Source: Candidatus Shapirobacteria bacterium
GTDB taxonomy: Bacteria; Patescibacteriota; Microgenomatia; UBA12405
Length of the DNA: 64,000 bases
Reading direction: 5' to 3'
Assembly (NCBI GenBank): GCA_041665485.1
Contig: JBAYIT010000001.1
Location: 204,270-268,269, forward strand
A program made the translations under genes and the position numbers. Of the stretch, positions 1 through 64,000 are shown in pieces. How positions within the stretch are numbered: the stretch's first letter is position 1; each line of letters starts with the position of its first letter. The notes beneath the pieces were generated by a model. That model was not told the DNA's origin. It searched no databases and saw only the letters and a list, made by a program, of their open reading frames with translations.

Positions 1-809
1 AGGGGACAGTGGAAGCTAGGATCCCACCAAGACTGGAGATTAGAAAAGAGGCACTGATTGAATTACCACACATTATGGTATTAATTAACGATAAAGAGAA
101 AAATGTTATTGAAAAGACGAGAGGGGAAGAAGTGATTTACGATTTTGATTTAATGATGAACGGAGGACATGTTCGAGGGTGGAAGATTATGGATGAGAGG
201 GAGATTGAAAAAATAGCCGAGGCTTTAGAAAAATTGATTAGTAGTGATGGGTTTTTGTTTGCTATGGGAGATGGAAATCATAGCTTAGCAACAGCCAAAG
301 CCCATTGGAATAACTTAAAAACGACTCTGAGTAACCAAGAACAGGAAACTCATCCGGCAAGATTTGCGTTGGTAGAGTTGGTGAATGTGTATGATGATGG
401 TTTGGAGTTTGAACCAATACACAGGTTAGTTTATAAAGTTGAGAGTGACAAGTTAATCAAGTTTTTAGAGGGCGATGGGGAAGAAGTAGCGGTGATAATG
501 CCGGAAGGAGGAAAGAAAATCAGAATTAAAAATAGGGGAAGTAATTTGCCGGTGGGAAATTTGCAGATACTTTTGGATAAATATCTTGAGGAAAATCCGG
601 AAACAAAGATTGATTATATTCATGGCAGGGAGGCGGTGGAAAAACTGGCGAGTGAGCTTCAGGGAGTGGGATTTATTTTGCCGGGAATGGATAAGCTAGA
701 TTTATTCCCAACGGTGGAGAAAGACGGAGCCCTGCCACGAAAAACTTTTTCGATGGGTGAGGCACAAGAGAAGAGATATTACTTGGAGGCGAGGAAAATT
801 GTGCGATAA
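1..809 (+). CDS. Hypothetical protein, 5'-partial at the window edge; carries a 'GDGNHS' motif and may belong to the DUF1015 family
   Basis: ORF 9..809 stays open back to base 1 in the same frame, so the N-terminus lies outside the window. The family assignment rests on motif memory only. Confidence 0.35.
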   Translation, partial: GTVEARIPPRLEIRKEALIELPHIMVLINDKEKNVIEKTRGEEVIYDFDLMMNGGHVRGWKIMDEREIEKIAEALEKLISSDGFLFAMGDGNHSLATAKAHWNNLKTTLSNQEQETHPARFALVELVNVYDDGLEFEPIHRLVYKVESDKLIKFLEGDGEEVAVIMPEGGKKIRIKNRGSNLPVGNLQILLDKYLEENPETKIDYIHGREAVEKLASELQGVGFILPGMDKLDLFPTVEKDGALPRKTFSMGEAQEKRYYLEARKIVR

Positions 810-816
810 TGAGAGG

Positions 817-1248
817 TTATGGAGTACCTTTGGTAATATTCCAAAGAAGATAAAAGATTTGTTTTTGGGTGGTGGCGATTTGTTGATTTTTGACCTCGAC
901 GCCAAAATACTCGTGGTTAAAAATGTGGTAAAAGGCGAAAATGTCGTTATAAATATAGGTATCATGGTTGAGAGTTAGCTTGGCTTTGGGAATAAATCGG
1001 TGTTGATAAAACTTGTTAAAATAGTCCTTGTTTTTGGTAAAAGAATTGTTTTGAGTGGGGTCGTTGCTGATTTCTTTGTTAATAATTTGGCGGTTGAGAT
1101 ATTCTTGGCGTAAAAACTCGGCATATTGGAGACCAACACCTTGATTCCAATCAAGATAGCCGTAACCGACAACTTCGTTGGTGGCGGAGAGGGTGTTGTA
1201 AAGAAGTTGCTTGAGGCCATCAACCCCGCGATAATAAAGAATCTTGGT
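817..1248 (-). pseudogene. 3' (C-terminal) fragment of a trmB-family transcriptional regulator gene, separated from its 5' half by the inserted element
   Basis: A 140-codon open frame on the minus strand contains no Met codon, so the ORF track missed it. It begins right after the recombinase stop region and reads 'IQRCSPTKILYYRGVDGLKQLLYNTLSATNEVVGYGYLDWNQ…WNITKGTP*'. This resembles the C-terminal domain of TrmB-family regulators. It lines up in-frame with the N-terminal half at 8553..8909 through a shared 'ctccccc' core. Confidence 0.6.
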
Positions 1249-2782
1249 GGGGGAGCATCGTTGAATTTATTGGCTGATTTAGGAAGATGTAATACGCTTT
1301 TTTCCAGTCCAATCCGAGTTTTCCGTCTTTCCACACCAAGTTCTCACAGAAAATGTCTACCATCTCTCTTTTGTTGTGGGGTAGTGCGATCCTTAATCTT
1401 TCAGTAACGTATTTGATGTTGTCTAAAAATGCGTTCATTAGGTCGTCTAGCTCGCGTTCAATGTTTTCGCATTTAATAACAGTATTTTTTAATGACGCTT
1501 CTTTTAATTCACTATCTTTTGTTAAACTATCGTAAGCTCCTTTTGTGATCTCTCCGGAAGAAAACTTTCTTCCTATGTTAATTTGTGCTTGTTTCTCAAC
1601 AGAGATTTTTTCTCCCAACTTCCTAATTTCCGCCTTGATTTTTATTAGTTCCGGTTGATTGAGTTCAGTTACGTAACCACGACCGGCACTCCAACCCTCC
1701 TCGTCCAGTTCGATAGATCCGAATGCTTTCATCAAATCATTTTCTAAATTTGACTCTGTTACGTAGCTAGTTCGCTTGATTTCTTTACACGGAGAGTTTT
1801 TCTTTCCGCATCGATAATACGTTATACCCTTCTTGTGTGTTCCCGAAAGCCAACCTCCACATAGCCCGCATTTTATGAGTTTGTTGGAGTAAGCGTAGTC
1901 TAACAAAGTTTCTTTTGGATGTTCGTTATCAGACAATACCTCTTGGACTCGGTAAAATAATTCGGACGAGATAAGCGGCTCATATTCTCCTTTTATTCTT
2001 CCACCCTCATGATAAAAGATTCCGGTATATTGGATATCTATCAATCGATTTCGCCATGTATTTTTTGAAAACTTTCCTGTTGTTGTTTTTGAGTTATTTG
2101 ATCTTAAGCCAATATCATAAGCAAAATCGGCAATTTGTTCGAAAGTAAATTCACCAGTAGCAAACTGTTCAAAAACCCTTTTAACGAGCGGCCCGGTCAC
2201 TGAATCAACCAACCACTTTTTCTGACCTGTTGGGCCTTCTGTTTTATACCCTAAGACAGGCGGTCTTGCAGGATGCTTCATATTATTAGCTTTCGACCTC
2301 ATCCCTGCTTTAGTTCTGATTCCGGTTTCGTCACTAGATTTTTTCGACATCGCAAATTCTATTGCGACCATCAACTGATCAGATGACGAATCGGTAAACA
2401 CTTTTGACGGGGTGTAGATTCTTTTTATCAAACCACTTTGTAAAAACCACAATATCTTACCACCGTCGCCAAAGTTACGTGCCAATCGACTAATTTCAGT
2501 ACACACAATCCCATCAATTTCGCCTCTGTGATCTTCGAGAAAAGTTAACATGTCACCAAAACCATCTCGAACGTAGGCTTCATATCCTGTTTTATCATCC
2601 TTAAAGGTTTTAATAATTGGTTTTAATTGATACTGCTGTGGTGCTTTCCTTGCAAATTCTAATTGATATTCAAGCGAATTCAGTTGCTTGTGGGCTTCAC
2701 CATCCTTGTTGTCTTCCGACGATTTCCGGATATAAGCTACCACTCTATCAAACTTTTGATTATCGTCGCTTGTGGATGTCAT
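1220..2782 (-). CDS. Large serine recombinase (integrase) with an N-terminal resolvase-type catalytic domain, a recombinase domain and a Cys-rich Zn-ribbon
   Basis: The N-terminus 'VVAYIRKSSEDN…' carries the catalytic Ser and has a resolvase-like layout. The central recombinase domain is followed by 'CGLCGGW…YYRCGKK…C' (Zn ribbon) and a C-terminal coiled-coil. 520 aa. Confidence 0.8.
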   Translation of the reverse strand: MTSTSDDNQKFDRVVAYIRKSSEDNKDGEAHKQLNSLEYQLEFARKAPQQYQLKPIIKTFKDDKTGYEAYVRDGFGDMLTFLEDHRGEIDGIVCTEISRLARNFGDGGKILWFLQSGLIKRIYTPSKVFTDSSSDQLMVAIEFAMSKKSSDETGIRTKAGMRSKANNMKHPARPPVLGYKTEGPTGQKKWLVDSVTGPLVKRVFEQFATGEFTFEQIADFAYDIGLRSNNSKTTTGKFSKNTWRNRLIDIQYTGIFYHEGGRIKGEYEPLISSELFYRVQEVLSDNEHPKETLLDYAYSNKLIKCGLCGGWLSGTHKKGITYYRCGKKNSPCKEIKRTSYVTESNLENDLMKAFGSIELDEEGWSAGRGYVTELNQPELIKIKAEIRKLGEKISVEKQAQINIGRKFSSGEITKGAYDSLTKDSELKEASLKNTVIKCENIERELDDLMNAFLDNIKYVTERLRIALPHNKREMVDIFCENLVWKDGKLGLDWKKAYYIFLNQPINSTMLPHQDSLLSRG

Positions 2783-3122
2783 CGTTTACTGCTTTGTATA
2801 GCTTTCGACCAAGTAATAATAAATCTTTGGGTTTATTGACACTCCTGTCGACGAGCTTCATTACTTCTTGTAAGTCTGTCTCAACTACTCGATCCTTATG
2901 GATTTTCTCGCCTACTAATCTCTCTCTATAATAAATCCGCGCTTGTGGTTCGGTGTAAACTTTCTTGATTACTTTTACAAATCTTTTCATATCACCAAGT
3001 AGCTTGGCGATGTCAGTCTCACTCAACCCCGGATCGCGTTTTCGCAGGTAGCTTACAAACCTTTTTTGAGCCGGTGTATTGTTGTCCATATTCACGTAAC
3101 TGATTATACAATTATCGGACAC
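2760..3122 (-). CDS. Small hypothetical protein upstream of the recombinase gene, overlapping its start; possible directionality or regulatory factor
   Basis: 120-aa ORF on the same strand, overlapping the recombinase start by 23 nt (operon-like). No recognisable motif. Confidence 0.4.
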   Translation of the reverse strand: MSDNCIISYVNMDNNTPAQKRFVSYLRKRDPGLSETDIAKLLGDMKRFVKVIKKVYTEPQARIYYRERLVGEKIHKDRVVETDLQEVMKLVDRSVNKPKDLLLLGRKLYKAVNDDIHKRR

Positions 3123-3456
3123 TCGTTAATTTCCCACAAACTATTTACTTTGGTTTACTTCTTTTACAAAGGCAAAACGAGTGACATTTATTCAAGATTC
3201 AGTCCCTTAAAAAAATTTCAGAATGGCGATTTCACCCCCATCTCACCCCCATTTTACCACCAGTCTCCTGCCTGACTTTTGTTGACGAATAAAAAATCAT
3301 TTTGTCGATTTTATAACGTTTTTACTACGCTTTTTTTACCATTTGTTTGATGGAAAATTGAGTATACGAAAAATATGTAATTCTTTTTACTTTCTTTTAC
3401 CCAAATAGACAATAAAAGAGGTAGAATACGACAATAAAGATAATATAGATTTTATT

Positions 3457-6321
3457 ATGAAAAAGAATCGTTTTGAGGTAGAAAACTTCAAGTTCAAATT
3501 TTTACCAGATACTCCTCTATCTTCTACAAAAGACACTGTTATGTTTGGTCACGAGCAAGTCGCTAAAGCACTCCTCAATATCGTTGTAGGGTCAACTCCT
3601 CCTTTTACAATAGGGCTTTATGGGGGTTGGGGGTCAGGTAAGTCAACTGTCATCAATTTATTAGCAGAAGAACTGGATAACATAAACGTAAAACATGTCG
3701 TGTTTGATGTTTGGAAATATAGTGAAGATTCTCTCCGTCGCCAGTTTCTCATCGAGTCTGCAAGACAATTAGGACAAACATCCAAAGTAAAAAAACTTAC
3801 GGAAAAGTTCGTATATTCTCTTACTAAAAAAATTGAAACAATCCGGTTTACACCCAAAAAATTTATCGTAAGTATCATCCCCATTGTTTTATTCTCACTA
3901 GTTTGGAGTTGGGTAACAGGGGATATAAACCAATGGAAAAGTATCACAATTCTATGCTTAGGGGGAGCATTTATTTTTCAAAAATATCAAGACAAATTGT
4001 TGATAGTTGATGATAATGTCTTAACTAGAGATAAAATATCCCAACCGGAAGAATTCGAAAATGAATTCAAAGAGATCGTTAATGATAGTAATGAAAACAA
4101 ACTCTTGTTTATTTTTGATAATTTAGACAGGGCTCCGAGGCAAAAAGTTGTCGAACTATTAACCACAATAAAAACATTTCTAGAAATAAGGAAGTGCATA
4201 TTTCTTGTTCCTTGTGATGAAACCGCAGTAAGGAAGCACATTAGCTCTGCCCTTTTGTCAAATGACTCAAAAAAAATATCTGATCAAGATAAACAAGATT
4301 ACGCTGATGAGTTTTTGCGGAAGTTCTTTAATACAGTTGTGAGGATGCCAAAGGTCGAGTATCTAGATCTTGACGTATACACTACATCTCTGTTAAATGA
4401 TACCCAAATAGAACTTTTCAATAAAAACCCAGACTTACTCGAATTAATTACATACTCCTTTAAGAATAATCCGAGGGAGATTAAGCAATTTATTAATTCT
4501 CTGATATCGCTAATAATTATTGTTTATGAAAGATTTGATGAGAAAATAACTAAAAAATTATCCAAAAACGATATTGCATTTTTTGCAAAAGTTCTTATTC
4601 TAAAACAGAAATACCACGACATTTATACAAAGTTGGAAGAGAGCATCTTAAATGATGCCATGGATTGGACTGAAGCCGAAAAAGGAGTCTTGAGGGGAAC
4701 GTTGGAAGAGTCAATGAAGTTTTTGAAAAATACATATTACATCACTCCCGATACTCTCAATGTAGGATCATATATTACATTAAAACAGTCGAAGGAGGAG
4801 ATTTCGTTACCCGGCTGGGAACAATTTATTCAAGCGTGTTTAAGTAGAGATGTCGAATCTGCCTCTAAGTTCGTAAATTCATTCATTAAGCAAGACAAGA
4901 TTAGTATCTTTGAAAACTTTTTACTTTATTATCTAAAATCTAATAGTCAGAGACAGGCTTTAATCAGGCCAATTTCTTCAACATGTGTGAAAGTATTTTC
5001 TGATATCTTAAACACGTCTATTCCTCCTAAGGTTGCTCGTGAATTAGCACGACAGATTTCTGGCCCACTTCTTAGGCCAGACACCTACGAGGATTACCCA
5101 ATACAAAATACAATAAAAGTTGTCAAATCGGGCATTAATAAAACTCAGAACAAAGAGCTTAGTCAAGCCTACATAGGCCTTTTTAATCATGCTGATAACA
5201 ATAGCCGGCTTATACTCAAAGAAGACTATGCATTGTCCATTCTTAATCATGTTTCTACAGATATAGAGTATTTCCAATCATCAATTCGTAATGTTAAAGA
5301 TCTTTTGAAAGATAGATTAAACTCAAGAAAATATATTGAAGTGTTTATCGATAAAGATAATCTTGAAAAGTTTATTTCCAATGAAACAATAACCAACTAT
5401 ATAACAAGAAACTTTGACGCAGGAACACTCAATGACGACGATGAATTGAGAAAAAATCTTGGCCTTTTAAATACAATCGGAGAATTAGACGAAGGACAAA
5501 TAAGGTTAATAGTTGAGAAGGTTAAAGAATTAATTGCCGCAGAATCAAACAATCCACCTGATAGAAACCAGAGAGATGTTTTAATTGAGTTCTTAACAGG
5601 TTTCATTGAGAAATTCCTTGATACTATTTCTACAGCCGAAGTTGAATATGTCAGTTCAAATATCGGCGTAATTTCAACATCAGCGACAGCTTGGTATAAC
5701 AACTCTTCATGGAGCATAAAAACAAAAGTGTTTTTACTTTCTCTCATACTCCGAAAAATTGACAAAAACGATAAAAACACAACTCTAGAAAGTTCTATAA
5801 TAAAGCCGTTTATTCAAAATGCTCCATATGATGAGGCATTTTCTACTTTAGATGAAAAGGTCGTTGAGGAAATAATTTCAAAAAATTATCCAGAATATAT
5901 CAAAGGATGTATGCGGTCATATGATTTTTTTACTAAAGGTTTTAAGTATTTATCATCCGATCAAAGAGGACAAATAGCTCTATCCATGATGTCGTCAAGT
6001 TTGGAGTTCTCTGTAAATGCTATTAAGAAATCTAATTATTTGATTGGTGCATCTACTGTTAGTGTGTTAAATGAACTATTCAATCGACTTGATTCCCAAG
6101 ACGAGAACTTCAAGGCTAATGTTTTCGAAATTGCATATAAAACACATTGTGGAAAAGACCCTGCTGTGGAAGAGAGATTTTTTAATGAGTTAAAGAATGT
6201 AAAGGGAAGTGATTTTGGAGACAGGATGATAAAAAAATATGTCAAAAAGCAGGGGAGGTTGTTTAGTAAAAGTCAGAAAAGTGATTTGTTAAATGTCACG
6301 CCAATACCCGCCGCTTCCTAA
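3457..6321 (+). CDS. KAP-family P-loop NTPase, 954 aa
   Basis: Walker A 'GLYGGWGSGKST' followed by 'FDVWKY'. A hydrophobic insert sits inside the NTPase domain ('IIPIVLFSLVWSWV…ILCLGGAFIF'). Walker B 'LLFIFDNLDR'. The C-terminal region is long and weakly conserved. This architecture is typical of KAP NTPases. Confidence 0.8.
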   Translation: MKKNRFEVENFKFKFLPDTPLSSTKDTVMFGHEQVAKALLNIVVGSTPPFTIGLYGGWGSGKSTVINLLAEELDNINVKHVVFDVWKYSEDSLRRQFLIESARQLGQTSKVKKLTEKFVYSLTKKIETIRFTPKKFIVSIIPIVLFSLVWSWVTGDINQWKSITILCLGGAFIFQKYQDKLLIVDDNVLTRDKISQPEEFENEFKEIVNDSNENKLLFIFDNLDRAPRQKVVELLTTIKTFLEIRKCIFLVPCDETAVRKHISSALLSNDSKKISDQDKQDYADEFLRKFFNTVVRMPKVEYLDLDVYTTSLLNDTQIELFNKNPDLLELITYSFKNNPREIKQFINSLISLIIIVYERFDEKITKKLSKNDIAFFAKVLILKQKYHDIYTKLEESILNDAMDWTEAEKGVLRGTLEESMKFLKNTYYITPDTLNVGSYITLKQSKEEISLPGWEQFIQACLSRDVESASKFVNSFIKQDKISIFENFLLYYLKSNSQRQALIRPISSTCVKVFSDILNTSIPPKVARELARQISGPLLRPDTYEDYPIQNTIKVVKSGINKTQNKELSQAYIGLFNHADNNSRLILKEDYALSILNHVSTDIEYFQSSIRNVKDLLKDRLNSRKYIEVFIDKDNLEKFISNETITNYITRNFDAGTLNDDDELRKNLGLLNTIGELDEGQIRLIVEKVKELIAAESNNPPDRNQRDVLIEFLTGFIEKFLDTISTAEVEYVSSNIGVISTSATAWYNNSSWSIKTKVFLLSLILRKIDKNDKNTTLESSIIKPFIQNAPYDEAFSTLDEKVVEEIISKNYPEYIKGCMRSYDFFTKGFKYLSSDQRGQIALSMMSSSLEFSVNAIKKSNYLIGASTVSVLNELFNRLDSQDENFKANVFEIAYKTHCGKDPAVEERFFNELKNVKGSDFGDRMIKKYVKKQGRLFSKSQKSDLLNVTPIPAAS

Positions 6322-6344
6322 TTCTAATTGAAACGGACAGATTC

Positions 6345-6563
6345 CTAAAACGGAAATAAATCTTGGACTTTCACATTTAACGCTTTGGCTAGGCGGTATA
6401 CAGTTTTTAACGATGGTTTTCGACTACCTGCCTCAATAAATTGGATATACTTCGTACTCAACCTGACTTTTTCCGCTAGTTGATCTTGAGTAAATCCAGC
6501 CAACTTTCTATATTTTTTAATTCTTTTTCCGAGTTTTAAATCATTTTCAGTAATCATACCCAT
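6345..6563 (-). CDS. XRE-family (Cro/CI-type) helix-turn-helix transcriptional regulator
   Basis: 72 aa. 'LGKRIKKYRKLAGFTQDQLAEKVRLSTKYIQFIEAGSRKPSLKTVYRLAKAL' is the canonical HTH_XRE pattern. Confidence 0.8.
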   Translation of the reverse strand: MGMITENDLKLGKRIKKYRKLAGFTQDQLAEKVRLSTKYIQFIEAGSRKPSLKTVYRLAKALNVKVQDLFPF

Positions 6564-6574
6564 AGGGTATGGGT
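6558..6574. promoter_or_regulatory. Perfect palindrome ACCCATAgggTATGGGT overlapping the XRE start codon; candidate operator
   Basis: Inverted repeat read directly from the sequence. A second inverted repeat, AAAAACAgctTGTTTTT, lies at 6619-6635 in the same divergent intergenic region. Confidence 0.35.
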
Positions 6575-6662
6575 AATGTGATGTTGATAGAACCTACTGT
6601 GTGTATCTGTTTAGATTCAAAAACAGCTTGTTTTTACACCAACTGTCTGTTACTATTTATTT

Positions 6663-6899
6663 GTGAAAGAAGAATATGTTTGTAGGAATTGTGGTTATAT
6701 CGGTGAAGCTGATAAAAAGGTTTCAGGATCATTTTTGGTTGAGGTTTTACTTTGGTGTTTGTTTATTCTCCCCGGAATAATTTACAGTATTTCTAGGTAT
6801 GCCAAAAAAGTCTTGATTTGTCCTGAATGTGAGAAAGAAACTTTAATCCCTACTTCATCAAAAATGGGAATAAAACTCGTAAGAGACATGGGTAGGTAA
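6663..6899 (+). CDS. Small Zn-ribbon membrane protein (CxxC…CxxC with one TM helix); GTG start
   Basis: 'CRNCGY…' and 'CPECEK' flank the hydrophobic segment 'FLVEVLLWCLFILPGIIYSI'. The only in-frame start is GTG at 6663. Confidence 0.45.
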   Translation: MKEEYVCRNCGYIGEADKKVSGSFLVEVLLWCLFILPGIIYSISRYAKKVLICPECEKETLIPTSSKMGIKLVRDMGR

Positions 6900-6936
6900 T
6901 TTGGTAAAATACACTTAATCTAGACATTTAATTTCT

Positions 6937-8415
6937 ATGTTTTGGCATGATGTAACCCTAGGAACATTTGACCCGATCAATAAAGGTGTTGGATTAGATT
7001 ATCGTAATCTTTTTCATGACCCCATCTTGGTCGAAACAATTCTCGCACACGAAGGAACCCATTATGCGATTTCTGAGACAACTGAATTCGGTCAAGCTAC
7101 TCATAGCCTCTTTAAATTACAGGATTCAATAGTTAAGATTGACCCAATTGAGTATGAGAATATGTTGGGAATCATTTACAATAGCCAGATCGCAGTTCAA
7201 GAAGGTTTCGCTACTTTGATGGAATTACTAAGACGCAAATCTAAAACTTCAAAAGCAGAAACACTTAGTTGGGCTTCACAAAATTTACCACTAGAATATC
7301 AACGGTGGGTCAATCCAATGTTATTTGTACTCGATTTATCAAGTTCATATCGTGATCAATTTACAGCAAAGGTGTCTCATTTAGCTATGACCACATCAAT
7401 TAGACGAGATATTCCAAAATTAAACCTTCTTTCAGATATCAATAAATTGAGAGACTACCTTGACGAGGATGACAATAATCCAAACAAAAGACTAAACCTA
7501 CTAGTTAATACCCTAAGTTCGAGACCATGGATGTGTACAAAAGATAATAATACTTTACTTAAAGAATCAGGTTTATATGTTCGGGAATCAGTTACAAAAC
7601 CGGAAATAGCGTCATTCTTAACTTACCTTACTTCATTTACAGACAACCCATACAATTTTTCAGAAACAGACATTGGTGACCCTGTTCCTGATAGTAGAGT
7701 GTTCATAGATGCTTTTAACAATACATTTGTTGCGAATATGAATTTAGATTTCACGAAAAATGGCGTTGTTATTTATGATCATAATAAATACGTAATCGAA
7801 TCGAAAAACTTTGAGGCAATAACTGCATTTCCCAGAGAAGGTAGACCTGATTTGACAGACTACCTTAGACGAGTTTCAACAGATGAGCCTGAAGTTGATA
7901 TTATTGGTTTTACAAAAACAGGTACCAGTTTTCTCACTACTACTTCCAAGAAAAAAGCGAAAACACTTATTGAAAGTTTGGATTGTCCATTTTTTGTCAG
8001 ATATGGTGATTTTGATAATCAAAAAAATACCCTGTTTTGGATGCCAGACCTTAAGACACCAGATTTTATTGTCTATAGATATCCGGAAAACTTAAATAGA
8101 TGTTTAGGAGAAATTTTAAAAGCAAGACCAGCCCAGTCTTTTAAACATGTTCATATTGGATCATCTGAGGGGAGTCCTTTACAAACATTGATCGTAAAAT
8201 CTGAGGGTATAAAAACTTTCCATGTGGTAAACACATATGGAAATGTAAAAGTAGGGGAAATAATAAAATCAATCCAAGCACAATCAGCAATAATGAGTAA
8301 CGACGATATCAACAATCTAAAAACACCGATCAATTGTTTCTTTTCTATATGGTCGGGGATGGGATGGAAATTAGATTGGGTAGAAATACTAACTAGCCAA
8401 CAATCTGAAACTTAG
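6937..8415 (+). CDS. Hypothetical 492-aa protein with an N-terminal HExxH motif ('AHEGTHY'); possible Zn-metallopeptidase, speculatively ImmA/IrrE-like
   Basis: The HExxH motif sits near residue 38. The rest shows no recognisable similarity. Confidence 0.4.
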   Translation: MFWHDVTLGTFDPINKGVGLDYRNLFHDPILVETILAHEGTHYAISETTEFGQATHSLFKLQDSIVKIDPIEYENMLGIIYNSQIAVQEGFATLMELLRRKSKTSKAETLSWASQNLPLEYQRWVNPMLFVLDLSSSYRDQFTAKVSHLAMTTSIRRDIPKLNLLSDINKLRDYLDEDDNNPNKRLNLLVNTLSSRPWMCTKDNNTLLKESGLYVRESVTKPEIASFLTYLTSFTDNPYNFSETDIGDPVPDSRVFIDAFNNTFVANMNLDFTKNGVVIYDHNKYVIESKNFEAITAFPREGRPDLTDYLRRVSTDEPEVDIIGFTKTGTSFLTTTSKKKAKTLIESLDCPFFVRYGDFDNQKNTLFWMPDLKTPDFIVYRYPENLNRCLGEILKARPAQSFKHVHIGSSEGSPLQTLIVKSEGIKTFHVVNTYGNVKVGEIIKSIQAQSAIMSNDDINNLKTPINCFFSIWSGMGWKLDWVEILTSQQSET

Positions 8416-8552
8416 TATTCAAGTCCACTCTTGCTACTATGTTTGAGCAAAATTATGCGATAGGGGATGATTACCGAGGCAATTTACTAGAATCGAAACA
8501 TCGTACTCCGAAGCTGGAATTGGTGTAAGCAACTGTTTGATATAGTACCTTC

Positions 8553-8909
8553 TCACAGCTTCCAACCGTCGGAGGGGGAGGAACTTTCGAGTTGTTGGAG
8601 ATTGGGGAGGAGAGAGGTGAGCGATTGATGGAGAGTATTGAGTTCAATTTGTTTATTTTGAAGAACAAGTTTTAGTTTTTCTGGAGGGGAGGCGGAGTAA
8701 CGGGTGGTTTTATGGTCGAGGATTTCTTCGACGAGGCCAAGGCGGGAGAGGTGTTCAAGAAGGCGATAAAGAGTGGTGCGGTTTATTGGTAAAGAGCGGG
8801 AAAGAGAGAGGGCGGTTTGGGAGGGTGATTGGAGGAGATTAAGGTAAACTTGGGATTCTTGAGTGGTAAGCCCAAAAGCCTCTAGTTCTGATACTAAGTT
8901 GTTCATCAT
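8553..8909 (-). pseudogene. 5' (N-terminal wHTH) half of the trmB-family regulator gene disrupted by the element
   Basis: 'MMNNLVSELEAFGLTTQESQVYLNLLQSPSQTALSLSRSLPINRTTLYRLLEHLSRLGLVEEIL…' is a TrmB-type winged helix followed by a coiled-coil. The frame ends in a stop 18 nt after the 'ctccccc' junction core. The ORF-track entry 8553..9194 is an artefactual upstream extension. Confidence 0.6.
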
Positions 8910-8958
8910 TATGAACAACAGTTTAACAAATTGGAATATGGGATGTAAAGTAGGGGGT

Positions 8959-9342
8959 ATGAAAGAACAGCTTGGTGGGATTTTGAAAACTAGAAGGGAA
9001 TTGATTAAGTATGATCCATCTTGGTGGGTAGTGGCCACTAATGGTAGGGAGCATGTAGGGGAACACGATTGGGCGGTGCCAATTTCGGGTGGAGAAGAGG
9101 GTGTTTTGTTGTTCAGAGTTAATGGTGATGAATATCTTGATATGACGGTAGAAGTAGGAGAACGAAAAATGTCTATTAGAAAGGTTTGGCCCAAGAATGG
9201 TGAACTTGAATGGGAGGTTAAACTTACTATGGAGATGGCGGGTGAATTGGGCGGAGTATTGAGCGAGGTGGGAGAGTTAATGCAGAAGTTAACGATAGAT
9301 CAAAAGAGAGCGACGGCGTTATGGCCGGTGGGAATTAGATAA
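8959..9342 (+). CDS. Hypothetical protein transcribed divergently from the trmB-like gene
   Basis: ORF 8863..9342. The start was chosen at MKEQ (8959), which is preceded by 'gtaggggg'. No known motif. Confidence 0.35.
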   Translation: MKEQLGGILKTRRELIKYDPSWWVVATNGREHVGEHDWAVPISGGEEGVLLFRVNGDEYLDMTVEVGERKMSIRKVWPKNGELEWEVKLTMEMAGELGGVLSEVGELMQKLTIDQKRATALWPVGIR

Positions 9343-9448
9343 TATTCTGGCTTAAGATAGACTAAATAAAAGATAGGCTTCACTAAAGGCCCTAGGAATG
9401 AAGATAGGTGTTAGATCTTAGTTCTTAGATCTTGGATCTTAGATTAGG

Positions 9449-9479
9449 TTGACACAAATAAAACCCGAAATGGTATTAT
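9449..9479 (+). promoter_or_regulatory. Candidate sigma70-type promoter upstream of radA: TTGACA, 19-nt spacer, TGgTATTAT
   Basis: -35 at 9449-9454 and extended -10 at 9471-9479. The -10 lies only 6 nt from the radA GTG, so the transcript would be leaderless. A long spacer lowers confidence. Confidence 0.3.
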
Positions 9480-9485
9480 TAGAAT

Positions 9486-10868
9486 GTGAAAAGTAGAGAA
9501 GAAACATTGTTTGTCTGTAAGAGCTGCGGCAATGAATTTGGGAAGTGGAGTGGGCAGTGTGGAGCGTGCGGGGAGTGGAATTCTTTAAAGGAAGCACCAA
9601 TAACCAAAAAACAATTTCCAAACAAATCCCAATTTCCAAATTCCAAATTAACAAACAGGAAAACGGAATCTATTAATTTGGGGGAAGTGGCCGAGTCAAA
9701 CTCGGTGAAAGATGATAAGGAAATGGTGTTTAAAACTGAAATTGAAGAAGTAGACAGAGTACTGGGGAAGGGAATAGTGGCCGGAGGGGTGATATTGCTG
9801 GCCGGTGAGCCGGGAATTGGCAAGAGTACATTAGTTACTCAAATTGTGGGGAAAATTGGTGGGGTGTATGTGTCAGCAGAGGAGTCGGCTCAACAAGTGG
9901 CGATGCGAGTAAAAAGGCTAGGACTGCCAATGGGGAATTTTGAGGTGTTGGAAACCAATAACGTGGAGGAAGTGGTGGGGTTTGCTGATCGAACAAATAA
10001 AGTGTTCAAATTAATGGTGGTGGACTCGGTGCAAATGTTATTTTCAGAGCAGGGAGTGGGGGCGCCGGGAAGTCCGGGACAAATTAAACAAGTGGCATTG
10101 GCATTAATTGAGATGGCCAAAAGAAAAAATGTGGCGGTGATAATTTTGGGGCATGTGACCAAAGAGGGGGAGATTGCCGGCCCCAAACTTTTGGAGCACA
10201 TGGTGGACACGGTGTTGTATTTTGAGGGAGACAAAAATTCGGACTTGCGGATTTTACGATGCCAAAAAAATCGATTTGGGGCGACGGATGAGGTGGGAAT
10301 TTTCAAGATGTTAGATGTTGGATTGGTAGATCTTAGAGGGGAAGATATAAATTTAACTGGCGATGGTGGAATAAAAATCGGGAGTGCTTTGACAGTGGTG
10401 ATGGAGGGAACCAGGCCGATGATGGTGGAAATCCAAGCATTGGTAACTGAGAGTTTTGCCCCTCAACCGAAGCGGGTGTTTTCGGGGATTGATTATAATC
10501 GAGGGCAACTTTTAGTGGCGGTGGCTCAAAAAACTTTGGGGATGCCACTGTATAAATATGATGTGTTTGTGGCAGTGACGGGAGGAATTAGGACTGAGGA
10601 TACTGGAGCGGATTTGGCAATAATTGGAGCGATGTGGAGCTCTTATAAAAATGAGCCAATTAAAAAATCAAAAATCAAAGATCAAAAATTAATTCAAAAT
10701 TTAAAAATTTCTGGTTTGGTGTTGGTTGGTGAGGTGAGTTTGCTGGGAGAGGTGAAGAAGGTGAGGGGATGGGAAAGACGGGAGAGGGAGGCAAGAGCGC
10801 TGAAAAAGGAATTGCTATATGTAAATAGTATAAGAGAACTTAAGGGTTTGGTAATTGGTAATCAGTAA
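9486..10868 (+). CDS. radA: DNA repair protein RadA/Sms
   Basis: N-terminal C4 zinc finger 'CKSCGNEFGKWSGQCGACGEW'. RecA-like Walker A 'LLAGEPGIGKST'. RadA-specific 'KNRFG' motif. Lon-protease-like C-terminal domain. GTG start. An in-frame repeat insertion lies in the linker ('KKQFPNKSQFPNSKL'). Confidence 0.9.
   Translation: MKSREETLFVCKSCGNEFGKWSGQCGACGEWNSLKEAPITKKQFPNKSQFPNSKLTNRKTESINLGEVAESNSVKDDKEMVFKTEIEEVDRVLGKGIVAGGVILLAGEPGIGKSTLVTQIVGKIGGVYVSAEESAQQVAMRVKRLGLPMGNFEVLETNNVEEVVGFADRTNKVFKLMVVDSVQMLFSEQGVGAPGSPGQIKQVALALIEMAKRKNVAVIILGHVTKEGEIAGPKLLEHMVDTVLYFEGDKNSDLRILRCQKNRFGATDEVGIFKMLDVGLVDLRGEDINLTGDGGIKIGSALTVVMEGTRPMMVEIQALVTESFAPQPKRVFSGIDYNRGQLLVAVAQKTLGMPLYKYDVFVAVTGGIRTEDTGADLAIIGAMWSSYKNEPIKKSKIKDQKLIQNLKISGLVLVGEVSLLGEVKKVRGWERREREARALKKELLYVNSIRELKGLVIGNQ
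9595..9650. repeat. Family-B dispersed repeat ('aaaaacaatttccaaacaaatcccaat…') inserted in-frame in the radA linker
   Basis: Near-identical copies occur at 45181-45240, 48545-48612 and 60358-60462. Confidence 0.7.
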
Positions 10869-10900
10869 TCGGTAATTAGTAAATCAGTAAATTGTTTTCC
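10856..10900. repeat. Tandem heptamer microsatellite (ggtaatc / ggtaatt)n
   Basis: 'ggtaattggtaatcagtaatcggtaattagtaaatcagtaaatt'. A similar array occurs at 59758-59800. Confidence 0.7.
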
Positions 10901-11040
10901 ACATGATGTTGAAAGGGGAGAGTTGGAGGCGTTTTTTAACCTAATTTGCTATGTAAGAAAGATATAGGGATATGTGATTTTGAGAGAGATAATTTATATA
11001 GGGTATGGACAGAAATAAAGAGTGGGGTTATATTGAAACT

Positions 11041-11151
11041 ATGAACTGGTGGAAGAAGATAAAGCAGGCACTGTTAGGAAAGAAGCGGGACAAATGGGTG
11101 GAGGATCAAATTAGAGGAATGGCGAAGTTGAAGGGGAGGTTAGTTCTTTGA
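11041..11151 (+). CDS. Possible small basic protein, 36 aa (MNWWKKIKQALLGKKRDKWVEDQIRGMAKLKGRLVL)
   Basis: Short ORF followed 10 nt later by a strong hairpin. Absent from the ORF track because it is under 60 aa. Confidence 0.2.
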   Translation: MNWWKKIKQALLGKKRDKWVEDQIRGMAKLKGRLVL

Positions 11152-11161
11152 AAAATGAGAT

Positions 11162-11202
11162 AACCCCGATATTGTGCTTCGCATCATCGGGGTTGTGTCT
11201 TT
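11162..11202 (+). terminator. Candidate intrinsic terminator: 9-bp stem aaccccgat/atcggggtt followed by a gtgtcttt tail
   Basis: The hairpin is read directly from the sequence. The U-run is weak. Confidence 0.3.
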
Positions 11203-11465
11203 AGGAAAATTTTGTCCTTTTAGTCCAAAATTTAACCTAAAGAAACGAAAAAGAAACAACCTTATCGATATTCTCAAAGCAGGTGGAACACGAATATGGT
11301 TGTTTCTTCACTTTCTAAAATACGGGGTTGACAGGAAAATGTCAAATCCGGGGTTCGACTATGTAGATGAGAGTGGCAGAGGGGGCAGGTCTGCCACTTT
11401 CAACTATGGAGTGGAAGGAAAGATAACTAGTTGTGGCAAATTTTTTTTGTGATTATAATGAATGT

Positions 11466-13013
11466 ATGAGAAAGACTTTTGTGGTGGTGATGGTTTTGGG
11501 AATGTTGTTTTTTGGAGTGGGAGTAAGAGGGGTAATGGCGGTGATGCCGGGTGACGCTAGTGGTAATAATGATGTGGGACTTGAGGATTTAGCGATTTGG
11601 AGAGAGGAATATGGTAAGACCGGACTTAGATCTGATTTTGATGGCAGTGGTGCGGTGGGTTTTGAGGATTTAAGAATATGGAAAATGGCTTATATAGAAA
11701 AATTGAATTCGGTGGATTGTGACAGATGTAGTGTTTTTTATGATAATCAACGGACCAGGTGGAGAGCGTCTGATTGTAATAAATCTCCTGCTTCGTGGGT
11801 GGTAGTAGAAAGGATTTATGATTCAACCTGTAGGGCACCGGCTTCGACTAAGAAAATGAATACCTGCCAGAGGTGTAGCACGGTAAATCAAGGACAGTAT
11901 GTGTGGTGGGAGATTGTGGAGGGAGAAAGTTGTAGCCGTGATCCGGGAACGGGAACCAGTGTTTATCGGGCAGAGGGGGTGACGATGTGCCAGATATCGG
12001 GACCATCCACGATTGATTGTGATCGATGTAGTCTTCTTTATGATAATCAGCGGACTAGTTGGAGAGCGACAAATTGTGATGTCTCTCCGGGGGATGGAGT
12101 AGTGGTAGAAAGAACTTATGACACGACTTGTGTGGCACCGGCTTCGACAAGAAAAGCCAATACTTGCCAAAGGTGCAGTAAAGCCGGAAATGGGCAATAC
12201 ACCTGGTGGGAGCCAGTAAGTGGAGTGGGCTGTGAAGTTGATCCGACAGGAGAGGTGATGAAGACGACAGTTGGATCGGTGACGATGTGTAATATAAATA
12301 CGTCAGAAACTTGTCCAGGTAGCTGTAAGTCTCAAACACCTCAAAAGCCGGATTGTGGATCTTACGGAATGGATAATGGGGTGGGATCATGTTCTGATCC
12401 GATGTCTAGATGTTGTGTAAATAAATGCACCCGATGTAGTCTTCTTTATGACAATCAAATGACCAGCTGGGTGGCAGACAACTGCGATCTTTCTCCGGCT
12501 TCGGGAGTGGCAGTGGAAAGAACCTATGACACGACTTGTGTGGCACCGGCTTCAACAAGAAAAGCCAATACTTGCCAAAGGTGCAGTAAAGCCGGAAATG
12601 GGCAATACACCTGGTGGGAACCAGTAAGTGGGGTGGGCTGTGAAGTTGATCCGACAGGAGAGGTGATGAAGACGACAGTTGGATCGATTGCCATGTGTAC
12701 TGAAACGGGTAGATGTGAAAGGTGCAGTACGGTTTATCCGAATCAGAAAGTGGCCTATTTGGGAGATTGTAGTAAGCCACCAATGCCGGGAATTGAGGTA
12801 GAAAGAATTTATGACATTGTTAATTGTGGATTGGGGAAATTTACGCCGACACCGGGGGTAACTGTGTGTCAGAGGTGTAGCGAGACGGTTTCGGGGCAAT
12901 ATGTGTGGTGGAAAAAGGAGGATGGCAAGACCTGTAATGATGACCCGGGGGCGGGAGTGGAGATACAAAGAACCGACCCGCGAAAGAATCGATTGGAGAA
13001 TTGTCACGGATGA
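11466..13013 (+). CDS. Secreted protein with an N-terminal pair of dockerin-like modules and four Cys-rich ~100-aa repeats
   Basis: Signal peptide 'MRKTFVVVMVLGMLFFGVGVRGVMA'. Modules 'DVGLEDLAIWREEY' and 'DFDGSGAVGFEDLRIWKMAY'. Four repeats of the form 'C(D)RCS..YDNQ.T.W.A..C..SP…VER.YD.TC.APASTKK.NTCQRCS…GQY.WWE'. Confidence 0.6.
   Translation: MRKTFVVVMVLGMLFFGVGVRGVMAVMPGDASGNNDVGLEDLAIWREEYGKTGLRSDFDGSGAVGFEDLRIWKMAYIEKLNSVDCDRCSVFYDNQRTRWRASDCNKSPASWVVVERIYDSTCRAPASTKKMNTCQRCSTVNQGQYVWWEIVEGESCSRDPGTGTSVYRAEGVTMCQISGPSTIDCDRCSLLYDNQRTSWRATNCDVSPGDGVVVERTYDTTCVAPASTRKANTCQRCSKAGNGQYTWWEPVSGVGCEVDPTGEVMKTTVGSVTMCNINTSETCPGSCKSQTPQKPDCGSYGMDNGVGSCSDPMSRCCVNKCTRCSLLYDNQMTSWVADNCDLSPASGVAVERTYDTTCVAPASTRKANTCQRCSKAGNGQYTWWEPVSGVGCEVDPTGEVMKTTVGSIAMCTETGRCERCSTVYPNQKVAYLGDCSKPPMPGIEVERIYDIVNCGLGKFTPTPGVTVCQRCSETVSGQYVWWKKEDGKTCNDDPGAGVEIQRTDPRKNRLENCHG
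12118..12693. repeat. Intragenic tandem duplication: 12118-12287 and 12524-12693 are about 98% identical
   Basis: Direct comparison of the two stretches. Both encode the identical peptide 'YDTTCVAPASTRKANTCQRCSKAGNGQYTWWEPVSGVGCEVDPTGEVMKTTVGS'. Confidence 0.8.
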
Positions 13014-14935
13014 AGCGGGTAGGATTTCTTATCGGACTGATTGGTTTGGTGTTGATGGTGGGCCCACCTACGCTAAAGCTTCGGTGGGTAAAAGCGGTGG
13101 GAGCGGTGGAGAAAGTGAATTTTTCGATTGAGGAAGGTGTAAAAGAAAAAGTAACAACAATAAAGTGTGCTAAGGATGATGTACCTGATGCTCCAGCGAG
13201 AGCTTTTGTGGATAGTAATGGGTCGGTTCAATTGATTGCGGCAAGTGGGGTTTTGTATCGATATGTTGGCGATAATTTGGATGATGCTCCGGTAAATAGA
13301 GATGAATGTAGAAGGTCGTTCTTGAGTCATGTTAGCGCCGACCCGAGAAATTATAATGATTTTGAATGGGTGGCTTCGCCATACACTGTTGATGGTAAGA
13401 CTGTTTATTCTTTGGTTCACACTGAATATCACGGTTGGTACCGTAATGATTGTAAGTACACCCAACCAGGAGATTTTTGGAAATGTTGGTGGAATTCAGT
13501 TAACTTGGCAAAGTCGGATGATGGTGGCCGGGCTTTTTACCATCTTGACCCACCTTTGCAAAATATTTTGAATTCCCCAATTGATTATGATCGAAATTTG
13601 GAAAACAATTTTCGGGGCTATTTTGAGCCGAGCAATATAGTTAAGAGGGGTGAATATTACTATGCTTTGGTGATGTCGATTAATAATGTTCCCAACGACC
13701 CAAGTAAAACAGGAATGTGTGTGATGCGAACTAATGATTTAGCTGACCCAAAAAGCTGGCGATTGTGGGATGGAAATGGATTTAATTTGCCCGGCGATAG
13801 GGCGGTTTGCCAGCCGGTGGCTTTACATATTGGCGGGAAAGCTAACCCGCACTATTCTTTGACTTACAATAATTACTTGGGAAAATATTTGGTTATTGGT
13901 TGCCAGCCGGATAATGCTCCAAACAATCCGGGGTGTGGATACAGACTTTCGGATGACTTAATTAATTGGTCTGATGAGGAGAGGATCTTTGCAGTTCCAA
14001 ATACGGCCGATTGGAAATATTACTGTTCTTATGGATCTTTGATTCAGCCGGGGGATGCAACCAGAAATTTTGAGGAAAGTGACCGGTCGCCTTGGTTTTA
14101 TTTTGGTTCACCAAGAGATGGTAACAGTTGTAATTATGACTTTGGTTTAAGTAATTTAGATCATGGTTTTAACATGGGAGAGCAGAATTTATGGCGGGTG
14201 AGGGTAAGATTTAATAAACCGGAGGACGTGGGAAAGTATGAGATTTTGGACCTAAGATTTAATGAAAAGAGAATTGACAAGACGCTGGATTCTTCTTTTT
14301 ATGGCAATAACGGAAAAACAATCGGGATTAATTTTGGCCAGGAGGGAGAGAGAAATTTTTTGAGATTTACCGGTGGTAATGGTGAGCGGGTGGAAGTGGC
14401 CGGTTCCGAATCGTTAAGGTGGAGTGGAGATTTGACGGTTGAGGCGGAGCTTAAAGTGAGAGGTGGTAGTAGTGAGAAAAAAGCAATAGTGAGAAGTGAA
14501 GAGAAAGATGGTTTAGGGTTATACTTGACGGGAGAAGGTAAGCTTAGATGGGAAGTTGGGGGAAAAGGTCAGGACAGCACGTTGACGATTACTGATAATC
14601 AGTGGCATAAAATAGCTGTGTCTTATCTGAGAAGCGGGAAAGTTGATTATTACGTTGATAATGTTTTGGCGGGGAGCTTTGATTATGGATCAGGAAAGGG
14701 AGAGATGTTGGGTAGGAACAAAATGATAATTGGAGACATGGGGTTGGTGGGGGAGATTGACGGAATTAAAATATTAAATTATGGCGTGGTAGTGAATGAA
14801 AAAATGGAACTGGAAGATTTGTTGATTTGGAAGAAAGAGTATAAGACGGGAAAATCTGAAAAGGCAGATTTTGATAAAAATGGTAAAGTTGATTTAGGAG
14901 ATTTGTTAGTATGGAAAAAAGGATACATAGAATGA
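13010..14935 (+). CDS. Secreted or membrane-anchored protein with an unknown ~400-aa domain, a LamG/concanavalin-like domain and a C-terminal dockerin-like pair
   Basis: Start ATG 13010 overlaps the upstream stop as ATGA. N-terminal TM/signal segment. LamG-like 'LRWSGDLTVEAELKV…DNQWHKIAVSY'. C-terminus 'LEDLLIWKKEY…DFDKNGKVDLGDLLVWKKGY'. Confidence 0.55.
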   Translation: MKRVGFLIGLIGLVLMVGPPTLKLRWVKAVGAVEKVNFSIEEGVKEKVTTIKCAKDDVPDAPARAFVDSNGSVQLIAASGVLYRYVGDNLDDAPVNRDECRRSFLSHVSADPRNYNDFEWVASPYTVDGKTVYSLVHTEYHGWYRNDCKYTQPGDFWKCWWNSVNLAKSDDGGRAFYHLDPPLQNILNSPIDYDRNLENNFRGYFEPSNIVKRGEYYYALVMSINNVPNDPSKTGMCVMRTNDLADPKSWRLWDGNGFNLPGDRAVCQPVALHIGGKANPHYSLTYNNYLGKYLVIGCQPDNAPNNPGCGYRLSDDLINWSDEERIFAVPNTADWKYYCSYGSLIQPGDATRNFEESDRSPWFYFGSPRDGNSCNYDFGLSNLDHGFNMGEQNLWRVRVRFNKPEDVGKYEILDLRFNEKRIDKTLDSSFYGNNGKTIGINFGQEGERNFLRFTGGNGERVEVAGSESLRWSGDLTVEAELKVRGGSSEKKAIVRSEEKDGLGLYLTGEGKLRWEVGGKGQDSTLTITDNQWHKIAVSYLRSGKVDYYVDNVLAGSFDYGSGKGEMLGRNKMIIGDMGLVGEIDGIKILNYGVVVNEKMELEDLLIWKKEYKTGKSEKADFDKNGKVDLGDLLVWKKGYIE

Positions 14936-16866
14936 GAAAGCTGTTGATGGTGATACTAATACTGATGTTTTGGATATCCAGAATGGAAGTGGAAGCGGTG
15001 GGGGAGAAGAAATTCTATTCTTATGATATTTCCAAAATTAACATGGATACGGATGAGGGTTATGACCAGGTGTCGTTTATAGTGGCTTTGCAGGGATTGG
15101 TTAATAGAAGTGGGCCAAGACTCTATTTATACAAGGCTAATTATTGGCCATTGGGGCCAAGTGTTAGAGCAGATGTGGAGCAATATTGGATGGAAAAATT
15201 TAAAAGACCAGGCGAATGGTTGGCCGATTATGAGGAAATCAAACTGGGGAATTTGGATGAATTAATTAATGTGTTTAAAGGTGATATTAAAGGGGTGGTG
15301 GCTTGGGATTCGAGGGTTGACTCAACAGTTAATGTGGCGACAACAGTGGCGGGAGTGGAGGGAGGAGTGGTGGTGATGCATGGAGGCGGGTTGTATCGAA
15401 AATTAGTTGAGAATTATAAGTTGCCGGTGTTGGTGGATTTGTTTGATAAGAATTTTGGTGATACATCGAGGGTCCCGGAGACAAGTTTGGCCAGCTTTCA
15501 TAGTTCGAAGGCGAATGCTTATTTGTGGCTGATAGAAAAATATCTTAAAACAGGAAAAGTTAATAGGACTGTTTTTGGATATTTGGAGGATGCTTATAGC
15601 CGGCATGATCCAGCTGGGGACTCGGCAGAACAAGTAACAGCCAAGGACTGGATAGTGATGAAAGGGGCGCTGGTTTTTGATTTGTCTCCGATGAATGCTG
15701 TTCCGAACGATGACTCAAACCAGAGAACAGGAGTAGACAGGGAAGTCTTTGAAGAGATAATGAAACAGGCGAGAAATCTGGTTCCAGACGGAAAAATGTT
15801 TGAGGTGTTGGGATTTTATGCTTGGTATGATAAATATAACAAGCTCAAGTCGAGCGCCAATTTTACGACTGCCGAAGTGGAAGAAGCATCAGTTAAATTA
15901 TTTAGCAAATATAATGCTGGGTTGATACCGGTTGACCATGTGCCGGCAACCAACTTGAGTTTTCATTTCCATGCCCCGAGAAATCAAACTTGGAAACAAA
16001 ATAATCCGGTAAAATCGACAATAAAACTAGAAAATAAAACCTATTTGCTTTACTACATGGGAGATTACGACCCAATTTCTTGGCTGAGTTTTGTGTTGCC
16101 GACTTATTGGGAAGACAGCAAAAGAGGATCTTTACCATTGGCTTGGAGTGTTGGGACTTATGATGGTTATTATCCAGACATGATTAATTACCTCTATAAG
16201 ACTAAAACAAAAAACGATTATTTTGTGGCGCCATTTTCGGGCTGTTTGTATGTTTGGCCGGAATTGTTGATGAACAGTTCAAAATATGCCGAGAGGTGTA
16301 AGGAGGAATACCAAAAAAGAGATTATAAATTTACAGGGATAACTAAGGGAGAGGTAGGGGAGTATTTTTCAACTTTTTCGGGTGGAGGGGTGGGAATGGA
16401 GATGCCGGTGATCGTGGGCGAGAAAACAATACCAAGCTTTTTGATTGACGGAACGCCGTTTGTGAGAGGAGTGAGTTTGGTTTATGATCGTAACCCGGTG
16501 GGGGAATTGGTGTATAAAATTAAAGGTGAGTGGCGGGAGAATGGATTGGCGCCGGAGGCAGGGAAAAGGCCGAATTTTATTGTGTTGAGACTATCGCCTT
16601 GGACGCCGTCGCAGGTGGCTGATTTTGACAAGAGACTAAGAGAATCTGAACCAGAACTAAATTTTGAAGCAGTTGACGCTTATACTTTTTTTGGGTTGGC
16701 GAAAGCTTCGCTTTCAGGGGTAACGACAGGAGCGGAAGTGGTGGTGGGTGATAATAAAGTAGCCGATTTAGAAGATTTGTTGATTTGGAAAAGGGAATAT
16801 TTGGCGGGGAAAGCAACATTAGAGGACTTGTTGACTTGGAAAAGGGAATATACACAATCAAGGTAA
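14932..16866 (+). CDS. Secreted hypothetical protein with a C-terminal dockerin-like pair
   Basis: ATGA overlap with the upstream stop. Signal 'MRKLLMVILILMFWIS'. C-terminus 'DLEDLLIWKREYLAGKATLEDLLTWKREY'. Confidence 0.55.
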   Translation: MRKLLMVILILMFWISRMEVEAVGEKKFYSYDISKINMDTDEGYDQVSFIVALQGLVNRSGPRLYLYKANYWPLGPSVRADVEQYWMEKFKRPGEWLADYEEIKLGNLDELINVFKGDIKGVVAWDSRVDSTVNVATTVAGVEGGVVVMHGGGLYRKLVENYKLPVLVDLFDKNFGDTSRVPETSLASFHSSKANAYLWLIEKYLKTGKVNRTVFGYLEDAYSRHDPAGDSAEQVTAKDWIVMKGALVFDLSPMNAVPNDDSNQRTGVDREVFEEIMKQARNLVPDGKMFEVLGFYAWYDKYNKLKSSANFTTAEVEEASVKLFSKYNAGLIPVDHVPATNLSFHFHAPRNQTWKQNNPVKSTIKLENKTYLLYYMGDYDPISWLSFVLPTYWEDSKRGSLPLAWSVGTYDGYYPDMINYLYKTKTKNDYFVAPFSGCLYVWPELLMNSSKYAERCKEEYQKRDYKFTGITKGEVGEYFSTFSGGGVGMEMPVIVGEKTIPSFLIDGTPFVRGVSLVYDRNPVGELVYKIKGEWRENGLAPEAGKRPNFIVLRLSPWTPSQVADFDKRLRESEPELNFEAVDAYTFFGLAKASLSGVTTGAEVVVGDNKVADLEDLLIWKREYLAGKATLEDLLTWKREYTQSR

Positions 16867-16932
16867 CTGTACACATATAGTATGTACTTGGGTACTTGAA
16901 ATATAGGATAGTGTTGTGTATTATATGTGTAT

Positions 16933-17772
16933 ATGAAAAGAAGAGAGTTTTTAGTGCGTGGGGGTACTGTTGCTGCTGCTGCTGCTGCATTATTTGCTAT
17001 TGGAGCGACTCCAGGAGGAGCTCAAGCTGCACCCGTAGGGCCACAAGGGGGGGATGGTAGTGATAGACGACCGGATGCGTTTGGGGGAGTGCCTGCCACT
17101 GTGGCTCCAAGGGTTCGGGCTATTGGACCAGAAAGGACACAAGGAGGAGATGGTGGTGTGGAGAGTGCGATGACTGGATTGGGAGAAATGGTTGATGCCA
17201 GCAATGTTGAAGGTTTGGAAGATATGGTTTGGGGGAACCGAATTGTATATCAAGAGATGGAGCTTGAATTTGCGACTTTACCTTGGGGTGGATCTGAAGG
17301 TGTTGGTTATGCTAGAAATATCGCTCCGGGGTCGAATCCAAATCTTTTATATAGACTTACAACTGATAATCATGCTTTTGTGAGCGAAGGGATGCCAATA
17401 CCTGCGATTTATAATGGTGTTTTGTGTGTGGTAACCCTGACTCGATTTGTAGATAGTAGAGAAGGTAGAATTACCTTTTCTGAATATACAGGCCACCATG
17501 GTTTTGCCTATCGACCAATGGTTGGAGTATATAACGTTGATACTTTAGATGAATTTGGAGTTTCTGGTAATGGGGAAACACTTGACACACGTTTTAGTTA
17601 TTTGAATGGTGCCTTTGGAACACCTATGTTTGATGTTAATCGCCCTTGTGCACCACCTGAAGTTGTCCCTATGGTGATCGAGTTCCATGATGGTGTTTTT
17701 GACCCAATGAAGTCGTTATATGATCGTTCTAAATGCAATTCACTTTTTGTGCCACTTGGAGTGAGACAATAA
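16933..17772 (+). CDS. Secreted hypothetical protein with a twin-arginine-like signal (RREFLVRGGTVAAAAAALFA)
   Basis: ORF 16927..17772. The motif R-R-E-F-L plus an Ala-rich h-region resembles a Tat signal. Confidence 0.45.
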   Translation: MKRREFLVRGGTVAAAAAALFAIGATPGGAQAAPVGPQGGDGSDRRPDAFGGVPATVAPRVRAIGPERTQGGDGGVESAMTGLGEMVDASNVEGLEDMVWGNRIVYQEMELEFATLPWGGSEGVGYARNIAPGSNPNLLYRLTTDNHAFVSEGMPIPAIYNGVLCVVTLTRFVDSREGRITFSEYTGHHGFAYRPMVGVYNVDTLDEFGVSGNGETLDTRFSYLNGAFGTPMFDVNRPCAPPEVVPMVIEFHDGVFDPMKSLYDRSKCNSLFVPLGVRQ

Positions 17773-17787
17773 ATAAGATTTGGGAGG

Positions 17788-19353
17788 TTACTGCAAATAG
17801 GACTGCTTCCATGCCATAAGGTCGGTGAGGTCGACGAGTTGGTCGTGATTGAAGTCGGCGGTGGGGGAATAGACTCCGGAAGAGTAGGCGTCTTTCCAAA
17901 AAGCCAGATCGAAAAGAGTGAGTTTAGTGAAATTGTAAATATCGGGTAGAGGTGGGGGCGGGGCAACAGGCTGAGAAGTCATTAAATTGTTAAGAAAGCC
18001 GGCACACCAGTTTTTAATTTGGGAATTACGACAATCGGGAGTGGTATCGTCGGGATTGAAGTAGTAATATTGGCCGTCTTTGTAAAATTCCTCTTGGAGA
18101 GTGAGATAGGCGGATTTATCGCCAACCAGAGCGGAATTGACAGCTTTTTCAATGGCGGTTTTAGCGACTTGGTCGCCACCCTTACTAGCCCAATAGTCTT
18201 TACTAAAAAACCAGGAACCGCCGGGCTCGTAGCCATGACGGGTGTTGGGATAATTGGCAAATTTTGGTTCATAAAAATAACTTTGTTGGGGGCCAAAGCC
18301 ATTAAATTTAAACCAAACCCGACTGCCATAAGTTTGATGAGCCCAGGTCATGATTTCCTGGCTAACCCGGCCGGAATCGGAGGGGCCATTGCCATATTGG
18401 TAGACAACCGGAGTGGGGCTAAAGATTTTGACATAGCGGGTAATCTGATCTTTCATGGCTTGGATAAAATAATCATCAGCAACATAGCAGAATTGTTTGT
18501 GCTGGGTGGGGCAATTTTGAAAACAGGGGACGACCTTTTCACCTTCACCGGTGGCGGGATTGTAGCCGGAGTTGCAGTAGCTTTGTTGAGCCAATTCGTT
18601 TTTGGGCTTTTTGGTGACAGAGGAGAGTGATTCAAAAATAGAACAATTGGGGTTAAGAACGTCTTTTAGGAAACAGGAAGTGTCGGTGACGGCACATTTG
18701 GGGCCGATGTTGCCTTCGCCGTAAGTGCCACCGGACATGATGTTGACAGCTTCAATAGTGCCACTGGCAAAGTCTGTAGCAAAGTGGTTTTTCATAGCCA
18801 TTAGAGCATTGGAAAGAAGAGAGCGGTAGGTTGGGTCCCAGATGGCAGGAATCGAGTGGATGGCTTTAACGTTATTTTGGGTAATTTCGACAATATCTTG
18901 GGGATTAATAATATCGGAGGACATATTGGCTGGTTTAGGAAAAGTAACGTTTTTGCCGGAGCAACGAACTTGGAGCATTTGAACACCCTGATTGATGGCC
19001 CAGGAGGGGACATTTTGGAAACCGGAGAGGTCATCGGAGGTTTGAATTTGAAGCCAAATGTTTTTGTTTCTGTCTCTGGCTTGGGAAACGATCTGGTCCA
19101 TTTGAGACCAATTGTATTGGCCTTGGTAGCGTTCAACGGCGGCCCAGCTGTCGCCTCCAGATAGGTCGCTGAGGGTAGATGATGAATAGCCGAATTTAAC
19201 TTCGGGGCGGGAAAGAAAGGGATCGGTAATAGAATGGGCCTGGCCAAGCCCCAGCCCTAAAACTGGAGCCGGATGAGGAAGAATTAGAAATAAGAAACAA
19301 GAAACAAGAAATAAGATGATAGTTAAATATAACAAGATATTTAAATTTGACAA
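17788..19353 (-). CDS. Secreted protein, possibly glycoside-hydrolase-like, with a C-terminal dockerin-like pair
   Basis: N-terminal TM/signal segment. C-terminus 'LTLFDLAFWKDAY…DFNHDQLVDLTDLMAWKQSY'. The hydrolase assignment is speculative. Confidence 0.45.
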   Translation of the reverse strand: MSNLNILLYLTIILFLVSCFLFLILPHPAPVLGLGLGQAHSITDPFLSRPEVKFGYSSSTLSDLSGGDSWAAVERYQGQYNWSQMDQIVSQARDRNKNIWLQIQTSDDLSGFQNVPSWAINQGVQMLQVRCSGKNVTFPKPANMSSDIINPQDIVEITQNNVKAIHSIPAIWDPTYRSLLSNALMAMKNHFATDFASGTIEAVNIMSGGTYGEGNIGPKCAVTDTSCFLKDVLNPNCSIFESLSSVTKKPKNELAQQSYCNSGYNPATGEGEKVVPCFQNCPTQHKQFCYVADDYFIQAMKDQITRYVKIFSPTPVVYQYGNGPSDSGRVSQEIMTWAHQTYGSRVWFKFNGFGPQQSYFYEPKFANYPNTRHGYEPGGSWFFSKDYWASKGGDQVAKTAIEKAVNSALVGDKSAYLTLQEEFYKDGQYYYFNPDDTTPDCRNSQIKNWCAGFLNNLMTSQPVAPPPPLPDIYNFTKLTLFDLAFWKDAYSSGVYSPTADFNHDQLVDLTDLMAWKQSYLQ

Positions 19354-19448
19354 AATTCTAGGTAATAAAATCTAGATAATTATCGGTGTCTATAATTTGA
19401 AAAGAGTAGTGGTTAGGGTAGGACTCCAGCCATTTCCTCAAATTTGGT

Positions 19449-19706
19449 CTACTTGTAAATTTGGTGGGTACCGACGGAAAGAAACCAGATGGTTGATTCG
19501 GATTCGAATTGAAAAATAATTCGATAGTGATAATCGATACTAAATGACCAAAAGTCTTTGAGTTTGCCAGAGAGTCGGTGGGTTTTTAATTGGGGATCGA
19601 ATGGGTTAAGACGAAATATTTTTTCCCGTTTTTCGGCTTTTAATTTAACTTGTTGGGGGATTTTACGATATTCTTTGGCGAATTGGGGTGAGTAGATGAT
19701 TTCCAT
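19449..19706 (-). CDS. Type II toxin, RelE/ParE superfamily
   Basis: 85 aa. 'LSGKLKDFWSFSIDYHYRIIFQ' is the characteristic RelE/StbE core. Confidence 0.75.
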   Translation of the reverse strand: MEIIYSPQFAKEYRKIPQQVKLKAEKREKIFRLNPFDPQLKTHRLSGKLKDFWSFSIDYHYRIIFQFESESTIWFLSVGTHQIYK

Positions 19707-19921
19707 TGACGCAACCCCTTAAGAGAGCGTAGCACCTGACCCTGACCTTTGGCAATTTGGGATTGGCTCGTTTTAAGATGTTTAAGGGCTTCGGATTCGG
19801 AGTATTGACGCAAGAGATAGCGGAAAAATTCGCTTTTGGAGGCGTAGTTACCAGCGACAACATACTCCTCAACAAGAGAGGAGAGGGTTTCCGGTAGAGA
19901 GATATTAATGATAGAGCGCAT
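19640..19921 (-). CDS. Antitoxin, ribbon-helix-helix/ParD-like; the ORF overlaps the toxin start by 67 nt in another frame
   Basis: 'MRSIINISLPETLSSLVEEYVVAGNYASKSEFFRYLLRQ' has an RHH-type pattern. It lies immediately upstream of the toxin. The real C-terminus may be shorter. Confidence 0.5.
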   Translation of the reverse strand: MRSIINISLPETLSSLVEEYVVAGNYASKSEFFRYLLRQYSESEALKHLKTSQSQIAKGQGQVLRSLKGLRQWKSSTHPNSPKNIVKSPNKLN

Positions 19922-19928
19922 GTAATAA

Positions 19929-20000
19929 ATTGTATTACAGGAGAAGATTGTTTGTCAACTAGTACAAAAATTTGACAAAATAGGTAAGGGGGGTTAAAAT
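19929..20000. promoter_or_regulatory. Back-to-back divergent promoters whose two -35 TTGACA boxes form the inverted repeat TTGTCAA-N13-TTGACAA
   Basis: The rho side reads TTGACA(19972-19977), 17 nt, TAAAAT(19995-20000). The toxin-antitoxin side on the minus strand reads TTGACA (complement of 19953-19958), 18 nt, TACAAT (complement of 19929-19934), and that -10 ends 8 nt before the antitoxin ATG. Confidence 0.4.
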
Positions 20001-20065
20001 CAAAAAGAAGAATTAAGTTTTCCCCCTTTTGCCTTGTTTTCCTTATTATTTTGTTTTTTTCATAA

Positions 20066-21217
20066 ATGACTGGAGAAAAAATTGAAGAGCCATCAGTGGT
20101 GGCGGGTGTTGGTGTTGAGCAAATTATTGGTTATTTGGATATTGCCAATGATGGTGGCGGGTTTGTTCGGCCATTGTTTACGCCAAGTATTCGTGATGCC
20201 TATCTGCCGGCGATGCAGATTAGGAGATATGGATTAAGGATGGGAGATTTGATAGTAGGGCTGGCCAAGGCACCAAAAGAAAACGAAAAGTATTGGGGGA
20301 TAGTGAGAATTTCCAAAGTTAACGAAGTTGATTTAATGGCAGCGGGGCGGAGGCCGGACTTTAGGGATCTGGTGCCAATTTACCCAACAAAACAGGTAAA
20401 ACTAGAAAGTGACCCGGAGATAATATCGACGAGAATTATTGACCTTTTTTGCCCAATCGGCTTTGGCCAAAGAGGAATGATTGTTAGCCCGCCGAAAGCT
20501 GGTAAAACAACACTTTTAAAGGAGATTGCCAGTGGAGTGGCGAAAAATTATCCAGAGATTCATTTGATGGCGGTGCTAGTGGGAGAGAGGCCAGAAGAGG
20601 TGACCGATATGCAAAGATTTATTAAGGGGGAAGTAGTGGCCAGTAGTTTTGACCAAAAACCAGAGGAACAGACAAAGGCGGCGGAAATTGCGATTGAAAG
20701 AGCTAAAAGATTGGTGGAGCAGGGAAAAGATGTGTTTATGGTGTTTGACTCGATTACCAGGTTGGCCCGGGCTTATAATTTGGCGATTCCAACTTCGGGA
20801 AGAACATTGTCGGGAGGATTTGACCCAGCAGCTTTGTATCCGTCGAAGAAATTTTTCGGAGCAGCCAGAAAGATTGAAAACGGTGGAAGTTTGACGATTA
20901 TCGGAACGGCTCTAGTAGACACCGGCTCAAAAATGGACGAATTAATTTTTGAGGAATTTAAGGGAACCGGCAATATGGAATTGAGACTGACAAGAGAATT
21001 GGCGGAAAGAAGGATTTTTCCGGCTTTTGATGTGTTGAAATCGGGAACAAGAAAGGAAGAGTTACTGCTTGACGATAGTACTTTGGGAAGAATTGTTTCA
21101 ATTAGGAGAATGTTTGATACTTTGGGGAATACCGATGAAGCAGCGGAGATGATTATTGACCAAATGAGAAAAACCAAAACCAATGCCGATTTCTTGGCAA
21201 AAGTGGTTAAAAAATAA
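20066..21217 (+). CDS. rho: Transcription termination factor Rho
   Basis: Cold-shock-like RNA-binding domain 'IIGYLDIANDGGGFVRP…GDLIVG'. Walker A 'SPPKAGKTTLL'. RecA-type ATPase core with Q- and R-loops. 383 aa. Confidence 0.9.
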   Translation: MTGEKIEEPSVVAGVGVEQIIGYLDIANDGGGFVRPLFTPSIRDAYLPAMQIRRYGLRMGDLIVGLAKAPKENEKYWGIVRISKVNEVDLMAAGRRPDFRDLVPIYPTKQVKLESDPEIISTRIIDLFCPIGFGQRGMIVSPPKAGKTTLLKEIASGVAKNYPEIHLMAVLVGERPEEVTDMQRFIKGEVVASSFDQKPEEQTKAAEIAIERAKRLVEQGKDVFMVFDSITRLARAYNLAIPTSGRTLSGGFDPAALYPSKKFFGAARKIENGGSLTIIGTALVDTGSKMDELIFEEFKGTGNMELRLTRELAERRIFPAFDVLKSGTRKEELLLDDSTLGRIVSIRRMFDTLGNTDEAAEMIIDQMRKTKTNADFLAKVVKK

Positions 21218-21257
21218 GAATTTACGAATTTACGAATTTACGAATCTGGAAAGATAG

Positions 21258-21632
21258 ATGGAGAACAAAACAATCAAATCCTTTACAGATCTTCTTGTTT
21301 GGAGACAAGCTCATGAATTGGTGTTGGAAATCTATAAAGTAACAAAAACGTTTCCTACAGAGGAAAAATATGGATTGACTGATCAAATAAGAAGAGCAGC
21401 AATTTCAATAACCAGTAATATTGCCGAAGGATTTTCTCGTGGCGGTTACAAAGAAAAATGTCAATTTTACTATATGTCTTTGGGTTCTTTGACTGAGGTT
21501 CAAAATCAATTACTGGTTGCTAGGGATGTTGGATATATTAGTAGTTTAGAATTTAATCGGATGGCGGAGAAAACTATTTCAGTACAGAAATTATTAAATA
21601 GATTTATTTCGACAACAAAAAGTTTTATCTAG
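21258..21632 (+). CDS. Four-helix-bundle protein of the 23S rRNA intervening-sequence / Avd-like family
   Basis: 124 aa. 'LLVWRQAHELVLEIYKVTKTFPTEEKYGLTDQIRRAAISITSNIAEG' is typical of the TIGR02436/PF05635 family. Confidence 0.75.
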   Translation: MENKTIKSFTDLLVWRQAHELVLEIYKVTKTFPTEEKYGLTDQIRRAAISITSNIAEGFSRGGYKEKCQFYYMSLGSLTEVQNQLLVARDVGYISSLEFNRMAEKTISVQKLLNRFISTTKSFI

Positions 21633-21664
21633 ATTCTAGATTCGTTAATTCTAGATTCTTAATT

Positions 21665-22774
21665 ATGGAAATAATAGGAAGAAGGAATATAAAAATAGAG
21701 TGGGGATTGATCAAGGAGTTTTTGAGATGTCAGTGGCAACTTTTGGCAGTGATAGCAACCGCCCTTTTGGGTTGGTCGGTGATAATCAAGGGGACTTTGA
21801 CGAAGTTAATGTATCGACAGAGGGGGAGATTTTCTCAAGGTTTTGTGAACGCCAGCTTGGCGGGAATGGTGCTACTGGTGTTAACTTTTTCGGGAAAACT
21901 TGAGGAAATAATTTCTAAAAGCCAGAGTGGGAATGAAAACCAAGGGGGAAATTATTATTTGCTGGCGACGGAAGGGGGGATGGATGTGGGGACATTGGTG
22001 TCTAACTCGCAAAAGGGTGAGGTGACTGAGTATCGGGTGGAGGCAGGAGATACAGTTTCGAGTATTGCCCAAAAGTTTTCGGTAAGTATTGATACGATTC
22101 TCTGGGAGAATAATTTGAAGTCGGCTGACAGCATTAAAGAAAAACAAATTTTGAGAATTTTGCCGGTGACGGGGCTTCGTTATAAGGTGGCCAGAGGAGA
22201 AACGATTTACAGTGTGGCAAAAAAGCTTCAAGTTGACGCCCAAAACATTATTGATTACCCATTTAACAGTTTTAGCAATGACGAAACTTTTGCTCTATTG
22301 GCGGGACAGGAATTAATTGTGCCAGACGGAATTAAACAGAAAGAAATAGTGGTGGATACCAACAGATATTTGGCTAGGACAGTGGCGCCGATTCCGGGAG
22401 TGGTGGGGGAGGGTAACTTTATGTGGCCGACTTCGGGGAGGATTAGCCAAAAGTATTATTGGTATCATCCGGCGGTGGATATTGCCAATGCCTCGGGCCC
22501 GGATATTGTGGCGGCCCAAGGGGGGACAGTGGTGACGGCTGGTTGGAACGCCGGAGGCTATGGTAATTATGTGATAATTGACCACGGAAATGGTTTTAAA
22601 ACTCTATATGGACATATGGTAACCGGATCGCTTTTGGTGTCGGCGGGCCAGAAGGTTAATCAGGGACAAAAAATTGGAAGAATGGGAAGTACGGGGAGGT
22701 CGACGGGGACACATTTGCATTTCGAAGTGATCGGGCTAAAGGGTAAAGTTGATCCGTTGGGAGTACTTAAATAA
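21665..22774 (+). CDS. LysM-domain M23-family peptidoglycan endopeptidase
   Basis: Two LysM repeats ('YRVEAGDTVSSIAQKF…', 'YKVARGETIYSVAKKL…'). The C-terminal M23 domain has 'HPAVDIA', 'YGNYVIIDHGNGFKTLYGHM' and 'GSTGRSTGTHLHFEV'. Confidence 0.85.
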   Translation: MEIIGRRNIKIEWGLIKEFLRCQWQLLAVIATALLGWSVIIKGTLTKLMYRQRGRFSQGFVNASLAGMVLLVLTFSGKLEEIISKSQSGNENQGGNYYLLATEGGMDVGTLVSNSQKGEVTEYRVEAGDTVSSIAQKFSVSIDTILWENNLKSADSIKEKQILRILPVTGLRYKVARGETIYSVAKKLQVDAQNIIDYPFNSFSNDETFALLAGQELIVPDGIKQKEIVVDTNRYLARTVAPIPGVVGEGNFMWPTSGRISQKYYWYHPAVDIANASGPDIVAAQGGTVVTAGWNAGGYGNYVIIDHGNGFKTLYGHMVTGSLLVSAGQKVNQGQKIGRMGSTGRSTGTHLHFEVIGLKGKVDPLGVLK

Positions 22775-22887
22775 AATTTTTAATTTTTAATTTTTAATTT
22801 TAAATCAATTTTTAATTCATAATTTTAAAATTAGAAAATTATATTTTGACTAAAAATTTCAAATTTTAAATTTAAAATTAAATTGTC

Positions 22888-24915
22888 GTGGTGGGGGCGG
22901 GGGATGTGCGGAAAAAAGACCTAGGTGGTGATAGACAGTGGGCGGATGATTTGTTAGTCTGGCTTATGATAAAGAAGATTTTTATATGGTATGTAGTAAT
23001 TGCTAACTGCTTATGGCTGGTGGCTTGGTTACCAGTGTCGACTGACCCGTTTGGATGGGGAAAAAATTGGCTATTGCTGGCAACTTTGGTAATAGGCTGG
23101 TGTTTGTGGACGGTGGCGAATCTGACGGGTGAAAGAAAACTAAGAGTTAATCGATATGCGATTTGGTTGCTGGCGTGGTTGGCATTAGCACTGGTGTCAT
23201 GGTGGTTGTTGCCGGGGCTTGGGGCAAGAAATAGGTCAATGTTAATTCCGGGTGGAGTGGGAACTTTAATTGGAGTAGTGTTGTGGTTTTGGTTATGGCT
23301 TCAGGGTGGGAAACAATTAAGGAAAGGACAATTTTTGGGATTGACAGTGGTGGCGGTGATAACGGTGGTGGTGGGGGTGGTGACTTTTATGATCCCGGAA
23401 AAGAGTTTACCGATTTTATGGCCAAAAGATAATCCAATTTTGGCGATTGGCCAGGGTTGGTCGATGTTTGGTTCTTTGTTGTCGGAAGTAGTATTTTTGG
23501 CAGTGATGGCCGGATGGTGGATCAAACGGGTGATTGGCAAACTTCGAGTTAACGAGAGTGGTTATGTGGTGGAAGCGATCGTGGCCGGGGTGTTGATTTT
23601 GGGATTGGGAGTGGATGTTTTTAGGATATTTAAATTGGGAGTGGTGGTTTTAGATTTAAATAGTAGTTGGGTAATAGCCTTGGAGGCAATGAAGAGAAAT
23701 CAATGGCTGGGAGTGGGGGTAGGGAATTATATCGAGGCTTTTAATTTGTTTAAGCCGGCATCTTTTAATTTGGGGCAGACCTGGACAACGGTTTTTTCCG
23801 GAGCAACAGTAGCCTTAATTCAGTGGTGGACGGAAATGGGATTAGCGGGAATGGTGCTGATAGGAATTGTGCTGACAATGGCGATTAAATCAAGAAGCCC
23901 GGGGGTAATTTTGGCAATGGCAATGTTCTTTTTACTGCCGGTAAATCAGGTGGTGTTGATGGTAGCATTAATGTTGTTGTTTTGGTCGGTGGAAACGACA
24001 AAAAGTGAAGTCCGGGTGGCAGTAGGAGAAAAAGGAGTAAATATTGGGCCGGTATTGATGGCTTTGGTGGTTTGGGGTTTGGCAATTTGGAGTAGCTATA
24101 ATTTAGGTAAGGTGTTGTTGGCGGAAGTGAGGATGAGGAGTTCGCTTTTGGCAATGGCAAAAAATGACGGGGTGAGAACTTATAATGAAGAGATATTGGC
24201 GATAGGGCTTAACCCCAATGATAGTGATTACAGGAGGATTTATTCGCAAACTAATTTAGCTTTGGCAAAAAATATTTTAGCCAATAAAGATCTAACTGAT
24301 GAAGACAAACAGAGGGCGTCGACTTTGGTGGAGCAGTCGGTTAGGGAAGCGAAGGTAGCAGTAAGTTTGGATAATTTAAACTCGGCCAATTGGGCAAATT
24401 TAGCGGTGATTTATCGCGAGTTGGTGGGGTTGGTTGACGGAGCGGCAGATTGGAGTTATCAGGCCTATACCCAAGCGGTGGCGCTGGATCCGACTAATCC
24501 GACTTTGAGATTAAATTTTGGTGGCTTACTTTATGCGGCTAATCGCTTTGAGGAGGCGGACAGGATGTTTGAGCAGGTGGTAACAAACAAGGCCGATTTG
24601 GCTAATGGCTGGTATAACTGGGCATACACGGCAAAAAATATGAACAAACTTTCGGAGGCAGTGGCAAGGCTGTCACAAGCTTTGACTTTGGTGCCGGTTG
24701 ATTCAACTGACAGGACAAAAGCAGAGGGAGAACTGGCGGGGTGGAAGAAAGAGCTGGAGGCTTTAAATCAGAAGCAAGGACAGGTGGGGCAAGTGACCGG
24801 AGAACCAACTCCGACACCAACAGAGGTGTTGAAGGTGGCAGAACCATTGCCAACGGCAAGCGAGGAGACAAAAGTAGTAGTGCCGACGGGGAGCTTGGAA
24901 CCACCGAAGAATTAG
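22888..24915 (+). CDS. O-antigen-ligase (Wzy_C)-like polytopic membrane protein with C-terminal TPR repeats
   Basis: At least ten TM segments. 'EAMKRNQWLGVGVGNYIEAF' is the ligase-loop motif. The TPR-like C-terminus is 'ADWSYQAYTQAVALDPTNPTLRLNFGGLLYAANRFEEA'. The true start may be the internal ATG at 22966. Confidence 0.6.
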   Translation: MVGAGDVRKKDLGGDRQWADDLLVWLMIKKIFIWYVVIANCLWLVAWLPVSTDPFGWGKNWLLLATLVIGWCLWTVANLTGERKLRVNRYAIWLLAWLALALVSWWLLPGLGARNRSMLIPGGVGTLIGVVLWFWLWLQGGKQLRKGQFLGLTVVAVITVVVGVVTFMIPEKSLPILWPKDNPILAIGQGWSMFGSLLSEVVFLAVMAGWWIKRVIGKLRVNESGYVVEAIVAGVLILGLGVDVFRIFKLGVVVLDLNSSWVIALEAMKRNQWLGVGVGNYIEAFNLFKPASFNLGQTWTTVFSGATVALIQWWTEMGLAGMVLIGIVLTMAIKSRSPGVILAMAMFFLLPVNQVVLMVALMLLFWSVETTKSEVRVAVGEKGVNIGPVLMALVVWGLAIWSSYNLGKVLLAEVRMRSSLLAMAKNDGVRTYNEEILAIGLNPNDSDYRRIYSQTNLALAKNILANKDLTDEDKQRASTLVEQSVREAKVAVSLDNLNSANWANLAVIYRELVGLVDGAADWSYQAYTQAVALDPTNPTLRLNFGGLLYAANRFEEADRMFEQVVTNKADLANGWYNWAYTAKNMNKLSEAVARLSQALTLVPVDSTDRTKAEGELAGWKKELEALNQKQGQVGQVTGEPTPTPTEVLKVAEPLPTASEETKVVVPTGSLEPPKN

Positions 24916-24965
24916 ATCCTAGTTCCTAGTTCCTAGATCATAGATCCTAGTTCCTAGATTTTGGA
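24916..24965. repeat. Family-C repeat (tagatcctagttcc…) in an intergenic position
   Basis: Same heptamer-based element that encodes 'SNIQDLRSK' inside genes at 25330-28365 and 41290-42020. Confidence 0.6.
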
Positions 24966-25325
24966 TTTTAGGTATTTGATGAGAGAGTTCAACATTTTAC
25001 CGATTTGGTTGGACATTTCGATTAAGTGGTTATACTCCAGTATTTTGATATAACCTAAATCTTTAGCAAGTAAGAGGTGATACTTGGTTTCGGCTAAAGA
25101 ACCCTTGGAGGTGTATAGAAATTGAATATACTCTTTTTTCGTTTGGCGTTCGTTTCCTTCGACGATGTTGGTGGCAACAGAACTGGACGATCTTTTAACC
25201 TGATCCGTTAAAGAGTATTTTTCTTCGGGTGGAAATGTTTTAGTTGCTTTGTAAACTTCGACAGTAAGTTGGTGAGACAATTGCCATACCCTTAAGTTTT
25301 CAAAACTGTTTTGTTCTGTTTCCAT
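24954..25325 (-). CDS. Four-helix-bundle protein (Avd/23S-IVS family), second copy
   Basis: 'LRVWQLSHQLTVEVYKATKTFPPEEKYSLTDQVKRSSSSVATNIVEG'. Confidence 0.75.
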   Translation of the reverse strand: METEQNSFENLRVWQLSHQLTVEVYKATKTFPPEEKYSLTDQVKRSSSSVATNIVEGNERQTKKEYIQFLYTSKGSLAETKYHLLLAKDLGYIKILEYNHLIEMSNQIGKMLNSLIKYLKSKI

Positions 25326-25353
25326 CTAACATCTAGGACCTAGCAACTAGGAT

Positions 25354-26508
25354 CTAATTAATAATCCACCACTTGAATTCAATGTCTTCGGTAACAGGGG
25401 AGTCGAGGCCGACAATAAAGGAGCCGGGTTGTTTGGAGAAGATTTGAAGGTTTTGATTTTTGCCACCTTTTGTTGTAGTTAGGTAGATTTGGGATAGGGA
25501 TGAGACGTGGGAGTTGGTGATAGTTAGTTGCTTTTGATTGGCGGGTAGGGTGCTGTTGCCGGAGAGAGCGTTGCTGTCGGATTGATTAACAACAGAGATC
25601 TTTTTGTCGGTTTCGGGAGAGGCGATGATGGGGCCATTGGGAATTGAGGCTTCGAGAAGAGGACCTTCGGGAGAGATGGTAGATCCTGGATCCTGGATCC
25701 TGGATGGGAATGAAGTGGGATTATTATTTTTATTTTGCGACAGTAAATTTTCCAGGGCGGATTTTTCCGAAGAAACAACTTGAATTTGGCTTTGGTCGGT
25801 AAGGAGGGGAAGGAGGCGGGTGTAGGTGGCTAGGGCCTCTGGTATTTGGCCAATTTGTTGTTGGAGGCGGGCGAGATCGTAAAAATTCTGAGCCTTGGTG
25901 GGTTCGAGACTGACGGTGGCCATAAGGTATTGGAGAGTATTTTGGGCATCGCCTTTTTTAGCATAGAGCGAGGCCAAAAGGCGAGATATTTCGGCAGAAG
26001 ACGGATTTAGTCGATTGGCGATGGAAAAATCGGCTAAAGCAGAATCGATAAATTGAGGCTGGGAGTCGGAAAGAGATTGATAGATACGGGCGCGTTGTTC
26101 GTAACCACGGAAATCTTGAGGGAATAATTTGATGGCATCGGTGGCGGAGAGGATGGACTGATTGAGAAGGTCGATAGTAGATGGTCGATCGTTGATCGTC
26201 GATGTTGGTTTTTGTTGTTGGAGGGCGAGGGCCTGTGAGAAGTATGTTTGGGAGGCGAGGAGGTAATGTTGGATGGACTTGGGAACTTGGGTGGGAATGA
26301 TTTGGATCTTAGATGGTAGATCTTGGATCTTAGATGAAGGATTTTGATTAGATTTGAGGAGGACGAGACTGCCAAAAGAGATAATGGAGAGGCCGGAAAT
26401 GGAGAGGAGGGGGAGCACGGAGTTCTTAGATCTTGGATGATAGATCTTAGATGGTTGAGAGAGGCCGAGAGAAGAGAGTTTGGTGATTTGATCGGGAGTG
26501 AGATACAT
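25354..26508 (-). CDS. Membrane-anchored TPR-repeat protein with the C-terminal 'WWIIN' domain
   Basis: N-terminal TM 'LPLLSISGLSIISFGSLVLL'. TPR-like repeats. The C-terminal ~60 aa, '…IVGLDSPVTEDIEFKWWIIN', are homologous to the C-terminus of the giant protein. Confidence 0.6.
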   Translation of the reverse strand: MYLTPDQITKLSSLGLSQPSKIYHPRSKNSVLPLLSISGLSIISFGSLVLLKSNQNPSSKIQDLPSKIQIIPTQVPKSIQHYLLASQTYFSQALALQQQKPTSTINDRPSTIDLLNQSILSATDAIKLFPQDFRGYEQRARIYQSLSDSQPQFIDSALADFSIANRLNPSSAEISRLLASLYAKKGDAQNTLQYLMATVSLEPTKAQNFYDLARLQQQIGQIPEALATYTRLLPLLTDQSQIQVVSSEKSALENLLSQNKNNNPTSFPSRIQDPGSTISPEGPLLEASIPNGPIIASPETDKKISVVNQSDSNALSGNSTLPANQKQLTITNSHVSSLSQIYLTTTKGGKNQNLQIFSKQPGSFIVGLDSPVTEDIEFKWWIIN

Positions 26509-26566
26509 GTGAGAAAATTTTAAATTCTAAATTCTAAATTTTAAATTTTAAATAAAAACAAGATAG

Positions 26567-26908
26567 TTATTTTTTAATTAGAGCAATTTTAGAAAAAATA
26601 AGAGAAAGTTCGTGAGCTTCTTGGTAAAGAATAGCAAAAATAGCATGTTGATTTGGGATTGCTTTAAAAAACATCTTTAACCAGTAGCGAGTTTCCATTG
26701 ATTCTCTTTTACAAATTAGGATTTTATTACGAAAATCTTTGGGACTTGAAGCTCCATTGGCTTCAGAATAATTAGCACCAATACTGGTAGCACTACGAAT
26801 TATTTGTTTGATTAATGGTAAGGTAATGGCTGTTTTGGGTAATTTTTGGCACAGATCAATAATATCTTCGCTAAATTTTTCAGTTCTTTTTTCTAAGTTG
26901 TACTCCAT
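26567..26908 (-). CDS. Four-helix-bundle protein (Avd/23S-IVS family), third and more divergent copy
   Basis: 'IIRSATSIGANYSEANGASSPKDFRNKILICKRESMETRYWL'. Confidence 0.6.
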   Translation of the reverse strand: MEYNLEKRTEKFSEDIIDLCQKLPKTAITLPLIKQIIRSATSIGANYSEANGASSPKDFRNKILICKRESMETRYWLKMFFKAIPNQHAIFAILYQEAHELSLIFSKIALIKK

Positions 26909-27020
26909 GAGATATAAGAAAATTTTAAATTCTAAATTTTTTAATTTTAAATAAAAACAAAAATAAAACTTATAATCACTGATTATTTTAGAATTTAGAA
27001 TTTAAAATTTAGAATTGTTT
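26909..27020. repeat. AT-rich intergenic repeat family (aatttaaaatt / tagaattt)n
   Basis: Similar blocks occur at 22775-22890, 26509-26566, 43375-43452, 48600-48711, 50040-50170, 51836-51968, 58500-58560 and 59900-60060. Confidence 0.6.
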
Positions 27021-30000
27021 TTAGTTAATGATCCACCAATTAATATCAATATTATGATCGAGGGGGTTGTCGATGGCAATGGTGAAACTAGATTTTAGAT
27101 CTTGGATGTTAGATGTTGGATCAATGTATTTGTCTTTAATATAAATGACTTGATTGTTAGTTGAGCCGACGGGGGTGAGGTAGACCATGGAAGCAGAAGT
27201 GAGTTGGTTGTTGAGGATGATGATTTCGGTTTGGCCGGCGATGAGAGTAGTGGTGCCGGCGGTAGTATTGGAAGCGATTTCCGCCGATTGGGTAGCAGAT
27301 TCACTCGGATCGGCTTGGGCGATGGCGACGTTGGGGAGGATGGTTAACTTGTTAGATCTTAGATCCTGGATGTTAGATGTTAGAGCGGTGAGAGAGGTGG
27401 TTTGAATATCGGAGGCAGTTATAAGATAGGTGGAGAGGGAACCCGAAATTGTGGCAGTTTGAGCGGTTAAGGTGCCGTTTAGATAGATATTTCCATTAAC
27501 AGTGACATCGCCGTTGTCGGCAATAATAAGAGTGTTGTTCATGATGTTAATAGTGCCAACTTTGGAGGGTTGAATGTAGAGAACCGAGGCGGTGGTTTCA
27601 ATAAGATTGTCTTTAATGATAATTTGGCCGGATTGGAGGGTGCCGGAAATTAGGGCGTCGGCCAATTCGGCTTGGCCGGCGACGGCCAACTGCCCAGCAA
27701 CAACCAGATTGTCGGTAAGAGCCAGAGAGCCGGTAATTTGAGCCGAGCCGGTGGAAATATCAGCCAGCCAGTTTTCTGATTGAGAGAGTAAGACGTCTTC
27801 TGGGGGAGTAGTAACAGTGGATGTGTCGATGATTTTCTTGACTTCGTCGCGGAGGGCGGAGATTTTTTGAGTCATCAGGTCGCCAAAGTTACCTTCACGG
27901 CTGATGATTTGATCGGCGTAGAGGATGCCACTGATGGTGGCATCTTTAGATCTTAGATCCTGGATGTTAGATGTTAGAGCGGTGATAGCGTTGGCGGAGA
28001 GAGTGGTAACACCGATGTCTTGGGCGGTGATGGTTTTGGATTTTAGATCCTGGATGTTAGATGTTAGGGAGTCAAGGTGATCGACATTAAGGCTGGGGGT
28101 TTTAATGTTTTGAGCGAAGAGAGAGCCAATAACTTCGGTGTCGCCGCCGATTTTGAGAGTAGAACCAATACCGGTGTTAGAGATTGGTGTAATAGTTTGT
28201 GTTTCGATATCATTAGATACTAATTTGGAAGTATTAATGATTCCTGCCTTTAGATTGGCAATAAGAGCTTGACTGAACTGTCCAAGACGGGTAACGGCGG
28301 AGCCGTTACTGGATGTTAGATGATAGATCTTAGATCCTGGATCTTGGATGTTAGTTTCTGGTGAAGTGACGATCTGGCCGAGGGTGTCGAGAGTAAGGAG
28401 GGTGTCGGGGTCAAACCAGCTAGGTTGGACTAAAGCGAGAATAGTGCAGTTACCCGGGTCAGAGCAGGAAGATGAGCTTTCCAGAGCTTTACCGATAATT
28501 GGCCCCGAGGTGGTGGCTTTTTGGGCACGGCCTTCGATGGTGGTAGAAGCAGTGAGCGGATCTCCAGGGCTAATAGCTCCATTTTCGAGGGTGATTTTAA
28601 CTGGCACTCGGCCGGAAAGAGCGATGGGGTAGACATTTTGGGAGGTTTCCGAAGAGCCAAGAAGAAGACCGGGATTAGTAGAAACGACACCGACGAGTTT
28701 TTGACTGCCGGCTTGGGCGCGGAGGACATGGCCAGTGTTTTCGAGATCGAAGGTAACAAGTTCGCCGGTGGAGAGATTTTGAGTAGAGGGGTAATTTTCG
28801 GCCAAATCGGCGTTGGCGGTGTCAACCGAGCCGATGTGTAAGACACTGCCATAGTTATTTTGATAATACTGTTTGAAGTACATATCGACGGCGGTATAGC
28901 TGGCGGTGTCCCAGACTGAACCGTTGTAGTAACCAGCTTGGCCTCCAGTATAGGTTGAACTACTATCTTTTTCTCTGACATTGATGTAATTTGATCCGTC
29001 TCCACCAGTGGAGGTGGTGGTAACAAGACAGTATTTGGTACCGGCTTGGAGATAGGGCTTGGTAGAGAAGGTGAGGGAATATTCGGCGCCAGGAGAAGCG
29101 GTTTCGCCAATGCTGGTGTTGGCGATATTACTCGAGGTGGCGACGACGGTTCCGTTTGGTTGGTTGCCATCGCAATTTTGGAGCTGAACAGAGAAGTTGT
29201 AGGAACCGGCACCGACTTTCCATAACTGGAGAGTAACTTTTGACAAGCTACCACTGGCTTGGGGAGTGAAACTTTGAGAAAAAAGACGAGTGCCGTAAAC
29301 AGCAAAACTATTGTTGGGGCCAGTGAAGCCTTGGTCGAGGGTTTCGGCGCCGGCAGCAGTGGAAACATCAATTCGGGCGCTGACGGAACCGTCGGATTTA
29401 TAGAAATAGAAATCATTACCACTGCCGGCCCAGAGACGAAGATCGTCAGTGCCACCTTGTTTGATGTCGCCACCGGCAACAATTAAACTACTACCAACGC
29501 TTAGACTGGTGGATAAATAACCATTGCCAACAACCTGAAGTTTGTAGGTAGGATTGGTAATGCCGATACCGACATTGCCGGTAGAATTTTGGATAAATAA
29601 TCTTGAATTTCCATCCTGATCAATATGGAAGGCGCTGGTAGTGGTTGGCTGTGACAATGTCCAAGTGCTTCGACCAGTTTCAACTAAGATAAACTTTGGC
29701 GTTGTCCCGGCAGTAGTCAAACTGTATATCGTGTTATTTGATTTAATGATGCCATTTACATCGAGGGTATAGCCTGGTGCGGTGGTACCAACACCAACAT
29801 TGCCGGTAGTGTAAAGGTTAGTAAAGCTAGCGGTGCCACCGACATTGAGAAGATAGAGAGCGTTGGTGGAGCCAATACCAAGGCGAGTAGAGATTAAGGC
29901 ATCGCCATTAACTTCTAGTTTGTAGAGGGGATTAGTTGTACCAATACCGACATTTCCGTAATTTGTTATTGTCATTGCTCTTGATAATCCAGCGCTAGCA

Positions 30001-33000
30001 TTACCTACATCGAAACCTAATGCGGAATTCACCCAGCTTGACCCTCTTTCAAATCCCCCAGTTATTCTTGATGCACTTCCAATCCAACCGGCACTACTAC
30101 CGTCATTGTTTTGAAAGACAATACTTGGGGAATATCTTCCGGGAGAGGAAGGAGAGCTGGTTAGAGTAAGTTGGGGATTATTGGCTGAGCCTGTAGTACT
30201 ATATAGGTGTAGTGAGCTTGTCGGAGCAGTTGTTCCAATACCAACATTGCCACTAGCATGAAGATTAGTAAAGCTAGCGGTGCCACCGACATTGAGAAGA
30301 TAGAGAGCGTTGGTGGAGCCAATACCAAGGCGAGTAGAGATTAAAGCATCGCCATTGACATGGAGTTTGTAGAGAGGAGCGGTGGTACCAATGCCAACAT
30401 TGCCGGTGGAATTTAGAAAAAGCTGGTTATCCCAACCGGTGATATCACCAGTGGTAGAAGTGGAAGAAGCAAGAAGTAATCCGTTACTATAGCCACGAAT
30501 TTGAGTGGCGGCGTTACTGACAATATGTCTTAGTGTACTACCAACGGCGACAGCATTAAAACGGATGGAACCACTTTGGTAGAGAGAGAGAGAACTGTCG
30601 CTAATTGAAGTAGAGTTAGATGTGTTGAAGTAGTAAGCGGTATTGCCAATGTCGACGAACTTGGTGCCAGTGATGATGCCGTTGGCGCTGATGGTGGCGG
30701 AGGAGCCAACACTTAGAGTGCCACCGATACTAAGATTGGTGGTAAAGTTGCCATTACCGATGACGTTGAGTTTAGCGGTGCTAGTAGCGCCGATGCCAAC
30801 ATTACCACCAAACATAGCATTGCCATTAATGCGTAAGTTAGCAGTTTGATCAGCGGTAAATTGATTTTGGACGAAGTCACCGGTGTTACCAATATTTAAA
30901 TAATAACTACCATGTTGGCCATCGAGGAGATCAGCACTTAGGTTGGTGACAGTGTTGGTGCTACCGACAGAGACAAAAGTACCACCGATGGTTAAGTTGG
31001 TGGTGATATTGGCAGAACCACTAACGTTGAGCTTGTAGGAAGAATTGGTTGCGCCGATTCCTAATGGTCCAAACATACTGACAGATCCGTATTTAAGATA
31101 ATCGTTGTAATTTGTAGAGAAAGCGTTGGCTTGATCGCCTTCGTAGAGCGAAACTGAATCGATCCAATCTGTATCACCGGCATGGGAAGTGCCGGTGTTG
31201 GTTAACATGAATATACTTATGGTTTTGTCGTCACCGATGGTGAAATTGGTTGACTGCCAGTGCCAGGCGTCGTCTTTAATGAGAGTTTGGTTGCCGTAGG
31301 CGACAATATAAGAGGTTCCATCATAAACACCGAGTTGAAGAGGGAGAGTGTTGGTTGAGCTAGATTTATACCAAAAGTTTAAGGTGTATTTTCTGGCCGT
31401 TGTCAGAGTGCTTCGAGGAGGGACGGTGTATTTTGCTCCTTGCCAGGCGCCACCATCAACCATTTTTAAAGAGTAGGTTGACTTATAGCCGGTGTCTCGG
31501 GAGAAGGTGCCACCATTGGATATCCAGGCGTCGGGAATGGATGAAGTGCCGATATTCCAATAATCAAAATTGCCATTGTTGATTAAATTGGCGGGAGCAT
31601 TGGTGCCGTCGCCACCAACCAGGTGCCCGGATAGATTAAGATTGCCGGAAATATCAACTTTTTGAGAGGGGGCGGTGGTGCCAAATCCGACATTGCCAGA
31701 AGAGGCGATGTATAAAGCCTGGGTGTTGGAATTGATACCTAAGAAAGAAAGGCCAAAAGAAGAAACACCAATGTTGGTGTTTTGAGTTAGTGTTCCTCCT
31801 AGTCCAACAGAACTGGTGCCGATGGATTGAAGGCCATTGGTGGCAGCAATAAAGTCATTGGCGCCATTTTTATCCCAAGCAGTAGTGTCTAAATAACCAA
31901 CTAAACCACTATTACCACTCAAGAAAGCAGCCACACTTGATCCACCAATGGCAGTATTAGAAAGGTTTAAAGAAGCAGTGGTGGTGGTGGTGCCAACACT
32001 TAAATCAGCGTTAGTGTAGATAGAAGCGGTTGAAGTTCCACCTACACCTAGTTTAGTAAAGACACCTTCACCAGTAACATGGAGCTTGTAAAGAGGATTG
32101 GTGGTGCCAAGGCCAATGTTGGTGCCGGAGTCATAGATAAGAGAGTTGGTAATGCTGACAGTGGCAGTAGTGCCAGTGAATTTAGTGAGGTAGCCGGAAA
32201 TAGGGTTGTTATCAACCAAGGCGATGTCTTTGTAGGTGGTATAGGCGGCGGTGCTACCGAAACTGCCTTGGTAAAGACGCATTCCCAAGCTAGACTTGTT
32301 AAATTCGAGGAGGTTTTGATTTCCACCTGAACCATCGAGATATGAATTAAGATGGAGGAAGTCTGCCCAAGGGCCGGCACTATTGTTGTTGTAGGCAGTA
32401 AAACCGAATTTTAGATTACTAGTGTTGACTTCAGTAGGACCTATTGAACGGTTGTCTTCCCCGTAGAGGCTAAGAGCTGGCCCACCTTCAGCGTTGGAAG
32501 TGGCGTAATTACCAGTAGTTTGAGTGCCGAGAGTAACATCTCCCCAAGAAAGATCACCATGCATAAGTTGGTTGACAGTACCGGAAGTGCCAATGAGTTG
32601 ATTGGTGGCATTGGTTCTAACCAGAGTGTTGGCGGTGACATTAGTTAGAGTAAGAGTATTACCAATAGAAAGAGTATTGCCAAAAACAGAAGCACCACTA
32701 ACACCAATGCCACCCGAGCTGATAGTTAAACCGGCAAAAAGAGGGGTAGCCCCGGTGTGGATGTTTTGAGGCAGGGAAAGGGTAACGGCTCCGGTGGGGT
32801 TGGAAGCAGTAATTTGATTAGTGGTACCAAGAATGCTGGTAACACCAATATTACTAAAGACATTGGTACTAGAAAGACTAATACCAACACCGGCGGTGTA
32901 AAGAGTGCCAGCACCACTAGTAAAAGCGCCAGCTCCTAAAACATTTTTGTATAAGTTACCAGATGAATCAATAAAAACGGCGGTGGTGCCGACGCCGGTT

Positions 33001-36000
33001 GTGCCAATTCCTAAACCAGAAAAATTAACAGTTCCGCCAACTCCCAAACTTCCAGTTCCACCGACTTGGAGAGTGTAAGAAGGGGTGGTAGTGGCAATAC
33101 CGACTTTACCGGTGGCATCGATTACTAATGCTACGCCACTTGCAAAAGTTTCAGAACCGTATCCAATCTTAAATTTGTGACTATCAGAGCCATCTCTACC
33201 AATCGACCATGAGGTACTTGTATTGGATCTAAAATTTATAACGCTATTGTTTGTAGATTTACCTTGTAAATATAGTAATGCGTTACCAGAGGCGACGTTG
33301 TCTATCATTACCCCAGAAGTCCCCACTATATCTAGGTTAACTCTTGGCCCCGTCGTTCCAATGCCAACATTGCCATTAGCCTTTAAATAAAGTGATTGAG
33401 TATTACCCGTACCCAGGAAAGAAAGATTGTAGGAAGAAAGATTAATGTTGGTGTTTTGAGTAAGTGTTCCACCTAGGCCAATAGATAGTTGATCAGTGCC
33501 AGAGATAGAAGTACCAATACCATTGTAACCAAGAATAGAAGCAGTATTACCAAGACCAATAGATTGAGCAGTACCCAGGGAACCAGCCAACATCCAACTA
33601 ACATTGGCTGATTGAGCATAACGATTATCAAGATCAACAGTGGCCAAAGAAGTGAGATGACCAAGACCATCAAGACCAATGTCTTGAATGACAATACCAT
33701 TACTGTTGTCAGAGGAAGCTTGAGAGGAAGTATCGGCGTGAGAGATAGTGGCACCAACTCCAGTACCGGTAACCACCATACTAGTTCCAGCTTGGAGATT
33801 AAGTAAACCATCAAAGGCCAGACCATTTAAAGCTCTTTTACTAACCACATTATTACTATCGATAAACAAGGCAGTGGTACCAGTACCAGCGACAGTGGAG
33901 GCACTTAAAGTTAAAGTACCACCGATGCCGACATTGGCAGAGAAAGAAGAAGTACCGGTAATACCAATACCACCACTGTTAATGAAAAGTGAATAGGTAC
34001 TATGAGTAGCTCCAACACCTAGTTTAGTAAAGACACCTTCACCAGCTACTTGGAATTTGTAGAGTGGGGCAGTGGTACCAATGCCGACATTACCAGCTGA
34101 CAAGATAGACATGGCATCTACGGGAGTGCCAGCAGTTCGAGTTCTAAAAAAGATACCGCCTAAAACAGCACTATTGTAAGTATTGTCGATATATAGGTTG
34201 GCAACACCATTACCGTTATAGTGAATGAGACCTTGGTAGGCAGCGTTGTTACCAATGGCGACCGAGCCATTATATGCTTGTGCCCCACCGATTGGATCCC
34301 AACCGTTGAACGTTGCTTGGGTGACGGAATTACTATAAACATTAAATGGACTAGTTGGATTAGTCATACCGATGCCTACATTGCCATTGGTAGTAATAGC
34401 CAGGGCTTGGGTGTTGTTATTAACACCCATGATGTAGAGATTGTTAGCACCAGTATTAATGAAAGTATTTTGAGTTAATGTTCCACCTAGACCAATAGAT
34501 AGTTGATCAGTGCCAGAGACAGAAGTACCAATACCATTGTAACCAAGAATAGAAGCGGTATTACCAATACCGACTTGTTGAGCAGTACCAGTATTGCCAG
34601 CCAACATCCAACTAATGTAAGTGTTGTCTTGAAAGGCTAATCCACCTAAAGCTCTTTTACTAACCACATTATTACTATCGATAAACAAGGCAGTGGTACC
34701 AGTACCAGCGACAGTGGAGGCACTTAAAGTTAAAGTACCACCGATGCCGACATTGGCAGTAAAAGAAGTATTGGGAGTAATGGTTAGTCCAAGTCCGGCG
34801 ATAGTAGTTAAGTAGGAAGCATTACCAAAGGTAACAGTAGCACCATTACCCATAAACAAAGGTGACTTGGCAGCAGTAGTAGCAGTAAGAGTGTTGCCAA
34901 CAGAAAGTGTGCCGGTGACACTACCATTACCAGTGACAGACAAAGAAGCGGTAGTAAGAGTGGTGCCAACAGAGAGACTGTTACCAAACACCGAAGCACC
35001 ACTAACTCCAATACCACCAGCGCTGATGGTCAATCCGGCAAAGAGAGGAGTGGAAGAAGTAGTTAGGTGTTGACCAGTGTTAAAGGCAAGTTGGCTGTCA
35101 CCAATAGAATCACCAATGATAGCCAGGGAGACACCAACTCCTTCACCGGCAGTACCAGTAACCCCAATTTGACTATTACCGATAATGGTAGAAACATAAT
35201 TACCGGCAGTTTGAGTGCCGAGAGTAACATCTCCCCAAGAAAGATCACCATGCATAAGTTGGTTGACAGTACCGGAAGTACCAATGAGTTGATTGGTGGC
35301 ATTGGTTCTAACCAGAGTGTTGGCGGTGACATTGGTTAAAGTGAGAGTGTTGCCAATAGAAAGAGTATTGCCAAAAACAGAAGCACCACTAACACCAATC
35401 CCACCCGAGCTGATAGTTAAACCGGCAAAAAGAGGGGTAGCCCCGGTGTGGATGTTTTGAGGAAGAGTTAAAGTAACAGCTCCGGTTTGAGCAGTAGCCG
35501 TAGTGCCATTGGCTAGTATTTGATTGGCAGTGCCAGTTAAAGAAAGGACACCAGTATTAGTAATGGTCAAAGCATCGGTACCGGAAATGGAAGTGCCAAT
35601 ACCACTACCAGCTAAGAAAGAAGCAGTATTACCAAGACCAATAGATTGAGCAGTACCCAGGGAACCAGCCAACATCCAACTAACATTGGCTGATTGAGCA
35701 TAACGAGAATCAAGATCAACAGTGGCTAGGGAAGTCAAATGACCAAGACCATCAAGACCAATGTCTTGGATGACAATACCATTACTATTGTCAGATGAAG
35801 CTTGAGAAGAAGTATCGGCATGAGAGATGGTGGCACCAACTCCGGTACCAGTAACCACCATACTAGTACCAGCTTGGAGATTAAGTAAACCATCAAAGGC
35901 AAGACCATTTAATGCTCTCCGACTAACAACATTATTACTATCGATAAACAAGGCAGTGGTACCAGTACCAGAGACAGTAGAGGCACTTAAAGTTAAAGTA

Positions 36001-39000
36001 CCACCGATGCCAACGTTGTTAGTAAAACTTGAATTACCAGTAACACCAATACCACCAGCATTAACAAAGAGATTTTGAGCAAAGGTAGATCGGCCAGTGA
36101 CAGCCAGAGTACCACCGATACTTAAGTTACCAGTGAGATTACCATTACCACTAACATACAAAGCATTAGTATCTGTTCCTCCTACACCTAACTTAGTAAA
36201 GACACCGGCACCAGCAACTTGGAGAGGGTAAAGAGGGGCAGTAGTGCCGATACCGACGTTGCCACCACTTTTAATAGTGACATTTGCAGTATTATTCGTC
36301 CCCAAAATAACGTCATTAGTACCATAAGTTCCTATTACTAAACCTCTTCCCGTTCCACCATTAGGGTTATTTATAATAAAATCATTGGCGTTTCTAGCTG
36401 CTCCCAAAATTGAAGCTACATTATTATTGACACCTGGAACCATAAAAGCCAGGTACTGTCCAGTCGTATCTCCTACCATAAAGCGAAAATCAGCATTAGT
36501 TCCTGTACTTGTATTTTTCATCTGAACCCCTGATATACCGTCCACGTTGTCGCTAATTAAAACCTTTGGAACTGATCCAGAAAGTATGGGGGTAGTAATC
36601 AGACCTCCAATATCAAAAGTGGCATATGGACTTGTAGTCCCAATACCAACATTGCCATTGGTAGTAATCGCCAGAGCTTGGGTGTTGTTATTAACACCCA
36701 TGATGTAGAGATTGTTAGCACCAGTATTAATGAAAGTATTTTGAGTAAGTGTTCCACCAAGGCCAATAGATAATTGATCAGTGCCAGAGACAGAAGTACC
36801 AATACCATTGTAACCAAGGATAGAAGCGGTATTACCAATACCAACTTGTTGAGCAGTACCAGTATTGCCAGCCAACATCCAACTAATGTAGGTGTTGTCT
36901 TGAAAAGCGAGTCCGCCGAGAGCTCTCCGACTAACAACATTATTACTATCGATAAACAAGGCAGTGGTACCAGTACCAGCGACAGTGGAGGCACTTAAAG
37001 TTAAAGTACCACCGATGCCGACGTTGGCAGTAAAAGAAGTATTGGGAGTAAGAGTAATTCCGGAACCAAGAATGGTGGTTAAACCACTGGCATGACCAAG
37101 AGTAAGAGCACTACCATTGTTACTAAAGATGGGAGAGAAAACAGAGGCAGAGAAAGTAGGAGCATTAGTAGTACCAATGGTGACAGTAGAACCAGAGATA
37201 GTATTTAAGATGTTAGTGCCATTGGCAAAATTAACAGTAACACCAACACCGATAGCAGTACTACCAGCACCAGTAGCTTGCAAAAACCAACGATCATCAC
37301 TACCACTCTTATCCCAACTACTAGTATCAAGATAACCAATCAAACCACTATTACCAGAAAGGAAAGCCGCCACACTTGATCCACCAATGGCAGTGTTACT
37401 TAGATTTAAAGAAGCAGTGGTGGTGGTGGTGCCAACACTTAAATCAGCATTAGTGTAGATAGAAGCGGTTGAAGTCCCACCTACCCCTAGTTTAGTAAAG
37501 ACACCAGCACCAGCAACTTGGAGGGGATAAAGGGGAGCGGTGGTGCCGATGCCGACATTGCCAGCCGTAGTAATCGCCAAAGCTTGGGTGTTGTTATTAA
37601 CACCCATGATGTAGAGATTGTTGGTGCCAGTGTTAATGAAAGTGTTTTGAGTAAGTGTTCCACCTAGGCCAAATGTAATTTGACTAGTACCAACTGAAGT
37701 AGAGGTAATACCATTTAGACCAGTAAAGGATAAAGTGGTGCCACCACTGATGGTTTGATTACTAGAAGCTTTAGCAATCCAGTTGTAGGTACTAGCAGTA
37801 CTATCGAGGAAAGCTAGAGCACCTAATGCTCTTTTACTAACGACATTATTACTATCAATAAACAAAGCAGTGGTACCACTACCAGCAACAGTGGAAGCAC
37901 TTAAAGTTAGAGTACCACCGATGCCGACGTTGTTAGTAAAACTTGAATTACCAGTAACACCAATACCACCAGCATTAACAAAGAGATTTTGAGCAAAGGT
38001 AGATCGGCCAGTAACAGCCAGAGTGCCACCAACATCAAGGTTGGTGGTAAATCGACCACTGCCGGTAACATCAAGTTTGTAGGCGGGGGAAGTGTTGCCA
38101 ATACCAACCGAGCCGTTGGCTTGAATGTAAAGATTGGTGTTGGCGCCAGATCCGGAAGTAATTTTGAGAGAATAATTGGAGGAAGAGGTGGAGCCAATAT
38201 CGAGATTGAGACCATTGCCGGAAGAATTTGACGAAACAAGAGAGGCAAGGTTACCAGAGCCTGATGAACCGATACTAAAAACAGTGCCAGTGGCTTTGGT
38301 GTAAAGCTGGGAGAGGTTAAGAATGTTGGCAGTGTCGGAACATGATCCGGAAGACTCGGTGCATTTGGAGGAGAAATTGACCAAGGGGTTAAGGATACTA
38401 AGACTACCGCCGGTGGCTGGTTGGAGAGAAACGGTGGCGCCGGCCCAGATGGAGAGGGTGTTGATGGTGTAACTACTGCTGGTGTTAGCGGCGCCGATTT
38501 GGTAACTGGCAACTCCGGTCACTTGATTAATGCCCTGATTCCAGAGAGATGTTTGCCCGGCTCCAAGGGTAACTGTTCTAACGTTATTAACAGACAGAGT
38601 GGAAAAAACAATTTCTGAAGCATTACTACTAGTGCCGATGGAAAGGTTGGTATTCATGCCACTGGCGGTAGTGGCAACGCCAATAGGGGTAATTTGATTA
38701 ACATTGTAAAAACTGGCAGCGCCGGCGACGAGGCTGGCAGCTTGACCGGACATGGTGATTCCGATGCTGTAAGTGCCAGGAGTAGGGGCAACCAGATACC
38801 AAATATCGGCCCAGGTTTGAGTGCCGGAGGCGGTGGTGGCTTTGGTGAGTGGGGTACCGTTCCAGTAAATGCCGGAAACGGTGCGGGTAAGACTGTTTTG
38901 ATAATTGACACCGACAATTAAAATGTTGTTGGAGTTATTGCCAACTGTGTGGTTGAAATTGAGATTGGTGGTATTACTGACACCGATGGAAGAATTGGCA

Positions 39001-41522
39001 TCGGCGGTGATGGTGGCGCTTCCGCCGGTTATATTGGCGGTTAGATTTCTTAAAACCGAGAGGTCATTATTATTGACAGTGGAATTTCCGGTGTAAGTGG
39101 TGTCGTTGATAATATCTAACTTATTAGTGGGGCTGGTGGTGCCAAGGCCAAAATTGCCGGTGCCAAAAAAGCCGAAGTTATTGCCATTAAGATCGATTTT
39201 GGTGAGTTGGTTGAGAGTGCCACCGAGACCAACAGTTCGAGAAGTTTCAGTTAAGCCGTTGTTGAAAGTATAGGCACTGCCAAAAGCCAGAGCACCAAGA
39301 ATGTTTTTGTATAAATTGCCAGAGGCATCAGTAAAGACGGCGGTGGTGCCGGTGCCAGTAGAACCAAGGCCTAAACCACTAAAATTAACCGTACCACCAA
39401 CTCCCAAACTTCCTGTTCCCCCGACTTGGAGTCTGTAGGTAGGATTGGTGGTGCCGATACCAACATTGCCGATATTTGTAATTGTGACCCTATCGTTAGT
39501 TCCTAAAGCACCAGTGTTGTTAGAAAAGGTAAACGCCCCCGAATTACTATTATCAGCTCCAATTGTCCAAGCGTTTGCTCCCTGAGTGGTATCAAAATAT
39601 ATAGATGGGTCTCCGGCCAAACCTCCTGCAGTTTTAATTATAATTCCTGCGTTAGAATTAGCCGTGTTACTGGTATTTTGTATCGTCATTCCATTGTTGC
39701 CACCTGAGTTACTACCACCAACTGTGAATGCAGGTAATCCGTTTGCGTTTATGGTTACAGCTCCAGTGAAGTTGCCATCTCCAGCAACATTAAGAAGGGC
39801 AGTAGCGTGGGTACCACCAATACCTAATTTAGTGAAATTACCAGCACCATTAACGTCAAGAGTGTAGAGAGGGAGGGTGGTTCCAATTCCGACATTGCCG
39901 GATCCGTCGATAGTTAATCTTCGGGTAGCATTTGTATATAAACTAAATTTGTTGTTTCCGGCAACACCGATTAGTGCATTTGTGGCTGTTCCTGAATCAA
40001 AGCCCGCATCACTTCCCCAATAAGATAAAGCCGTACTACCGACTTTTAAATATTGATAGGTTCCACTGGCAGCTACGCCGTTGATGGTAATTGCACCTGA
40101 TACTTCTATTTTTGTAGTTGGGTTGGTTGTTCCGAGGCCGACTCGGCCAGTGGCGTAATCGAAATACATAACTTCAGTATTACCAATATTAAGTCTGGTA
40201 TTTTGGGTGAGGGCGCCGCCGAGGCCGAAAACATTAGTAGAGATAGCGGATAAACCATTGGTGGTGGAGTAAGTCGTGCCGATGGCGGTGTCGGAGAAAG
40301 CCAGAGAACCGAGAACACGGCGGGTGATAATGTTGGTGGATGGATCAATGAAGAGGGCGGTGGTGCCGGCGCCAACGATAGTGGAGTTTGAAAGGGTTAG
40401 AGCGCCACCAATGTAAACGTTGCCGGAGGCGCCAACGGAAAAACGAGTATTCAATTGAGTGTTGCCAACCCCTAAATCGTAGTTTTGAAATTGAAGAAAA
40501 TTGTAATTATTGGAATAGTTACTTCTGACGATGCCGGAATAAAGATTACCGGAAACCATGTTGGCGTCGGCTTCGGCTTGAACAAAGCCACCAACAGCAG
40601 GGGCGTTCATTTCAAAAGAAAGATCAAGAATGCCGCCAGCATCGGGGTTGATGGTGATGTTGCCACCACTGCCGTCGCTAGCTTTGAGGAGCATGGCTTG
40701 GCCTTCGATGCCAAAAGTGCCGGAAACTGATTTGATGGTGGGGGAGGTTTCGCCAAGGTTGAGGTTGCCAGAGTTATCAAAAACAGCGACGGTATTTTTG
40801 TAACCGATGCCGGAGGTGCCAAGGCCCAAACCCTGAAGAGTTTCGGAATTAAGGGCATAGGCGACGGTGGCAATTTGCTGGCGGGGGTCCATTACTTCGG
40901 TGCCGGCGGTAATTTCTAGCCAAACTTCGGCGTTTTCAGAGAAAACGCTGGGAGGGATTTCAGTGCCGTGAGTTTTGCCAATGACGACATTAAAAATGCC
41001 ATTGTCGTCGGGTTTAACAACTTGACTATTGCCGGTGCCGGAGGTGTAGAGAGAGGTGCCGGCGCCAAGCGTGCCATTGTTCCAGAGTTTAAAAATAATG
41101 CCGGTTTCGGAAGTGATGGGATTGCTGTAGGAATCGGTGAGACGGCCTTGAAAGGAGAGAATTCTGCCGGGGCGGATGGGGGAGGAGGTGGTGGAATAGG
41201 CAAGGTTTTTGCGGGCTTTGAGGATGGTTTGGGAATAGAGGCCGTAGGTGAGACCGGCGAATAATATGAGGAGGGTGGAGAGAACGAGATAACGACTAAA
41301 TGAGATCCTAGATGTTAGATCCTGGATCCTAGATTGGAGGTTGGATGGGGTTGGGGATGGTGGTTGGTAACTGGTAATAAACTTCTTTTTAATTAAGAAT
41401 TTTTTGAAGACGGAGATAGAGGAGAGCTTGCGGTTGATGGTGGCGGGGGAAAGATTTTGGGACTTTAAGTAGTCTTGGTAGGAGGAGAGACGAGAATGAT
41501 CGAAATACTCTTTGAGTTGCAA
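27021..41522 (-). CDS. Giant (4833 aa) membrane-anchored surface protein with tail-fibre-like repeats, an N-terminal integrase core-binding-like domain and the C-terminal 'WWIIN' domain
   Basis: Single uninterrupted ORF. N-terminus 'SYQDYLKSQNLSPATINRKLSSISVFKKFL' (tyrosine-recombinase SAM-like motif), then TM 'YLVLSTLLILFAGLTYGLY'. More than 4000 aa of G/T/S/N-rich repeats with 'GNVGIGTT.P.YKL.V.G'. Five 'SNIQDL(R/K)SK' motifs. C-terminus '…IDNPLDHNIDINWWIIN'. Confidence 0.8.
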   Translation of the reverse strand: MQLKEYFDHSRLSSYQDYLKSQNLSPATINRKLSSISVFKKFLIKKKFITSYQPPSPTPSNLQSRIQDLTSRISFSRYLVLSTLLILFAGLTYGLYSQTILKARKNLAYSTTSSPIRPGRILSFQGRLTDSYSNPITSETGIIFKLWNNGTLGAGTSLYTSGTGNSQVVKPDDNGIFNVVIGKTHGTEIPPSVFSENAEVWLEITAGTEVMDPRQQIATVAYALNSETLQGLGLGTSGIGYKNTVAVFDNSGNLNLGETSPTIKSVSGTFGIEGQAMLLKASDGSGGNITINPDAGGILDLSFEMNAPAVGGFVQAEADANMVSGNLYSGIVRSNYSNNYNFLQFQNYDLGVGNTQLNTRFSVGASGNVYIGGALTLSNSTIVGAGTTALFIDPSTNIITRRVLGSLAFSDTAIGTTYSTTNGLSAISTNVFGLGGALTQNTRLNIGNTEVMYFDYATGRVGLGTTNPTTKIEVSGAITINGVAASGTYQYLKVGSTALSYWGSDAGFDSGTATNALIGVAGNNKFSLYTNATRRLTIDGSGNVGIGTTLPLYTLDVNGAGNFTKLGIGGTHATALLNVAGDGNFTGAVTINANGLPAFTVGGSNSGGNNGMTIQNTSNTANSNAGIIIKTAGGLAGDPSIYFDTTQGANAWTIGADNSNSGAFTFSNNTGALGTNDRVTITNIGNVGIGTTNPTYRLQVGGTGSLGVGGTVNFSGLGLGSTGTGTTAVFTDASGNLYKNILGALAFGSAYTFNNGLTETSRTVGLGGTLNQLTKIDLNGNNFGFFGTGNFGLGTTSPTNKLDIINDTTYTGNSTVNNNDLSVLRNLTANITGGSATITADANSSIGVSNTTNLNFNHTVGNNSNNILIVGVNYQNSLTRTVSGIYWNGTPLTKATTASGTQTWADIWYLVAPTPGTYSIGITMSGQAASLVAGAASFYNVNQITPIGVATTASGMNTNLSIGTSSNASEIVFSTLSVNNVRTVTLGAGQTSLWNQGINQVTGVASYQIGAANTSSSYTINTLSIWAGATVSLQPATGGSLSILNPLVNFSSKCTESSGSCSDTANILNLSQLYTKATGTVFSIGSSGSGNLASLVSSNSSGNGLNLDIGSTSSSNYSLKITSGSGANTNLYIQANGSVGIGNTSPAYKLDVTGSGRFTTNLDVGGTLAVTGRSTFAQNLFVNAGGIGVTGNSSFTNNVGIGGTLTLSASTVAGSGTTALFIDSNNVVSKRALGALAFLDSTASTYNWIAKASSNQTISGGTTLSFTGLNGITSTSVGTSQITFGLGGTLTQNTFINTGTNNLYIMGVNNNTQALAITTAGNVGIGTTAPLYPLQVAGAGVFTKLGVGGTSTASIYTNADLSVGTTTTTASLNLSNTAIGGSSVAAFLSGNSGLIGYLDTSSWDKSGSDDRWFLQATGAGSTAIGVGVTVNFANGTNILNTISGSTVTIGTTNAPTFSASVFSPIFSNNGSALTLGHASGLTTILGSGITLTPNTSFTANVGIGGTLTLSASTVAGTGTTALFIDSNNVVSRRALGGLAFQDNTYISWMLAGNTGTAQQVGIGNTASILGYNGIGTSVSGTDQLSIGLGGTLTQNTFINTGANNLYIMGVNNNTQALAITTNGNVGIGTTSPYATFDIGGLITTPILSGSVPKVLISDNVDGISGVQMKNTSTGTNADFRFMVGDTTGQYLAFMVPGVNNNVASILGAARNANDFIINNPNGGTGRGLVIGTYGTNDVILGTNNTANVTIKSGGNVGIGTTAPLYPLQVAGAGVFTKLGVGGTDTNALYVSGNGNLTGNLSIGGTLAVTGRSTFAQNLFVNAGGIGVTGNSSFTNNVGIGGTLTLSASTVSGTGTTALFIDSNNVVSRRALNGLAFDGLLNLQAGTSMVVTGTGVGATISHADTSSQASSDNSNGIVIQDIGLDGLGHLTSLATVDLDSRYAQSANVSWMLAGSLGTAQSIGLGNTASFLAGSGIGTSISGTDALTITNTGVLSLTGTANQILANGTTATAQTGAVTLTLPQNIHTGATPLFAGLTISSGGIGVSGASVFGNTLSIGNTLTLTNVTANTLVRTNATNQLIGTSGTVNQLMHGDLSWGDVTLGTQTAGNYVSTIIGNSQIGVTGTAGEGVGVSLAIIGDSIGDSQLAFNTGQHLTTSSTPLFAGLTISAGGIGVSGASVFGNSLSVGTTLTTASLSVTGNGSVTGTLSVGNTLTATTAAKSPLFMGNGATVTFGNASYLTTIAGLGLTITPNTSFTANVGIGGTLTLSASTVAGTGTTALFIDSNNVVSKRALGGLAFQDNTYISWMLAGNTGTAQQVGIGNTASILGYNGIGTSVSGTDQLSIGLGGTLTQNTFINTGANNLYIMGVNNNTQALAITTNGNVGIGMTNPTSPFNVYSNSVTQATFNGWDPIGGAQAYNGSVAIGNNAAYQGLIHYNGNGVANLYIDNTYNSAVLGGIFFRTRTAGTPVDAMSILSAGNVGIGTTAPLYKFQVAGEGVFTKLGVGATHSTYSLFINSGGIGITGTSSFSANVGIGGTLTLSASTVAGTGTTALFIDSNNVVSKRALNGLAFDGLLNLQAGTSMVVTGTGVGATISHADTSSQASSDNSNGIVIQDIGLDGLGHLTSLATVDLDNRYAQSANVSWMLAGSLGTAQSIGLGNTASILGYNGIGTSISGTDQLSIGLGGTLTQNTNINLSSYNLSFLGTGNTQSLYLKANGNVGIGTTGPRVNLDIVGTSGVMIDNVASGNALLYLQGKSTNNSVINFRSNTSTSWSIGRDGSDSHKFKIGYGSETFASGVALVIDATGKVGIATTTPSYTLQVGGTGSLGVGGTVNFSGLGIGTTGVGTTAVFIDSSGNLYKNVLGAGAFTSGAGTLYTAGVGISLSSTNVFSNIGVTSILGTTNQITASNPTGAVTLSLPQNIHTGATPLFAGLTISSGGIGVSGASVFGNTLSIGNTLTLTNVTANTLVRTNATNQLIGTSGTVNQLMHGDLSWGDVTLGTQTTGNYATSNAEGGPALSLYGEDNRSIGPTEVNTSNLKFGFTAYNNNSAGPWADFLHLNSYLDGSGGNQNLLEFNKSSLGMRLYQGSFGSTAAYTTYKDIALVDNNPISGYLTKFTGTTATVSITNSLIYDSGTNIGLGTTNPLYKLHVTGEGVFTKLGVGGTSTASIYTNADLSVGTTTTTASLNLSNTAIGGSSVAAFLSGNSGLVGYLDTTAWDKNGANDFIAATNGLQSIGTSSVGLGGTLTQNTNIGVSSFGLSFLGINSNTQALYIASSGNVGFGTTAPSQKVDISGNLNLSGHLVGGDGTNAPANLINNGNFDYWNIGTSSIPDAWISNGGTFSRDTGYKSTYSLKMVDGGAWQGAKYTVPPRSTLTTARKYTLNFWYKSSSTNTLPLQLGVYDGTSYIVAYGNQTLIKDDAWHWQSTNFTIGDDKTISIFMLTNTGTSHAGDTDWIDSVSLYEGDQANAFSTNYNDYLKYGSVSMFGPLGIGATNSSYKLNVSGSANITTNLTIGGTFVSVGSTNTVTNLSADLLDGQHGSYYLNIGNTGDFVQNQFTADQTANLRINGNAMFGGNVGIGATSTAKLNVIGNGNFTTNLSIGGTLSVGSSATISANGIITGTKFVDIGNTAYYFNTSNSTSISDSSLSLYQSGSIRFNAVAVGSTLRHIVSNAATQIRGYSNGLLLASSTSTTGDITGWDNQLFLNSTGNVGIGTTAPLYKLHVNGDALISTRLGIGSTNALYLLNVGGTASFTNLHASGNVGIGTTAPTSSLHLYSTTGSANNPQLTLTSSPSSPGRYSPSIVFQNNDGSSAGWIGSASRITGGFERGSSWVNSALGFDVGNASAGLSRAMTITNYGNVGIGTTNPLYKLEVNGDALISTRLGIGSTNALYLLNVGGTASFTNLYTTGNVGVGTTAPGYTLDVNGIIKSNNTIYSLTTAGTTPKFILVETGRSTWTLSQPTTTSAFHIDQDGNSRLFIQNSTGNVGIGITNPTYKLQVVGNGYLSTSLSVGSSLIVAGGDIKQGGTDDLRLWAGSGNDFYFYKSDGSVSARIDVSTAAGAETLDQGFTGPNNSFAVYGTRLFSQSFTPQASGSLSKVTLQLWKVGAGSYNFSVQLQNCDGNQPNGTVVATSSNIANTSIGETASPGAEYSLTFSTKPYLQAGTKYCLVTTTSTGGDGSNYINVREKDSSSTYTGGQAGYYNGSVWDTASYTAVDMYFKQYYQNNYGSVLHIGSVDTANADLAENYPSTQNLSTGELVTFDLENTGHVLRAQAGSQKLVGVVSTNPGLLLGSSETSQNVYPIALSGRVPVKITLENGAISPGDPLTASTTIEGRAQKATTSGPIIGKALESSSSCSDPGNCTILALVQPSWFDPDTLLTLDTLGQIVTSPETNIQDPGSKIYHLTSSNGSAVTRLGQFSQALIANLKAGIINTSKLVSNDIETQTITPISNTGIGSTLKIGGDTEVIGSLFAQNIKTPSLNVDHLDSLTSNIQDLKSKTITAQDIGVTTLSANAITALTSNIQDLRSKDATISGILYADQIISREGNFGDLMTQKISALRDEVKKIIDTSTVTTPPEDVLLSQSENWLADISTGSAQITGSLALTDNLVVAGQLAVAGQAELADALISGTLQSGQIIIKDNLIETTASVLYIQPSKVGTINIMNNTLIIADNGDVTVNGNIYLNGTLTAQTATISGSLSTYLITASDIQTTSLTALTSNIQDLRSNKLTILPNVAIAQADPSESATQSAEIASNTTAGTTTLIAGQTEIIILNNQLTSASMVYLTPVGSTNNQVIYIKDKYIDPTSNIQDLKSSFTIAIDNPLDHNIDINWWIIN

Positions 41523-41568
41523 ATTTAATAATTTAAAAATTTAAGAATTTAAAAAATTTTGGAAATTG

Positions 41569-42025
41569 TTAATTTGTGGGTTGTGAATTTGTCCATGTGA
41601 TATATTGGCGTAAATCAGAGATGTAGTTTTTGATAGTTGAAGGGGTGGCATGGTGGGTGGAGAGATAGGTAGCAAACTGTGATATAAGTGCATCAGGGGT
41701 GGGTGGAGGCGGGGAGGCAAGAGAATGGCGAATTTTCTTGAGGGGATTGTGGTCAATCAATTTTTGGTCGAGGGCAAATTGGCAGAAAGAGGAAAGAGAT
41801 GCTAAATACCTCCGGTAGTTAGAATTGGCGGATACTTTGTTAACAAAATCGGAAATTACTTTGGAGTCAAATGGATTACCTTGGCCAACCGAGTCGAAAT
41901 AGGTATAGAGGTCGGAGAGGTAGTTGCGGATAGTGGAATCGGAGTAAGACTTGGATGAAAGCCAGGCACGATAGGAGTTAGAGATCTTAGATCTTAGATC
42001 TTGGATGTTAGATGTTGAGGACATG
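41569..42025 (-). CDS. Stand-alone protein made of integrase N-terminal SAM-like (core-binding) domains, with no catalytic domain
   Basis: 'YSDSTIRNYLSDLYTYF…NYRRYLASLSSFCQFALDQKLIDHNPLKKI' and a second 'ATPSTIKNYISDLRQYITW' match the XerC/D core-binding pattern LSP.TI..Y…L..F..F…NP. Starts 'MSSTSNIQDLRSK'; the ORF track used a TTG start at 42042. Confidence 0.6.
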
Positions 42026-42260
42026 GTTAGCGCCAGAGCCAAACAAAGGAGGTGGCAATGATTAGAAAGGGAATGAGCCGTTCAACTACCGGTTTTACCG
42101 AATATAAAATTTTAGCTTCAAAATTAGACTTTTTAGACATTGTTATCAGTTATTAATAATTAATAATTTAAATATCTACTATATTGAAAAAGCTGTCAAG
42201 AAGGGGAAATTAAGCATTAAATGATGTAGATAGATAGGATCAATTAAGATAGTTTTCAGT

Positions 42261-42286
42261 TACGAGTTACGAGTTACGAGTTTCAC
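42261..42286. repeat. Tandem heptamer repeat (gttacga)3
   Basis: Related heptamers (tacgaat, ctagaat) occur in tandem at 21222-21248, 51616-51646, 54436-54470 and 56641-56690. Confidence 0.6.
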
Positions 42287-42565
42287 GGAGGGTTAACACG
42301 ATGATTTGCCTACTTTAGAAATAGGTCAAACTATTTTAATCAATAGCTTTATTGAGGAATTGGAGATAAGAGCAGTGCGGAGATATGCGGTTTATGATGT
42401 TTGATGTTAGTTGATATATTAGTTTAATAACCAATTTTCAATTTTCAAATACCAATGAATGACATAATGAATTAATTTTTAAATTAAAACATTAAATAAT
42501 TGTAAATTCATTGAAAATTGGATTTTGGAGTTTGAAAATTACTCGGTAATGGTATAATTCTTCTA

Positions 42566-42985
42566 ATGAAAAGTTCGAAGTTGATAGTTTACGGATTGTT
42601 GATGGTGGTGGGAGTGGGATTGATTTATTTCATGACAACACAAGTAATTCCTCGGGCGTTGGTGTCGATGACTAAGGCAGCGCCAAGCCAGAGAGTATCG
42701 TTTACTAATTCGTTGATTTTGGGAGAGAGGGTGTTGGTGACAGCAGATGGAGTGGAAAATGCTAAGGTAAATGTATTCGTAATGGATGATTCAGGCAAGG
42801 GAATACCGAATAGGTCGGTTGAATTATCAGGTCAAGCTGATAGTTCACCAGTAACAGCAACAACTGACGGCGAGGGGATGGCAAGTTTTGAATTTAGTTC
42901 AAAGAAAGAAGGAGTGATTGAGGTGACGGCGAGTATTGAGGGGGTGGATTTGGGCAAGAAGATGCGGGTGACGTTTAGGAATTAA
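42566..42985 (+). CDS. Small membrane-anchored protein with one Ig-like/Big-type domain
   Basis: N-terminal TM 'LIVYGLLMVVGVGLIYF'. The domain 'VLVTADGVENAKVNVFVMDDSGKGIPNRSVELSGQ…' is paralogous to the convergent gene. Confidence 0.5.
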   Translation: MKSSKLIVYGLLMVVGVGLIYFMTTQVIPRALVSMTKAAPSQRVSFTNSLILGERVLVTADGVENAKVNVFVMDDSGKGIPNRSVELSGQADSSPVTATTDGEGMASFEFSSKKEGVIEVTASIEGVDLGKKMRVTFRN

Positions 42986-43398
42986 TAAAACGTAATTTTG
43001 ACTGTCTGGGGTAAAACGGTGGAATTGATTTGGGCTTTGAGGGTGTAGGTGCCGGCTTCCGGAGAGGCGAGGTCGAAGGTGGCTTGGCCGGTGTCGTTGG
43101 TGGTGTCGGAGCTATTGATGGTGATGAGGGGTGAGGGCTTATCTAGAGAAATAAGGAGGTTGGGAATACCCAGACCGCGGGAGTCGAGTAAGAAGACAGT
43201 CAAGCGGATGATTTCTTTGCCGTCGGCTTTGGCAGTTAAGGGAGAGGCGAAAAGATAGGAGTTTTGGCTAAAATCGGTGGTGGTGGGGGAAGAGGAGGCA
43301 CGGGAGTTGAGGTTAGTGGTGCGGTAGATGAGAAAGAGGGTGGCGCCGAGGGCACAGAGGAGAATGAGGATAACGATAAAATTTTTAATTTTAAATTT
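42982..43398 (-). CDS. Convergent paralogue of the Ig-like protein; open frame with a TM segment but no canonical start codon
   Basis: The frame is open from the TAA stop at 43405-43407 and reads 'NLKFKIKNFIVILILLCALGATLFLIYRTT…LTVFLLDSRGLGIPN…KITFY*'. The only Met-like codon is TTG at 43203. The stop codons of the two convergent genes overlap (ttaa). Confidence 0.35.
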   Translation of the reverse strand, partial: KFKIKNFIVILILLCALGATLFLIYRTTNLNSRASSSPTTTDFSQNSYLFASPLTAKADGKEIIRLTVFLLDSRGLGIPNLLISLDKPSPLITINSSDTTNDTGQATFDLASPEAGTYTLKAQINSTVLPQTVKITFY

Positions 43399-43452
43399 TA
43401 AATTTTAAATAAAGATATTGATTTTATTATATCTGTTTTTAGAATTAAAAAT

Positions 43453-44262
43453 TTAGAATTTAGAATTAGACTGAAAAGGGATTAGGCTTTTGGGGAAAAG
43501 AGCAGGAAAGTAGTGCTTGGATTTCTTTTGATTTAGTAGAACTAAAACGATGAGAGTAATGAGGGTGAAGAAATAGCAGAGGAGGAGGATAATTGATAAG
43601 AGGTTACTTTCCGACTTTAGTCGGTAATTCAGGGAGAAAGAGTTAGGAGATGGACTACTGTTAATGAGGGTAGTAGCGAAAAGGCGGTATTGTCCGTAAT
43701 GATCGGTGGGGAGGGAGAAACTAAATCGACCTTGTTGGTTGCTTTTAGTTTCCAGGGGAGGGAGACTGGCGGCGTGGGCTTCGGGGATGAGAGAACGAGT
43801 GGAGCTAACTTGGTAAAAGTGAATCAGAACCAGCGAATTGGGAATTGTTTGGCCAGAGGCCGGAGTGGTGGCGTAAGCTTTGAGATTATCAGCGTCGAGA
43901 GTGAGGGTGGGAGGGAGGATGATGGGGCCTAGGTCAGTGTGATAGTTGTTGGGTGGAGGAGGGGGAATGCAAACAGGAAGAGATCGACGGGAGGATTCGT
44001 CGGTGCTGGAAAGACAAAGATCGGAGGGATTTTCCGGTAATATGGTTTTAGTAAATTCAAAATAGCCATTGGGGTCGGAAAAAGTGAGGGAGTAGACACG
44101 GGGGCTGGTTATTTCAACCCGGGAATTGGGAGAAGTGTAGCCAAAAATAGTTGCTTGATGTAAACCAATAGTCGCGGATATGGAAACGGATTTGACGGAT
44201 TCAATAGAAAACGACGAATTAGGGTTTAGAAAAAAAAGAGCGAAAAGGAGAATTGGGCCCAC
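43453..44262 (-). CDS. Secreted protein with a C-terminal TM anchor and Cna-B/carboxypeptidase-regulatory-like β-sandwich repeats
   Basis: Signal peptide. 'PNGYFEFTKTIL' and 'NQQGRFSFSLPTDHYGQYRLFATT'. C-terminal TM 'LLSIILLLCYFFTLITLIVLVLL' followed by a basic tail. Confidence 0.5.
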   Translation of the reverse strand: MGPILLFALFFLNPNSSFSIESVKSVSISATIGLHQATIFGYTSPNSRVEITSPRVYSLTFSDPNGYFEFTKTILPENPSDLCLSSTDESSRRSLPVCIPPPPPNNYHTDLGPIILPPTLTLDADNLKAYATTPASGQTIPNSLVLIHFYQVSSTRSLIPEAHAASLPPLETKSNQQGRFSFSLPTDHYGQYRLFATTLINSSPSPNSFSLNYRLKSESNLLSIILLLCYFFTLITLIVLVLLNQKKSKHYFPALFPKSLIPFQSNSKF

Positions 44263-44264
44263 AA

Positions 44265-45266
44265 TTATTTGTCCTTATACTTGTTTTTGAGAGAATCGAG
44301 TTCTTTTTCTAGCTCTTCGATTTGAGCGCTAGGAGGGCCTTGGCGGGTGAGGAGTTTGACGATGGCAATGATGATGACGACAGCCAGAAGGGAGAGGATG
44401 ATGAGCTTCCAGGGGATAATCCAGAAGAAGAGAGTGGCGGTGAGAATACCGCCAGCGCTACCGTAGCCGGTAGTTAAATTAGCTTGATAACGGCCAAAGA
44501 GCCATTTGCGGTTTAATTGATTTTCGTAGGTGCGATTGGTGTAAGGAAAAATATTGACCGATTCTAAAGGTAGTTGAGCCGTTTGGCCATTGAGCCAGTT
44601 TTTAATAGTGATTTCGCCGATGGGAGCGATGTGAATATCGGAGAGGTTGTTGATGGTGGTTTTGAAATCAACCGGTCCGTACTCCTGAAAATTAGGAGCA
44701 GTAAATTGGCTAACTTTAGCTTCTTGATTGATTGGCCCGGCAACGGTGATGTAGATGAGGCTACCGACGTTAGTGAGAATGGTGGAGCCGGTTTGAGAGA
44801 GAACAGCTTCGTTGTTGGGAGAATGGAGGACCATGGCATAGTGGCCGCCGGGAGTAGCGTCGTTGGGAGCAATAACGGTTAAAATAAGTGATTTAGTTTC
44901 ACCCGGTTTGAGTTTAAGGTTGGTTTCGGAAACTTGGAGCCAATTAGAAGCGGCCCAGCGATTTTGTTCGGCTGACTTAGCATCGATTTGAGTGGGAGTG
45001 CCAATGTCATTGACGACAACGAAGTCTTTGGTGGAAGTGGTGATAAATCTTTCGACGTTGGATTCGTTTCTGACTTTGAGCTCTTTGGAAACAACTTCTC
45101 CCGGTTTAACGGTGATTTCCAGGCGGGGAGGAATGGCGGTTAGGCCAAGAGCCGACTGTGCGCGTATACCAGTCGGAATTTCCAATGACCAAAAAACAAT
45201 TTCCAAACAAATCACAAAAGCCAATTTCCAAAGAGAATTTGAGTATGAGTTTTGAGATTTGATCAT
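44265..45266 (-). CDS. DUF916/DUF3324-like (CscA-like) cell-surface protein with a C-terminal TM anchor
   Basis: 'LTAIPPRLEITVKPGEVVSKELKVRNESN' is a DUF916-type N-terminal domain. C-terminal TM 'LTATLFFWIIPWKLIILSLLAVVIIIAIVKLL' followed by a charged tail. The signal peptide is encoded by the family-B repeat. Confidence 0.5.
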   Translation of the reverse strand: MIKSQNSYSNSLWKLAFVICLEIVFWSLEIPTGIRAQSALGLTAIPPRLEITVKPGEVVSKELKVRNESNVERFITTSTKDFVVVNDIGTPTQIDAKSAEQNRWAASNWLQVSETNLKLKPGETKSLILTVIAPNDATPGGHYAMVLHSPNNEAVLSQTGSTILTNVGSLIYITVAGPINQEAKVSQFTAPNFQEYGPVDFKTTINNLSDIHIAPIGEITIKNWLNGQTAQLPLESVNIFPYTNRTYENQLNRKWLFGRYQANLTTGYGSAGGILTATLFFWIIPWKLIILSLLAVVIIIAIVKLLTRQGPPSAQIEELEKELDSLKNKYKDK

Positions 45267-45310
45267 TGGAGCTTGTTTGGAACTTGTAGATTTGTAATTT
45301 GTTTTTTAGG

Positions 45311-46771
45311 TTAAAAGGTTGCTGTAGCAGTATAGGTTAACTGATTTTCGTAATTGCCAGCGGGTTGAGTGCTGGAAGCAACTAAACGATAGCAAATATA
45401 GGCTTGTTCGGTGGCAGCGGGAGTACTGGCGTTACTCATGATAGATTGAGCTTGAGAATAACTTTTACCGAAAGCTTTGTAGAGAGAAGTGGAGCCGACC
45501 CCAACAGTGTTGGCGCTAATATTTTGTAGGGTGTAACCCCAGCTGGATTGGGTAACGTCGGTGACCCAGGTATTGCCAACAGAATAGGTGCAGGTGCCGG
45601 CATCGCAGTTGGTGTCGGGAATAGTGTTGCCGGTGCCAAAATCTTTCATTTGGTCGGTTTCATAGACAGTAACAACATAGCCGTTATCGGCATTGGTAAC
45701 ACAGGAAAGGCGTTGGGCGAGATTATTGAAGGCGGCTAGATTAAGAGAGCCGAAAGCGACGGCGGTAGCGGTGGTGTTGGCAGCATTGGAGCCGAGAGTG
45801 TTACCGCAAACGACGTTAGAAGCACTGGTGCCGACAGCGTCGACGTAAAAAGTAATTGAGGGATCGACAGTGGCGGTGACACGAACACTTTCAACAACAG
45901 CAATTTTGCCTTCGATGGTGTCATCGGTGATAATGGCATCGGTGTCGTCTAAATGGCGAATGAAGAAAGAGTAAGTATCGGCAGTGGAGTTGGCTTGACC
46001 TTCAGTGTGAGATAGAGCCGGAGCCGGATTAATAAGTTGACTACCGGAAGCTAGGGCTCGGCCGATAGTGACGGTTGCGCCAACTCCGACGGGGTTGGTG
46101 ACGCCGGCGGCCAGGTCGCAGAGAATGACGTGATAGCTATTACTATTAATAACGGCGGTGGTGCCAACGGAGGCGGTGCCAAAGGGGCAAGAAACGTCGG
46201 CAGCAGTTAGCCGTGTGCCAAGGCCGGCGGAGCCGGAGCTGGGAGTAGTGGCACCGAAGTCAAATCCTTGCTGATCAGGAATACCGTCGTTGTAAGTTTC
46301 TCCGGAGCGACTAGTGGCTTTGATTAAGAACTGCCAAGCACCGGCAGTTTTGTTTGATTGAGGAGTAAAGGAAATAGTGTGAATAGCAGAGCGGGTGGCG
46401 ATAACGGCGTTGCCAACAAACGAGGCGAGGTGGGAAACAGTGGTGCCGATTTGAAAAGTGGCAGTATTACCAAGACCATTAACAGTGTAGGTGTTGAGGG
46501 TGGTGGCGCCACTGGTGCCGATGGCAATAGTATCGCCAACAAAAAGATTGTTAGTAGTGTTGCTGGGATTGGCAGTAAGGGCAATTTTGAGGATGGTGTC
46601 GTTTATGGTGTTACCGGTGCCCAGACGGGCAAAATAAGAGAGTTGGGAGGTGGAAAGAGTGTCTTTAACGTTGATAGGGCGGACTGATTGAAGCTTTTGA
46701 GGGCGAAGAGAAATAAAAATAGAGGCAATAATAAAACAGGCTAGGGGTAAAAAAATTTTTTGATGTTTCAC
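45311..46771 (-). CDS. WxL-like surface protein, 486 aa
   Basis: Signal peptide. Thr/Gly/Ala-rich low-complexity body. The C-terminal '…PAGNYENQLTYTATATF' resembles the WxL-domain terminus (AG.Y…LTWTL…P). Confidence 0.45.
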   Translation of the reverse strand: MKHQKIFLPLACFIIASIFISLRPQKLQSVRPINVKDTLSTSQLSYFARLGTGNTINDTILKIALTANPSNTTNNLFVGDTIAIGTSGATTLNTYTVNGLGNTATFQIGTTVSHLASFVGNAVIATRSAIHTISFTPQSNKTAGAWQFLIKATSRSGETYNDGIPDQQGFDFGATTPSSGSAGLGTRLTAADVSCPFGTASVGTTAVINSNSYHVILCDLAAGVTNPVGVGATVTIGRALASGSQLINPAPALSHTEGQANSTADTYSFFIRHLDDTDAIITDDTIEGKIAVVESVRVTATVDPSITFYVDAVGTSASNVVCGNTLGSNAANTTATAVAFGSLNLAAFNNLAQRLSCVTNADNGYVVTVYETDQMKDFGTGNTIPDTNCDAGTCTYSVGNTWVTDVTQSSWGYTLQNISANTVGVGSTSLYKAFGKSYSQAQSIMSNASTPAATEQAYICYRLVASSTQPAGNYENQLTYTATATF

Positions 46772-47604
46772 TTTGGTGATTTAATATTAGTAGTGGGCCG
46801 AAAGGTTGTCAACAGGCGAATTATTAGGAGAAAAGTAATTAGGATCAGGGGAGAAAGAGGGAGGATGTAAAAATTAACCGATGTTTGGCCAAGAGTGGCA
46901 GTATAAAGCCCTGGCCAAAAGGGTGGTTTAAGAAAGCAATTAACCGGTAATTTTTGAGAATCGAGGCAGCGAAAGGGGCGGGAATTATTGGCTAAAATGT
47001 TATCTGGGGCCAGAGTGAGGCGGGAAATTTCCAGATTATTTTTGGTGATAATAATTTGATCTTGAATTTTAGTGAAATGGGAAGTGGAATTAGTGATTTG
47101 GCCGGAAAAGTTTAGAGGAGTAAGAAATATGTCTTTGATTTGAGGGGAGATAGTAAAGATGGTGGTGGTTTTCTGGGGCAGATTTTGGGAGGGAGAAAAG
47201 GAGAGGAGGAGGTGGGAGCCAATACGGGCGGAAACAGAGGTGGAGTTGCCGTCGGCGACGGCCGATGGCTCTTGAGATATAAATAGGGTGTAGTAGGCAT
47301 CGGTGGGAGCGAAGTTGGTATCAGAGGAAATTTTGAGAACCAGTTGTTGACTTTGGCCTGGTCCGAGGCGGAAAGGTTGACCAAGCCGAAGGTCGCTATT
47401 ATTGAGTTCAAAATAAATGCCGGGGGGAGTGGTAACAGAGTCGTAGGTAACCGAGCCATTGGAGCCTTTGGGGAGCCAAGGGAGAATGGAGGTGGTGACT
47501 ATTTGGGGCGAATCGGAGAGATTTTGGATGTCAAAGGCTTGGGTGACTTTAATTCCGGGCTTGATGACTAGTTCGACTTGGGCAGGGGAGATGGAGAGTT
47601 TCAT
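46768..47604 (-). CDS. DUF916/DUF3324-like (CscA-like) protein lacking an N-terminal signal peptide
   Basis: Starts directly with 'MKLSISPAQVELVIKPGIKVTQAFDIQNLSD', the DUF916-type domain. C-terminal TM 'FYILPLSPLILITFLLIIRLL' followed by a basic tail. ATGA overlap with the GxxExxY gene. Confidence 0.45.
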   Translation of the reverse strand: MKLSISPAQVELVIKPGIKVTQAFDIQNLSDSPQIVTTSILPWLPKGSNGSVTYDSVTTPPGIYFELNNSDLRLGQPFRLGPGQSQQLVLKISSDTNFAPTDAYYTLFISQEPSAVADGNSTSVSARIGSHLLLSFSPSQNLPQKTTTIFTISPQIKDIFLTPLNFSGQITNSTSHFTKIQDQIIITKNNLEISRLTLAPDNILANNSRPFRCLDSQKLPVNCFLKPPFWPGLYTATLGQTSVNFYILPLSPLILITFLLIIRLLTTFRPTTNIKSPK

Positions 47605-47885
47605 ACAGATTTACACGAATTTATAACGGATTTACACTGATCTTTAGCGGATTCACACGGATCCATTGTCCACACCAGTCTCTTGATGTAGAGCTTGGAA
47701 GCACCGAAGTTAATCAAAAGTCCGAGTTGATAATTGGTTGATTTTAGATAATGAAGAAGTTGTTGTTTGGTTTGATAGACTTGCTCTTTGTGACCAAAAC
47801 CAAGACTGTTGTAGACATTAAACACTGCCCCCCGAATGGAGTAGGACAAGTCGGCGTAAATCAGCTTTTTATCTGTGGTAATCAT
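47601..47885 (-). CDS. GxxExxY-family protein
   Basis: 'LIYADLSYSIRGAVFNVYNSLGFGHKEQVYQTKQQLLHYLKSTNYQLGLLINFGASKLYIKRLV' matches TIGR04256. The gene sits between the WxL and DUF916 genes with taATG / ATGA overlaps. Confidence 0.6.
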   Translation of the reverse strand: MITTDKKLIYADLSYSIRGAVFNVYNSLGFGHKEQVYQTKQQLLHYLKSTNYQLGLLINFGASKLYIKRLVWTMDPCESAKDQCKSVINSCKSV

Positions 47886-48649
47886 TAGTACTTAGGAATG
47901 GCAGTAAAATTAATAGAATTTTGGTATTGGCCCTCGGGTTGGAGAGGGGAGATGTTAACTTTGTAGGTGATTTGATTGATATGATCTTTGACGGGGGAAT
48001 TTTCTGAGGCAATGATTTGGGGAATTTCGCTAGTTGCTTGGTTGGCAAATTGGCGGTAGTGGGAGGTGGTGGCAAAATAGGTGGTGGCGCCGGGGCCGGA
48101 GGCGCCGATGCCAAAGCCGTATTTGGAATCGTCGTCCCAAAGAGCGGAGGTGGTTTCGGAACAATTGGCAAGATTGCAAGTGGTGTCGGGAATGGTTTGA
48201 CCGATTGAATTGGTGAGGGGGTGATTTTGAGAAACAGTGACGTCGTAGCCATGACCAGAGGGCGTAGTGATGGTGAGAGTGTTGGTAAGAGTGGTGCCAA
48301 CATTGGGGGTAAGGGAGCCAAAATTTAGATCGAGATTATCAATTTCAAAAGAAAATTTATTAATTAGGATGTCGTAGATGTATTGAAAACCCATTTTGGC
48401 AGTGTAGCCATTGGAATCAAATTGGCCGGGGGCATTTTGACCAACGGTGTCGGTTAAAGAATAGTTGTTGGATGATTTTTTGCCGGATGTCATATTGAAA
48501 TTACCCCAGTCGATAGTGTAGGTGGCGGATTCAAAATGTTGGGATCGCGCCGGAGGCGGAAATAACAAATTACAAAAAACAATTTCCAAACAAATCCCAA
48601 TGACCAAAACCGGCAAATTTTTAATTTTTAATTTTAAATTTTTAATCAA
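47885..48649 (-). CDS. WxL-like surface protein, 254 aa
   Basis: Signal peptide encoded by the family-B repeat. C-terminal '…QPEGQYQNSINFTAIPKY' is WxL-like. Confidence 0.45.
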   Translation of the reverse strand: MIKNLKLKIKNLPVLVIGICLEIVFCNLLFPPPARSQHFESATYTIDWGNFNMTSGKKSSNNYSLTDTVGQNAPGQFDSNGYTAKMGFQYIYDILINKFSFEIDNLDLNFGSLTPNVGTTLTNTLTITTPSGHGYDVTVSQNHPLTNSIGQTIPDTTCNLANCSETTSALWDDDSKYGFGIGASGPGATTYFATTSHYRQFANQATSEIPQIIASENSPVKDHINQITYKVNISPLQPEGQYQNSINFTAIPKY

Positions 48650-48711
48650 TTTGAAATTTTCAATTTTAAAAATTATTTAGAAATTAGAAATTGGAAATTA
48701 GGATTTAGACT

Positions 48712-49350
48712 TTAAATGTCTTCCGATTTATCATCAATTTCAGAAGTTAGTTTTTGGGAGGAATTTAAAAGAGACTTGGCCGAGTCTTTGACGAATTTGA
48801 GTTGTTCTTTTTGGGTATGAGGGAGAGTAGGGTTGGAAAGAAGGACAGAAGTGGTGTCGATTATCTTGACAATGCCGGTTTTGAATTTAAGGGTGAGCCA
48901 GAGAAAAAAATCGGTTTCGTCGGTGGCTAGAGTGGAGGTGAGACGCTGGTTTTGGAGGAATTGATGGCCAATAAACCAAGCGAGTGGAGTAACAAAAACG
49001 ATGGAAATTAAAGGGATAACAGAGGGAGGAGAGTTGAGTGATTGAGAAAGGAGAATAACTTGAGTAAAAGAGAGGGCCATGGTGGTGGAGGGAGGGTTTT
49101 GGAAGGAAACGGTAAAGAGAAGAAAGTAGATCAGAAAGAAGAAGGGCGAATTGAGACCACCAGTGCTAAAAACAACCAGATGACAGATGATGGATAGAAA
49201 GTAATTTAAGCTTCGGGAGTATTTTTTAACAATAAAGGGAGTAATGATGCCAGTAATGGCAATGAGCTGGGGAGCGAGATTTTCAAAGGGAGTGAGAGTA
49301 AAGAGAAAGGGGATGGCGGCAGTGAGACAGAAATAGATGATGGAGAACAT
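48712..49350 (-). CDS. Polytopic membrane protein, hypothetical
   Basis: Five to six hydrophobic segments and a C-terminal hydrophilic tail. Confidence 0.45.
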   Translation of the reverse strand: MFSIIYFCLTAAIPFLFTLTPFENLAPQLIAITGIITPFIVKKYSRSLNYFLSIICHLVVFSTGGLNSPFFFLIYFLLFTVSFQNPPSTTMALSFTQVILLSQSLNSPPSVIPLISIVFVTPLAWFIGHQFLQNQRLTSTLATDETDFFLWLTLKFKTGIVKIIDTTSVLLSNPTLPHTQKEQLKFVKDSAKSLLNSSQKLTSEIDDKSEDI

Positions 49351-49423
49351 TTATTTAGTCTAAGTTAAAAAGTCCAAAAAGTCCAAAAAGTTAGAAAGTC
49401 TAAAACTAGTTTAGAATTAAGTA

Positions 49424-50053
49424 ATGAGGAAATTGGTTTTGACCGATGCGATGTTAGTGCTGGGATTGGGGCTAATTGTGGCCGGAATGGCGATCAATTT
49501 AAAATCTTCGAATACTTCTCAATCAAAAAAACTAGAGATAATTAAGGCCGGGGTATCAGCTACGCCCACCCCGGCAAGCTCGTTTTTAGTGGATGTGTCA
49601 GGGGAAGTGATTAGGCCTGGAGTTTACAAACTAGGGGGTGAGGCACGGATTAATGATGTGTTGGTGGCCTCGGGTGGGCTGACGGCTAAGGCGGATAGAG
49701 AATGGGTGGAGGCCAATATTAATCGAGCGGAAAAAGTGAGGGATGGAATGAAGATTTTCGTGCCGAAAATAAATCAACAAGTTCCAAAAAATCCGTCTGA
49801 GACGGACTCAACTTCGTTTCGCAATTTCCAAACAAGTTCCACGTACCAAGTTCCAAGTTCCAAAACAATTAGTTTAAATACAGCGAGTTTGGCACAGTTG
49901 GATAGTTTGCCAAAAATTGGGCCGGTAATCGGGCAAAGAATTATTGATTATCGAACTAAAAATGGGGGGTTTAAAAATGTTGAGGAGTTGAAATTAGTGA
50001 CGGGAATTGGGGATAAAATGTTTGAGGAAATTCGGGATTTAATTACTTTGTAA
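49424..50053 (+). CDS. comEA: Competence protein ComEA (SLBB domain plus helix-hairpin-helix)
   Basis: N-terminal TM. SLBB 'VDVSGEVIRPGVYKLGGEARINDVLVASGGLT…GMKIFVP'. HhH 'LNTASLAQLDSLPKIGPVIGQRIIDYR…'. The family-A repeat is inserted in-frame in the linker. Confidence 0.85.
   Translation: MRKLVLTDAMLVLGLGLIVAGMAINLKSSNTSQSKKLEIIKAGVSATPTPASSFLVDVSGEVIRPGVYKLGGEARINDVLVASGGLTAKADREWVEANINRAEKVRDGMKIFVPKINQQVPKNPSETDSTSFRNFQTSSTYQVPSSKTISLNTASLAQLDSLPKIGPVIGQRIIDYRTKNGGFKNVEELKLVTGIGDKMFEEIRDLITL
49791..49838. repeat. Family-A palindromic repeat (ccgtctgagacggactc…cttcg.ttcgcaatttccaaac) in-frame inside comEA
   Basis: Copies occur at 60181-60232 and 60388-60428, plus a partial copy at 51887-51912. 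When in-frame, each encodes 'PSETDS(T/A)S(F/L)RNFQ'. Confidence 0.7.
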
Positions 50054-50189
50054 TTTTCAATTTTCAAATTCCAAAATCCAATGAATTTATTAATGTTTTA
50101 ATGTTCAAATTGAAAATTTTAAAATTTAAACATTCATTGGTATTTGAAAATTGGAGTTTGAAAATTAACTATGGTTTGGGGTTTAGGCC

Positions 50190-50990
50190 ATGAGAGAGTA
50201 TTTTTTGGAAGTAGTTTACAGGAGTCTACCTCCACAAGAGGCGGGGTTAATGGCGGGGATGGTGTGGGGAGACAGAAGTGGGTTTTCTCTCGAATTAACC
50301 AACAGCTTGAAGGATAGTGGGTTGTGGCATTTGGTGGTGGTGTCGGGAGCCAACGTGATGATTTTGGCTCGGATGTTGGTAGAATTATTGGCGCCTCTAA
50401 TTGGCCGAAAAAAAGCAATTGGGGTGATGATGGTTATGACTTGGGGGTATGCCGGAATTGTGGGGTGGGAGATGCCGGTGGTGCGGGCGATAATTCTGAT
50501 GTCGATTTACTATTGGGCCCAAGTCTTGGGGAGAAAGTTTGATGTTTGGCGGTCTCTCATGTTGACTGCTATTTTGGTGTTGGTGGCTGACCCGGAGGCG
50601 GTAGGGAGTTTGAGTTGGTGGTTATCGGTTGTCGCCTTTATTGGAGTAATAACTGGGAAAAATTTAAATACTTTTTGGCAGACGATTTGGGTGGGGGTGT
50701 GGGTGACGCCACTTTTGGCAGTGGCCATAGGCAAAATAAGTTGGATATCGCCGTTGGCCAATGTGGCAGTATTGTTTATGGTGGAAGTAATAACTGTAAT
50801 AGGGTTGATAGGGACATTAACGGGGGGTTGGCTATTGTGGGCGGCAATGCCGTTACTGAGGTGGTTGCTAGTGGTGGCCGGGGCAGCAGGGAAGGCAGGG
50901 GTGGTAAATTATCAATTTAATTGGCTGATGGTTATTGGTTGGTATAGTCTACTTTTTTGGTATTTATGGAAAAACAAAATTAAATCTTAA
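50190..50990 (+). CDS. comEC: ComEC/Rec2, N-terminal 'competence' channel domain
   Basis: 'GLWHLVVVSGANV' corresponds to the ComEC 'HLLAISGLHV' motif. Multiple TM helices. Confidence 0.75.
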   Translation: MREYFLEVVYRSLPPQEAGLMAGMVWGDRSGFSLELTNSLKDSGLWHLVVVSGANVMILARMLVELLAPLIGRKKAIGVMMVMTWGYAGIVGWEMPVVRAIILMSIYYWAQVLGRKFDVWRSLMLTAILVLVADPEAVGSLSWWLSVVAFIGVITGKNLNTFWQTIWVGVWVTPLLAVAIGKISWISPLANVAVLFMVEVITVIGLIGTLTGGWLLWAAMPLLRWLLVVAGAAGKAGVVNYQFNWLMVIGWYSLLFWYLWKNKIKS

Positions 50991-50997
50991 AAAAATA

Positions 50998-51089
50998 CGT
51001 CATTGCGAGGAATAGTTACAAAAGTGACGAAGCAATCTCGATGAGATCGCCAGGTCTCCCGATAGTTATCGGGATCCTCGCGATGACGT
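50998..51089. repeat. 99-nt palindromic element (terminal inverted repeats acgtcattgcgagg / cctcgcgatgacgt) between the two comEC ORFs
   Basis: A second copy lies at 57133-57217. Internal hairpins are cccgata.ttatcggga, and gacgaagcaatc in one copy is present as its reverse complement gattgcttcgtc in the other. Both flanking ORFs are in the same frame (50190 ≡ 51090 mod 3). Confidence 0.7.
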
Positions 51090-51101
51090 GTGTATTGTTT
51101 T

Positions 51102-51854
51102 ATGAAACTTAAAATAAGTTGGTTGGTAGTTGCTGTCTGGCTCTTGATGGTTGGTTGGGTGGCGTGGGGGGAATTTAAAAAACCAAAACAGGTGGTAATA
51201 TTTTGCAATGTCGGGCAGGGGGATATGGCGATTGTGATTGACGGCGGATTTCAGATGATAGTTGACACCGGCCCGACAGGGAGAGCTGGTGTTGAGTGTC
51301 TTGAACGAAATTTACCAATTTGGGACAGAAAAATTGAAGTAGCGATTATTACCCATGGAGATGCTGATCATAGTGGTGGGTTAGTAGAAATTCAAAAAAG
51401 TTACTTGGTGGAAAAAATAAATGTGAGTGAAGGTGATGTGGTGAGATATGGTGAGGTGGAGTTTAGAGTGATTAGCGGGTCTCTCGACTTTGCTCGGGAT
51501 GAAAATGAGGGGAGTATTATTGGAGTTTTGGAATATGGGGATAAAACTTTCTACATGATGGCGGATGCGACGGCGGAGATGGAACAGGGACTGGTTTGGC
51601 GACAGAAGTTAGAATCTACGAATTTACGAATCTACGAATCTAGAGTTTTGAAGGTGAGTCATCATGGCTCGAGGGACGGGACGACGAAAGAATTGTTGGA
51701 GACGATAAAACCGGCAGAGGCGGTGATTAGTGTGGGGAAAAATAATTACGGCCATCCGGCGACGGAGACAATAAAAAGACTGGAGGAGTTTGAAGTGAGG
51801 GTGAGGAGGACGGATCGGGAGGGGGATATCACTTATAAAATTTTAAATTTTTAA
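51102..51854 (+). CDS. comEC: ComEC/Rec2, C-terminal metallo-β-lactamase domain
   Basis: TM helix, then 'VIFCNVGQGDMAIV' and 'HGDADHSGG' (the HxHxDH motif). The ORF-track start GTG 51090 lies inside the palindromic element, so ATG 51102 was preferred. Confidence 0.75.
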   Translation: MKLKISWLVVAVWLLMVGWVAWGEFKKPKQVVIFCNVGQGDMAIVIDGGFQMIVDTGPTGRAGVECLERNLPIWDRKIEVAIITHGDADHSGGLVEIQKSYLVEKINVSEGDVVRYGEVEFRVISGSLDFARDENEGSIIGVLEYGDKTFYMMADATAEMEQGLVWRQKLESTNLRIYESRVLKVSHHGSRDGTTKELLETIKPAEAVISVGKNNYGHPATETIKRLEEFEVRVRRTDREGDITYKILNF

Positions 51855-51968
51855 TTTGAAATTTTTAGTCAAAACTAAATGTTTTAATCCGTCTGAGCCG
51901 GACAAGTTTTAAAATTTAAGAATTTAAAATTGATTAAAAATTAAAAATTGTAAATTAAAAATTAGACT

Positions 51969-52949
51969 TTACTGATTTAGGGAGACTTGTTTGTAGACCA
52001 GGTCGGCGATGCCACGGATGGTGGCGGAAAGTTTGTTGAAGTCTTGGCCCCGAGTCATAATGCAGATGAGGTAGGGTTTTTGAGGATGATAGACGATACC
52101 GCAGTCGTGGAGTTGTTTGAGGCTGGTATCAAATTTTCTTTCACCATATTTGTGGGAGCTTTTGATGTTTTTAGGAGTCACAGCAGTAAGGCCTTGATTA
52201 AACGTGCTTTGGGAGAGAAGAGAAAGAAGTTTTTCGGAGTTGGTTTGATTTAAATAACTGGCGTTGTAAAGAATACGGAAAAATGAGGCATAATCCTTGA
52301 CGGAAATGATGTTGCCGCCTGGGTCGGAAAAACCCTTACTGATGTCAATGCCTAAATCAGAATAGGTTTTGACGATTTCTTGGTTGTCGATGGATTTTTC
52401 GAGAAGTTCGTAGGCAACATTGTCGGAATATATAATCATCCTTTTTAGTAATTCTTCAACAGAGTAAGTTTGATTGAGTTCGAGTTTAGTTTCGGGTTGA
52501 AAATTTTGGTTTTGATATTCGGAGAGTGAGGTAACGGAAAGCTCTTTGGTAAGAATTTGAGGGTCAGATTCTGAATGTTTAAGATAAGTGATGGCGGTGG
52601 GCACCTTAACCAGAGAGGCGGGAGAGAAAAATTCGTCTTGATTGATACCAAACCAGGGGCCATTATTGAGGTCACGAAAATAGACAGCAACAAAATCGAC
52701 AAGGCCAGAAGATTTAAGAGAGTCGATTTTTTGGGAAATAGCGTCTTCAAGAGAGTGAAGAACGCCTTTTGACGAGCTTAGGGCCGGGTCACACTCGATG
52801 AGGGGATTAATAAATTGGTACTTTTGGGGATTACGAGTTTCAGAAAAACTAGATTGAAGTGAAGAAGAGAAAATTTTAGTTAAACCGATGCCCAGGGCAA
52901 GGCCGAGAGTGAGAGAAATGACGATTATCGGGACTTGGCGATTAAACAT
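51969..52949 (-). CDS. Serine β-lactamase / penicillin-binding-protein-like (class A-like) secreted protein
   Basis: N-terminal TM/signal segment. 'SLVK' (SxxK) and 'YSDN' (SDN) motifs with 'HKYGE' in place of KTG. About 326 aa. Confidence 0.5.
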   Translation of the reverse strand: MFNRQVPIIVISLTLGLALGIGLTKIFSSSLQSSFSETRNPQKYQFINPLIECDPALSSSKGVLHSLEDAISQKIDSLKSSGLVDFVAVYFRDLNNGPWFGINQDEFFSPASLVKVPTAITYLKHSESDPQILTKELSVTSLSEYQNQNFQPETKLELNQTYSVEELLKRMIIYSDNVAYELLEKSIDNQEIVKTYSDLGIDISKGFSDPGGNIISVKDYASFFRILYNASYLNQTNSEKLLSLLSQSTFNQGLTAVTPKNIKSSHKYGERKFDTSLKQLHDCGIVYHPQKPYLICIMTRGQDFNKLSATIRGIADLVYKQVSLNQ

Positions 52950-52964
52950 TTCTAGGTGTATAAT
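52935..52964 (+). promoter_or_regulatory. Candidate promoter for the leuS leader: TTGGCG, 18 nt, TG-TATAAT
   Basis: -35 at 52935-52940 and -10 at 52959-52964. The predicted TSS lies close to the leader-peptide ATG at 52972. Confidence 0.4.
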
Positions 52965-52971
52965 AGCAAAT

Positions 52972-53004
52972 ATGTTAATTAACCTCCTTCTCTTGTTGGC
53001 TTAA
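52972..53004 (+). CDS. Leu-rich leader peptide MLINLLLLLA (10 codons) upstream of leuS
   Basis: 'atg tta att aac ctc ctt ctc ttg ttg gct taa'. Six of the ten codons are Leu, five of them consecutive. Confidence 0.45.
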   Translation: MLINLLLLLA

Positions 53005-53007
53005 AAG

Positions 53008-53054
53008 GCGGGGGTTAAAGGAAAAGCACAACCCCGCAAGAGCGGGGTTTTTTA
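53008..53054 (+). terminator. Attenuator: antiterminator (53008-53016 with 53030-53037) alternating with an intrinsic terminator (53030-53037 with 53042-53049, followed by a T-run)
   Basis: Segment 2 'gcgggggtt', segment 3 'aaccccgc', segment 4 'gcggggtt', then 'tttttag'. Segment 3 can pair with either partner. leuS starts at 53071. Confidence 0.5.
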
Positions 53055-53070
53055 GTTTAAAATAATAAAA

Positions 53071-55623
53071 ATGGCGGAAGAAAATAAATTTAAAGAAATT
53101 GAATCTAAATGGCAGGATTATTGGAATAAAAATCCTGATTTATATTCGGCTAAAGATAATTCGGATAAACCTAAAAAATATGTTTTAGTGGAGTTTCCGT
53201 ACCCGTCTGGATCGGGGTTACATATCGGTCATGCTTTTTCGTTTACTGGGGGAGATGTCTATGCTCGGTTTAAACGGATGCAGGGGAATAATGTGATGTT
53301 TCCAATGGGTTGGGATGCTTTTGGCTTACCGACAGAAAACCATGCAATAAAAATGAAACGCAGGCCACAGGAGGTAACTAAGGAAAATACCGATAATTTT
53401 AGAGAGGAGATGAAAAAGCTGGCTTTTTCGTTTGATTGGAGCCGGGAAGTAAATACAACCGACCCTGATTATTATAAATGGACACAGTGGATATTTATAA
53501 AATTATTCGAGAAGGGGTTGGCATATAAGCAAGAAATGCCAATTAACTGGTGTCCTAGTTGTAAAATTGGGTTAGCAAACGAGGAAGTCATCGATAATAA
53601 ATGTGAGAGATGTGGGGCGGAGGTATCCAGACGTAATATTAGCCAGTGGGTGGTAAAAATTACCGATTATGCGGATAGATTAATTGATGGTTTGAAAGAG
53701 ACGGATTTTATTGAAAAAGTAAAGCAGGCACAGATTAATTGGATTGGACGCTCGCAGGGAGCTCGCATTAAGTTTCAAGTTAAAAGTTTGTCAAGTTTAT
53801 CAAGTGTTAGAAAGTTAGAAGTATTTACCACCAGGGCGGATACGTTGTGGGGAGTAACATTTATGGTGATCAGCCCGGAACATCCATTCGTCGCTTCGCT
53901 CCTTAAGTCGAAAGTTATAAAGTTAGAAAGTTTGAAAGCAGTTGAAGATTATGTAAATCAGGCGAGGAAAAAGAGTGATTTAGAGAGGGCGGAATTGCAG
54001 AAAGAAAAGACAGGAGTGTTTACTGGGGTGTATGTGGTTAATCCGGCTAATGGCAAAGAAATTCCTCTGTATGTGGCCGATTACGTGTTAATGGGTTATG
54101 GAACAGGGGTGGTGATGGGTGTGCCGGCGCACGATCAGAGGGATTGGGATTTTGCCAAGAAATATAATTTGGAAGTAATTCCGGTGATAGAAGATGGTGG
54201 ACATGATTATGTAAAAGAAGCAATGGTGAGTGTTGATAAAGGCAAGATGATTAATTCCGGGTTTGCAACAGGAATGGAGGTGAAAGAAGCGATCAATAAG
54301 GTTAATGAGTGGGTGGAAAAGGAGGGGATAGGCGAGAGAACCAATATGTATCATTTACGAGATTGGATATTCAGCCGGCAACATTATTGGGGAGAACCTA
54401 TACCAATGATTTTTTGCGAAAGTTGTGCAAAAAATCAGAATCTAGAATCTAGAATCAAGAATCAAGAAGAAAACAGAAAAAAAATAAATGCAGGGTGGTA
54501 TCCGGTTCCGGAAGAGCAATTGCCGATTAAATTGCCCGAGGTAGAGGCTTATGAACCGACAGATACAGGGGAGTCGCCACTGGCGAAAATGACTGATTGG
54601 GTTAAAACGACATGTCCTAAGTGTGGTGGGGAGGCAAAAAGAGAGACAGATACCATGCCCAACTGGGCTGGATCAGATTGGTATTTTCTAAGATACTGTG
54701 ATCCTGTTAATGATACAGAATTAGCTAGTCAGGAAAAGATAAAATACTGGATGCCGGTGGATGTTTATGTGGGTGGAGACGAACACAATACTTTGCATCT
54801 ACTTTATTCTAGATTTATATATAATTTTCTATTTGACTTGGAGGTAGTACCAACACCAGAGCCATATAAAATAAGAATGTCACACGGTGTCATACTAGGT
54901 CCAGATAGCCAGAGGATGAGCAAATCGAGAGGAAATGTGGTGGTGCCATCAGTAGTGGCGGACAAGTACGGAGTTGATGTGCTAAGGTTGTATTTGATGT
55001 TTATGGGACCATTCGATTCGACAATGGTATGGAATGAAAAAACGGTGATGGGAGCAAAAAGGTTTCTTGATCGCTTCGCTCAATTTATCAAAATCCAATT
55101 TTCAATTTTCAATGAAACTGTAGAAAGTAGCAAGGAAGTTAAGGTGATAATTAATAAATTGGTGGCGGGAGTAACGAGGGATTTGGAGAGTTTTGGCTAT
55201 AATACGGCCATAGCAAAGCTTATGGAAGCTTTGCATAAATTTTCAAAATCCAATTTTCAATTTTCAATTGAGGACATAAAAACGCTGATTAAGTTATTGG
55301 CGCCGTTGGCGCCGTACACTGCAGAAGAATTGTGGAGTCAAGTTAGAGACAAGGATGATGATGATGTTTCGGTGCATGTGGCGCCGTGGCCGAGGGTGGA
55401 GGAGAAGTACTTGGTGGAGGAGACTGTGACTATGCCGGTGATGGTAAATGGGAAAGTGAGAGAGCAGATCGTAGTTGATAGATCGTCGATCGTAGATAAG
55501 AAGAAAATAGTTAAAATGGCGAAGGAGAAAGAGAAGATAAAAAAGTGGTTGGAGGAGTGTGAAATATTAAAGGAAATCTATGTTCCAGGGAAACTAGTGA
55601 ACTTTGTTGTCAGTACAAAGTAG
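53071..55623 (+). CDS. leuS: Leucyl-tRNA synthetase
   Basis: 'HIGHAF' (HIGH motif), 'RMSKSRGN' (KMSKS motif) and a Zn-binding 'CERCG' editing-domain layout. 850 aa. Carries in-frame repeat insertions (see findings). Confidence 0.95.
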   Translation: MAEENKFKEIESKWQDYWNKNPDLYSAKDNSDKPKKYVLVEFPYPSGSGLHIGHAFSFTGGDVYARFKRMQGNNVMFPMGWDAFGLPTENHAIKMKRRPQEVTKENTDNFREEMKKLAFSFDWSREVNTTDPDYYKWTQWIFIKLFEKGLAYKQEMPINWCPSCKIGLANEEVIDNKCERCGAEVSRRNISQWVVKITDYADRLIDGLKETDFIEKVKQAQINWIGRSQGARIKFQVKSLSSLSSVRKLEVFTTRADTLWGVTFMVISPEHPFVASLLKSKVIKLESLKAVEDYVNQARKKSDLERAELQKEKTGVFTGVYVVNPANGKEIPLYVADYVLMGYGTGVVMGVPAHDQRDWDFAKKYNLEVIPVIEDGGHDYVKEAMVSVDKGKMINSGFATGMEVKEAINKVNEWVEKEGIGERTNMYHLRDWIFSRQHYWGEPIPMIFCESCAKNQNLESRIKNQEENRKKINAGWYPVPEEQLPIKLPEVEAYEPTDTGESPLAKMTDWVKTTCPKCGGEAKRETDTMPNWAGSDWYFLRYCDPVNDTELASQEKIKYWMPVDVYVGGDEHNTLHLLYSRFIYNFLFDLEVVPTPEPYKIRMSHGVILGPDSQRMSKSRGNVVVPSVVADKYGVDVLRLYLMFMGPFDSTMVWNEKTVMGAKRFLDRFAQFIKIQFSIFNETVESSKEVKVIINKLVAGVTRDLESFGYNTAIAKLMEALHKFSKSNFQFSIEDIKTLIKLLAPLAPYTAEELWSQVRDKDDDDVSVHVAPWPRVEEKYLVEETVTMPVMVNGKVREQIVVDRSSIVDKKKIVKMAKEKEKIKKWLEECEILKEIYVPGKLVNFVVSTK

Positions 55624-56117
55624 AATACTAACATTTAGCAAAATATAGTTTTGTCTGCCAAAGGAATTTTGTAGTTAATTGTATTGGACTTTTGGCTATA
55701 AAGTTGTTTGTTGTTAATTGATTGTTGGTTGTGGAAAAGTCGGTGGGTATTTTATTAATTTGTGGGCAGATAGTATTGGAGCGGGATCTTTGAAGTAATA
55801 GCTAGCAGGCTTTTTAAGCTGAAGAGACAACCGTGAAATATTATTAAAAATAGCTTTTGATGTGGAGGCAGTATGTAGAAATGACAATAGGAAATAGATA
55901 GAGTTGGTGGTCGACAATGGTTGGTTTGGCTTTGAATGCGGTTTATGTGATCTACTAAATTAGATAAAGATAATACTTCGATGTATCTGTTTTTATCTTT
56001 TTACGGTTATTGACTAGAGAGGAAAAAAGAGTAAAAACGATGCAGAGAAAATACGGAGATGTTAGAAAAAGATGCGGAGATAGTAGACTAGATGGATTCA
56101 ATCGGTACGGTAATTGT

Positions 56118-56190
56118 GTATCCCCAGGTGGAAACGAACCACCATTTCAGGTTTAGGAAACCCGCGTTCTATCCATTGAACTATAGGGAC
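56118..56190 (-). tRNA. tRNA-Arg (anticodon CCT)
   Basis: Manual cloverleaf: acceptor GTCCCTA/TGGGGAT, D-arm GTTC-AATGGATA-GAAC, anticodon stem CGGGT/ACCTG, loop TTCCTAA, T-arm GGTGG-TTCGTTT-CCACC. No encoded CCA. Confidence 0.7.
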
Positions 56191-56285
56191 GAGAACAAGT
56201 TTGAAAGTCCAAAAAGTCCTAAAAGTAAAAAGTAAATTATCATTTGCTTTCAACTTTCTAACTTTGAAACTTTTTGGACTTAGAG

Positions 56286-56358
56286 TCGGGGACGCGGGAT
56301 TCGAACCCGCAACCTCACGATCCCGAACCGTGCGCGCTACCAGTTGCGCTAGTCCCCG
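56286..56358 (-). tRNA. tRNA-Pro (anticodon CGG)
   Basis: Manual cloverleaf: acceptor CGGGGAC/GTCCCCG, D-arm GCGC-AACTGGTA-GCGC, anticodon stem CACGG/TCGTG, loop TTCGGGA, T-arm GCGGG-TTCGAAT-CCCGC. Confidence 0.7.
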
Positions 56359-56772
56359 CCTACGCTCTTCGAGCTTCGGCGGGCAATGCCCGCTTCTACT
56401 CGTAGTCAAGGCTACGGCAGGTAAACCCGCTCTAGCCTTGTAGGTATGAGTATTATAAATGATAAATAGGACTTTTGAATTACAGGATAGGTGGGGTAGT
56501 GATGGCTTTGTTTATATAGATTTATCTTAAATAGTGTTTTGATATATATATTGAAATCTTGGTTAATAAAAATTAGCAGGAGCGGGAGATGAATGCCAGA
56601 GAACTTAATGGTTAATTGGGGTGGGGGGTAGGGGGGAATTTAGAATATACGAATCTAGAATCTAGAATCTAGAATTACGAAATAAGGAACAAGTTTGTAA
56701 ATAATTAATTATAAATATAGGATATTTTAGGATGGGCTTGACAAAGGAGGGGAAAATACCTAGACTTAATTT

Positions 56773-57123
56773 ATGAATAATCAAGATAGAAATACTAGAA
56801 CTTTGATCGTTAGTTTTGCGATTGCAATTATGGCTCTGGTGCCTCTTCGGATGGTAGAGGTAGGGCAGATGGCGAGTTTTATGGAGGTCAATAACCCGGT
56901 GGTTTTAGGTGAGTCGACGGTGGCCGAGCAGCCGGTGGTGAAAAGCGACACCCTATTAGAAGCTCCTTATCGGGAGATTGAAGAGAGGTGTGCTAACGAT
57001 GTAGTTTTGAATGAAAGGATAAAAGTGTTGGAAGCCAAATTGAACCAAAGTGGCTGGACGGAAGGCCAAGTGGGAGAAATGCTGAAGGGGATTAAAGAGA
57101 TGGAGATGGAGAAATGTCGGTAA
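56773..57123 (+). CDS. Small membrane-anchored hypothetical protein
   Basis: 116 aa. N-terminal TM 'LIVSFAIAIMALVPL'. Confidence 0.4.
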   Translation: MNNQDRNTRTLIVSFAIAIMALVPLRMVEVGQMASFMEVNNPVVLGESTVAEQPVVKSDTLLEAPYREIEERCANDVVLNERIKVLEAKLNQSGWTEGQVGEMLKGIKEMEMEKCR

Positions 57124-57132
57124 ATCAAAATC

Positions 57133-57217
57133 ACGTCATCGCGAGGCCGAAGGCCGTGGCGATCTCGTTTGGGATTGCTTCGTCTTCCCGATAAATCGGG
57201 ACTCCTCGCAATGACGT
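57133..57217. repeat. Second copy of the palindromic element (acgtcatcgcgagg … cctcgcaatgacgt), exactly between convergent gene ends
   Basis: See 50998-51089. Here it fills the 104-nt gap between the stop codons at 57123 (plus) and 57228 (minus) and could act as a bidirectional terminator. Confidence 0.7.
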
Positions 57218-57227
57218 TAGAAACTTT

Positions 57228-58433
57228 TTACCTAATCGTAATGGCGTAGAGGTTTTCGGGGGCGCTGTCGTAGGGTGAGATAACAGTAACCAGATCAAGG
57301 CCGTTGGTGGAAGTGGCTAGAACCAGAGCCATAAACTGGCCTTTGAAGAGAGTTTGGCGGTTGGAACCATCGGAGTCAGAAGCGTAAATAGTGTCGGTGG
57401 TGGCTAAAATCAGATTGTCGCTATTGGGGAGCCAAAAAAGATGGGAAAACTGGCCATTATCGGCGATCAGATAATTGGTGTCGTTTTTGAGGTCATAAAC
57501 ATAATATTTTAGAGGTTCAATTTGGCGTTGCTGGGGAAGATTGTTTTGGCTGGGTGGAGTAACAGTGAGGATAGGAGAAAGATTAATTTTTTTGTTTGCA
57601 AGATAGAGAATTTTCGATTCATCGGGAGAAAATTGAAGATGAGAGGAACTTTGGGTAGAAATTGCCGATTGAAGTGAGGATGGCAGACGGGAAATTTGAG
57701 AATTAATGAGGGTAGTTTGTTGAGTTTGCCATTCCTCTTTAATAATAGGTATTTGGGTGGTGACATCAAAAAGTTTGCCAGAAGTGATGGCAGAATCAAG
57801 TTTTATTAAGTAGTTGATGGCAGGTTTGAGGCTGGTGGCGAGAATGGATTTGCCGTCGGGAGCAAAAATAAAACTAAAGTGAGACCAATTAATACCAACA
57901 AAGTCGGGGGCGATTTGTTTGGGGGTGTTGTGGCCGAAAGAGAGAGGATAGCCCTGGTCTTCAAGGAGGTAGAGGCCATTGTCTTTGGTGGCGGAGGCGG
58001 ATGCAACAGCAAAGACTATTTTGGTATTGTCGGGGCTGACGGTGGGGTTGATGGCTCCGACGAAAGTAACCGGTTTAAGATTGGGGGCAGAACGAAAGAG
58101 TTGAGCACTAACCGGGCTGACAATTTCTTTTTTGATAGTGACCAGTTTAGCCCAAGGGAGATAACCATCTTTGGCAATCCTGACTTGGTAATTTCCCGGG
58201 ACGAGATTGAGAGTGTCGTCGGTGGCGGTAACTAGGCGGTCGTCGAGATAGACGGAGGCAGATTTGGGGGAAGAAGTGGCGGAAAGAAGACCGGTGGCTT
58301 GAAATTTTGGGCCATTGCTAAAATTAAGACGATAGCCTTTGCCAAAAACCACCAGGATGTAGGTGCCACAAACAACGAAGGTAAGAACAGAAAGGAGAAT
58401 AAGGAGACTCCTGTTATCTGATGGACGGGACAT
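57228..58433 (-). CDS. Membrane-anchored PEGA-domain protein with a TolB-like β-propeller
   Basis: N-terminal TM. PEGA motif 'PGNYQVRIAKDGYLPW'. Propeller-like repeats 'SPDNTKIVF', 'APDGKSI', 'SPDESKILY'. Confidence 0.55.
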   Translation of the reverse strand: MSRPSDNRSLLILLSVLTFVVCGTYILVVFGKGYRLNFSNGPKFQATGLLSATSSPKSASVYLDDRLVTATDDTLNLVPGNYQVRIAKDGYLPWAKLVTIKKEIVSPVSAQLFRSAPNLKPVTFVGAINPTVSPDNTKIVFAVASASATKDNGLYLLEDQGYPLSFGHNTPKQIAPDFVGINWSHFSFIFAPDGKSILATSLKPAINYLIKLDSAITSGKLFDVTTQIPIIKEEWQTQQTTLINSQISRLPSSLQSAISTQSSSHLQFSPDESKILYLANKKINLSPILTVTPPSQNNLPQQRQIEPLKYYVYDLKNDTNYLIADNGQFSHLFWLPNSDNLILATTDTIYASDSDGSNRQTLFKGQFMALVLATSTNGLDLVTVISPYDSAPENLYAITIR

Positions 58434-58577
58434 GAAGTTAGTATAAAGGATTAAGAGATAAGATGCAAGAACTAAGAGATAAGAAATGGTGGAGATTTAC
58501 AGACAAATTTTTAATTTGAAATTTGAAATTTTTAATCAATTTTTAATTTTAAATGTTTAAGTGTGTAAAATGAGGAG

Positions 58578-59579
58578 ATGAGATTATTTAAAAGATTGGG
58601 AATAGATCTTGGGACTTCAAACACGGTGATTTGGACTGAAGGAGAAGGAATAGTCTTAAATGAATCAACAATGGTGGCGGTGGCGCTTGAGGACAAACAG
58701 CTGTTGGCAGCCGGGGAAGAGGCAAAGAAAATGTCGGGGAAAACTCCGGATTATATTGAGGTTATCCGACCAATGAACGAGGGGGTGGTGGCTGATTTTG
58801 AGGTAACGGTGGCAATGATGAGGTATTTTTTGAGAAAAGTAATGGGAAAACTGTGGATGTTTGGCCCGGAAGTGTTGGTGTCGGTGCCAAGCGGAGCAAC
58901 TGAAGTAGAGCTAAGGGCGGTGATTGATGCAATCCTGGCAGCCGGAGCAAGAAAGGTTAATCTAATCGATGAGCCATTGGCGGCGGCCATTGGAGCAAAA
59001 ATTCCGATCGCTGAGTCTTTTGGGAATATGGTGGTGAGCGTGGGTGGCGGGTCAACTGAAGTGGCAGTGATAGCTCTTGGCGGAGTGGTGGCTCATAGTA
59101 GTATTCGGGTGGGAGGAGATCGAATTGATGAAGCGATTGTGTCCTATTTGAGAAAAAAACATAATTTATTGGTGGGGGAGCAGACAGCCGAGGCGATAAA
59201 GATAAAATTAGGGAGTGCGGTGAAGTTGAAACGTCCGGAGACGATGGAGGTGTCGGGGAGGGATGTGGTTAATGGTTTGCCGAAGAATGAGGTGGTTGAT
59301 TCGGACGGGGTGTATGAGGCGATTTTAGGAGTGTTGGAAGTGATTGTGGGGGCGGTGAGGCAGACACTTGAAGTGACACCGCCGGAGTTAGTGTCGGATG
59401 TGGCCGACAGAGGAATTGTGTTGTGTGGTGGGAGTGTTCAGTTGAGGGGATTTGACACTTTAATGACTCGGGAAATTGGGGTATCGACTCATGTGGTTTC
59501 TGAGCCGCAAATGGCGGTAATCAGGGGGGTGGGGATGGCGGTGGAGAATTTGGAAATCTATAGGCAAGCGCTACGGTGA
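58578..59579 (+). CDS. mreB: Rod-shape-determining protein MreB
   Basis: 'GIDLGTSNTVIW', 'IDEPLAAAIGA', 'VGGGSTEVAVIALGG' and a C-terminal 'GGGSV…' actin-fold motif. 333 aa. Confidence 0.85.
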   Translation: MRLFKRLGIDLGTSNTVIWTEGEGIVLNESTMVAVALEDKQLLAAGEEAKKMSGKTPDYIEVIRPMNEGVVADFEVTVAMMRYFLRKVMGKLWMFGPEVLVSVPSGATEVELRAVIDAILAAGARKVNLIDEPLAAAIGAKIPIAESFGNMVVSVGGGSTEVAVIALGGVVAHSSIRVGGDRIDEAIVSYLRKKHNLLVGEQTAEAIKIKLGSAVKLKRPETMEVSGRDVVNGLPKNEVVDSDGVYEAILGVLEVIVGAVRQTLEVTPPELVSDVADRGIVLCGGSVQLRGFDTLMTREIGVSTHVVSEPQMAVIRGVGMAVENLEIYRQALR

Positions 59580-60091
59580 TACATTCCAAAATCTTAACTT
59601 GTAATATTTTGGAATAATTTCTAATTTCCAATTTCTAATTTCCAAAAAAAGACAATATAAATCTAAATTAGAAATAAGAGATAAGAGATAAGAATTAAGA
59701 TAGTTTCTGTTGATATATAGATAAATAGTTTGAGTAAAACAGTTGTTCAATATGATTAGTAATTGGTAATTAGTAATTGGTAATTGGTAACTTATAATAA
59801 GTTTGGCGAAGAATAGGTGATATAGTTATGTAAATAGACTTATAAAGTGATAGTTTTTGGGGCGAATTTTAGCTTATAATGGTGAAAAATTAAGAATTAT
59901 AGAGAGATTTGCTAAAAAAAATTTAAGAATTTAAAAATTTAAGAAAATGGATTGGTTTGAACTAGAGAGGAAAGTGGAGTTTGATATAGTTTTATTAAAA
60001 AAATAGATAAAATTTTAAATTTTAAATTTTAAATTGAGGCTGAAGATAGCTAGTTTTTATAATATTTTAGTTTTGGCAGGAGGGAGAGGGA

Positions 60092-61006
60092 GTGCTAAGG
60101 GTTTATAATCATAATATGAGAAGTGGGTTTAAAGCTTGGGATTTGTGGGGAGTACCCCTCTTTGTAGGTACAAAGAGGGAAATTTTTCCGTCTGAGACGG
60201 ACTCCGCTTCGCTTCGTAATTTTCAACCATTTTGGATTGCGACGGTCAATCCGGAACATGTGATGAAGGCGGTTGAGGATAAGAGCTATATGGAGTTGTT
60301 GAACAAGACGGATATAAATGTGATGGATGGGATTGGTCTCCTGTGGGCTAAAGCCCTGCAGGAGAAGTTCCAAATTACAAAAAACAATTTCTCCGCCAGA
60401 GGCGGACTCCGCTTCGCTTCGCAAACAAGTTCTAAAAAACAATTTCCAAATTTACAAACTATTTTGAAAAAGTTATGGATTGGGTTTTGGGTGGGGATAG
60501 AAATTTTGGGAGGGAAACATAGGGAGGGGTTGATAGCGGGAAGTGAGTTGATGAAGGAAATGATTGAGGAGGCGGGAAGAACGGGGAAGAAGGTCTTTTT
60601 ATTGGGGGGGTGGGGAGACCGAGCCGCCGTTGCGGCTCGAAATTTTAAATTTTTAATTTTTAATTTTAAAAATAATTTGAAAATAGAAACGTGCGCGGGG
60701 GAGCCGGTCGAGTCAAACTCGATGGTAATTGAAAAAATAAATAAGTTTCAGCCGGATTATTTGTTTGTGGCCTATGGGATGAAGAAACAGGAGGAGTGGA
60801 TTTTGAAAAATAAAGATAAATTGAAAGTGGGGATGGTGATGGGGGTGGGGCGGAGCTTTGACTACTATAGTGGCGACCTAAAAATAGCGCCAAAATGGGT
60901 GAGAAGAATGGGATTAGAGTGGCTTTACAGCCTGATTCAGGAGCCTAAACGTTGGCGCCGTCAGCTGGCGTTGGTGAGGTTTGTGGGGAGGGTGATTTTG
61001 AGTTGA
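60092..61006 (+). CDS. WecB/TagA/CpsF-family glycosyltransferase carrying three in-frame repeat insertions
   Basis: 'IATVNPEHVMKA', 'GIGLLWA', 'KVFLLGG', 'GVGRSFDYYSGDLKIAPKWVRRMGLEWLYSLIQEP'. Insertions at about 60172-60235, 60358-60470 and 60640-60690 add 'REIFPSETDSASLRNFQ', 'QITKNNFSARGGLRFASQTSSKKQFPNLQ' and 'RNFKFLIFNFKNN'. Confidence 0.65.
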   Translation: MLRVYNHNMRSGFKAWDLWGVPLFVGTKREIFPSETDSASLRNFQPFWIATVNPEHVMKAVEDKSYMELLNKTDINVMDGIGLLWAKALQEKFQITKNNFSARGGLRFASQTSSKKQFPNLQTILKKLWIGFWVGIEILGGKHREGLIAGSELMKEMIEEAGRTGKKVFLLGGWGDRAAVAARNFKFLIFNFKNNLKIETCAGEPVESNSMVIEKINKFQPDYLFVAYGMKKQEEWILKNKDKLKVGMVMGVGRSFDYYSGDLKIAPKWVRRMGLEWLYSLIQEPKRWRRQLALVRFVGRVILS

Positions 61007-61007
61007 A

Positions 61008-61031
61008 AAGCCTGCCTGCCGGCAGGCAGGT
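61008..61031. terminator. Perfect 20-bp palindrome cctgcctgccggcaggcagg between convergent gene ends; candidate bidirectional terminator
   Basis: 9-bp GC-rich stem. The 'cttttc' run is weak on the minus-strand side and the plus side has 'tccaaaaatg'. Confidence 0.35.
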
Positions 61032-61064
61032 CCAAAAATGTTCTTTGAGAGGGGATTTTGGCCT

Positions 61065-61832
61065 TTAACCTTCATATAAACGATAGAAACATTTTTGAAA
61101 AGGACGATGTTCTCTGAGTCTGTCAAGGGCTGATTGGAGGTTGTCGATAGTAAGTTGGGTAATTTGAGCTGGAGAGGTTCGTTTGGTTTGAATAAGGCCG
61201 GCGGATATGGCTTGTTGGGCTGAGGCTAGGTGGCTTAGACAAATACCGTGTTCGAGCCCGTAACGTAGGTGTAAGATCAAACGTTGGGTTGGGGTTATGC
61301 CGGGACGGGGGGTAGCTCCTCTTTTGTCGTGCCCTCGGTTGATGAGATCATATTCTGTGGCTGTGTCTAGTGCTCTTTTAATAGCATTTAGTCTATCTTG
61401 ACGAGCAAAGGGTAAATCGAAAACTGGAAGAGGACGATCAAATAATTCTTTAATGAGCCATGTTTCTGGGCCAATGGCGAGGTATTCTAATATTCTATTG
61501 ACACCGGGTATGACCTTGGTTTTACTCCGACGATCTTCGTGAAGTGTCAGAGTGGTATCGGGTGATGCATGGAGGATATCTCCGAGAGTAACTATTCCAT
61601 ATTGTTTGGCTAGCCCCTCAAGATACTTCGGAGAGATAATGTAGGAGGGGGTATGGGTGGCTGAATCGTATGGTAGACCTATGCTTGTGAGTGGATACAT
61701 CAACACTTCTGGTGAAGGCGGGTAGGCAATAAGTTGTTGTCGGATATTTGGATTGATAGAAACTTGGAAAAAACTGTCTGGCCTGAATTGGCTGAAATCG
61801 AGCCGTGGTTGAAGTAGTCCTTCTTTAAACAT
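61065..61832 (-). CDS. Hypothetical protein; noticeably higher GC than its surroundings
   Basis: 255-aa ORF with no clear motif. The C-terminal 'ITPTQRLILHLRYGLEHGICLSHLA' could be HTH-like. Confidence 0.35.
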   Translation of the reverse strand: MFKEGLLQPRLDFSQFRPDSFFQVSINPNIRQQLIAYPPSPEVLMYPLTSIGLPYDSATHTPSYIISPKYLEGLAKQYGIVTLGDILHASPDTTLTLHEDRRSKTKVIPGVNRILEYLAIGPETWLIKELFDRPLPVFDLPFARQDRLNAIKRALDTATEYDLINRGHDKRGATPRPGITPTQRLILHLRYGLEHGICLSHLASAQQAISAGLIQTKRTSPAQITQLTIDNLQSALDRLREHRPFQKCFYRLYEG

Positions 61833-62026
61833 GAATTTGATTATATATGGTGGTGGAAAGAATATAATTATTTATATGGCTGGAGAGCGGGAGTGTGTGG
61901 TGGGGGATGTGGAAAAATTGCCGTGGTATGAAAAAGGCGGGGTGCAAACTTGCCCGTTTAAGGGAATGATTGAGGTGAGGGTTGGAATGCAAAGAGAACA
62001 GGTTGGAGGCAAACTTTGCTTGGCAA

Positions 62027-63058
62027 TCAGGGTAGAGCAATGCCCAGTGGGGAGGTTGTGGAAGTAGAAATTTTATCTTGAATTTGGTTTTGTATTGTTC
62101 GCCAATCTAGGTAGTAATCCCAAGACTCGTCATCATCTCCGGCTAGCCAATACCAAAAAACACCAGTGCGTAAACGGTCGGCCAATATGAGGTCAGGTAG
62201 GAGTTTGTCAAATTGACGTAAATAATTTTGGATAACGGTTTCCTCGTCGACAATTGGCGATGAGGCAATAACCTCTGGGGCTTCAAGCCGTTCAGGTGTG
62301 ATGTGCTGAACAGCCCACCGCCAAACATCGTCAAAGACATTAGTTGGTCTGGCTGTTTGGCCTGGCTGAGGCAATTTAAGCCCGGGCATGTCAACAACAA
62401 CAATGGGAGGGCGGTTACCGTTCTCAAATAATTTACAGAATTTGTCGAGGGCGAGGTTAAGGTTCCATTTTTCGGTTGTAGAATTGTTTTTGGGGTTCTG
62501 TTGCCAATATTGGTTGATGGCGGCGACAGCCGCTTTGATATCTAATGGTTGATTATTTAATAAACCAGCCTGATTTAAAATGTCGGTGTATAAAGAAATG
62601 TAGTCAATAGAAGAGAAGCCGGCTAAACTAACGACTTGAATTATTTCTGGTTTATTTTGGTGAGCGATAGCAGTGGCTAGGATGCTTTTGCCCATATTGC
62701 TTAGGCCGCCAAGGGCGACAACAGCTGGGGCTTGAACATCTTCGTTTGGTTGACCATATTGAGCGATGAGGTTAGCTTTGATTTGGAATAAGTCTCTGTC
62801 TCGATTTTTGTGGGCAAGGTGGCAAGCGGCAAGTAGCGGTAAGCCAAGATCTGACATGGCAAAAGCCATAATTTCGAGAGTATTTTGAGAAAGTTGAGGT
62901 TCTGTTTCGGTGGTAGTTGTTTTAGTTGTTGGTTGGGGGAAGTGTTTAAGAAGAGGTAGAAGGACGGTTCTGGTGCTGTCAACATCGCGCAAGACAGCCA
63001 ATTGGGCATGGTTTGCTAGCACCGGTAGAACAATAACTTCTCTATCTTCGGCGGCCAT
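62027..63058 (-). CDS. P-loop NTPase, hypothetical
   Basis: Walker A 'ALGGLSNMGKSILATAIA' and a Walker-B-like 'PIVVVDMPG'. Overlaps the upstream gene by 17 nt. Confidence 0.45.
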   Translation of the reverse strand: MAAEDREVIVLPVLANHAQLAVLRDVDSTRTVLLPLLKHFPQPTTKTTTTETEPQLSQNTLEIMAFAMSDLGLPLLAACHLAHKNRDRDLFQIKANLIAQYGQPNEDVQAPAVVALGGLSNMGKSILATAIAHQNKPEIIQVVSLAGFSSIDYISLYTDILNQAGLLNNQPLDIKAAVAAINQYWQQNPKNNSTTEKWNLNLALDKFCKLFENGNRPPIVVVDMPGLKLPQPGQTARPTNVFDDVWRWAVQHITPERLEAPEVIASSPIVDEETVIQNYLRQFDKLLPDLILADRLRTGVFWYWLAGDDDESWDYYLDWRTIQNQIQDKISTSTTSPLGIALP

Positions 63059-64000
63059 AGGAAATAACGGTTAGTTGATAACCAACCTTGGGAATGGTTT
63101 GGATTTGGTAGCGGGAGAGTTTGTCGTTTAGACGGCGCATGGTTTTGGCAATGGCTTGATCGGAAAAGCTGTCGTATTTACCCTGGCCCCACTTAAGATC
63201 AGAAATTTGCTCTTTATTGATTTCAAACTGATGAAGAAGCATAAATTCAAGAATATCTTTTTCGATTTTATTGAGCCGGTGGGGGGAAGGGATGCCAGCT
63301 TCACTGAAAGACAGGTCGAAATTGACAGTAATGGTGATTATGTTTTGTTGATTTTTTTTGATAAATTGGTCGAGAAGTGGGCTTTTAATGTCTTTAACTT
63401 GGTCTGATTGACAGGAGAGGTAAATTTGGGCAATGGGTTTGAGGATGCGGTCAAGATTGTTAATAGTTTCGGGATTGGAATTTAGAGGATAATTAGTGGC
63501 GACGAATTTGGTGAGCTGGACAATGCCGCCAGTTTCGGAGTAAATTTTGAGGTAATCATCGGGCTTAAGTTTAATGCCAAACTGACTGATAACTAACTTT
63601 TCATCTTTAGGAGACAGGGGTGGTAGATAATAAGTTTTATAAAGGTGATTGTGGTATTTGGAGAGTTGAAATTCAGAGCTGTGAATGAAGCCGGGGTTGG
63701 TGATGGCTAGAGCAAAATTTTGGCCAATTTTGGCTTGGGCAAAATACTGGTCGGCAATTGAAGAAGCGGTTTGAGGTTGCTGATCGAAACCGAGGTTAAG
63801 AATATTGAAGTCAGACAATGGTTCGTTTTCTTTTTCAATATATTTAATTTTTTTAGCGTGATGTTTTTCAGCAAACGATTTAAGAAGATGAGTGAGCCCC
63901 ATGCCAGGGAGGGATAAGAGGAGGATGCTGGTTTTAGTGTCAATGGAGTGGATTAGCTCTGATTCGAGTTGTTGATAGGCTTCAAGATCATAAGTGGCCA
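63042..64000 (-). CDS. OmpR/PhoB-type winged-helix DNA-binding protein with an N-terminal NTPase-like region, 5'-partial (continues past the window end)
   Basis: The C-terminus 'DILEFMLLHQFEINKEQISDLKWGQ…AIAKTMRRLNDKL…IQTIPKVGYQL' is a trans_reg_C winged helix. The frame stays open to base 64000 ('…ILLLSLPGMGLTHLL' is P-loop-like). Confidence 0.5.
   Translation of the reverse strand, partial: ATYDLEAYQQLESELIHSIDTKTSILLLSLPGMGLTHLLKSFAEKHHAKKIKYIEKENEPLSDFNILNLGFDQQPQTASSIADQYFAQAKIGQNFALAITNPGFIHSSEFQLSKYHNHLYKTYYLPPLSPKDEKLVISQFGIKLKPDDYLKIYSETGGIVQLTKFVATNYPLNSNPETINNLDRILKPIAQIYLSCQSDQVKDIKSPLLDQFIKKNQQNIITITVNFDLSFSEAGIPSPHRLNKIEKDILEFMLLHQFEINKEQISDLKWGQGKYDSFSDQAIAKTMRRLNDKLSRYQIQTIPKVGYQLTVISYGRRR

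What the first reader, a model, noticed from the sequence alone, without database searches (positions are those of the whole stretch)
25354..27230. Novel shared C-terminal domain ending '…WWIIN' on the giant protein and a TPR protein
The last ~60 residues of the 4833-aa protein are '…GQTEIIILNNQLTSASMVYLTPVGSTNNQVIYIKDKYIDPTSNIQDLKSSFTIAIDNPLDHNIDINWWIIN'. The last ~60 residues of the 384-aa TPR protein are '…NQKQLTITNSHVSSLSQIYLTTTKGGKNQNLQIFSKQPGSFIVGLDSPVTEDIEFKWWIIN'. The two align, with conserved IxI.N, YLT, D.P and (N/K)WWIIN-stop. Both proteins are N-terminally membrane-anchored. A common non-TM C-terminal module points to an uncharacterised sorting, anchoring or partner-binding tag, possibly read by the adjacent four-helix-bundle proteins.
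Basis: seen in the sequence. Interest (0 to 1): 0.75.

Follow-up and report, generated by a model that had tools for sequence, protein, structure and literature searches.

The report
Phage-tailspike-like end domain on surface proteins
The shared '…WWIIN' tail is a real, widespread C-terminal domain of candidate-phyla-radiation bacteria, but it is a divergent copy of the small beta-sandwich that caps phage tailspikes, so it most likely caps surface fibres rather than acting as a new sorting tag.

Summary
The 384-aa TPR protein (25354-26508, -) and the 4833-aa giant (27021-41522, -) both end in a homologous ~75-85-aa domain finishing '[NK]WWIIN-stop' (34% identity, E=4e-13).

It is neither chance nor the embedded DNA repeat. 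The repeat encodes only a 10-aa loop insert in the giant's copy.

An exhaustive profile search found 1332 cluster representatives, nearly all carrying the domain at the extreme C-terminus. Named sources are Microgenomates and other Patescibacteria.

Most large relatives also carry a phage-fibre intramolecular-chaperone domain (Peptidase_S74).

Best reading: a trimer-locking, possibly glycan-binding distal cap on membrane-anchored, tail-fibre-like surface proteins.

The giant and the TPR protein are a conserved gene pair (25 related loci). The four-helix-bundle genes are inverted-repeat-flanked, IVS-like cassettes without an export signal. They follow only about 10% of tail genes, so a "reader" role is unsupported.

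The parts
25354..26508 (-). Gene for the 384-aa membrane-anchored TPR protein ('TPR-T') that ends in the tail domain
   Evidence: ORF and translation. TPR_17 32.3 bits, above cutoff. Full-length orthologues (E<=1e-67 over the non-tail 300 aa) lie downstream of the giant in 25 related loci. The identical protein occurs in three independent metagenome assemblies with the same neighbours.
25357..25605 (-). Tail domain of TPR-T (last 83 aa; the folded part is about the last 72 aa, ending KWWIIN)
26353..26421 (-). Single N-terminal hydrophobic segment of TPR-T (aa 30-52)
   Evidence: Kyte-Doolittle 19-mer maximum 1.96. It is the only segment >=1.6.
25780..26049 (-). TPR repeat region of TPR-T (about aa 154-243)
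   Evidence: Pfam TPR_17, TPR_9, TPR_19 and TPR_12 matches.
27021..41522 (-). Gene for the 4833-aa giant protein: an N-terminal SAM-like module, one transmembrane segment, a long repetitive extracellular part, a conserved ~420-aa C-terminal region, then the tail domain
   Evidence: ORF. N-terminus. Internal repeats. The last 420 aa are conserved in many relatives (62% identity to P0005).
27024..27302 (-). Tail domain of the giant (last 93 aa, ending INWWIIN)
   Evidence: Translation and alignment to the TPR-T tail. Within the 315-aa AF2 model only this part is confident (10-residue block means 71-95 over 231-315), with the same six strands.
27096..27125 (-). Loop insert 'IDPTSNIQDL' between strands 4 and 5 of the giant's tail, encoded by the dispersed heptamer-array DNA repeat
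   Evidence: Gap in the TPR-T copy. Repeat families D9 and D14. blastn matches to other copies in the window. The 10-residue block containing the loop has a lower mean pLDDT (71).
41232..41306 (-). Single N-terminal hydrophobic segment of the giant (aa 73-97)
   Evidence: Kyte-Doolittle 19-mer maximum 1.79. It is the only segment >=1.6 in 4833 aa.
26567..26908 (-). Four-helix-bundle gene 1 (113 aa), inserted between the giant and TPR-T. Not considered part of the tail-domain system.
   Evidence: PF05635 64.7 bits, TIGR02436 78.9 bits. No hydrophobic segment. Bracketed by inverted repeats 26516-26545 / 26987-27016 (30 nt, 90%; core 24 nt, 100%) and by a 55-nt direct repeat 26507-26561 / 26912-26966.
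24954..25325 (-). Four-helix-bundle gene 2 (123 aa), directly downstream of TPR-T. Not considered part of the tail-domain system.
   Evidence: PF05635 135.7 bits, bAvd-like 43.6 bits. Bracketed by inverted repeats 24910-24945 / 25324-25359 (36 nt, 89%). The inner arm overlaps the last codons of TPR-T.
41569..42042 (-). 157-aa ORF directly upstream of the giant, with integrase-type SAM-like modules
   Evidence: PF02899 E=7e-9. The same family sits upstream of giants in L002 and L022. In other relatives a single related SAM-like module forms the giant's own N-terminus, as it also does in the window's giant.

Best explanation
The '…WWIIN' tail is a ~75-85-aa six-stranded beta-sandwich. It is a divergent, Patescibacteria-wide branch of the C-terminal domain of phage tailspikes and tail fibres (Pfam PF24146 K1-lyase_C, H-type-lectin-like fold). 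In the solved phage relatives, three copies pack around the three-fold axis into a dome. The dome closes the end of the beta-helical fibre and locks the trimer. Related folds (H-type lectins, R-pyocin fibre foot) bind sugars. By inference, the giant protein is anchored in the membrane by its N-terminus and forms a trimeric, tail-fibre-like surface fibre, with the tail domain as its distal trimer-locking cap. The cap may also bind a glycan on a host cell or on the cell's own envelope. The same cap has been transplanted onto a small membrane-anchored TPR protein encoded just downstream, and elsewhere onto a type IV pilin. There it would trimerise or display the same binding surface. Shown here: homology, fold, C-terminal position, N-terminal hydrophobic segments (with K/R-rich flanks suggesting N-in topology by eye), phage-fibre-type accessory domains in relatives, and the conserved gene pair. 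Inferred: trimer formation. Speculative: glycan binding and host adhesion.
Against: The two window copies are below Pfam's threshold: TPR-T scores 18-19.8 bits and the giant gives no hit. Profile-against-single-sequence comparison with K1 lyase itself is weak (hhalign E=0.031 over 14 columns). The window's giant lacks the Peptidase_S74 domain found in its close relatives. The region upstream of its tail folds poorly as a monomer (pLDDT 56), so a beta-helical trimer there is inferred, not shown. A 384-aa TPR protein is not a fibre, so a pure 'fibre cap' role does not explain its copy. No ligand is known.
Confidence: 0.6

Rival explanations
1. Docking or co-assembly module. The identical domain on the giant and on the TPR protein encoded just downstream lets the two proteins form mixed trimers or stack tip-to-tip. 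TPR-T would then act as a membrane-bound assembly factor or dock for the giant's distal end, analogous to phage tail-fibre assembly proteins encoded just downstream of fibre genes.
For: The giant-then-TPR-T order on the same strand is conserved in 25 related loci with 0-2 intervening genes. One locus (L021) has both in one open reading frame. TPR domains are protein-interaction scaffolds. The tail is the only region the two proteins share.
Against: The TPR-type tails form their own sequence subtype (KGGKNQNLQ…FKWWIIN), distinct from the giant type. That indicates an old duplication, not matched pairs. More distant Microgenomates keep the giant and its tail but lack TPR-T, and have three pilin genes there instead. 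Presence of TPR-T does not compensate for absence of the S74 self-chaperone: 18 loci have both, 14 have S74 only, 28 have neither, and only the window has the partner alone. No interaction test was possible.
Confidence: 0.15
2. Sorting or anchoring tag. A C-terminal beta-sandwich recognised by a dedicated export or attachment machine, as the T9SS C-terminal domain is, or a module that anchors the C-terminus to the cell wall or S-layer.
For: The position is strictly C-terminal and the last strand '[NK]WWIIN' is strongly conserved. The domain occurs on different N-terminal architectures: fibres, TPR proteins, a pilin, FG-GAP proteins. A lectin-like fold could bind the cell's own wall polymers.
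Against: No match to any NCBIfam or Pfam sorting domain. There is no C-terminal transmembrane segment or basic tail. Some members carry 2-17 extra residues after the domain. The carriers already have an N-terminal membrane anchor. The cargo is dominated by one fibre family that shares a 420-aa C-terminal region, not by diverse enzymes. The closest solved relatives are structural caps or receptor binders, not secretion signals. No conserved candidate 'reader' gene sits in the neighbourhood, which holds a polytopic TPR membrane protein, an M23 peptidase, Rho, Obg and pilins.
Confidence: 0.1
3. Partner-binding tag read by the adjacent four-helix-bundle (PF05635) proteins.
For: In the window a 4HB gene follows both tail-domain genes. 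In 80 related loci, 11 of 13 4HB genes start within 300 bp downstream of a tail-domain gene.
Against: Only 11 of 108 tail-domain genes have such a neighbour. Some of those 4HB genes are convergent (L011, L047). A third 4HB gene in the window follows rho. 4HB proteins have no signal peptide or transmembrane segment, while the tail is extracytoplasmic. All three window 4HB genes and all eight tested elsewhere are bracketed by 18-41-nt inverted repeats made of 7-8-nt units, which is the architecture of intervening-sequence cassettes. One is also flanked by a 55-nt direct duplication of the downstream gene's leader.
Confidence: 0.02
4. Diversity-generating retroelement target. Avd-like 4HB genes next to C-terminal domains could mark variable regions.
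For: 4HB gene 2 scores 43.6 bits on the bAvd-like Pfam model, against a cutoff of 40. DGR variable regions lie at the C-termini of surface proteins.
Against: Neither tail has a template repeat anywhere in the window. No reverse transcriptase was found among the 29 window ORFs/segments scanned. The NCBIfam DGR-Avd model scores 43 bits against a cutoff of 80. The tail is highly conserved across relatives rather than hypervariable.
Confidence: 0.01

Closest known systems
Pfam PF24146 K1-lyase_C: the C-terminal beta-sandwich of phage tailspike depolymerases (Klebsiella phage NTUH-K2044-K1-1 K1 lyase, PDB 7W1C; phage K64-1 S2-4, 9K4A; cyanophage Pam1 tailspike, 7EEA)
   Different: The carriers are cellular, chromosomally encoded, N-terminally membrane-anchored proteins of Patescibacteria (giants up to 6346 aa, TPR proteins, a pilin), not virion proteins. 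No close relatives were found in phage collections by tblastn or pattern scan. The window's two copies score below Pfam's cutoff. The terminal WWIIN motif is specific to this branch. Trimer formation was not shown here.
H-type lectins (Helix pomatia agglutinin 2CCV, discoidin I C-terminal domain, SLL-2)
   Different: No Pfam H_lectin match in any member scanned. The sugar-binding residues could not be compared.
Phage tail fibres and endosialidases with a Peptidase_S74 intramolecular chaperone domain
   Same: Most large relatives carry an S74 domain with the SDxRLKxNI cleavage motif, which marks them as trimeric fibre-type proteins.
   Different: Here the S74 domain is internal, followed by ~350-700 further residues including the tail, instead of being the released C-terminal end. 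The window's giant has none.
T9SS C-terminal sorting domains (Bacteroidota)
   Same: A small C-terminal beta-sandwich shared by otherwise different exported proteins.
   Different: No sequence-model hit. It is not among the best structural matches. The host phylum has no outer membrane or T9SS (general knowledge). The carriers already have N-terminal anchors.

Membership tests
Pfam PF24146 (K1-lyase_C, tailspike C-terminal domain) | Match to the family HMM at or above the gathering score (27 bits) | tested here: inconclusive
   Window copies: TPR-T scores 18.0 and 19.8 bits (E 0.004 and 0.001), and the giant gives no hit. The family to which both belong at E<1e-40: 36 of 45 members hit. P0182 33.3, P0119 31.5, P0192 31.2, P0197 29.5, P0155 29.1 and P0183 27.3 bits pass the cutoff, five of them over the whole model and P0119 over positions 1-46 of 70.
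Pfam PF24146 (K1-lyase_C, tailspike C-terminal domain) | Beta-sandwich fold superposable on the K1-lyase or K64-1 depolymerase C-terminal domain | tested here: met
   [not shown]
Pfam PF24146 (K1-lyase_C, tailspike C-terminal domain) | Lies at the extreme C-terminus, after a beta-helical fibre body | tested here: inconclusive
   The C-terminal position is met: 118/150 and 98/108 copies end at the stop. A beta-helix upstream is only hinted at by sub-threshold bactofilin-like hits, and the monomer model there is poor. TPR-T and pilin carriers have no beta-helix.
Pfam PF24146 (K1-lyase_C, tailspike C-terminal domain) | Three copies form a dome at the trimer axis | not testable with these tools
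The property is taken from PMC8822698.
H-type lectin (Pfam H_lectin) | Sequence-model match and conserved GalNAc-binding residues | tested here: not met
   [not shown]
Peptidase_S74-type self-chaperoned fibres | S74 domain with the SDxRLKxNI autocleavage motif | tested here: not met
   Absent from the window's giant by motif and by HMM. Present in 55 of 81 large relatives and 33 of 63 giants in loci.
C-terminal sorting domains (T9SS CTD, sortase or exosortase signals) | Model match, or a C-terminal hydrophobic helix plus a basic tail | tested here: not met
   No NCBIfam or Pfam sorting-domain hit. The only hydrophobic segment in each protein is N-terminal.
Diversity-generating retroelement target | Template/variable repeat pair and a nearby reverse transcriptase | tested here: not met
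   Neither tail has a second DNA copy in the window. No RT among the ORFs scanned.

The most novel reading that the evidence does not exclude
Microgenomates carry a phage-tail-fibre-derived, membrane-anchored attachment apparatus. In it the giant fibre and a dedicated TPR partner (or, in other lineages, pilins) share the same distal beta-sandwich because the two co-assemble or bind the same host glycan. That would make the domain the specificity determinant of host-cell recognition in these presumed episymbionts. A second thread is that the IVS-like 4HB cassettes home specifically to the 3' ends of these genes.
Probability: 0.15. Interest if true: 0.7.

Novelty: new variant of a known kind. 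Interest (0 to 1): 0.45.

Why it matters
How candidate-phyla-radiation bacteria recognise and hold on to partner cells is largely unknown outside cultivated Saccharibacteria, where type IV pili are implicated (PMC11623550, listed). The result places a large, previously unnamed set of Patescibacteria proteins (1332 clusters at 50% identity) in a known structural class. These giant surface proteins are built like phage tail fibres: a self-chaperone domain, a conserved C-terminal region, and a tailspike-type cap. It also identifies a conserved TPR partner gene. This gives concrete, small (~85 aa) targets for expression, oligomer analysis and glycan-array screening. It also removes a tempting but wrong lead, the four-helix-bundle 'reader'.

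Tried and rejected
- The word-indexed protein search with the two tails alone found one fragment, so the exhaustive profile search was needed.
- The search for related loci with the diverse alignment failed for lack of a conserved stretch. A closer alignment worked.
- No relatives were found in IMG/VR by pattern plus tblastn, or in GenBank phages by tblastn.
- hhalign of the family profile against the single K1-lyase C-terminus was weak (E=0.031).
- The PDB sequence search gave only a marginal Pam1 tailspike hit (E=0.57).
- The AF2 model of the giant's last 315 aa was poor outside the tail (pLDDT 56).
- Hypothesis 'TPR-T replaces the S74 self-chaperone': rejected, because there is no anticorrelation.
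- Hypothesis 'DGR target': rejected.
- Hypothesis 'similarity is due to the DNA repeat': rejected.
- Literature searches for the domain in CPR, and for S74 in CPR, found nothing specific.
Full report
**1. The observation**

Both end in WWIIN-stop.
- BLASTP aligns the last ~83 residues at 34% identity with one 10-residue gap, E=4e-13.
- A six-frame scan finds no other such ending inside a matching domain. An HMM of the two tails finds only these two copies in the window.
- The DNA of the two tails is not detectably similar.
It encodes the insert 'IDPTSNIQDL' in one loop of the giant's copy and is missing from the TPR copy. The similarity therefore lies outside the repeat.
- Each protein has exactly one hydrophobic segment, near the N-terminus.
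- The TPR repeats and the two neighbouring four-helix-bundle (4HB) genes are confirmed.

**2. How widespread the domain is**

- A profile of the tails was searched against 1.84 billion cluster representatives. It returned 1332 proteins at E<=1e-3 and 544 at E<=1e-10.
- In 118 of the best 150 the domain ends at the last residue, and most of the rest have 1-4 extra residues, with up to 17 in a few.
- The consensus is SNATAGxATLPAGxTExxIxNxxxTxxSLIYxTPxSSTxNQVLYVKxK-(variable loop)-FTVxxDxPIxxDIxFNWWIIN.
- The TPR protein belongs to a distinct subtype (…SNALSG…KGGKNQNLQ…FKWWIIN) found on other TM+TPR proteins with the same N-terminal 'MxLTPxQIxxLxxLG' start.
- Named sources are Woesebacteria, Beckwithbacteria, Gottesmanbacteria, Shapirobacteria, Pacebacteria, WWE3, Andersenbacteria, Doudnabacteria and other Patescibacteria.
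- The window's own TPR protein occurs identically, with the same neighbours, in three independent metagenome assemblies, one on a 412-kb contig.

**3. What the domain is**

- Pfam and NCBIfam give no above-threshold family for the window copies. The TPR tail does hit PF24146 (K1 capsule-specific polysaccharide lyase, C-terminal domain) weakly, at 18-19.8 bits against a cutoff of 27.
- Across 45 diverse members, 36 hit PF24146. Six of ten members scanned individually pass the cutoff, five of them over the whole 70-position model. The protein database's precomputed annotation already carries PF24146 on many members.
- An AF2 model of the TPR tail, built with the 45-sequence alignment, is confident (pLDDT 88.6) and has six strands.
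  - cyanophage Pam1 tailspike: 8.2
  - K1 lyase: 7.2
  - LKA1 gp49: 6.9
  - Helix pomatia agglutinin: 6.8
  - discoidin I: 6.7
  - R2 pyocin fibre: 6.2
  - TcpB minor-pilin C-terminal domain: 5.8
- Foldseek against PDB and against viral models agrees. Viral hits reach TM 0.77 and rmsd 1.3-2 A, and are named K1-lyase C-terminal domain, pectate-lyase tailspike, tail fibre and H-type lectin.
- The K1-lyase C-terminus shows the same landmarks by eye: GVATLVAGE… at the start and NSFVI…DVSQVAWEVYL-stop at the end. A profile-against-single-sequence comparison is weak, however.
- The giant's own tail is the only confidently folded part of a 315-aa model, with the same six strands. The 10-residue block containing the repeat-encoded loop has a lower mean pLDDT (71).

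**4. Context in the proteins**

- The giants share not just the tail but a ~420-aa C-terminal region: 40-60% identity among close relatives and 25-30% among distant ones.
- The TPR proteins and a type IV pilin (P0217) share only the last ~85 aa. The tail is therefore an independently mobile domain.
- Fifty-five of 81 representatives >=700 aa, and 33 of 63 giants in genomic loci, carry a Peptidase_S74 intramolecular-chaperone domain. It has the canonical SDxRLKxNI site, and its start lies 349-724 aa before the C-terminus among all 61 proteins that match. This is a hallmark of trimeric phage fibres and endosialidases.
- The window's giant lacks the S74 domain.
- Giants typically start with an integrase-type SAM-like module followed by one transmembrane segment. 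In the window, two further such modules form a separate ORF just upstream.

**5. Context in the genome**

- In 80 related loci from species-representative genomes, the neighbourhood is conserved. The order is: giant, then the TPR protein, then on the opposite strand a ~680-aa polytopic membrane protein with TPRs, an M23/LysM peptidase, and Rho.
- Full-length orthologues of the TPR protein lie 0-2 genes downstream of the giant, on the same strand, in 25 loci.
- In more distant Microgenomates the TPR protein is absent. Three convergent type IV pilin genes and Obg occupy the place instead.

**6. The four-helix-bundle genes**

- Only 11 of 108 tail-domain genes are followed by a 4HB gene. Yet 11 of the 13 4HB genes in those 1.2 Mb sit there: five after giants and six after TPR proteins, two of them convergent.
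- All three 4HB genes in the window, one of which follows rho, are ORFs bracketed by 18-41-nt inverted repeats built from 7-8-nt units. The same holds for eight of eight tested elsewhere.
- One is also flanked by a 55-nt duplication of the TPR gene's leader.
- This is the layout of 23S-rRNA intervening-sequence ORFs, the origin of the family name. It points to cassette insertion, not partnership.
- The proteins have no export signal, whereas the tail lies outside the membrane anchor.

**7. Mechanism**

- In K1 lyase the homologous C-terminal sandwich forms a three-fold dome that seals and locks the trimer (PMC8822698).
- Tailspike C-terminal domains in general serve trimerisation and/or host recognition (PMC10653864).
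- The best-supported reading is that the WWIIN domain is the distal, trimer-locking, possibly sugar-binding cap of membrane-anchored, tail-fibre-like surface proteins. It has been re-used on a partner TPR protein and on pilins.
- Homology, fold, position, anchoring and linkage are shown here. Trimerisation is inferred. Ligand binding is speculative.
- The main live rival is that the shared domain lets the giant and the TPR protein co-assemble.
- Rejected or weakened readings:
  - Sorting tag: no signal features, carriers already anchored, few carrier types.
  - 4HB reader: facultative neighbours, no export signal, cassette-like.
  - DGR target: no template repeat, no RT found.
  - 'TPR protein substitutes for the S74 chaperone': no anticorrelation.

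**8. Verdict**

It is wrong on novelty of fold and on the proposed reader.
- The domain is a divergent, cellular branch of a known phage domain family in a new setting. Interest is moderate.

Noticed in passing
window 24910-25359, 26516-27016, 21234-21651; also L006, L012, L017, L023, L032, L038, L047, L076: Every four-helix-bundle (PF05635/TIGR02436) gene examined is an ORF bracketed by 18-41-nt inverted repeats built from tandem 7-8-nt units. The unit sequence differs between genomes. This is the architecture of 23S-rRNA intervening-sequence ORFs, but here it occurs between protein genes.
   Followed up: partly
window 27096-27125, 27353-27384, 27947-27978, 28039-28065, 28324-28352, 26301-26342, 26426-26452, 41308-41334, 41982-42017, 9399-9444: A heptamer array (TAGATCT/TGGATGT…), resembling by eye the arms flanking 4HB gene 2, lies in frame inside the giant, the TPR protein and the upstream SAM-like ORF, encoding 'SNIQDL[KR]S'. 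Alignment with the closest relative (P0005) suggests that the copies at about aa 4519-4528 and 4712-4721 and the one in the tail loop are insertions, whereas P0005 has 'LTSNIQHL' at the first site (about aa 4487-4493).
   Followed up: partly
window 26507-26561 and 26912-26966: A 55-nt direct repeat (78%). The leader upstream of the TPR-protein start is duplicated upstream of 4HB gene 1, as if the cassette insertion copied its target.
   Followed up: no
relatives P0002-P0148 and giants in L001-L059: A Peptidase_S74 intramolecular-chaperone domain with an intact SDxRLKxNI motif lies inside the giants, ~350-720 aa before the C-terminus, instead of at the very end as in phage fibres. Autocleavage there would release a ~500-aa C-terminal piece that carries the tail. 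The window's giant lacks it.
   Followed up: partly
window 41373-41522 (giant aa 1-50) and 41569-42042: Integrase-type SAM-like (core-binding) modules form the cytoplasmic N-terminus of the giant and of many relatives. In the window, two extra modules form a separate 157-aa ORF in another frame just upstream. The same split occurs in L002 and L022.
   Followed up: partly
window 20066-24915 and loci L001-L080: Conserved neighbourhood: a ~680-aa polytopic membrane protein with C-terminal TPRs, an M23/LysM peptidase and Rho (plus Obg and three type IV pilin genes in more distant Microgenomates) sit next to the giant gene.
   Followed up: partly
L021:1-4737: The giant's C-terminal part and the TPR-protein orthologue are in one continuous open reading frame, with tail domains 507 and 69 residues from its end. 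This is either a fusion, lost stops or an assembly error.
   Followed up: no
[not shown]
   Followed up: no
window 8001-64000: There is a very strong positive GC skew on the + strand (0.3-0.48 in most 2-kb windows), regardless of gene orientation. It falls to about 0-0.17 only inside the middle of the giant gene (32-38 kb).
   Followed up: no
window 32495-38071: The giant gene contains long internal direct repeats (150-300-nt units at 85-93% identity, spaced 0.8-2.7 kb apart), which indicates recent internal duplication of fibre modules.
   Followed up: no
loci L001, L003, L005-L008, L010-L012 and many others: Many third-party MAG records titled 'uncultured Gammaproteobacteria/Pseudomonadales bacterium' carry this Patescibacteria-type locus (giant, pilins, Obg, Rho in the same order). 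The titles are probably mislabelled.
   Followed up: no
window 13001-16866: Upstream genes encode a concanavalin-A-like lectin/glucanase domain protein and a GxGYxYP putative glycoside hydrolase. RadA and ComEA/ComEC-like genes also lie in the window.
   Followed up: no

Follow-up and report, generated by a model that had tools for sequence, protein, structure and literature searches.

Introduction

The closest described system is the Pam pilus of Ca. Mycosynbacter amalyticus, which is CPR-specific, works without an usher and is assembled by donor-strand exchange (bioRxiv 10.64898/2026.03.03.709456). Its parts are the pilins PamA, PamB, PamE and PamT, the chaperones PamC and PamD, and PamR, and cryo-EM has shown that PamA and PamB form long filaments (bioRxiv 10.64898/2026.03.03.709456); the PamA and PamB structures are found under PDB 25PZ and 25QA. 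Microgenomatia is one of the main host classes of Pam homologs (bioRxiv 10.64898/2026.03.03.709456). A second type of surface locus that has to be considered is the WxL/Csc cluster of Lactobacillales and Bacillales, whose WxL proteins are described as peptidoglycan-bound and non-filamentous. For the WxLIP of such clusters, AF2 predicts that a DUF916 hairpin inserts into the WxL domain (PMC10599100), which is the same idea as strand complementation by a chaperone.

Here we analyzed a gene cluster from a "Candidatus Shapirobacteria" (CPR/Microgenomatia) MAG with an ultrasmall genome; the window is the whole 64-kb (64,000-nucleotide) stretch of DNA that carries it. A preliminary description had proposed that the cluster is a divergent and possibly undescribed branch of the Csc system. 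We consider it likely that the conserved block, M-A-(X)-B-C-D-E, is instead a divergent, Microgenomatia-type version of the CPR Pam pilus operon.

Organization of the locus

The six co-directional genes on which the preliminary description was based (A, X, B, C, D and E) were all found on the minus strand at the coordinates given below, and its view that the genomic context is not that of a Firmicute was borne out, as a Ca. Shapirobacteria MAG encodes proteins with 100% identity to A and C. The gene order M-A-B-C-D-E was found to recur among 79 loci, one per CPR species genome, in a scan of GTDB representatives. The order A-B-C-D is kept and the labels of the 79 loci are CPR lineages or evident placeholders, and since the same order recurs among so many species the arrangement is not due to chance.

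The membership of the cluster had to be corrected at two points. A, B, C, D and E belong to it, but the sixth gene, X (47601..47885, minus strand, 94 aa), is an internally deleted GxxExxY / PD-(D/E)XK_3 reading frame that matches TIGR04256 (1.2e-13) and PF13366 (3e-12), in both cases in two separated stretches. Its site holds a 23S_rRNA_IVP gene in locus L001 and is empty in L002, L004 and L005. Because it is missing or replaced in other genomes, X is no part of the system; it is the remnant of an inserted selfish gene. A seventh conserved gene, M (48712..49350, minus strand), which the preliminary description did not include, stands at the head of the block and encodes a polytopic membrane protein of 212 aa with at least three hydrophobic segments and no family match in Pfam or NCBIfam. 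M is located upstream of A in 37 related loci and is fused to a PamT-like domain in three public cluster representatives (P0489, P0508 and P0510).

The block is flanked by comEA/comEC and by the gene for a 4833-aa surface protein. Giant Peptidase_S74 proteins come after orthologous loci, which fits with the 'tail fibre-like' neighbour in the Pam preprint. Another conserved downstream neighbour is F (42982..43400, minus strand), a small protein of the Big_1 (invasin-like Ig) type with a transmembrane (TM) segment at its N-terminus (PF02369, 3.5e-10). The open frame of F has no canonical start codon ahead of the residues MTVFLL, and in the frame-0 translation the TM segment lies upstream of the first ATG/GTG/TTG; orthologs of 137-150 aa are present in L001, L002, L005 and L006.

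The putative pilin proteins A and C

A (47885..48649, minus strand) is a 254 aa protein that ends in PEGQYQNSINFTAIPKY, with a signal peptide and a conserved cysteine pair, C158/C163. It matches the NCBIfam model NF058579 (CPR_pilus_PamT) with E=3.3e-11 over model positions 9-241 of 241, and NF058581 (Pam_pilin_C) with 3.8e-6. The PamT match is found in 46/46 A orthologs (best 8e-16), all with scores under the curated cut-offs, and among 131 diverse representatives of the A family 115 match Pam_pilin_C and 101 match PamT. Judged from these profiles the homology of A to PamT is clear, although its score of 43 bits stays under the equivalog cut-off of 240 bits. We therefore regard A as a PamT-like single-domain pilin, a candidate for the tip of the fibre. 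A motif scan of A gave no linker or donor motif. The C-terminal domain of A is homologous to that of C (BLASTP 9e-14; hhalign 99.8%).

C (45311..46771, minus strand) is a predicted two-domain pilin of 486 aa that ends in PAGNYENQLTYTATATF. Behind a signal peptide, it has a beta-sandwich domain in the N-terminal part (~aa 33-291), which a linker connects to a pilin domain at the C-terminus (~aa 330-486). The AF2 model (pLDDT 87.5) gives two beta domains that are connected by aa 292-311. NF058581 matches aa 334-486 of C with 2.3e-4 and is matched by 28/48 C orthologs (best 5.5e-7). The matches to this model reach 21-27 bits against a cut-off of 55 bits, under which those of the orthologs fall as well. 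Foldseek comparison of the model retrieved chaperone-usher pilins (CfaB with a probability of 1.0, Saf and PapK/G) and the TasA fibre (0.98). CfaB and TasA both form donor-strand fibres.

The interdomain linker of C (45839..45898, minus strand; aa 292-311, VVESVRVTATVDPSITFYVD) is a candidate donor strand. It has the alternating pattern V-x-V-x-A-x-V, and aa 294-308 are the most conserved 15-residue window across the whole C family; in PamA and PamB, too, the donated linker is among the most conserved regions (bioRxiv 10.64898/2026.03.03.709456).

The same proteins could also be homologous to Pam and yet form something static, that is, a membrane-tethered adhesin complex of fixed size such as a D-C or E-C-A hetero-oligomer, and no long pilus. 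The presence of a single two-domain pilin gene is in line with such a complex, and single-copy display would suit the A-family members that are fused to M or to giant adhesin-like N-termini (P0468, 2559 aa). However, no segment of C is more conserved than the putative donor linker, the combination of a linker and a groove that fit each other in one protein is the hallmark of a polymerizing subunit, and the homologous PamA and PamB make long filaments in cryo-EM, so that we regard a static complex as unlikely.

The chaperone-like proteins B and D

B (46768..47604, minus strand, 278 aa) and D (44265..45266, minus strand, 333 aa) are, by sequence comparison, paralogous two-Ig-domain proteins (BLASTP 3e-10 across the full length; hhalign 99%). 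In D, a signal peptide is followed by a first (aa 48-175) and a second (aa 183-283) Ig-like domain, a TM helix (286-308; hydrophobic segment at aa 288-306) and, on the cytoplasmic side, a conserved helix (aa 312-331); D appears to be a membrane-anchored chaperone-like protein. B, its chaperone-like counterpart with two beta-sandwiches, has a TM segment at aa 247-265 and a basic tail. In each of B, D and E, a single strongly hydrophobic 19-mer near the C-terminus precedes basic residues, which agrees, for B and D, with the C-terminal TM and charged tail that had been reported for them. A C-terminal TM helix is what is expected of PamC/PamD-type chaperones as well as of DUF916 proteins.

An N-terminal signal peptide was not found in B. 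It is absent in 30/30 Shapirobacteria-type loci, where a stop codon lies 0-40 codons 5' of B with no hydrophobic segment between, and present in 24 more distant loci. The Pam-specific models gave no match to B, D or E.

The candidate terminator E

E (43453..44262, minus strand, 269 aa) is a candidate for a PamR-like terminator and anchor. Behind its signal peptide come an N-terminal strand, two putative beta-sandwich domains joined through a CIPPPP linker, a TM helix (aa 224-242) and a cytoplasmic tail with the motif [YF]LPA[IL]. The mature N-terminal strand (44164..44202, minus strand; aa 21-33, ESVKSVSISATIG) is a candidate capping donor strand: E orthologs conserve V-x-[IV]-[ST]-[AG]-[STY]-[IV], which parallels V-R-V-T-A-T-V of the C linker. 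E does not match RbmA-like_FnIII. It had been called a Cna-B-like protein with a C-terminal TM anchor; the TM helix is present, while the Cna-B likeness comes down to weak matches of its orthologs to Big_6 (9/25, best 4.3e-4) and CarboxypepD_reg (11/25, best 0.003), and neither Cna_B nor SpaA is matched by any of A to E.

Comparison with WxL/Csc clusters and other fibres

A true WxL/Csc-type cell-surface complex, which would be non-filamentous, is the reading closest to the preliminary description. A and C would then be attached to the cell wall non-covalently by degenerate WxL domains, the WxLIP proteins (DUF916-DUF3324-TM) that hold A and C on the surface would be B and D, and E would replace the LPXTG protein CscD. 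The parallel in cluster architecture to the Csc loci is real. As in a minimal WxL cluster, there is a small single-domain protein, a larger one that shares its C-terminal domain and a two-Ig TM protein, and the small anchored protein also has its counterpart in E, where the TM helix stands in place of LPXTG as had been proposed. The tails of A and C exist as described and, with Y-x-x-x-[LI]-x-[FYW]-x-[AL] at the C-terminus, are similar to the distal WxL motif as it is found in genuine WxL proteins; the canonical Trp is indeed missing from both.

The domains themselves tell otherwise. PF13731 (WxL) has 0 matches in A, C, 48 C orthologs and 131 diverse A-family representatives, and in hhalign the A family and the C-terminal domain of C reached <3% outside signal peptides when compared with genuine WxL domains (43 small, 9 large), with P values of 0.02-0.5. 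A and C match the Pam models instead. The preliminary description had made similarity to WxL, DUF916 or DUF3324, by profile or structure, its own test, and the outcome was split, weakly positive for DUF916 and negative for the other two. D scores 12.9 bits against PF06030 (DUF916; cut-off 27.3), a match that recurs at E<=0.1 and in the same register in 37/46 D orthologs (best 2.6e-6), one of which, P0090, exceeds the gathering score (27.9 vs 27.3 bits). In hhalign, D gave 90% against genuine WxLIP with signal peptides included and, for domain 1 of the mature protein, 67% (P=5e-5), the WxLIP comparators having been validated against PDB 9i1y at 1e-43. These comparisons suggest that the first domain of D is weakly but specifically related to DUF916 (WxLIP_PGBD) of WxLIP. 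Of the two proteins called DUF916/DUF3324-like, this holds for D; B has no PF06030 match. The motif NQIDKxxxYFDLK is not present in D, and similarity to DUF3324 (HBD) is missing: PF11797 has no match among D orthologs, and domain 2 of D reached 1% in hhalign against the second domain of WxLIP.

Further differences are that the host here is a member of the CPR and not a Firmicute, and that no Trp-x-Leu motif or LPXTG protein was found; the sortase motif TLxTC and a C-terminal LPXTG are absent from the ORFs of at least 100 aa in the 64-kb window, whereas WxL clusters usually, though not always, come with an LPXTG protein and a sortase. Since NF058579, NF058581 and the Pam architecture fit much better, a branch of the Csc system is not the best place for this cluster, and a true WxL complex is rather improbable.

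A TasA/TLP-like or sortase-dependent (Cna-B-type) Gram-positive fibre is very improbable, as the weak transthyretin-like (CarboxypepD_reg) matches of E, which speak for it, stand against sequence matches that go to the Pam models, the lack of any Cna_B or TasA family match, the negative sortase and LPXTG scan of the 64-kb window and the absence of recognizable SipW or TapA-like genes in the block, which in addition encodes dedicated chaperone-like proteins. The sortase-dependent Gram-positive pilus was rejected on the same motif scan and on the lack of Cna_B and SpaA matches in A to E. A classical chaperone-usher pilus was rejected too, as an usher family is matched by none of the genes that make up the block (M, A, X, B, C, D, E). 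The pili of this class (Pap/Fim, CFA/I, Csu) share with the locus the pilin-domain similarity seen by Foldseek (CfaB, Saf, PapK/G) and the donor-strand complementation and exchange presumed for it. They differ in that the locus has no outer membrane and no usher to work with, that its chaperones are membrane-anchored, that its pilin has an extra N-terminal domain, and that the donor strand would be an internal linker and not an N-terminal extension.

Comparison with the Pam pilus and a model for assembly

The likeness to the Pam system of M. amalyticus extends over the whole gene set. Both are CPR-restricted and have a single-domain PamT-like pilin, a pilin in which a linker connects N-terminal and C-terminal domains, pilin domains with paired cysteines and a pair of paralogous PapD-like proteins that each have two Ig domains and a TM helix near the C-terminus. 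PamR is TM-anchored and has two FnIII/Ig-like domains with an extra N-terminal strand, to which E, with its TM helix, its N-terminal strand and its two putative beta-sandwich domains, would correspond. Both gene sets lack an usher, an ATPase and a sortase, and both are adjacent to a giant 'tail-fibre-like' protein. Yet, the two systems are not the same. The sequence scores here fall far short of the curated thresholds (for PamT, 43 vs 240 bits), and the sequence of E shows no detectable likeness to RbmA. Where M. amalyticus has three two-domain pilins, this locus has a single one, and the gene order is simpler. The signal peptide of B was lost in this clade, whereas all M. amalyticus components carry one. 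The operon is headed by the conserved membrane protein M, and its neighbours are comEA/comEC and not ATP synthase, corB or MFS genes.

Based on motif and conservation arguments, we propose that the system is probably a chaperone-assisted pilus, without usher or sortase, whose subunits are joined through donor-strand exchange at the outer surface of the single cell membrane. Sec would export A, C, D and E by way of their N-terminal signal peptides, which are seen as hydrophobic N-termini. D, and possibly B, would be held in the membrane by the C-terminal helix while the two Ig domains transiently occupy the groove that is open in the C-terminal domain of the pilin. A, whose pilin domain comes without a donor linker, would take the distal tip and nucleate assembly. 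C would then polymerize by placing its interdomain linker, ESVRVTATVDP, into the C-terminal-domain groove of the preceding subunit. E, with an N-terminal strand that mimics the C linker and without an acceptor pilin domain, may cap the last C subunit and anchor the fibre in the membrane by its TM helix.

A distant relationship seems to connect the membrane-anchored helpers with one component of the WxL clusters that lactic acid bacteria have for their surface, so that an evolutionary link between Pam and WxL is possible, one that was not found in the literature searched. The product of the cluster is most likely a thin surface filament of the Pam type, and its role is probably contact with a host or partner cell.

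Organization of the gene block

As in the preliminary description, the block consists of six co-directional ORFs. They are tightly packed on the minus strand (43453-48649): A (47885-48649, 254 aa), X (47601-47885, 94 aa), B (46768-47604, 278 aa), C (45311-46771, 486 aa), D (44265-45266, 333 aa) and E (43453-44262, 269 aa). X is an internally deleted GxxExxY/PD-(D/E)XK gene, and directly upstream of A, also on the minus strand, lies M (48712-49350), which encodes a conserved polytopic membrane protein. The C-termini quoted in that description were found as stated, and the C-terminal transmembrane (TM) anchors that it proposed are recognized in B, D and E, each of which ends in a strongly hydrophobic segment with basic residues behind it. 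Hydrophobic N-termini are present in A, C, D and E and absent in B. A is homologous to the C-terminal third of C (BLASTP 9e-14; hhalign 99.8%), and B and D are paralogs over their full length (BLASTP 3e-10; hhalign 99%). Since A and C show 100% identity to hypothetical proteins from a Candidatus Shapirobacteria MAG, the block was rightly placed in a non-Firmicutes context. Promoter and terminator scans did no better than shuffles.

Relation to the Pam pilus system

A matches the NCBIfam model NF058579, 'CPR-type pilus protein PamT', at 3.3e-11 over model positions 9-241 of 241, and NF058581, 'Pam pilus system pilin subunit', is matched by both A (3.8e-6) and C (2.3e-4). The PamT model was matched by 46/46 sampled A orthologs (best 8e-16) and the pilin C-domain model by 45 of these 46, as well as by 28 of 48 C orthologs (best 5.5e-7). 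Clustered at 50% identity, the A family has 1787 representatives with E<=1e-3, the best 150 of which against the family profile are close relatives, all at <=1e-33; among 131 diverse 50%-identity representatives, Pam_pilin_C was found in 115 and PamT in 101. All Pam-model scores lie below the NCBI curated cut-offs, which indicates a divergent branch and not an equivalog.

The Pam models come from a 2026 preprint on the CPR bacterium Ca. Mycosynbacter amalyticus, in which the structures of its PamA and PamB filaments were solved by cryo-EM (10.64898/2026.03.03.709456). In PamA and PamB, the pilin has an N-terminal β-sandwich, a linker strand donated to the neighbouring subunit and a truncated Ig-like C-terminal domain. 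It was proposed that PamT is a single-domain tip pilin, that PamC and PamD are PapD/FimC-like chaperones with a C-terminal TM helix, and that PamR, anchored by a TM segment, has an additional N-terminal strand besides two FnIII-like domains; Pam homologs are found chiefly in Saccharimonadia and Microgenomatia (10.64898/2026.03.03.709456). The locus most probably belongs to this recently described system as a divergent member of Microgenomatia type, with A as the putative tip pilin, C as the putative shaft pilin, B and D as chaperone-like proteins and E as a candidate PamR-like anchor.

The block differs from the published Pam operon in several respects. It has one two-domain pilin instead of three, the conserved membrane protein M stands at its head, and B lacks a signal peptide across the Shapirobacteria-type clade. 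Its constant neighbours are comEA/comEC, whereas no ATP synthase genes were noted beside it.

Sortase-assembled and usher-dependent pili were both rejected on motif and family grounds; within the 64-kb window neither a sortase TLxTC motif nor a C-terminal LPXTG was found. Among PDB chains, in a set without the PamA/PamB entries 25PZ/25QA, nothing relevant was found by sequence for A, C, the D ortholog P0090 or the A-, C-, D- and E-family profiles.

Conservation and genomic neighbourhood

The same block occurs in six metagenomic or genomic loci, flanked by divergently oriented comEA/comEC and, further downstream, by giant Peptidase_S74 or Laminin_G_3/DUF2341 surface proteins; five of the six also have a Big_1 gene after E. 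Scanning one genome per GTDB species gave 79 loci. Mapped by HMM, the gene order is MABCDE in 26 of them, ABCD in 14 and MABCD in 10, and the others are truncated subsets or near-variants with the same order. The record titles of the 79 name Shapirobacteria, Woesebacteria, Microgenomates, Paceibacterota and Cerribacteria, together with evident placeholder labels. Many public MAG records with this CPR-specific operon, L008, L010, L016, L040, L054 and L060 among them, bear as their title 'uncultured Gammaproteobacteria', 'Pseudomonadales bacterium' or 'Candidatus Methanoperedens sp.'; these names appear to be placeholders or taxonomic errors, or the bins to be contaminated.

In some proteins the PamT-like domain is joined to other segments. 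It ends a 2559-aa protein made of Ig repeats (P0468), stands behind M in three database cluster representatives (P0489, P0508 and P0510) and is joined to a B-like segment in P0432. These fusions may be real, pointing to a tip adhesin and to a functional link between M and A, or may be artefacts of gene calling or frameshifts.

The Big_1 protein downstream of E (42982-43400, minus strand) has an intact reading frame, including an N-terminal TM segment NFIVILILLCALGATLFLIY. ATG, GTG and TTG are all absent before the residues 'MTVFLL', and its start codon is therefore non-canonical or lost. A second Big_1 gene (42566-42985, plus strand) is convergent to it. Further along the minus strand, a 157-aa protein with solely Phage_int_SAM domains (41569-42042; 7.2e-9) precedes a 4833-aa ORF (27021-41522) with long internal repeats and no Pfam match at E<=0.01; by eye, this ORF seems to start with a phage-integrase SAM-like segment followed by a TM segment. 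The pairing of a small SAM-like gene with a giant S74-type surface protein is also seen downstream of the operon in loci L001, L002 and L004.

Repeat element and strand skew

An exact 23-mer, ATTTGTTTGGAAATTGTTTTTTG, is present three times on the minus strand (45190-45212, 48573-48595 and 9605-9627), where none is expected by chance, with a partial inverted copy at 45273-45299. The copies sit in ~45 nt of wider similarity. Two of them are in frame in the signal-peptide coding of D and A, where they read ICLEIVF, which puts an unusual Glu into the hydrophobic core, and the third is antisense within a RadA-like gene, reading KKQFPNKSQFPN. It looks like a small repeat element tolerated in coding sequence, comparable to the Rickettsia palindromic elements.

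The plus-strand GC skew at third codon positions is +0.44 to +0.86 in every gene from 9.4 to 64 kb. It is positive whichever strand codes, so that genes on the minus strand are rich in C and in Pro/Ser/Thr. In the three genes at 1.2-8.4 kb the skew is near 0 and the G+C is lower (0.34-0.39), and the change-point at ~8.5-9.4 kb may reflect an island of foreign DNA, a join in the assembly or a boundary in the skew itself.

Predicted folds and candidate donor strand

The linker ESVRVTATVDPSITF of C (aa 294-308) is the most conserved 15-residue window across the whole C family, in agreement with the linker conservation reported for PamA and PamB in the preprint. In E orthologs the motif [S]V-x-[IV]-[ST]-[AG]-[STY]-[IV] directly follows the signal peptide (in the window, ESVKSVSISATIG) and, at the sequence level, mirrors the V-R-V-T-A-T-V of C. 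Such a donor-like motif would fit the role proposed for PamR, in that the strand of E would cap the last pilin while its TM helix would anchor the fibre. The motif is absent from A, as expected if A is taken as the tip subunit.

The AF2 model of D (pLDDT 81.5) runs from a signal helix through two Ig-like β-sandwiches and a TM helix to a cytoplasmic helix that is conserved. This last helix, VEELEKELxxLKxKYxD, is almost invariant, and in the alignment of E orthologs (A6) a conserved [RK]-[YF]-L-P-A-[IL] lies in the cytoplasmic tail just past the TM helix (KHYFPALF in the window, 43453-43590). Both features point to contacts on the cytoplasmic face of the membrane, with M as one possible partner.

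Signal peptide of B and inserted genes

B starts at its first β-strand, without a signal peptide, in 30/30 Shapirobacteria-type loci; its C-terminal TM segment and basic tail are retained there, behind an N-terminal part of ~245 aa, and a stop is often present within the 0-15 codons before the start. The B proteins of 24 more distant loci begin with a normal signal peptide, ending AQ. The insertion of X was considered as the cause of the loss and was rejected, because B orthologs without a signal peptide also occur in genomes without any insertion.

The A-B junction carries different small selfish-type genes in different genomes. In the window it holds X (47601-47885), whose start and stop overlap the neighbouring genes, in L001 (8598-8972) a gene for a 23S_rRNA_IVP four-helix bundle, and in L002, L004 and L005 no inserted gene. 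In L002 and L006 the opposite strand carries an inserted PPDK gene in the space between B and C.

Comparison with WxL clusters

The preliminary description read the block as a divergent, possibly undescribed branch of the WxL/Csc surface clusters of lactic acid bacteria. Such clusters pair a small and a large WxL protein with a WxLIP (DUF916, DUF3324 and a TM segment), and AF2 predicts that a DUF916 hairpin is inserted into the WxL domain (PMC9772566, PMC10599100). The pam operon offers a striking parallel. Of the domains named in that description, Cna_B, WxL and DUF3324 have no Pfam match in any of the six ORFs.

Genuine WxL clusters were fetched from metagenomes with a degenerate DNA pattern for the conserved PGBD motif NQIDKxxxYFDLK, giving 21 WxLIP proteins, 43 small WxL proteins and 9 large-WxL C-termini as comparators. 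One WxLIP was validated against PDB 9i1y/9i25_C (1e-43). No PDB chain matched a large genuine WxL protein, so the WxL comparators are identified by their motifs and by lying next to validated WxLIP genes. With hhalign, the A family or the C-terminal domain of C against WxL gives <3% (P 0.02-0.5), counted outside signal peptides, and domain 2 of D against the DUF3324 domain (HBD) gives 1%. The C-terminal strand pattern Y-x-x-x-[LI]-x-[FYW]-x-[AL] is visibly like the distal WxL motif, without statistical support.

DUF916 is a different case. D itself stays below threshold (PF06030, 12.9 bits), but 37 of 46 D orthologs match PF06030 in one register (best 2.6e-6), and one of them exceeds the gathering score (27.9 vs 27.3 bits) and bears the NCBI name 'DUF916 domain-containing protein'. 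The D family against WxLIP gives 90% (P 1.4e-6) with signal peptides included, and mature domain 1 of D against PGBD gives 67% (P 5e-5), with cross-family controls at <=8%; trimmed B against WxLIP gives 2%. Based on these results, DUF916 is weakly but specifically supported and WxL and DUF3324 are unsupported, so that of the WxL/Csc interpretation the parallel architecture and the DUF916-like similarity stand, while the locus itself is probably better filed with Pam.

One tentative option, which we consider rather unlikely, is that Pam in CPR and WxL/Csc in Firmicutes are two branches of one ancient monoderm system, with common ancestry through the membrane-anchored chaperone-like component. 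If so, WxLIP would be a homolog of the PamC/D-like proteins, both being chaperones that are anchored in the membrane and act by strand complementation, with the 'small' and 'large' subunits as clients, and WxL clusters would use donor-strand complementation, possibly in short fibres, as opposed to simple peptidoglycan binding. WxL and DUF916 are nowhere mentioned in the Pam preprint, and none of the ten best-ranked papers in a literature search combined DUF916 with a CPR term.

Implications

CPR/Patescibacteria make up a large share of bacterial diversity, the few that are cultivated grow attached to host cells, and their attachment machinery is mostly unannotated. Across Shapirobacteria, Woesebacteria and related lineages the compact Pam-type operon is conserved and syntenic; its products are a putative tip pilin, a putative shaft pilin, a pair of membrane-tethered chaperone-like proteins and a putative anchor. 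Its tip-pilin family is missed by current curated models, and the homologs seen are all annotated 'hypothetical'. Three testable handles arise from it: the putative donor-strand motif common to the linker of the shaft pilin and the N-terminus of the anchor, the lineage-specific loss of the signal peptide in one chaperone paralog, and the sequence bridge from the chaperone-like protein to DUF916/WxLIP. This bridge, if real, would change how the WxL surface clusters of enterococci, listeriae and lactobacilli are understood to work.

Follow-up and report, generated by a model that had tools for sequence, protein, structure and literature searches.

A predicted leucine leader-peptide attenuator upstream of leuS in Candidatus Shapirobacteria

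How is the production of leucyl-tRNA synthetase adjusted in Candidatus Shapirobacteria, uncultured members of the CPR/Patescibacteria? The question is raised by a 121-nt spacer within the 64-kb stretch of DNA analysed here (the window). Downstream of this spacer lies leuS (53071-55623, plus strand, ATG at 53071), whose 850-aa product matches a LeuS of Candidatus Shapirobacteria at 100% identity and carries the Pfam domains tRNA-synt_1 and Anticodon_1. A divergent gene lies upstream (51969-52949, minus strand). A first-pass annotation, made from the sequence, had read this spacer as an attenuator in which ribosomes translating a leucine-rich leader peptide decide between a terminator and an antiterminator.

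The elements of the leader, all on the plus strand, succeed each other in the order TG-extended TATAAT box, 10-codon ORF, hairpin 1:2, alternative hairpin 2:3, terminator 3:4, U-tract and leuS. The candidate upstream promoter, P1, is composed of the -35-like hexamer TTGGCG (52935-52940), identified by consensus match only and located within the divergent gene, at its 5' end, an 18-nt spacer and TATAAT (52959-52964) with a TG directly before it (the whole -10 element spanning 52957-52964). Ten of its 12 positions match the consensus, and promoter-like hexamers were no commoner than in shuffled sequences. The ORF that follows (52972-53004, ATG at 52972, TAA at 53002-53004) would encode MLINLLLLLA, six of the ten codons being Leu, and contains the putative regulatory run CTC CTT CTC TTG TTG (52984-52998), as read from the sequence. 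Segment 2 (53002-53018) contains the core GCGGGGGTT (53008-53016) that can alternatively pair with segment 3, AACCCCGC (53030-53037), which is at once the 3' arm of the antiterminator and the 5' arm of the terminator. Segment 4 and its T-tract occupy 53042-53053, with GCGGGGTT at 53042-53049 and the T run extending to 53053. The promoter, the ORF and segments 2 to 4 had all been listed in the first-pass annotation and were found in place base for base. That annotation did not include segment 1 (52979-52995), which lies inside the ORF, overlaps its Leu codons and pairs with segment 2 in the minimum free energy (MFE) fold as the 5' arm of hairpin 1:2, an anti-antiterminator; its assignment also draws on covariation and partner-swap tests.

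The predicted terminator 3:4 has an 8-bp stem, an AAGA loop and a U6 tract (-14.3 kcal/mol), and its stem and T-tract end 21 nt and 17 nt, respectively, before the leuS ATG. With strict criteria, it was the only intergenic intrinsic terminator of the window, other canonical terminators being nearly absent, a scarcity that counts against an attenuator. In its favour, the C-rich segments oppose the strong G>C bias of the strand (56 CCCC versus 414 GGGG). The 2:3 hairpin reached -11.1 kcal/mol (z = -3.35), and the single-sequence fold taken alone was unremarkable (z = -1.69).

Ten other Shapirobacteria-like loci have the same layout ahead of leuS; their LeuS proteins are 57-68% identical. Leaders were first recognised by eye (L001, L004, L008, L009, L026, L083, L087, L161 and L164), and that of L088, where a 76-aa ORF stands between leader and leuS, was added by the covariance model R1. 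Covariance-model E-values for the leaders ranged from 1e-7 to 1e-17, and a search of 94 non-CPR leuS loci gave no significant match. The leader was not seen in about 24 of the 35 distinct Shapirobacteria-like loci, that is, about two thirds. The first-pass annotation had proposed conservation in relatives as a test of its reading, and lack of the leader there as refuting it; ten relatives carry leader and hairpins, and about 24 distinct ones do not. Away from leuS, no leader unit was detected in the 1.2 Mb searched.

In the MFE folds, hairpins 1:2 and 3:4 form together in all 11 leaders, with the Leu-codon region paired to segment 2 in a helix of up to about 19 bp. Over these leaders, the energies were -11 to -23 kcal/mol for 1:2, -9 to -15 for 2:3 and -10 to -14 for 3:4. 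On the Infernal alignment, 87.7% of the cells were paired and six pairs were doubly changed, a covariation score reached in none of 500 shuffles, and slid controls were clearly lower. Double compensatory changes affected three of the six modelled pairs of terminator 3:4, and RNAalifold recovered both helices 1:2 and 3:4. Counted by fixed columns of the model-fitted alignment, pairing in helix 2:3 (69%) was no better than in shuffles, 279 of 500 being as good, so that support for the antiterminator comes from the alignment-free tests. The 2:3 hairpin is present in 11 of 11 leaders (z from -1.7 to -5.0 in the 10 for which it was computed), and in a partner-swap permutation over the 11 leaders, each helix paired better with its own partner than with exchanged ones, with p = 2e-5 for 1:2, p = 1e-4 for 2:3 and p < 2e-5 for 3:4, compared to p = 0.54 for the control pairing 1:4. 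The choice between antiterminator 2:3 and terminator 3:4 claimed in the first-pass annotation is thus retained. Taken together, the conservation and covariation checks largely bear out its reading of the spacer as an attenuator, the ORF, the Leu run and three alternative hairpins being kept with compensatory change in the 10 relatives.

Attenuation of this kind would require translation of the leader ORF. In the window, the ORF lacks a Shine-Dalgarno sequence and its ATG follows the -10 box of P1 by 7 nt, so that its translation would have to be leaderless. Likewise, a TGn-TAnAAT-type box lies 5-7 nt upstream of the start codon of the leader ORF in 9/9 loci having 5' flank, a distance that would suit leaderless translation. 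The folds leave the 5' AUG free, 4-12 nt being unpaired in those 10 leaders whose 5' end is complete. In relatives lacking the leader, leuS itself shows the arrangement TAAAAT-N5-ATG, and Shine-Dalgarno sequences are scarce among the genes of the window; leaderless starts are therefore plausible in this lineage. We infer that the leader ORF is initiated in this way, which is consistent with both the -10 spacing and the unpaired AUG.

We propose, with a probability of about three in four, that the leader is a ribosome-mediated transcription attenuator whose sensing of charged tRNA-Leu determines how much transcription reads through into leuS. Transcription from P1 would begin with the A of the ATG (52972) or with an adjacent base, giving a leaderless mRNA on which the ORF would be translated. 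If no ribosome stalls, segment 1 would pair with segment 2, the 3:4 terminator would form and transcription would presumably stop at the U-tract (53050-53053). A ribosome at the stop codon (53002) would cover the start of segment 2, 6 nt further on, and also lead to termination. When Leu-tRNA is scarce, the ribosome would stall on CTC CTT CTC TTG and occupy segment 1, leaving segment 2 free to pair with segment 3; the terminator would then be blocked, RNA polymerase would enter leuS and LeuRS would rise. The spacing of these elements is compatible with such a device. A ribosome covers approximately 12-13 nt 3' of its A-site codon. Counted from the stop codon's first base, segment 2 starts 5-10 nt downstream in 10 leaders; the in-frame stop lies 2-7 nt ahead of segment 2 in all loci, and in the window segment 2 lies 24 nt downstream of the first Leu codon. 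With such a footprint, a ribosome terminating at the stop would mask segment 2 and a Leu-stalled one would not.

A transcript of leuS starting downstream of the hairpin had been named in the first-pass annotation as a finding that would refute the attenuator, and the sequence holds a candidate for such a start. A -10-like box, TAAAAT (53058-53063, plus strand), lies 7 nt before the leuS ATG and is a candidate promoter, P2, from which leuS would be transcribed leaderless. Eight of the 11 leader-bearing loci have a TAWAAT box 5-9 nt ahead of the leuS ATG, compared to a mean of 0.69 in shuffles, none of 20000 shuffles reaching 8. The terminator and leuS are further apart in L009 and L083, by 77-102 extra nt that contain promoter-like motifs. 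The conserved box and these extra motifs suggest that leuS may be expressed independently of read-through, part of its mRNA possibly starting from P2. Such a second, probably weaker promoter may give basal, unregulated expression; it would leave the attenuator in place, as one of two inputs.

Pushed further, the same observations lead to an explanation in which P1, the ORF and the terminator yield a separate mini-transcript whose read-through brings no benefit, leuS is made only from P2 and the hairpin insulates P2 from upstream transcription. The enrichment of TAWAAT, the use of this geometry at leuS in leader-free relatives and the promoter-like boxes after the terminator in L009 and L083 are all in line with it, as is the lack, in the window sequence, of a Shine-Dalgarno for leuS on a read-through mRNA. 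This last point loses weight since many internal genes of the window likewise have none, so that internal initiation without Shine-Dalgarno must work here. Furthermore, P2 has no -35 element and lacks the TG carried by P1-type promoters, and insulation would call neither for a conserved open frame with a Leu run nor for covariation of segment 2 with segments 1 and 3 alike. Nor does it fit with a unit confined to leuS (in L088 by way of the 76-aa ORF) and encountered nowhere else in 1.2 Mb. We consider this explanation unlikely.

A second alternative dispenses with translation. The choice between 1:2 and 2:3 would be set by a trans-acting factor (LeuRS, another protein or a tRNA), and the Leu codons would be a by-product of C/U-G pairing. 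Helix 1:2 is indeed long with good covariation, CUY repeats are a natural partner for a GGRGG run and no Shine-Dalgarno precedes the leader ORF. The coding properties of the run argue against it. All 11 leaders share 3-5 Leu codons in a row, the homologous peptides being ..FVLTLLLLA, MFTLTLLLLVA, MKLLIVSLLLN, MMKVSLTLLLLA, (V)NIKFNSLLLM, MKKSIKLLLLVLA, MKLNNGLLLLS, MKMLSVSLLLS, MKKVTNCLLLLI and MTVLSLNLLLLAH. The Leu frame is the sole open frame across the pyrimidine run in the 9/9 complete leaders examined, the Phe and Ser frames being closed. Within the CTN CTN CTN run of the 11 leaders, changes are confined to third codon positions; the chance that three variable columns out of nine are all third positions is 1/84. 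C/U swaps opposite G would be tolerable anywhere, yet codon positions 1 and 2 are invariant, and two of the changes are to CTA, which keeps Leu and loses the pairing with G. Among the Leu codons of plus-strand genes in the window, CTC and CTT make up only 4% and 13%. The fixed leaderless distance from -10 box to start codon and the in-frame stop just before segment 2 in all loci are equally unexpected for such a switch, and the leader holds no T-box-like specifier or T-box sequence. We therefore judge a translation-independent switch very improbable.

A short Leu-rich ORF and a hairpin might also have come together by chance in this AT-rich spacer, and the modest single-sequence z-score and the unenriched promoter-like hexamers might point that way. 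This explanation is effectively refuted by the same architecture with compensatory changes in ten independent relatives, by the covariance-model E-values and by a scanner background of two matches per 2.39 Mb. This scanner required a short ORF with at least three consecutive Leu codons, a stop within 4 codons and a hairpin with T-tract within 100 nt. Over 2.39 Mb of both-strand sequence, it returned 11 matches, nine leuS leaders and two weak others, and the chance of a match in the 121-nt leuS spacer is about 1e-4.

Our literature search found no earlier description of a leuS leader-peptide attenuator in CPR bacteria. A bolder and rather doubtful proposal, put forward tentatively, is that this is the first documented ribosome-mediated attenuator of the CPR, with a leaderless mini-ORF immediately followed by a second promoter for leaderless leuS mRNA, such that Leu starvation would add a leadered read-through mRNA to a constitutive leaderless one. 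If so, transcription-translation coupling and amino-acid sensing would be functional in ultra-small, biosynthetically dependent bacteria, and the attenuator module would have been lost repeatedly across Shapirobacteria.

With regard to known systems, the first-pass annotation had set this leader against the T-box control usual in Gram-positive-type bacteria. Its statement that leuS has no T-box here holds, since no T-box match was obtained in the window at the gathering score, nor even at E<=10 in 52700-53300, whereas T-boxes upstream of leuS in the Firmicutes controls L028 and L034 scored 143-146 bits. None was found with Rfam RF00230 in the other CPR loci searched. The contrast itself is only loosely apt as the organism is a CPR bacterium. 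The T-box leuS leaders of Firmicutes share the logic whereby low tRNA-Leu charging relieves a terminator upstream of leuS, but a T-box senses uncharged tRNA directly through an RNA of about 200 nt, whereas the present leader has 82 nt. Among Rfam leader families, the best match was to Phe_leader (RF01859), at 27.2 bits against a gathering score of 55; Trp_leader (RF00513, 16.9 against 41) was also below threshold, as was Leu_leader (RF00512), whose match lay on the opposite strand (15.1 against 50), and the leader is a member of neither Phe_leader nor Leu_leader. In enterobacterial leuL (RF00512), a Leu run in a leader peptide likewise controls the choice between terminator and antiterminator, but upstream of biosynthetic genes rather than a synthetase gene. 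The pheST leader has Phe instead of Leu as regulatory codons and is started from a Shine-Dalgarno sequence, in contrast to the leaderless start predicted here. E. coli pheST is likewise an aminoacyl-tRNA synthetase operon under classical attenuation, and has been named as the gamma-proteobacterial example (PMC1262725). The same study predicted classical attenuators upstream of leuS and trpS in Streptomyces (Seliverstov et al. 2005, PMC1262725), and in S. lividans TK24 a leaderless Leu leader peptide, leuL2 MRAVRLLLSEPR, and a terminator precede leuS (PMC8079986). The target is leuS, as first annotated, and a synthetase gene in this role is not unprecedented. The features shared with Streptomyces are the same gene, a short leaderless ORF with a Leu run, a hairpin with a U-stretch and predicted antiterminator/terminator alternatives. 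However, Streptomyces belongs to an unrelated phylum with high-GC genomes, MRAVRLLLSEPR compared by eye has nothing in common with the Shapirobacteria peptides beyond the Leu run, and the Shapirobacteria version differs by its very long 1:2 helix and the candidate second promoter directly after the terminator. The two leaders probably arose independently, and the Shapirobacteria case looks like a CPR example of a kind of attenuator already known at leuS.

A 121-nt spacer separates the leuS gene of the window (53071-55623, + strand) from a divergent Beta-lactamase2-family gene (51969-52949, minus strand). The encoded LeuS shares 100% identity with a protein assigned by annotation to Candidatus Shapirobacteria (CPR/Patescibacteria), and identity drops to ~67% for the relatives next in rank. 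The first-pass annotation had proposed that leuS is controlled by a leucine leader-peptide attenuator, and all the elements that it listed were recovered on the + strand: a -35-like TTGGCG (52935) separated by an 18-nt spacer from a -10 box TATAAT with TG immediately 5' (52959-52964; together called here P1), the leader ORF MLINLLLLLA (ATG at 52972 to TAA at 53004), the core of segment 2, GCGGGGGTT (53008-53016), segment 3, AACCCCGC (53030-53037), and segment 4, GCGGGGTT (53042-53049), after which a T run extends to 53053. The TTGGCG-18-TATAAT promoter is present as a sequence, but its match is not statistically meaningful. In the MFE fold, the Leu-codon region (52979-52995, + strand), called here segment 1, pairs with 53002-53018; this 1:2 hairpin stands beside the 3:4 terminator and thus completes a four-segment layout. 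Taken singly, the window leader folds unexceptionally (z = -1.69).

The predicted conservation of the Leu-run peptide and of the alternative hairpins was borne out in leuS loci taken from genome and metagenome collections and via exact-protein look-up. At least 10 further Shapirobacteria-like loci carry the leader 5' of leuS (L001, L004, L008, L009, L026, L083, L087, L161, L164 and L088), the last of these detected by the covariance model, R1, made from the first ten leaders. E-values of the leaders against the model ranged from 1e-7 to 1e-17, and 94 non-CPR leuS loci gave no significant match. A scanner that required a short ORF with three or more Leu codons in a row, a stop close by, a hairpin and a T-tract returned 11 matches in 2.39 Mb, 9 of which are these leaders. 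No other copy or paralogous attenuator was found in the rest of the window by the covariance model, the scanner or a terminator search.

The leader is absent from ~24 distinct relatives among the loci listed. In many of these, the leuS ATG lies 5 nt 3' of a TGTAGTAAAAT-type box, so that leuS itself looks leaderless there. In a LeuS NJ tree, the window clusters with five loci, four of them leader-bearing and the fifth leader-free, the other leaders being scattered over a poorly resolved radiation whose deep branches are star-like, which makes losses and gains of the leader uncountable. Segments 2 and 4 are direct repeats, and a deletion between them was considered as the origin of leader-free loci and rejected: L166 is suggestive, but L167 and L170-L172 are without the motif. 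In L088, leader/terminator and leuS are separated by an ORF of 76 aa (1763-1993), which has a CxxC motif and matches nothing in Pfam, and the attenuator would govern a two-gene unit at this locus.

The first ten leaders, and likewise that of L088, fold as 1:2 plus 3:4. Over the 11 leaders, sub-fold energies were -11 to -23 kcal/mol for 1:2, -9 to -15 kcal/mol for the antiterminator 2:3 and -10 to -14 kcal/mol for 3:4. The covariation expected of functional hairpins was found: the Infernal alignment shows 87.7% pairing over the 1:2 core and 3:4, and double changes in 6 pairs, a score reached by 0 of 500 shuffles and clearly above that of slid controls. The plain MAFFT alignment was structurally imprecise; of 1:2 and 3:4, RNAalifold recovered just the cores from it. 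Since helix registers vary between species, we also used an alignment-free partner-swap test, in which the duplex energy of each segment with its own partner is compared with that obtained when partners are exchanged between species (n = 11). All three helices were partner-specific (1:2, p = 2e-5; 2:3, p = 1e-4; 3:4, p < 2e-5), and the control pairing 1:4 was not (p = 0.54). The L088 leader, whose true start is 1677, entered this test with coordinates shifted by 1 nt, which affects the result negligibly. The fixed-column count for 2:3 on the model-fitted alignment was no better than shuffles because its register differs between sequences.

The pyrimidine run bears the signature of a Leu-coding sequence. 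Every complete leader is open across this run in the Leu frame alone; the frames for Phe and Ser are closed. The peptides vary in sequence, and every one ends with three to five Leu residues, then 1-3 residues, then the stop. Within the three core CTN codons of the 11 sequences, positions 1 and 2 are invariant and variation (C, T or A) is confined to position 3, where it affects each of the three codons; the chance of three variable columns among nine all being third positions is 1/84. The CTA variants retain Leu and lose pairing with the opposite G. Moreover, CTC and CTT make up only 4% and 13% of Leu codons in the + strand genes of the contig, and this strand has few C-runs (56 CCCC vs 414 GGGG), which argues that the C/U-rich leader segments are held against mutational bias. 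With respect to translation, 9/9 loci for which 5' flank is available have a TGn-TAnAAT box 5-7 nt 5' of the start codon, and in the 10 leaders whose 5' end is complete the folds leave the first 4-12 nt free of pairing, the AUG among them. Shine-Dalgarno sequences occur at few genes of the window, and at several a -10 box stands 6-7 nt ahead of the ATG, making leaderless initiation plausible here.

The geometry of the leader is that required by the classical attenuation model. In ten leaders, a distance of 5-10 nt separates the first base of the stop codon from the beginning of segment 2, so that a terminating ribosome would mask this segment. In the window the first Leu codons lie 24 nt upstream of segment 2, so that a ribosome stalled on them would occupy segment 1 with segment 2 still accessible. 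In the mechanism that we propose, P1 would fire and the leaderless ORF would be translated. When Leu-tRNA is ample, the ribosome would get to the stop codon, or 1:2 would form; 3:4 would then form and transcription would end at 53050-53053. When Leu-tRNA is scarce, the ribosome would stall in segment 1, 2:3 would form by pairing of 53008-53013 with 53032-53037, and the polymerase would read into leuS. Bacteria of the CPR, the group of the source organism, are uncultured and have reduced genomes lacking amino-acid biosynthesis, so tuning a synthetase to tRNA charging would be a sensible output. We put the probability that this is a functional Leu-responsive attenuator at roughly three in four. 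The initial proposal of leader-peptide attenuation at leuS is supported, with corrections concerning its precedent, the predicted leaderless translation of the leader and a candidate second promoter.

This candidate, P2, is a TAAAAT box (53058-53063, + strand) between the terminator and leuS, 7 nt ahead of the ATG. In 8/11 leader-bearing loci vs 0.69 expected (0/20000 shuffles), a TAWAAT sequence occurs 5-9 nt before the leuS ATG, a geometry shared with leuS in leader-free relatives. The P2 box has neither a TG motif nor a -35 element. Two loci carry extra nucleotides between terminator and leuS, 102 in L009 (2893-2994) and 77 in L083 (1924-2000), which contain promoter-like boxes (GGTGATAAAAT and TATAAT-N5-ATG, respectively). 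Judging from the conserved box and these stretches, leuS is probably served by a basal leaderless promoter besides attenuator-controlled read-through from P1. Part of the leuS mRNA may begin downstream of the hairpin, a finding named at the outset as refuting attenuation, and the attenuator would stand regardless. The extra stretch of L009 also holds a hairpin (ATCCCGA...TCGGGAT) similar to one at window ~51060-51080.

Other features of the window were observed. At 52956-52964, the P1 -10 box overlaps a minus-strand -10-like TATACA that stands 7 nt ahead of the Beta-lactamase2 gene's ATG; the divergent genes thus appear to have back-to-back overlapping promoters, both of which may give leaderless starts. 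Within leuS, a tandem repeat of 7-nt period (AATCAAG, 5.3 copies; 54433-54468, NQNLESRIKNQEENRKK region) may be a lineage-specific insertion. Short tandem repeats (period 7-8 nt, 3-7 copies; AAATTTT, TAGATCC, GAATCTA, GAATTTAC and others) mark most gene boundaries, for example 9411-9444, 21218-21245, 24913-24959, 26515-26553, 41521-41555, 48616-48670, 51909-51964, 56636-56681 and 59751-59802, and canonical intrinsic terminators are almost absent from the window. A ComEC-like function is split over two ORFs (Competence domain, 50190-50990; Lactamase_B domain, 51090-51854), and such split gene calls recur in relatives. From 8000 to 64000, the + strand shows an extreme G>C disparity (GC skew 0.3-0.43 in 4-kb bins, whatever the gene orientation), falling to 0.07-0.2 across a single minus-strand ORF of 4833 aa (27021-41522). 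This disparity results in strand-specific Leu codon usage: + strand genes use TTG for 40% of their Leu codons, and minus-strand genes use CTC for 31%. The same phenomenon is described in the literature for Microgenomates of order UBA1400 (PMC7143001).

In our literature searches, neither attenuators nor T-boxes turned up for CPR/Patescibacteria, a group in which, to our knowledge, almost nothing is known of gene regulation. If the proposed reading is true, CPR bacteria monitor tRNA charging through coupled transcription and translation, leaderless mini-ORFs can act as sensors, as in Streptomyces, and R1 describes a compact, testable RNA element for CPR genome surveys. The leuS attenuator brings no new mechanism; it adds a known kind of attenuator to a phylum for which we found no prior report. 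The T-box-free character claimed initially was upheld, as neither the T-box model nor any other Rfam family reached threshold while the control loci were positive; for the leader itself, the best family was Phe_leader, at 27 bits vs a threshold of 55. Firmicutes T-boxes, confirmed at leuS in our control loci, follow the same regulatory logic as proposed here. Classical attenuation of synthetase genes has precedents: pheST is the cited gamma-proteobacterial example, and classical attenuators were predicted in 2005 upstream of leuS and trpS in Streptomyces (PMC1262725). In S. lividans TK24, the leaderless leuL2 (MRAVRLLLSEPR) and a terminator precede leuS, similar leaders being found at alaS, thrS and trpS, and the leaderless leader peptide predicted here resembles that reported for S. 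lividans leuS (PMC8079986).
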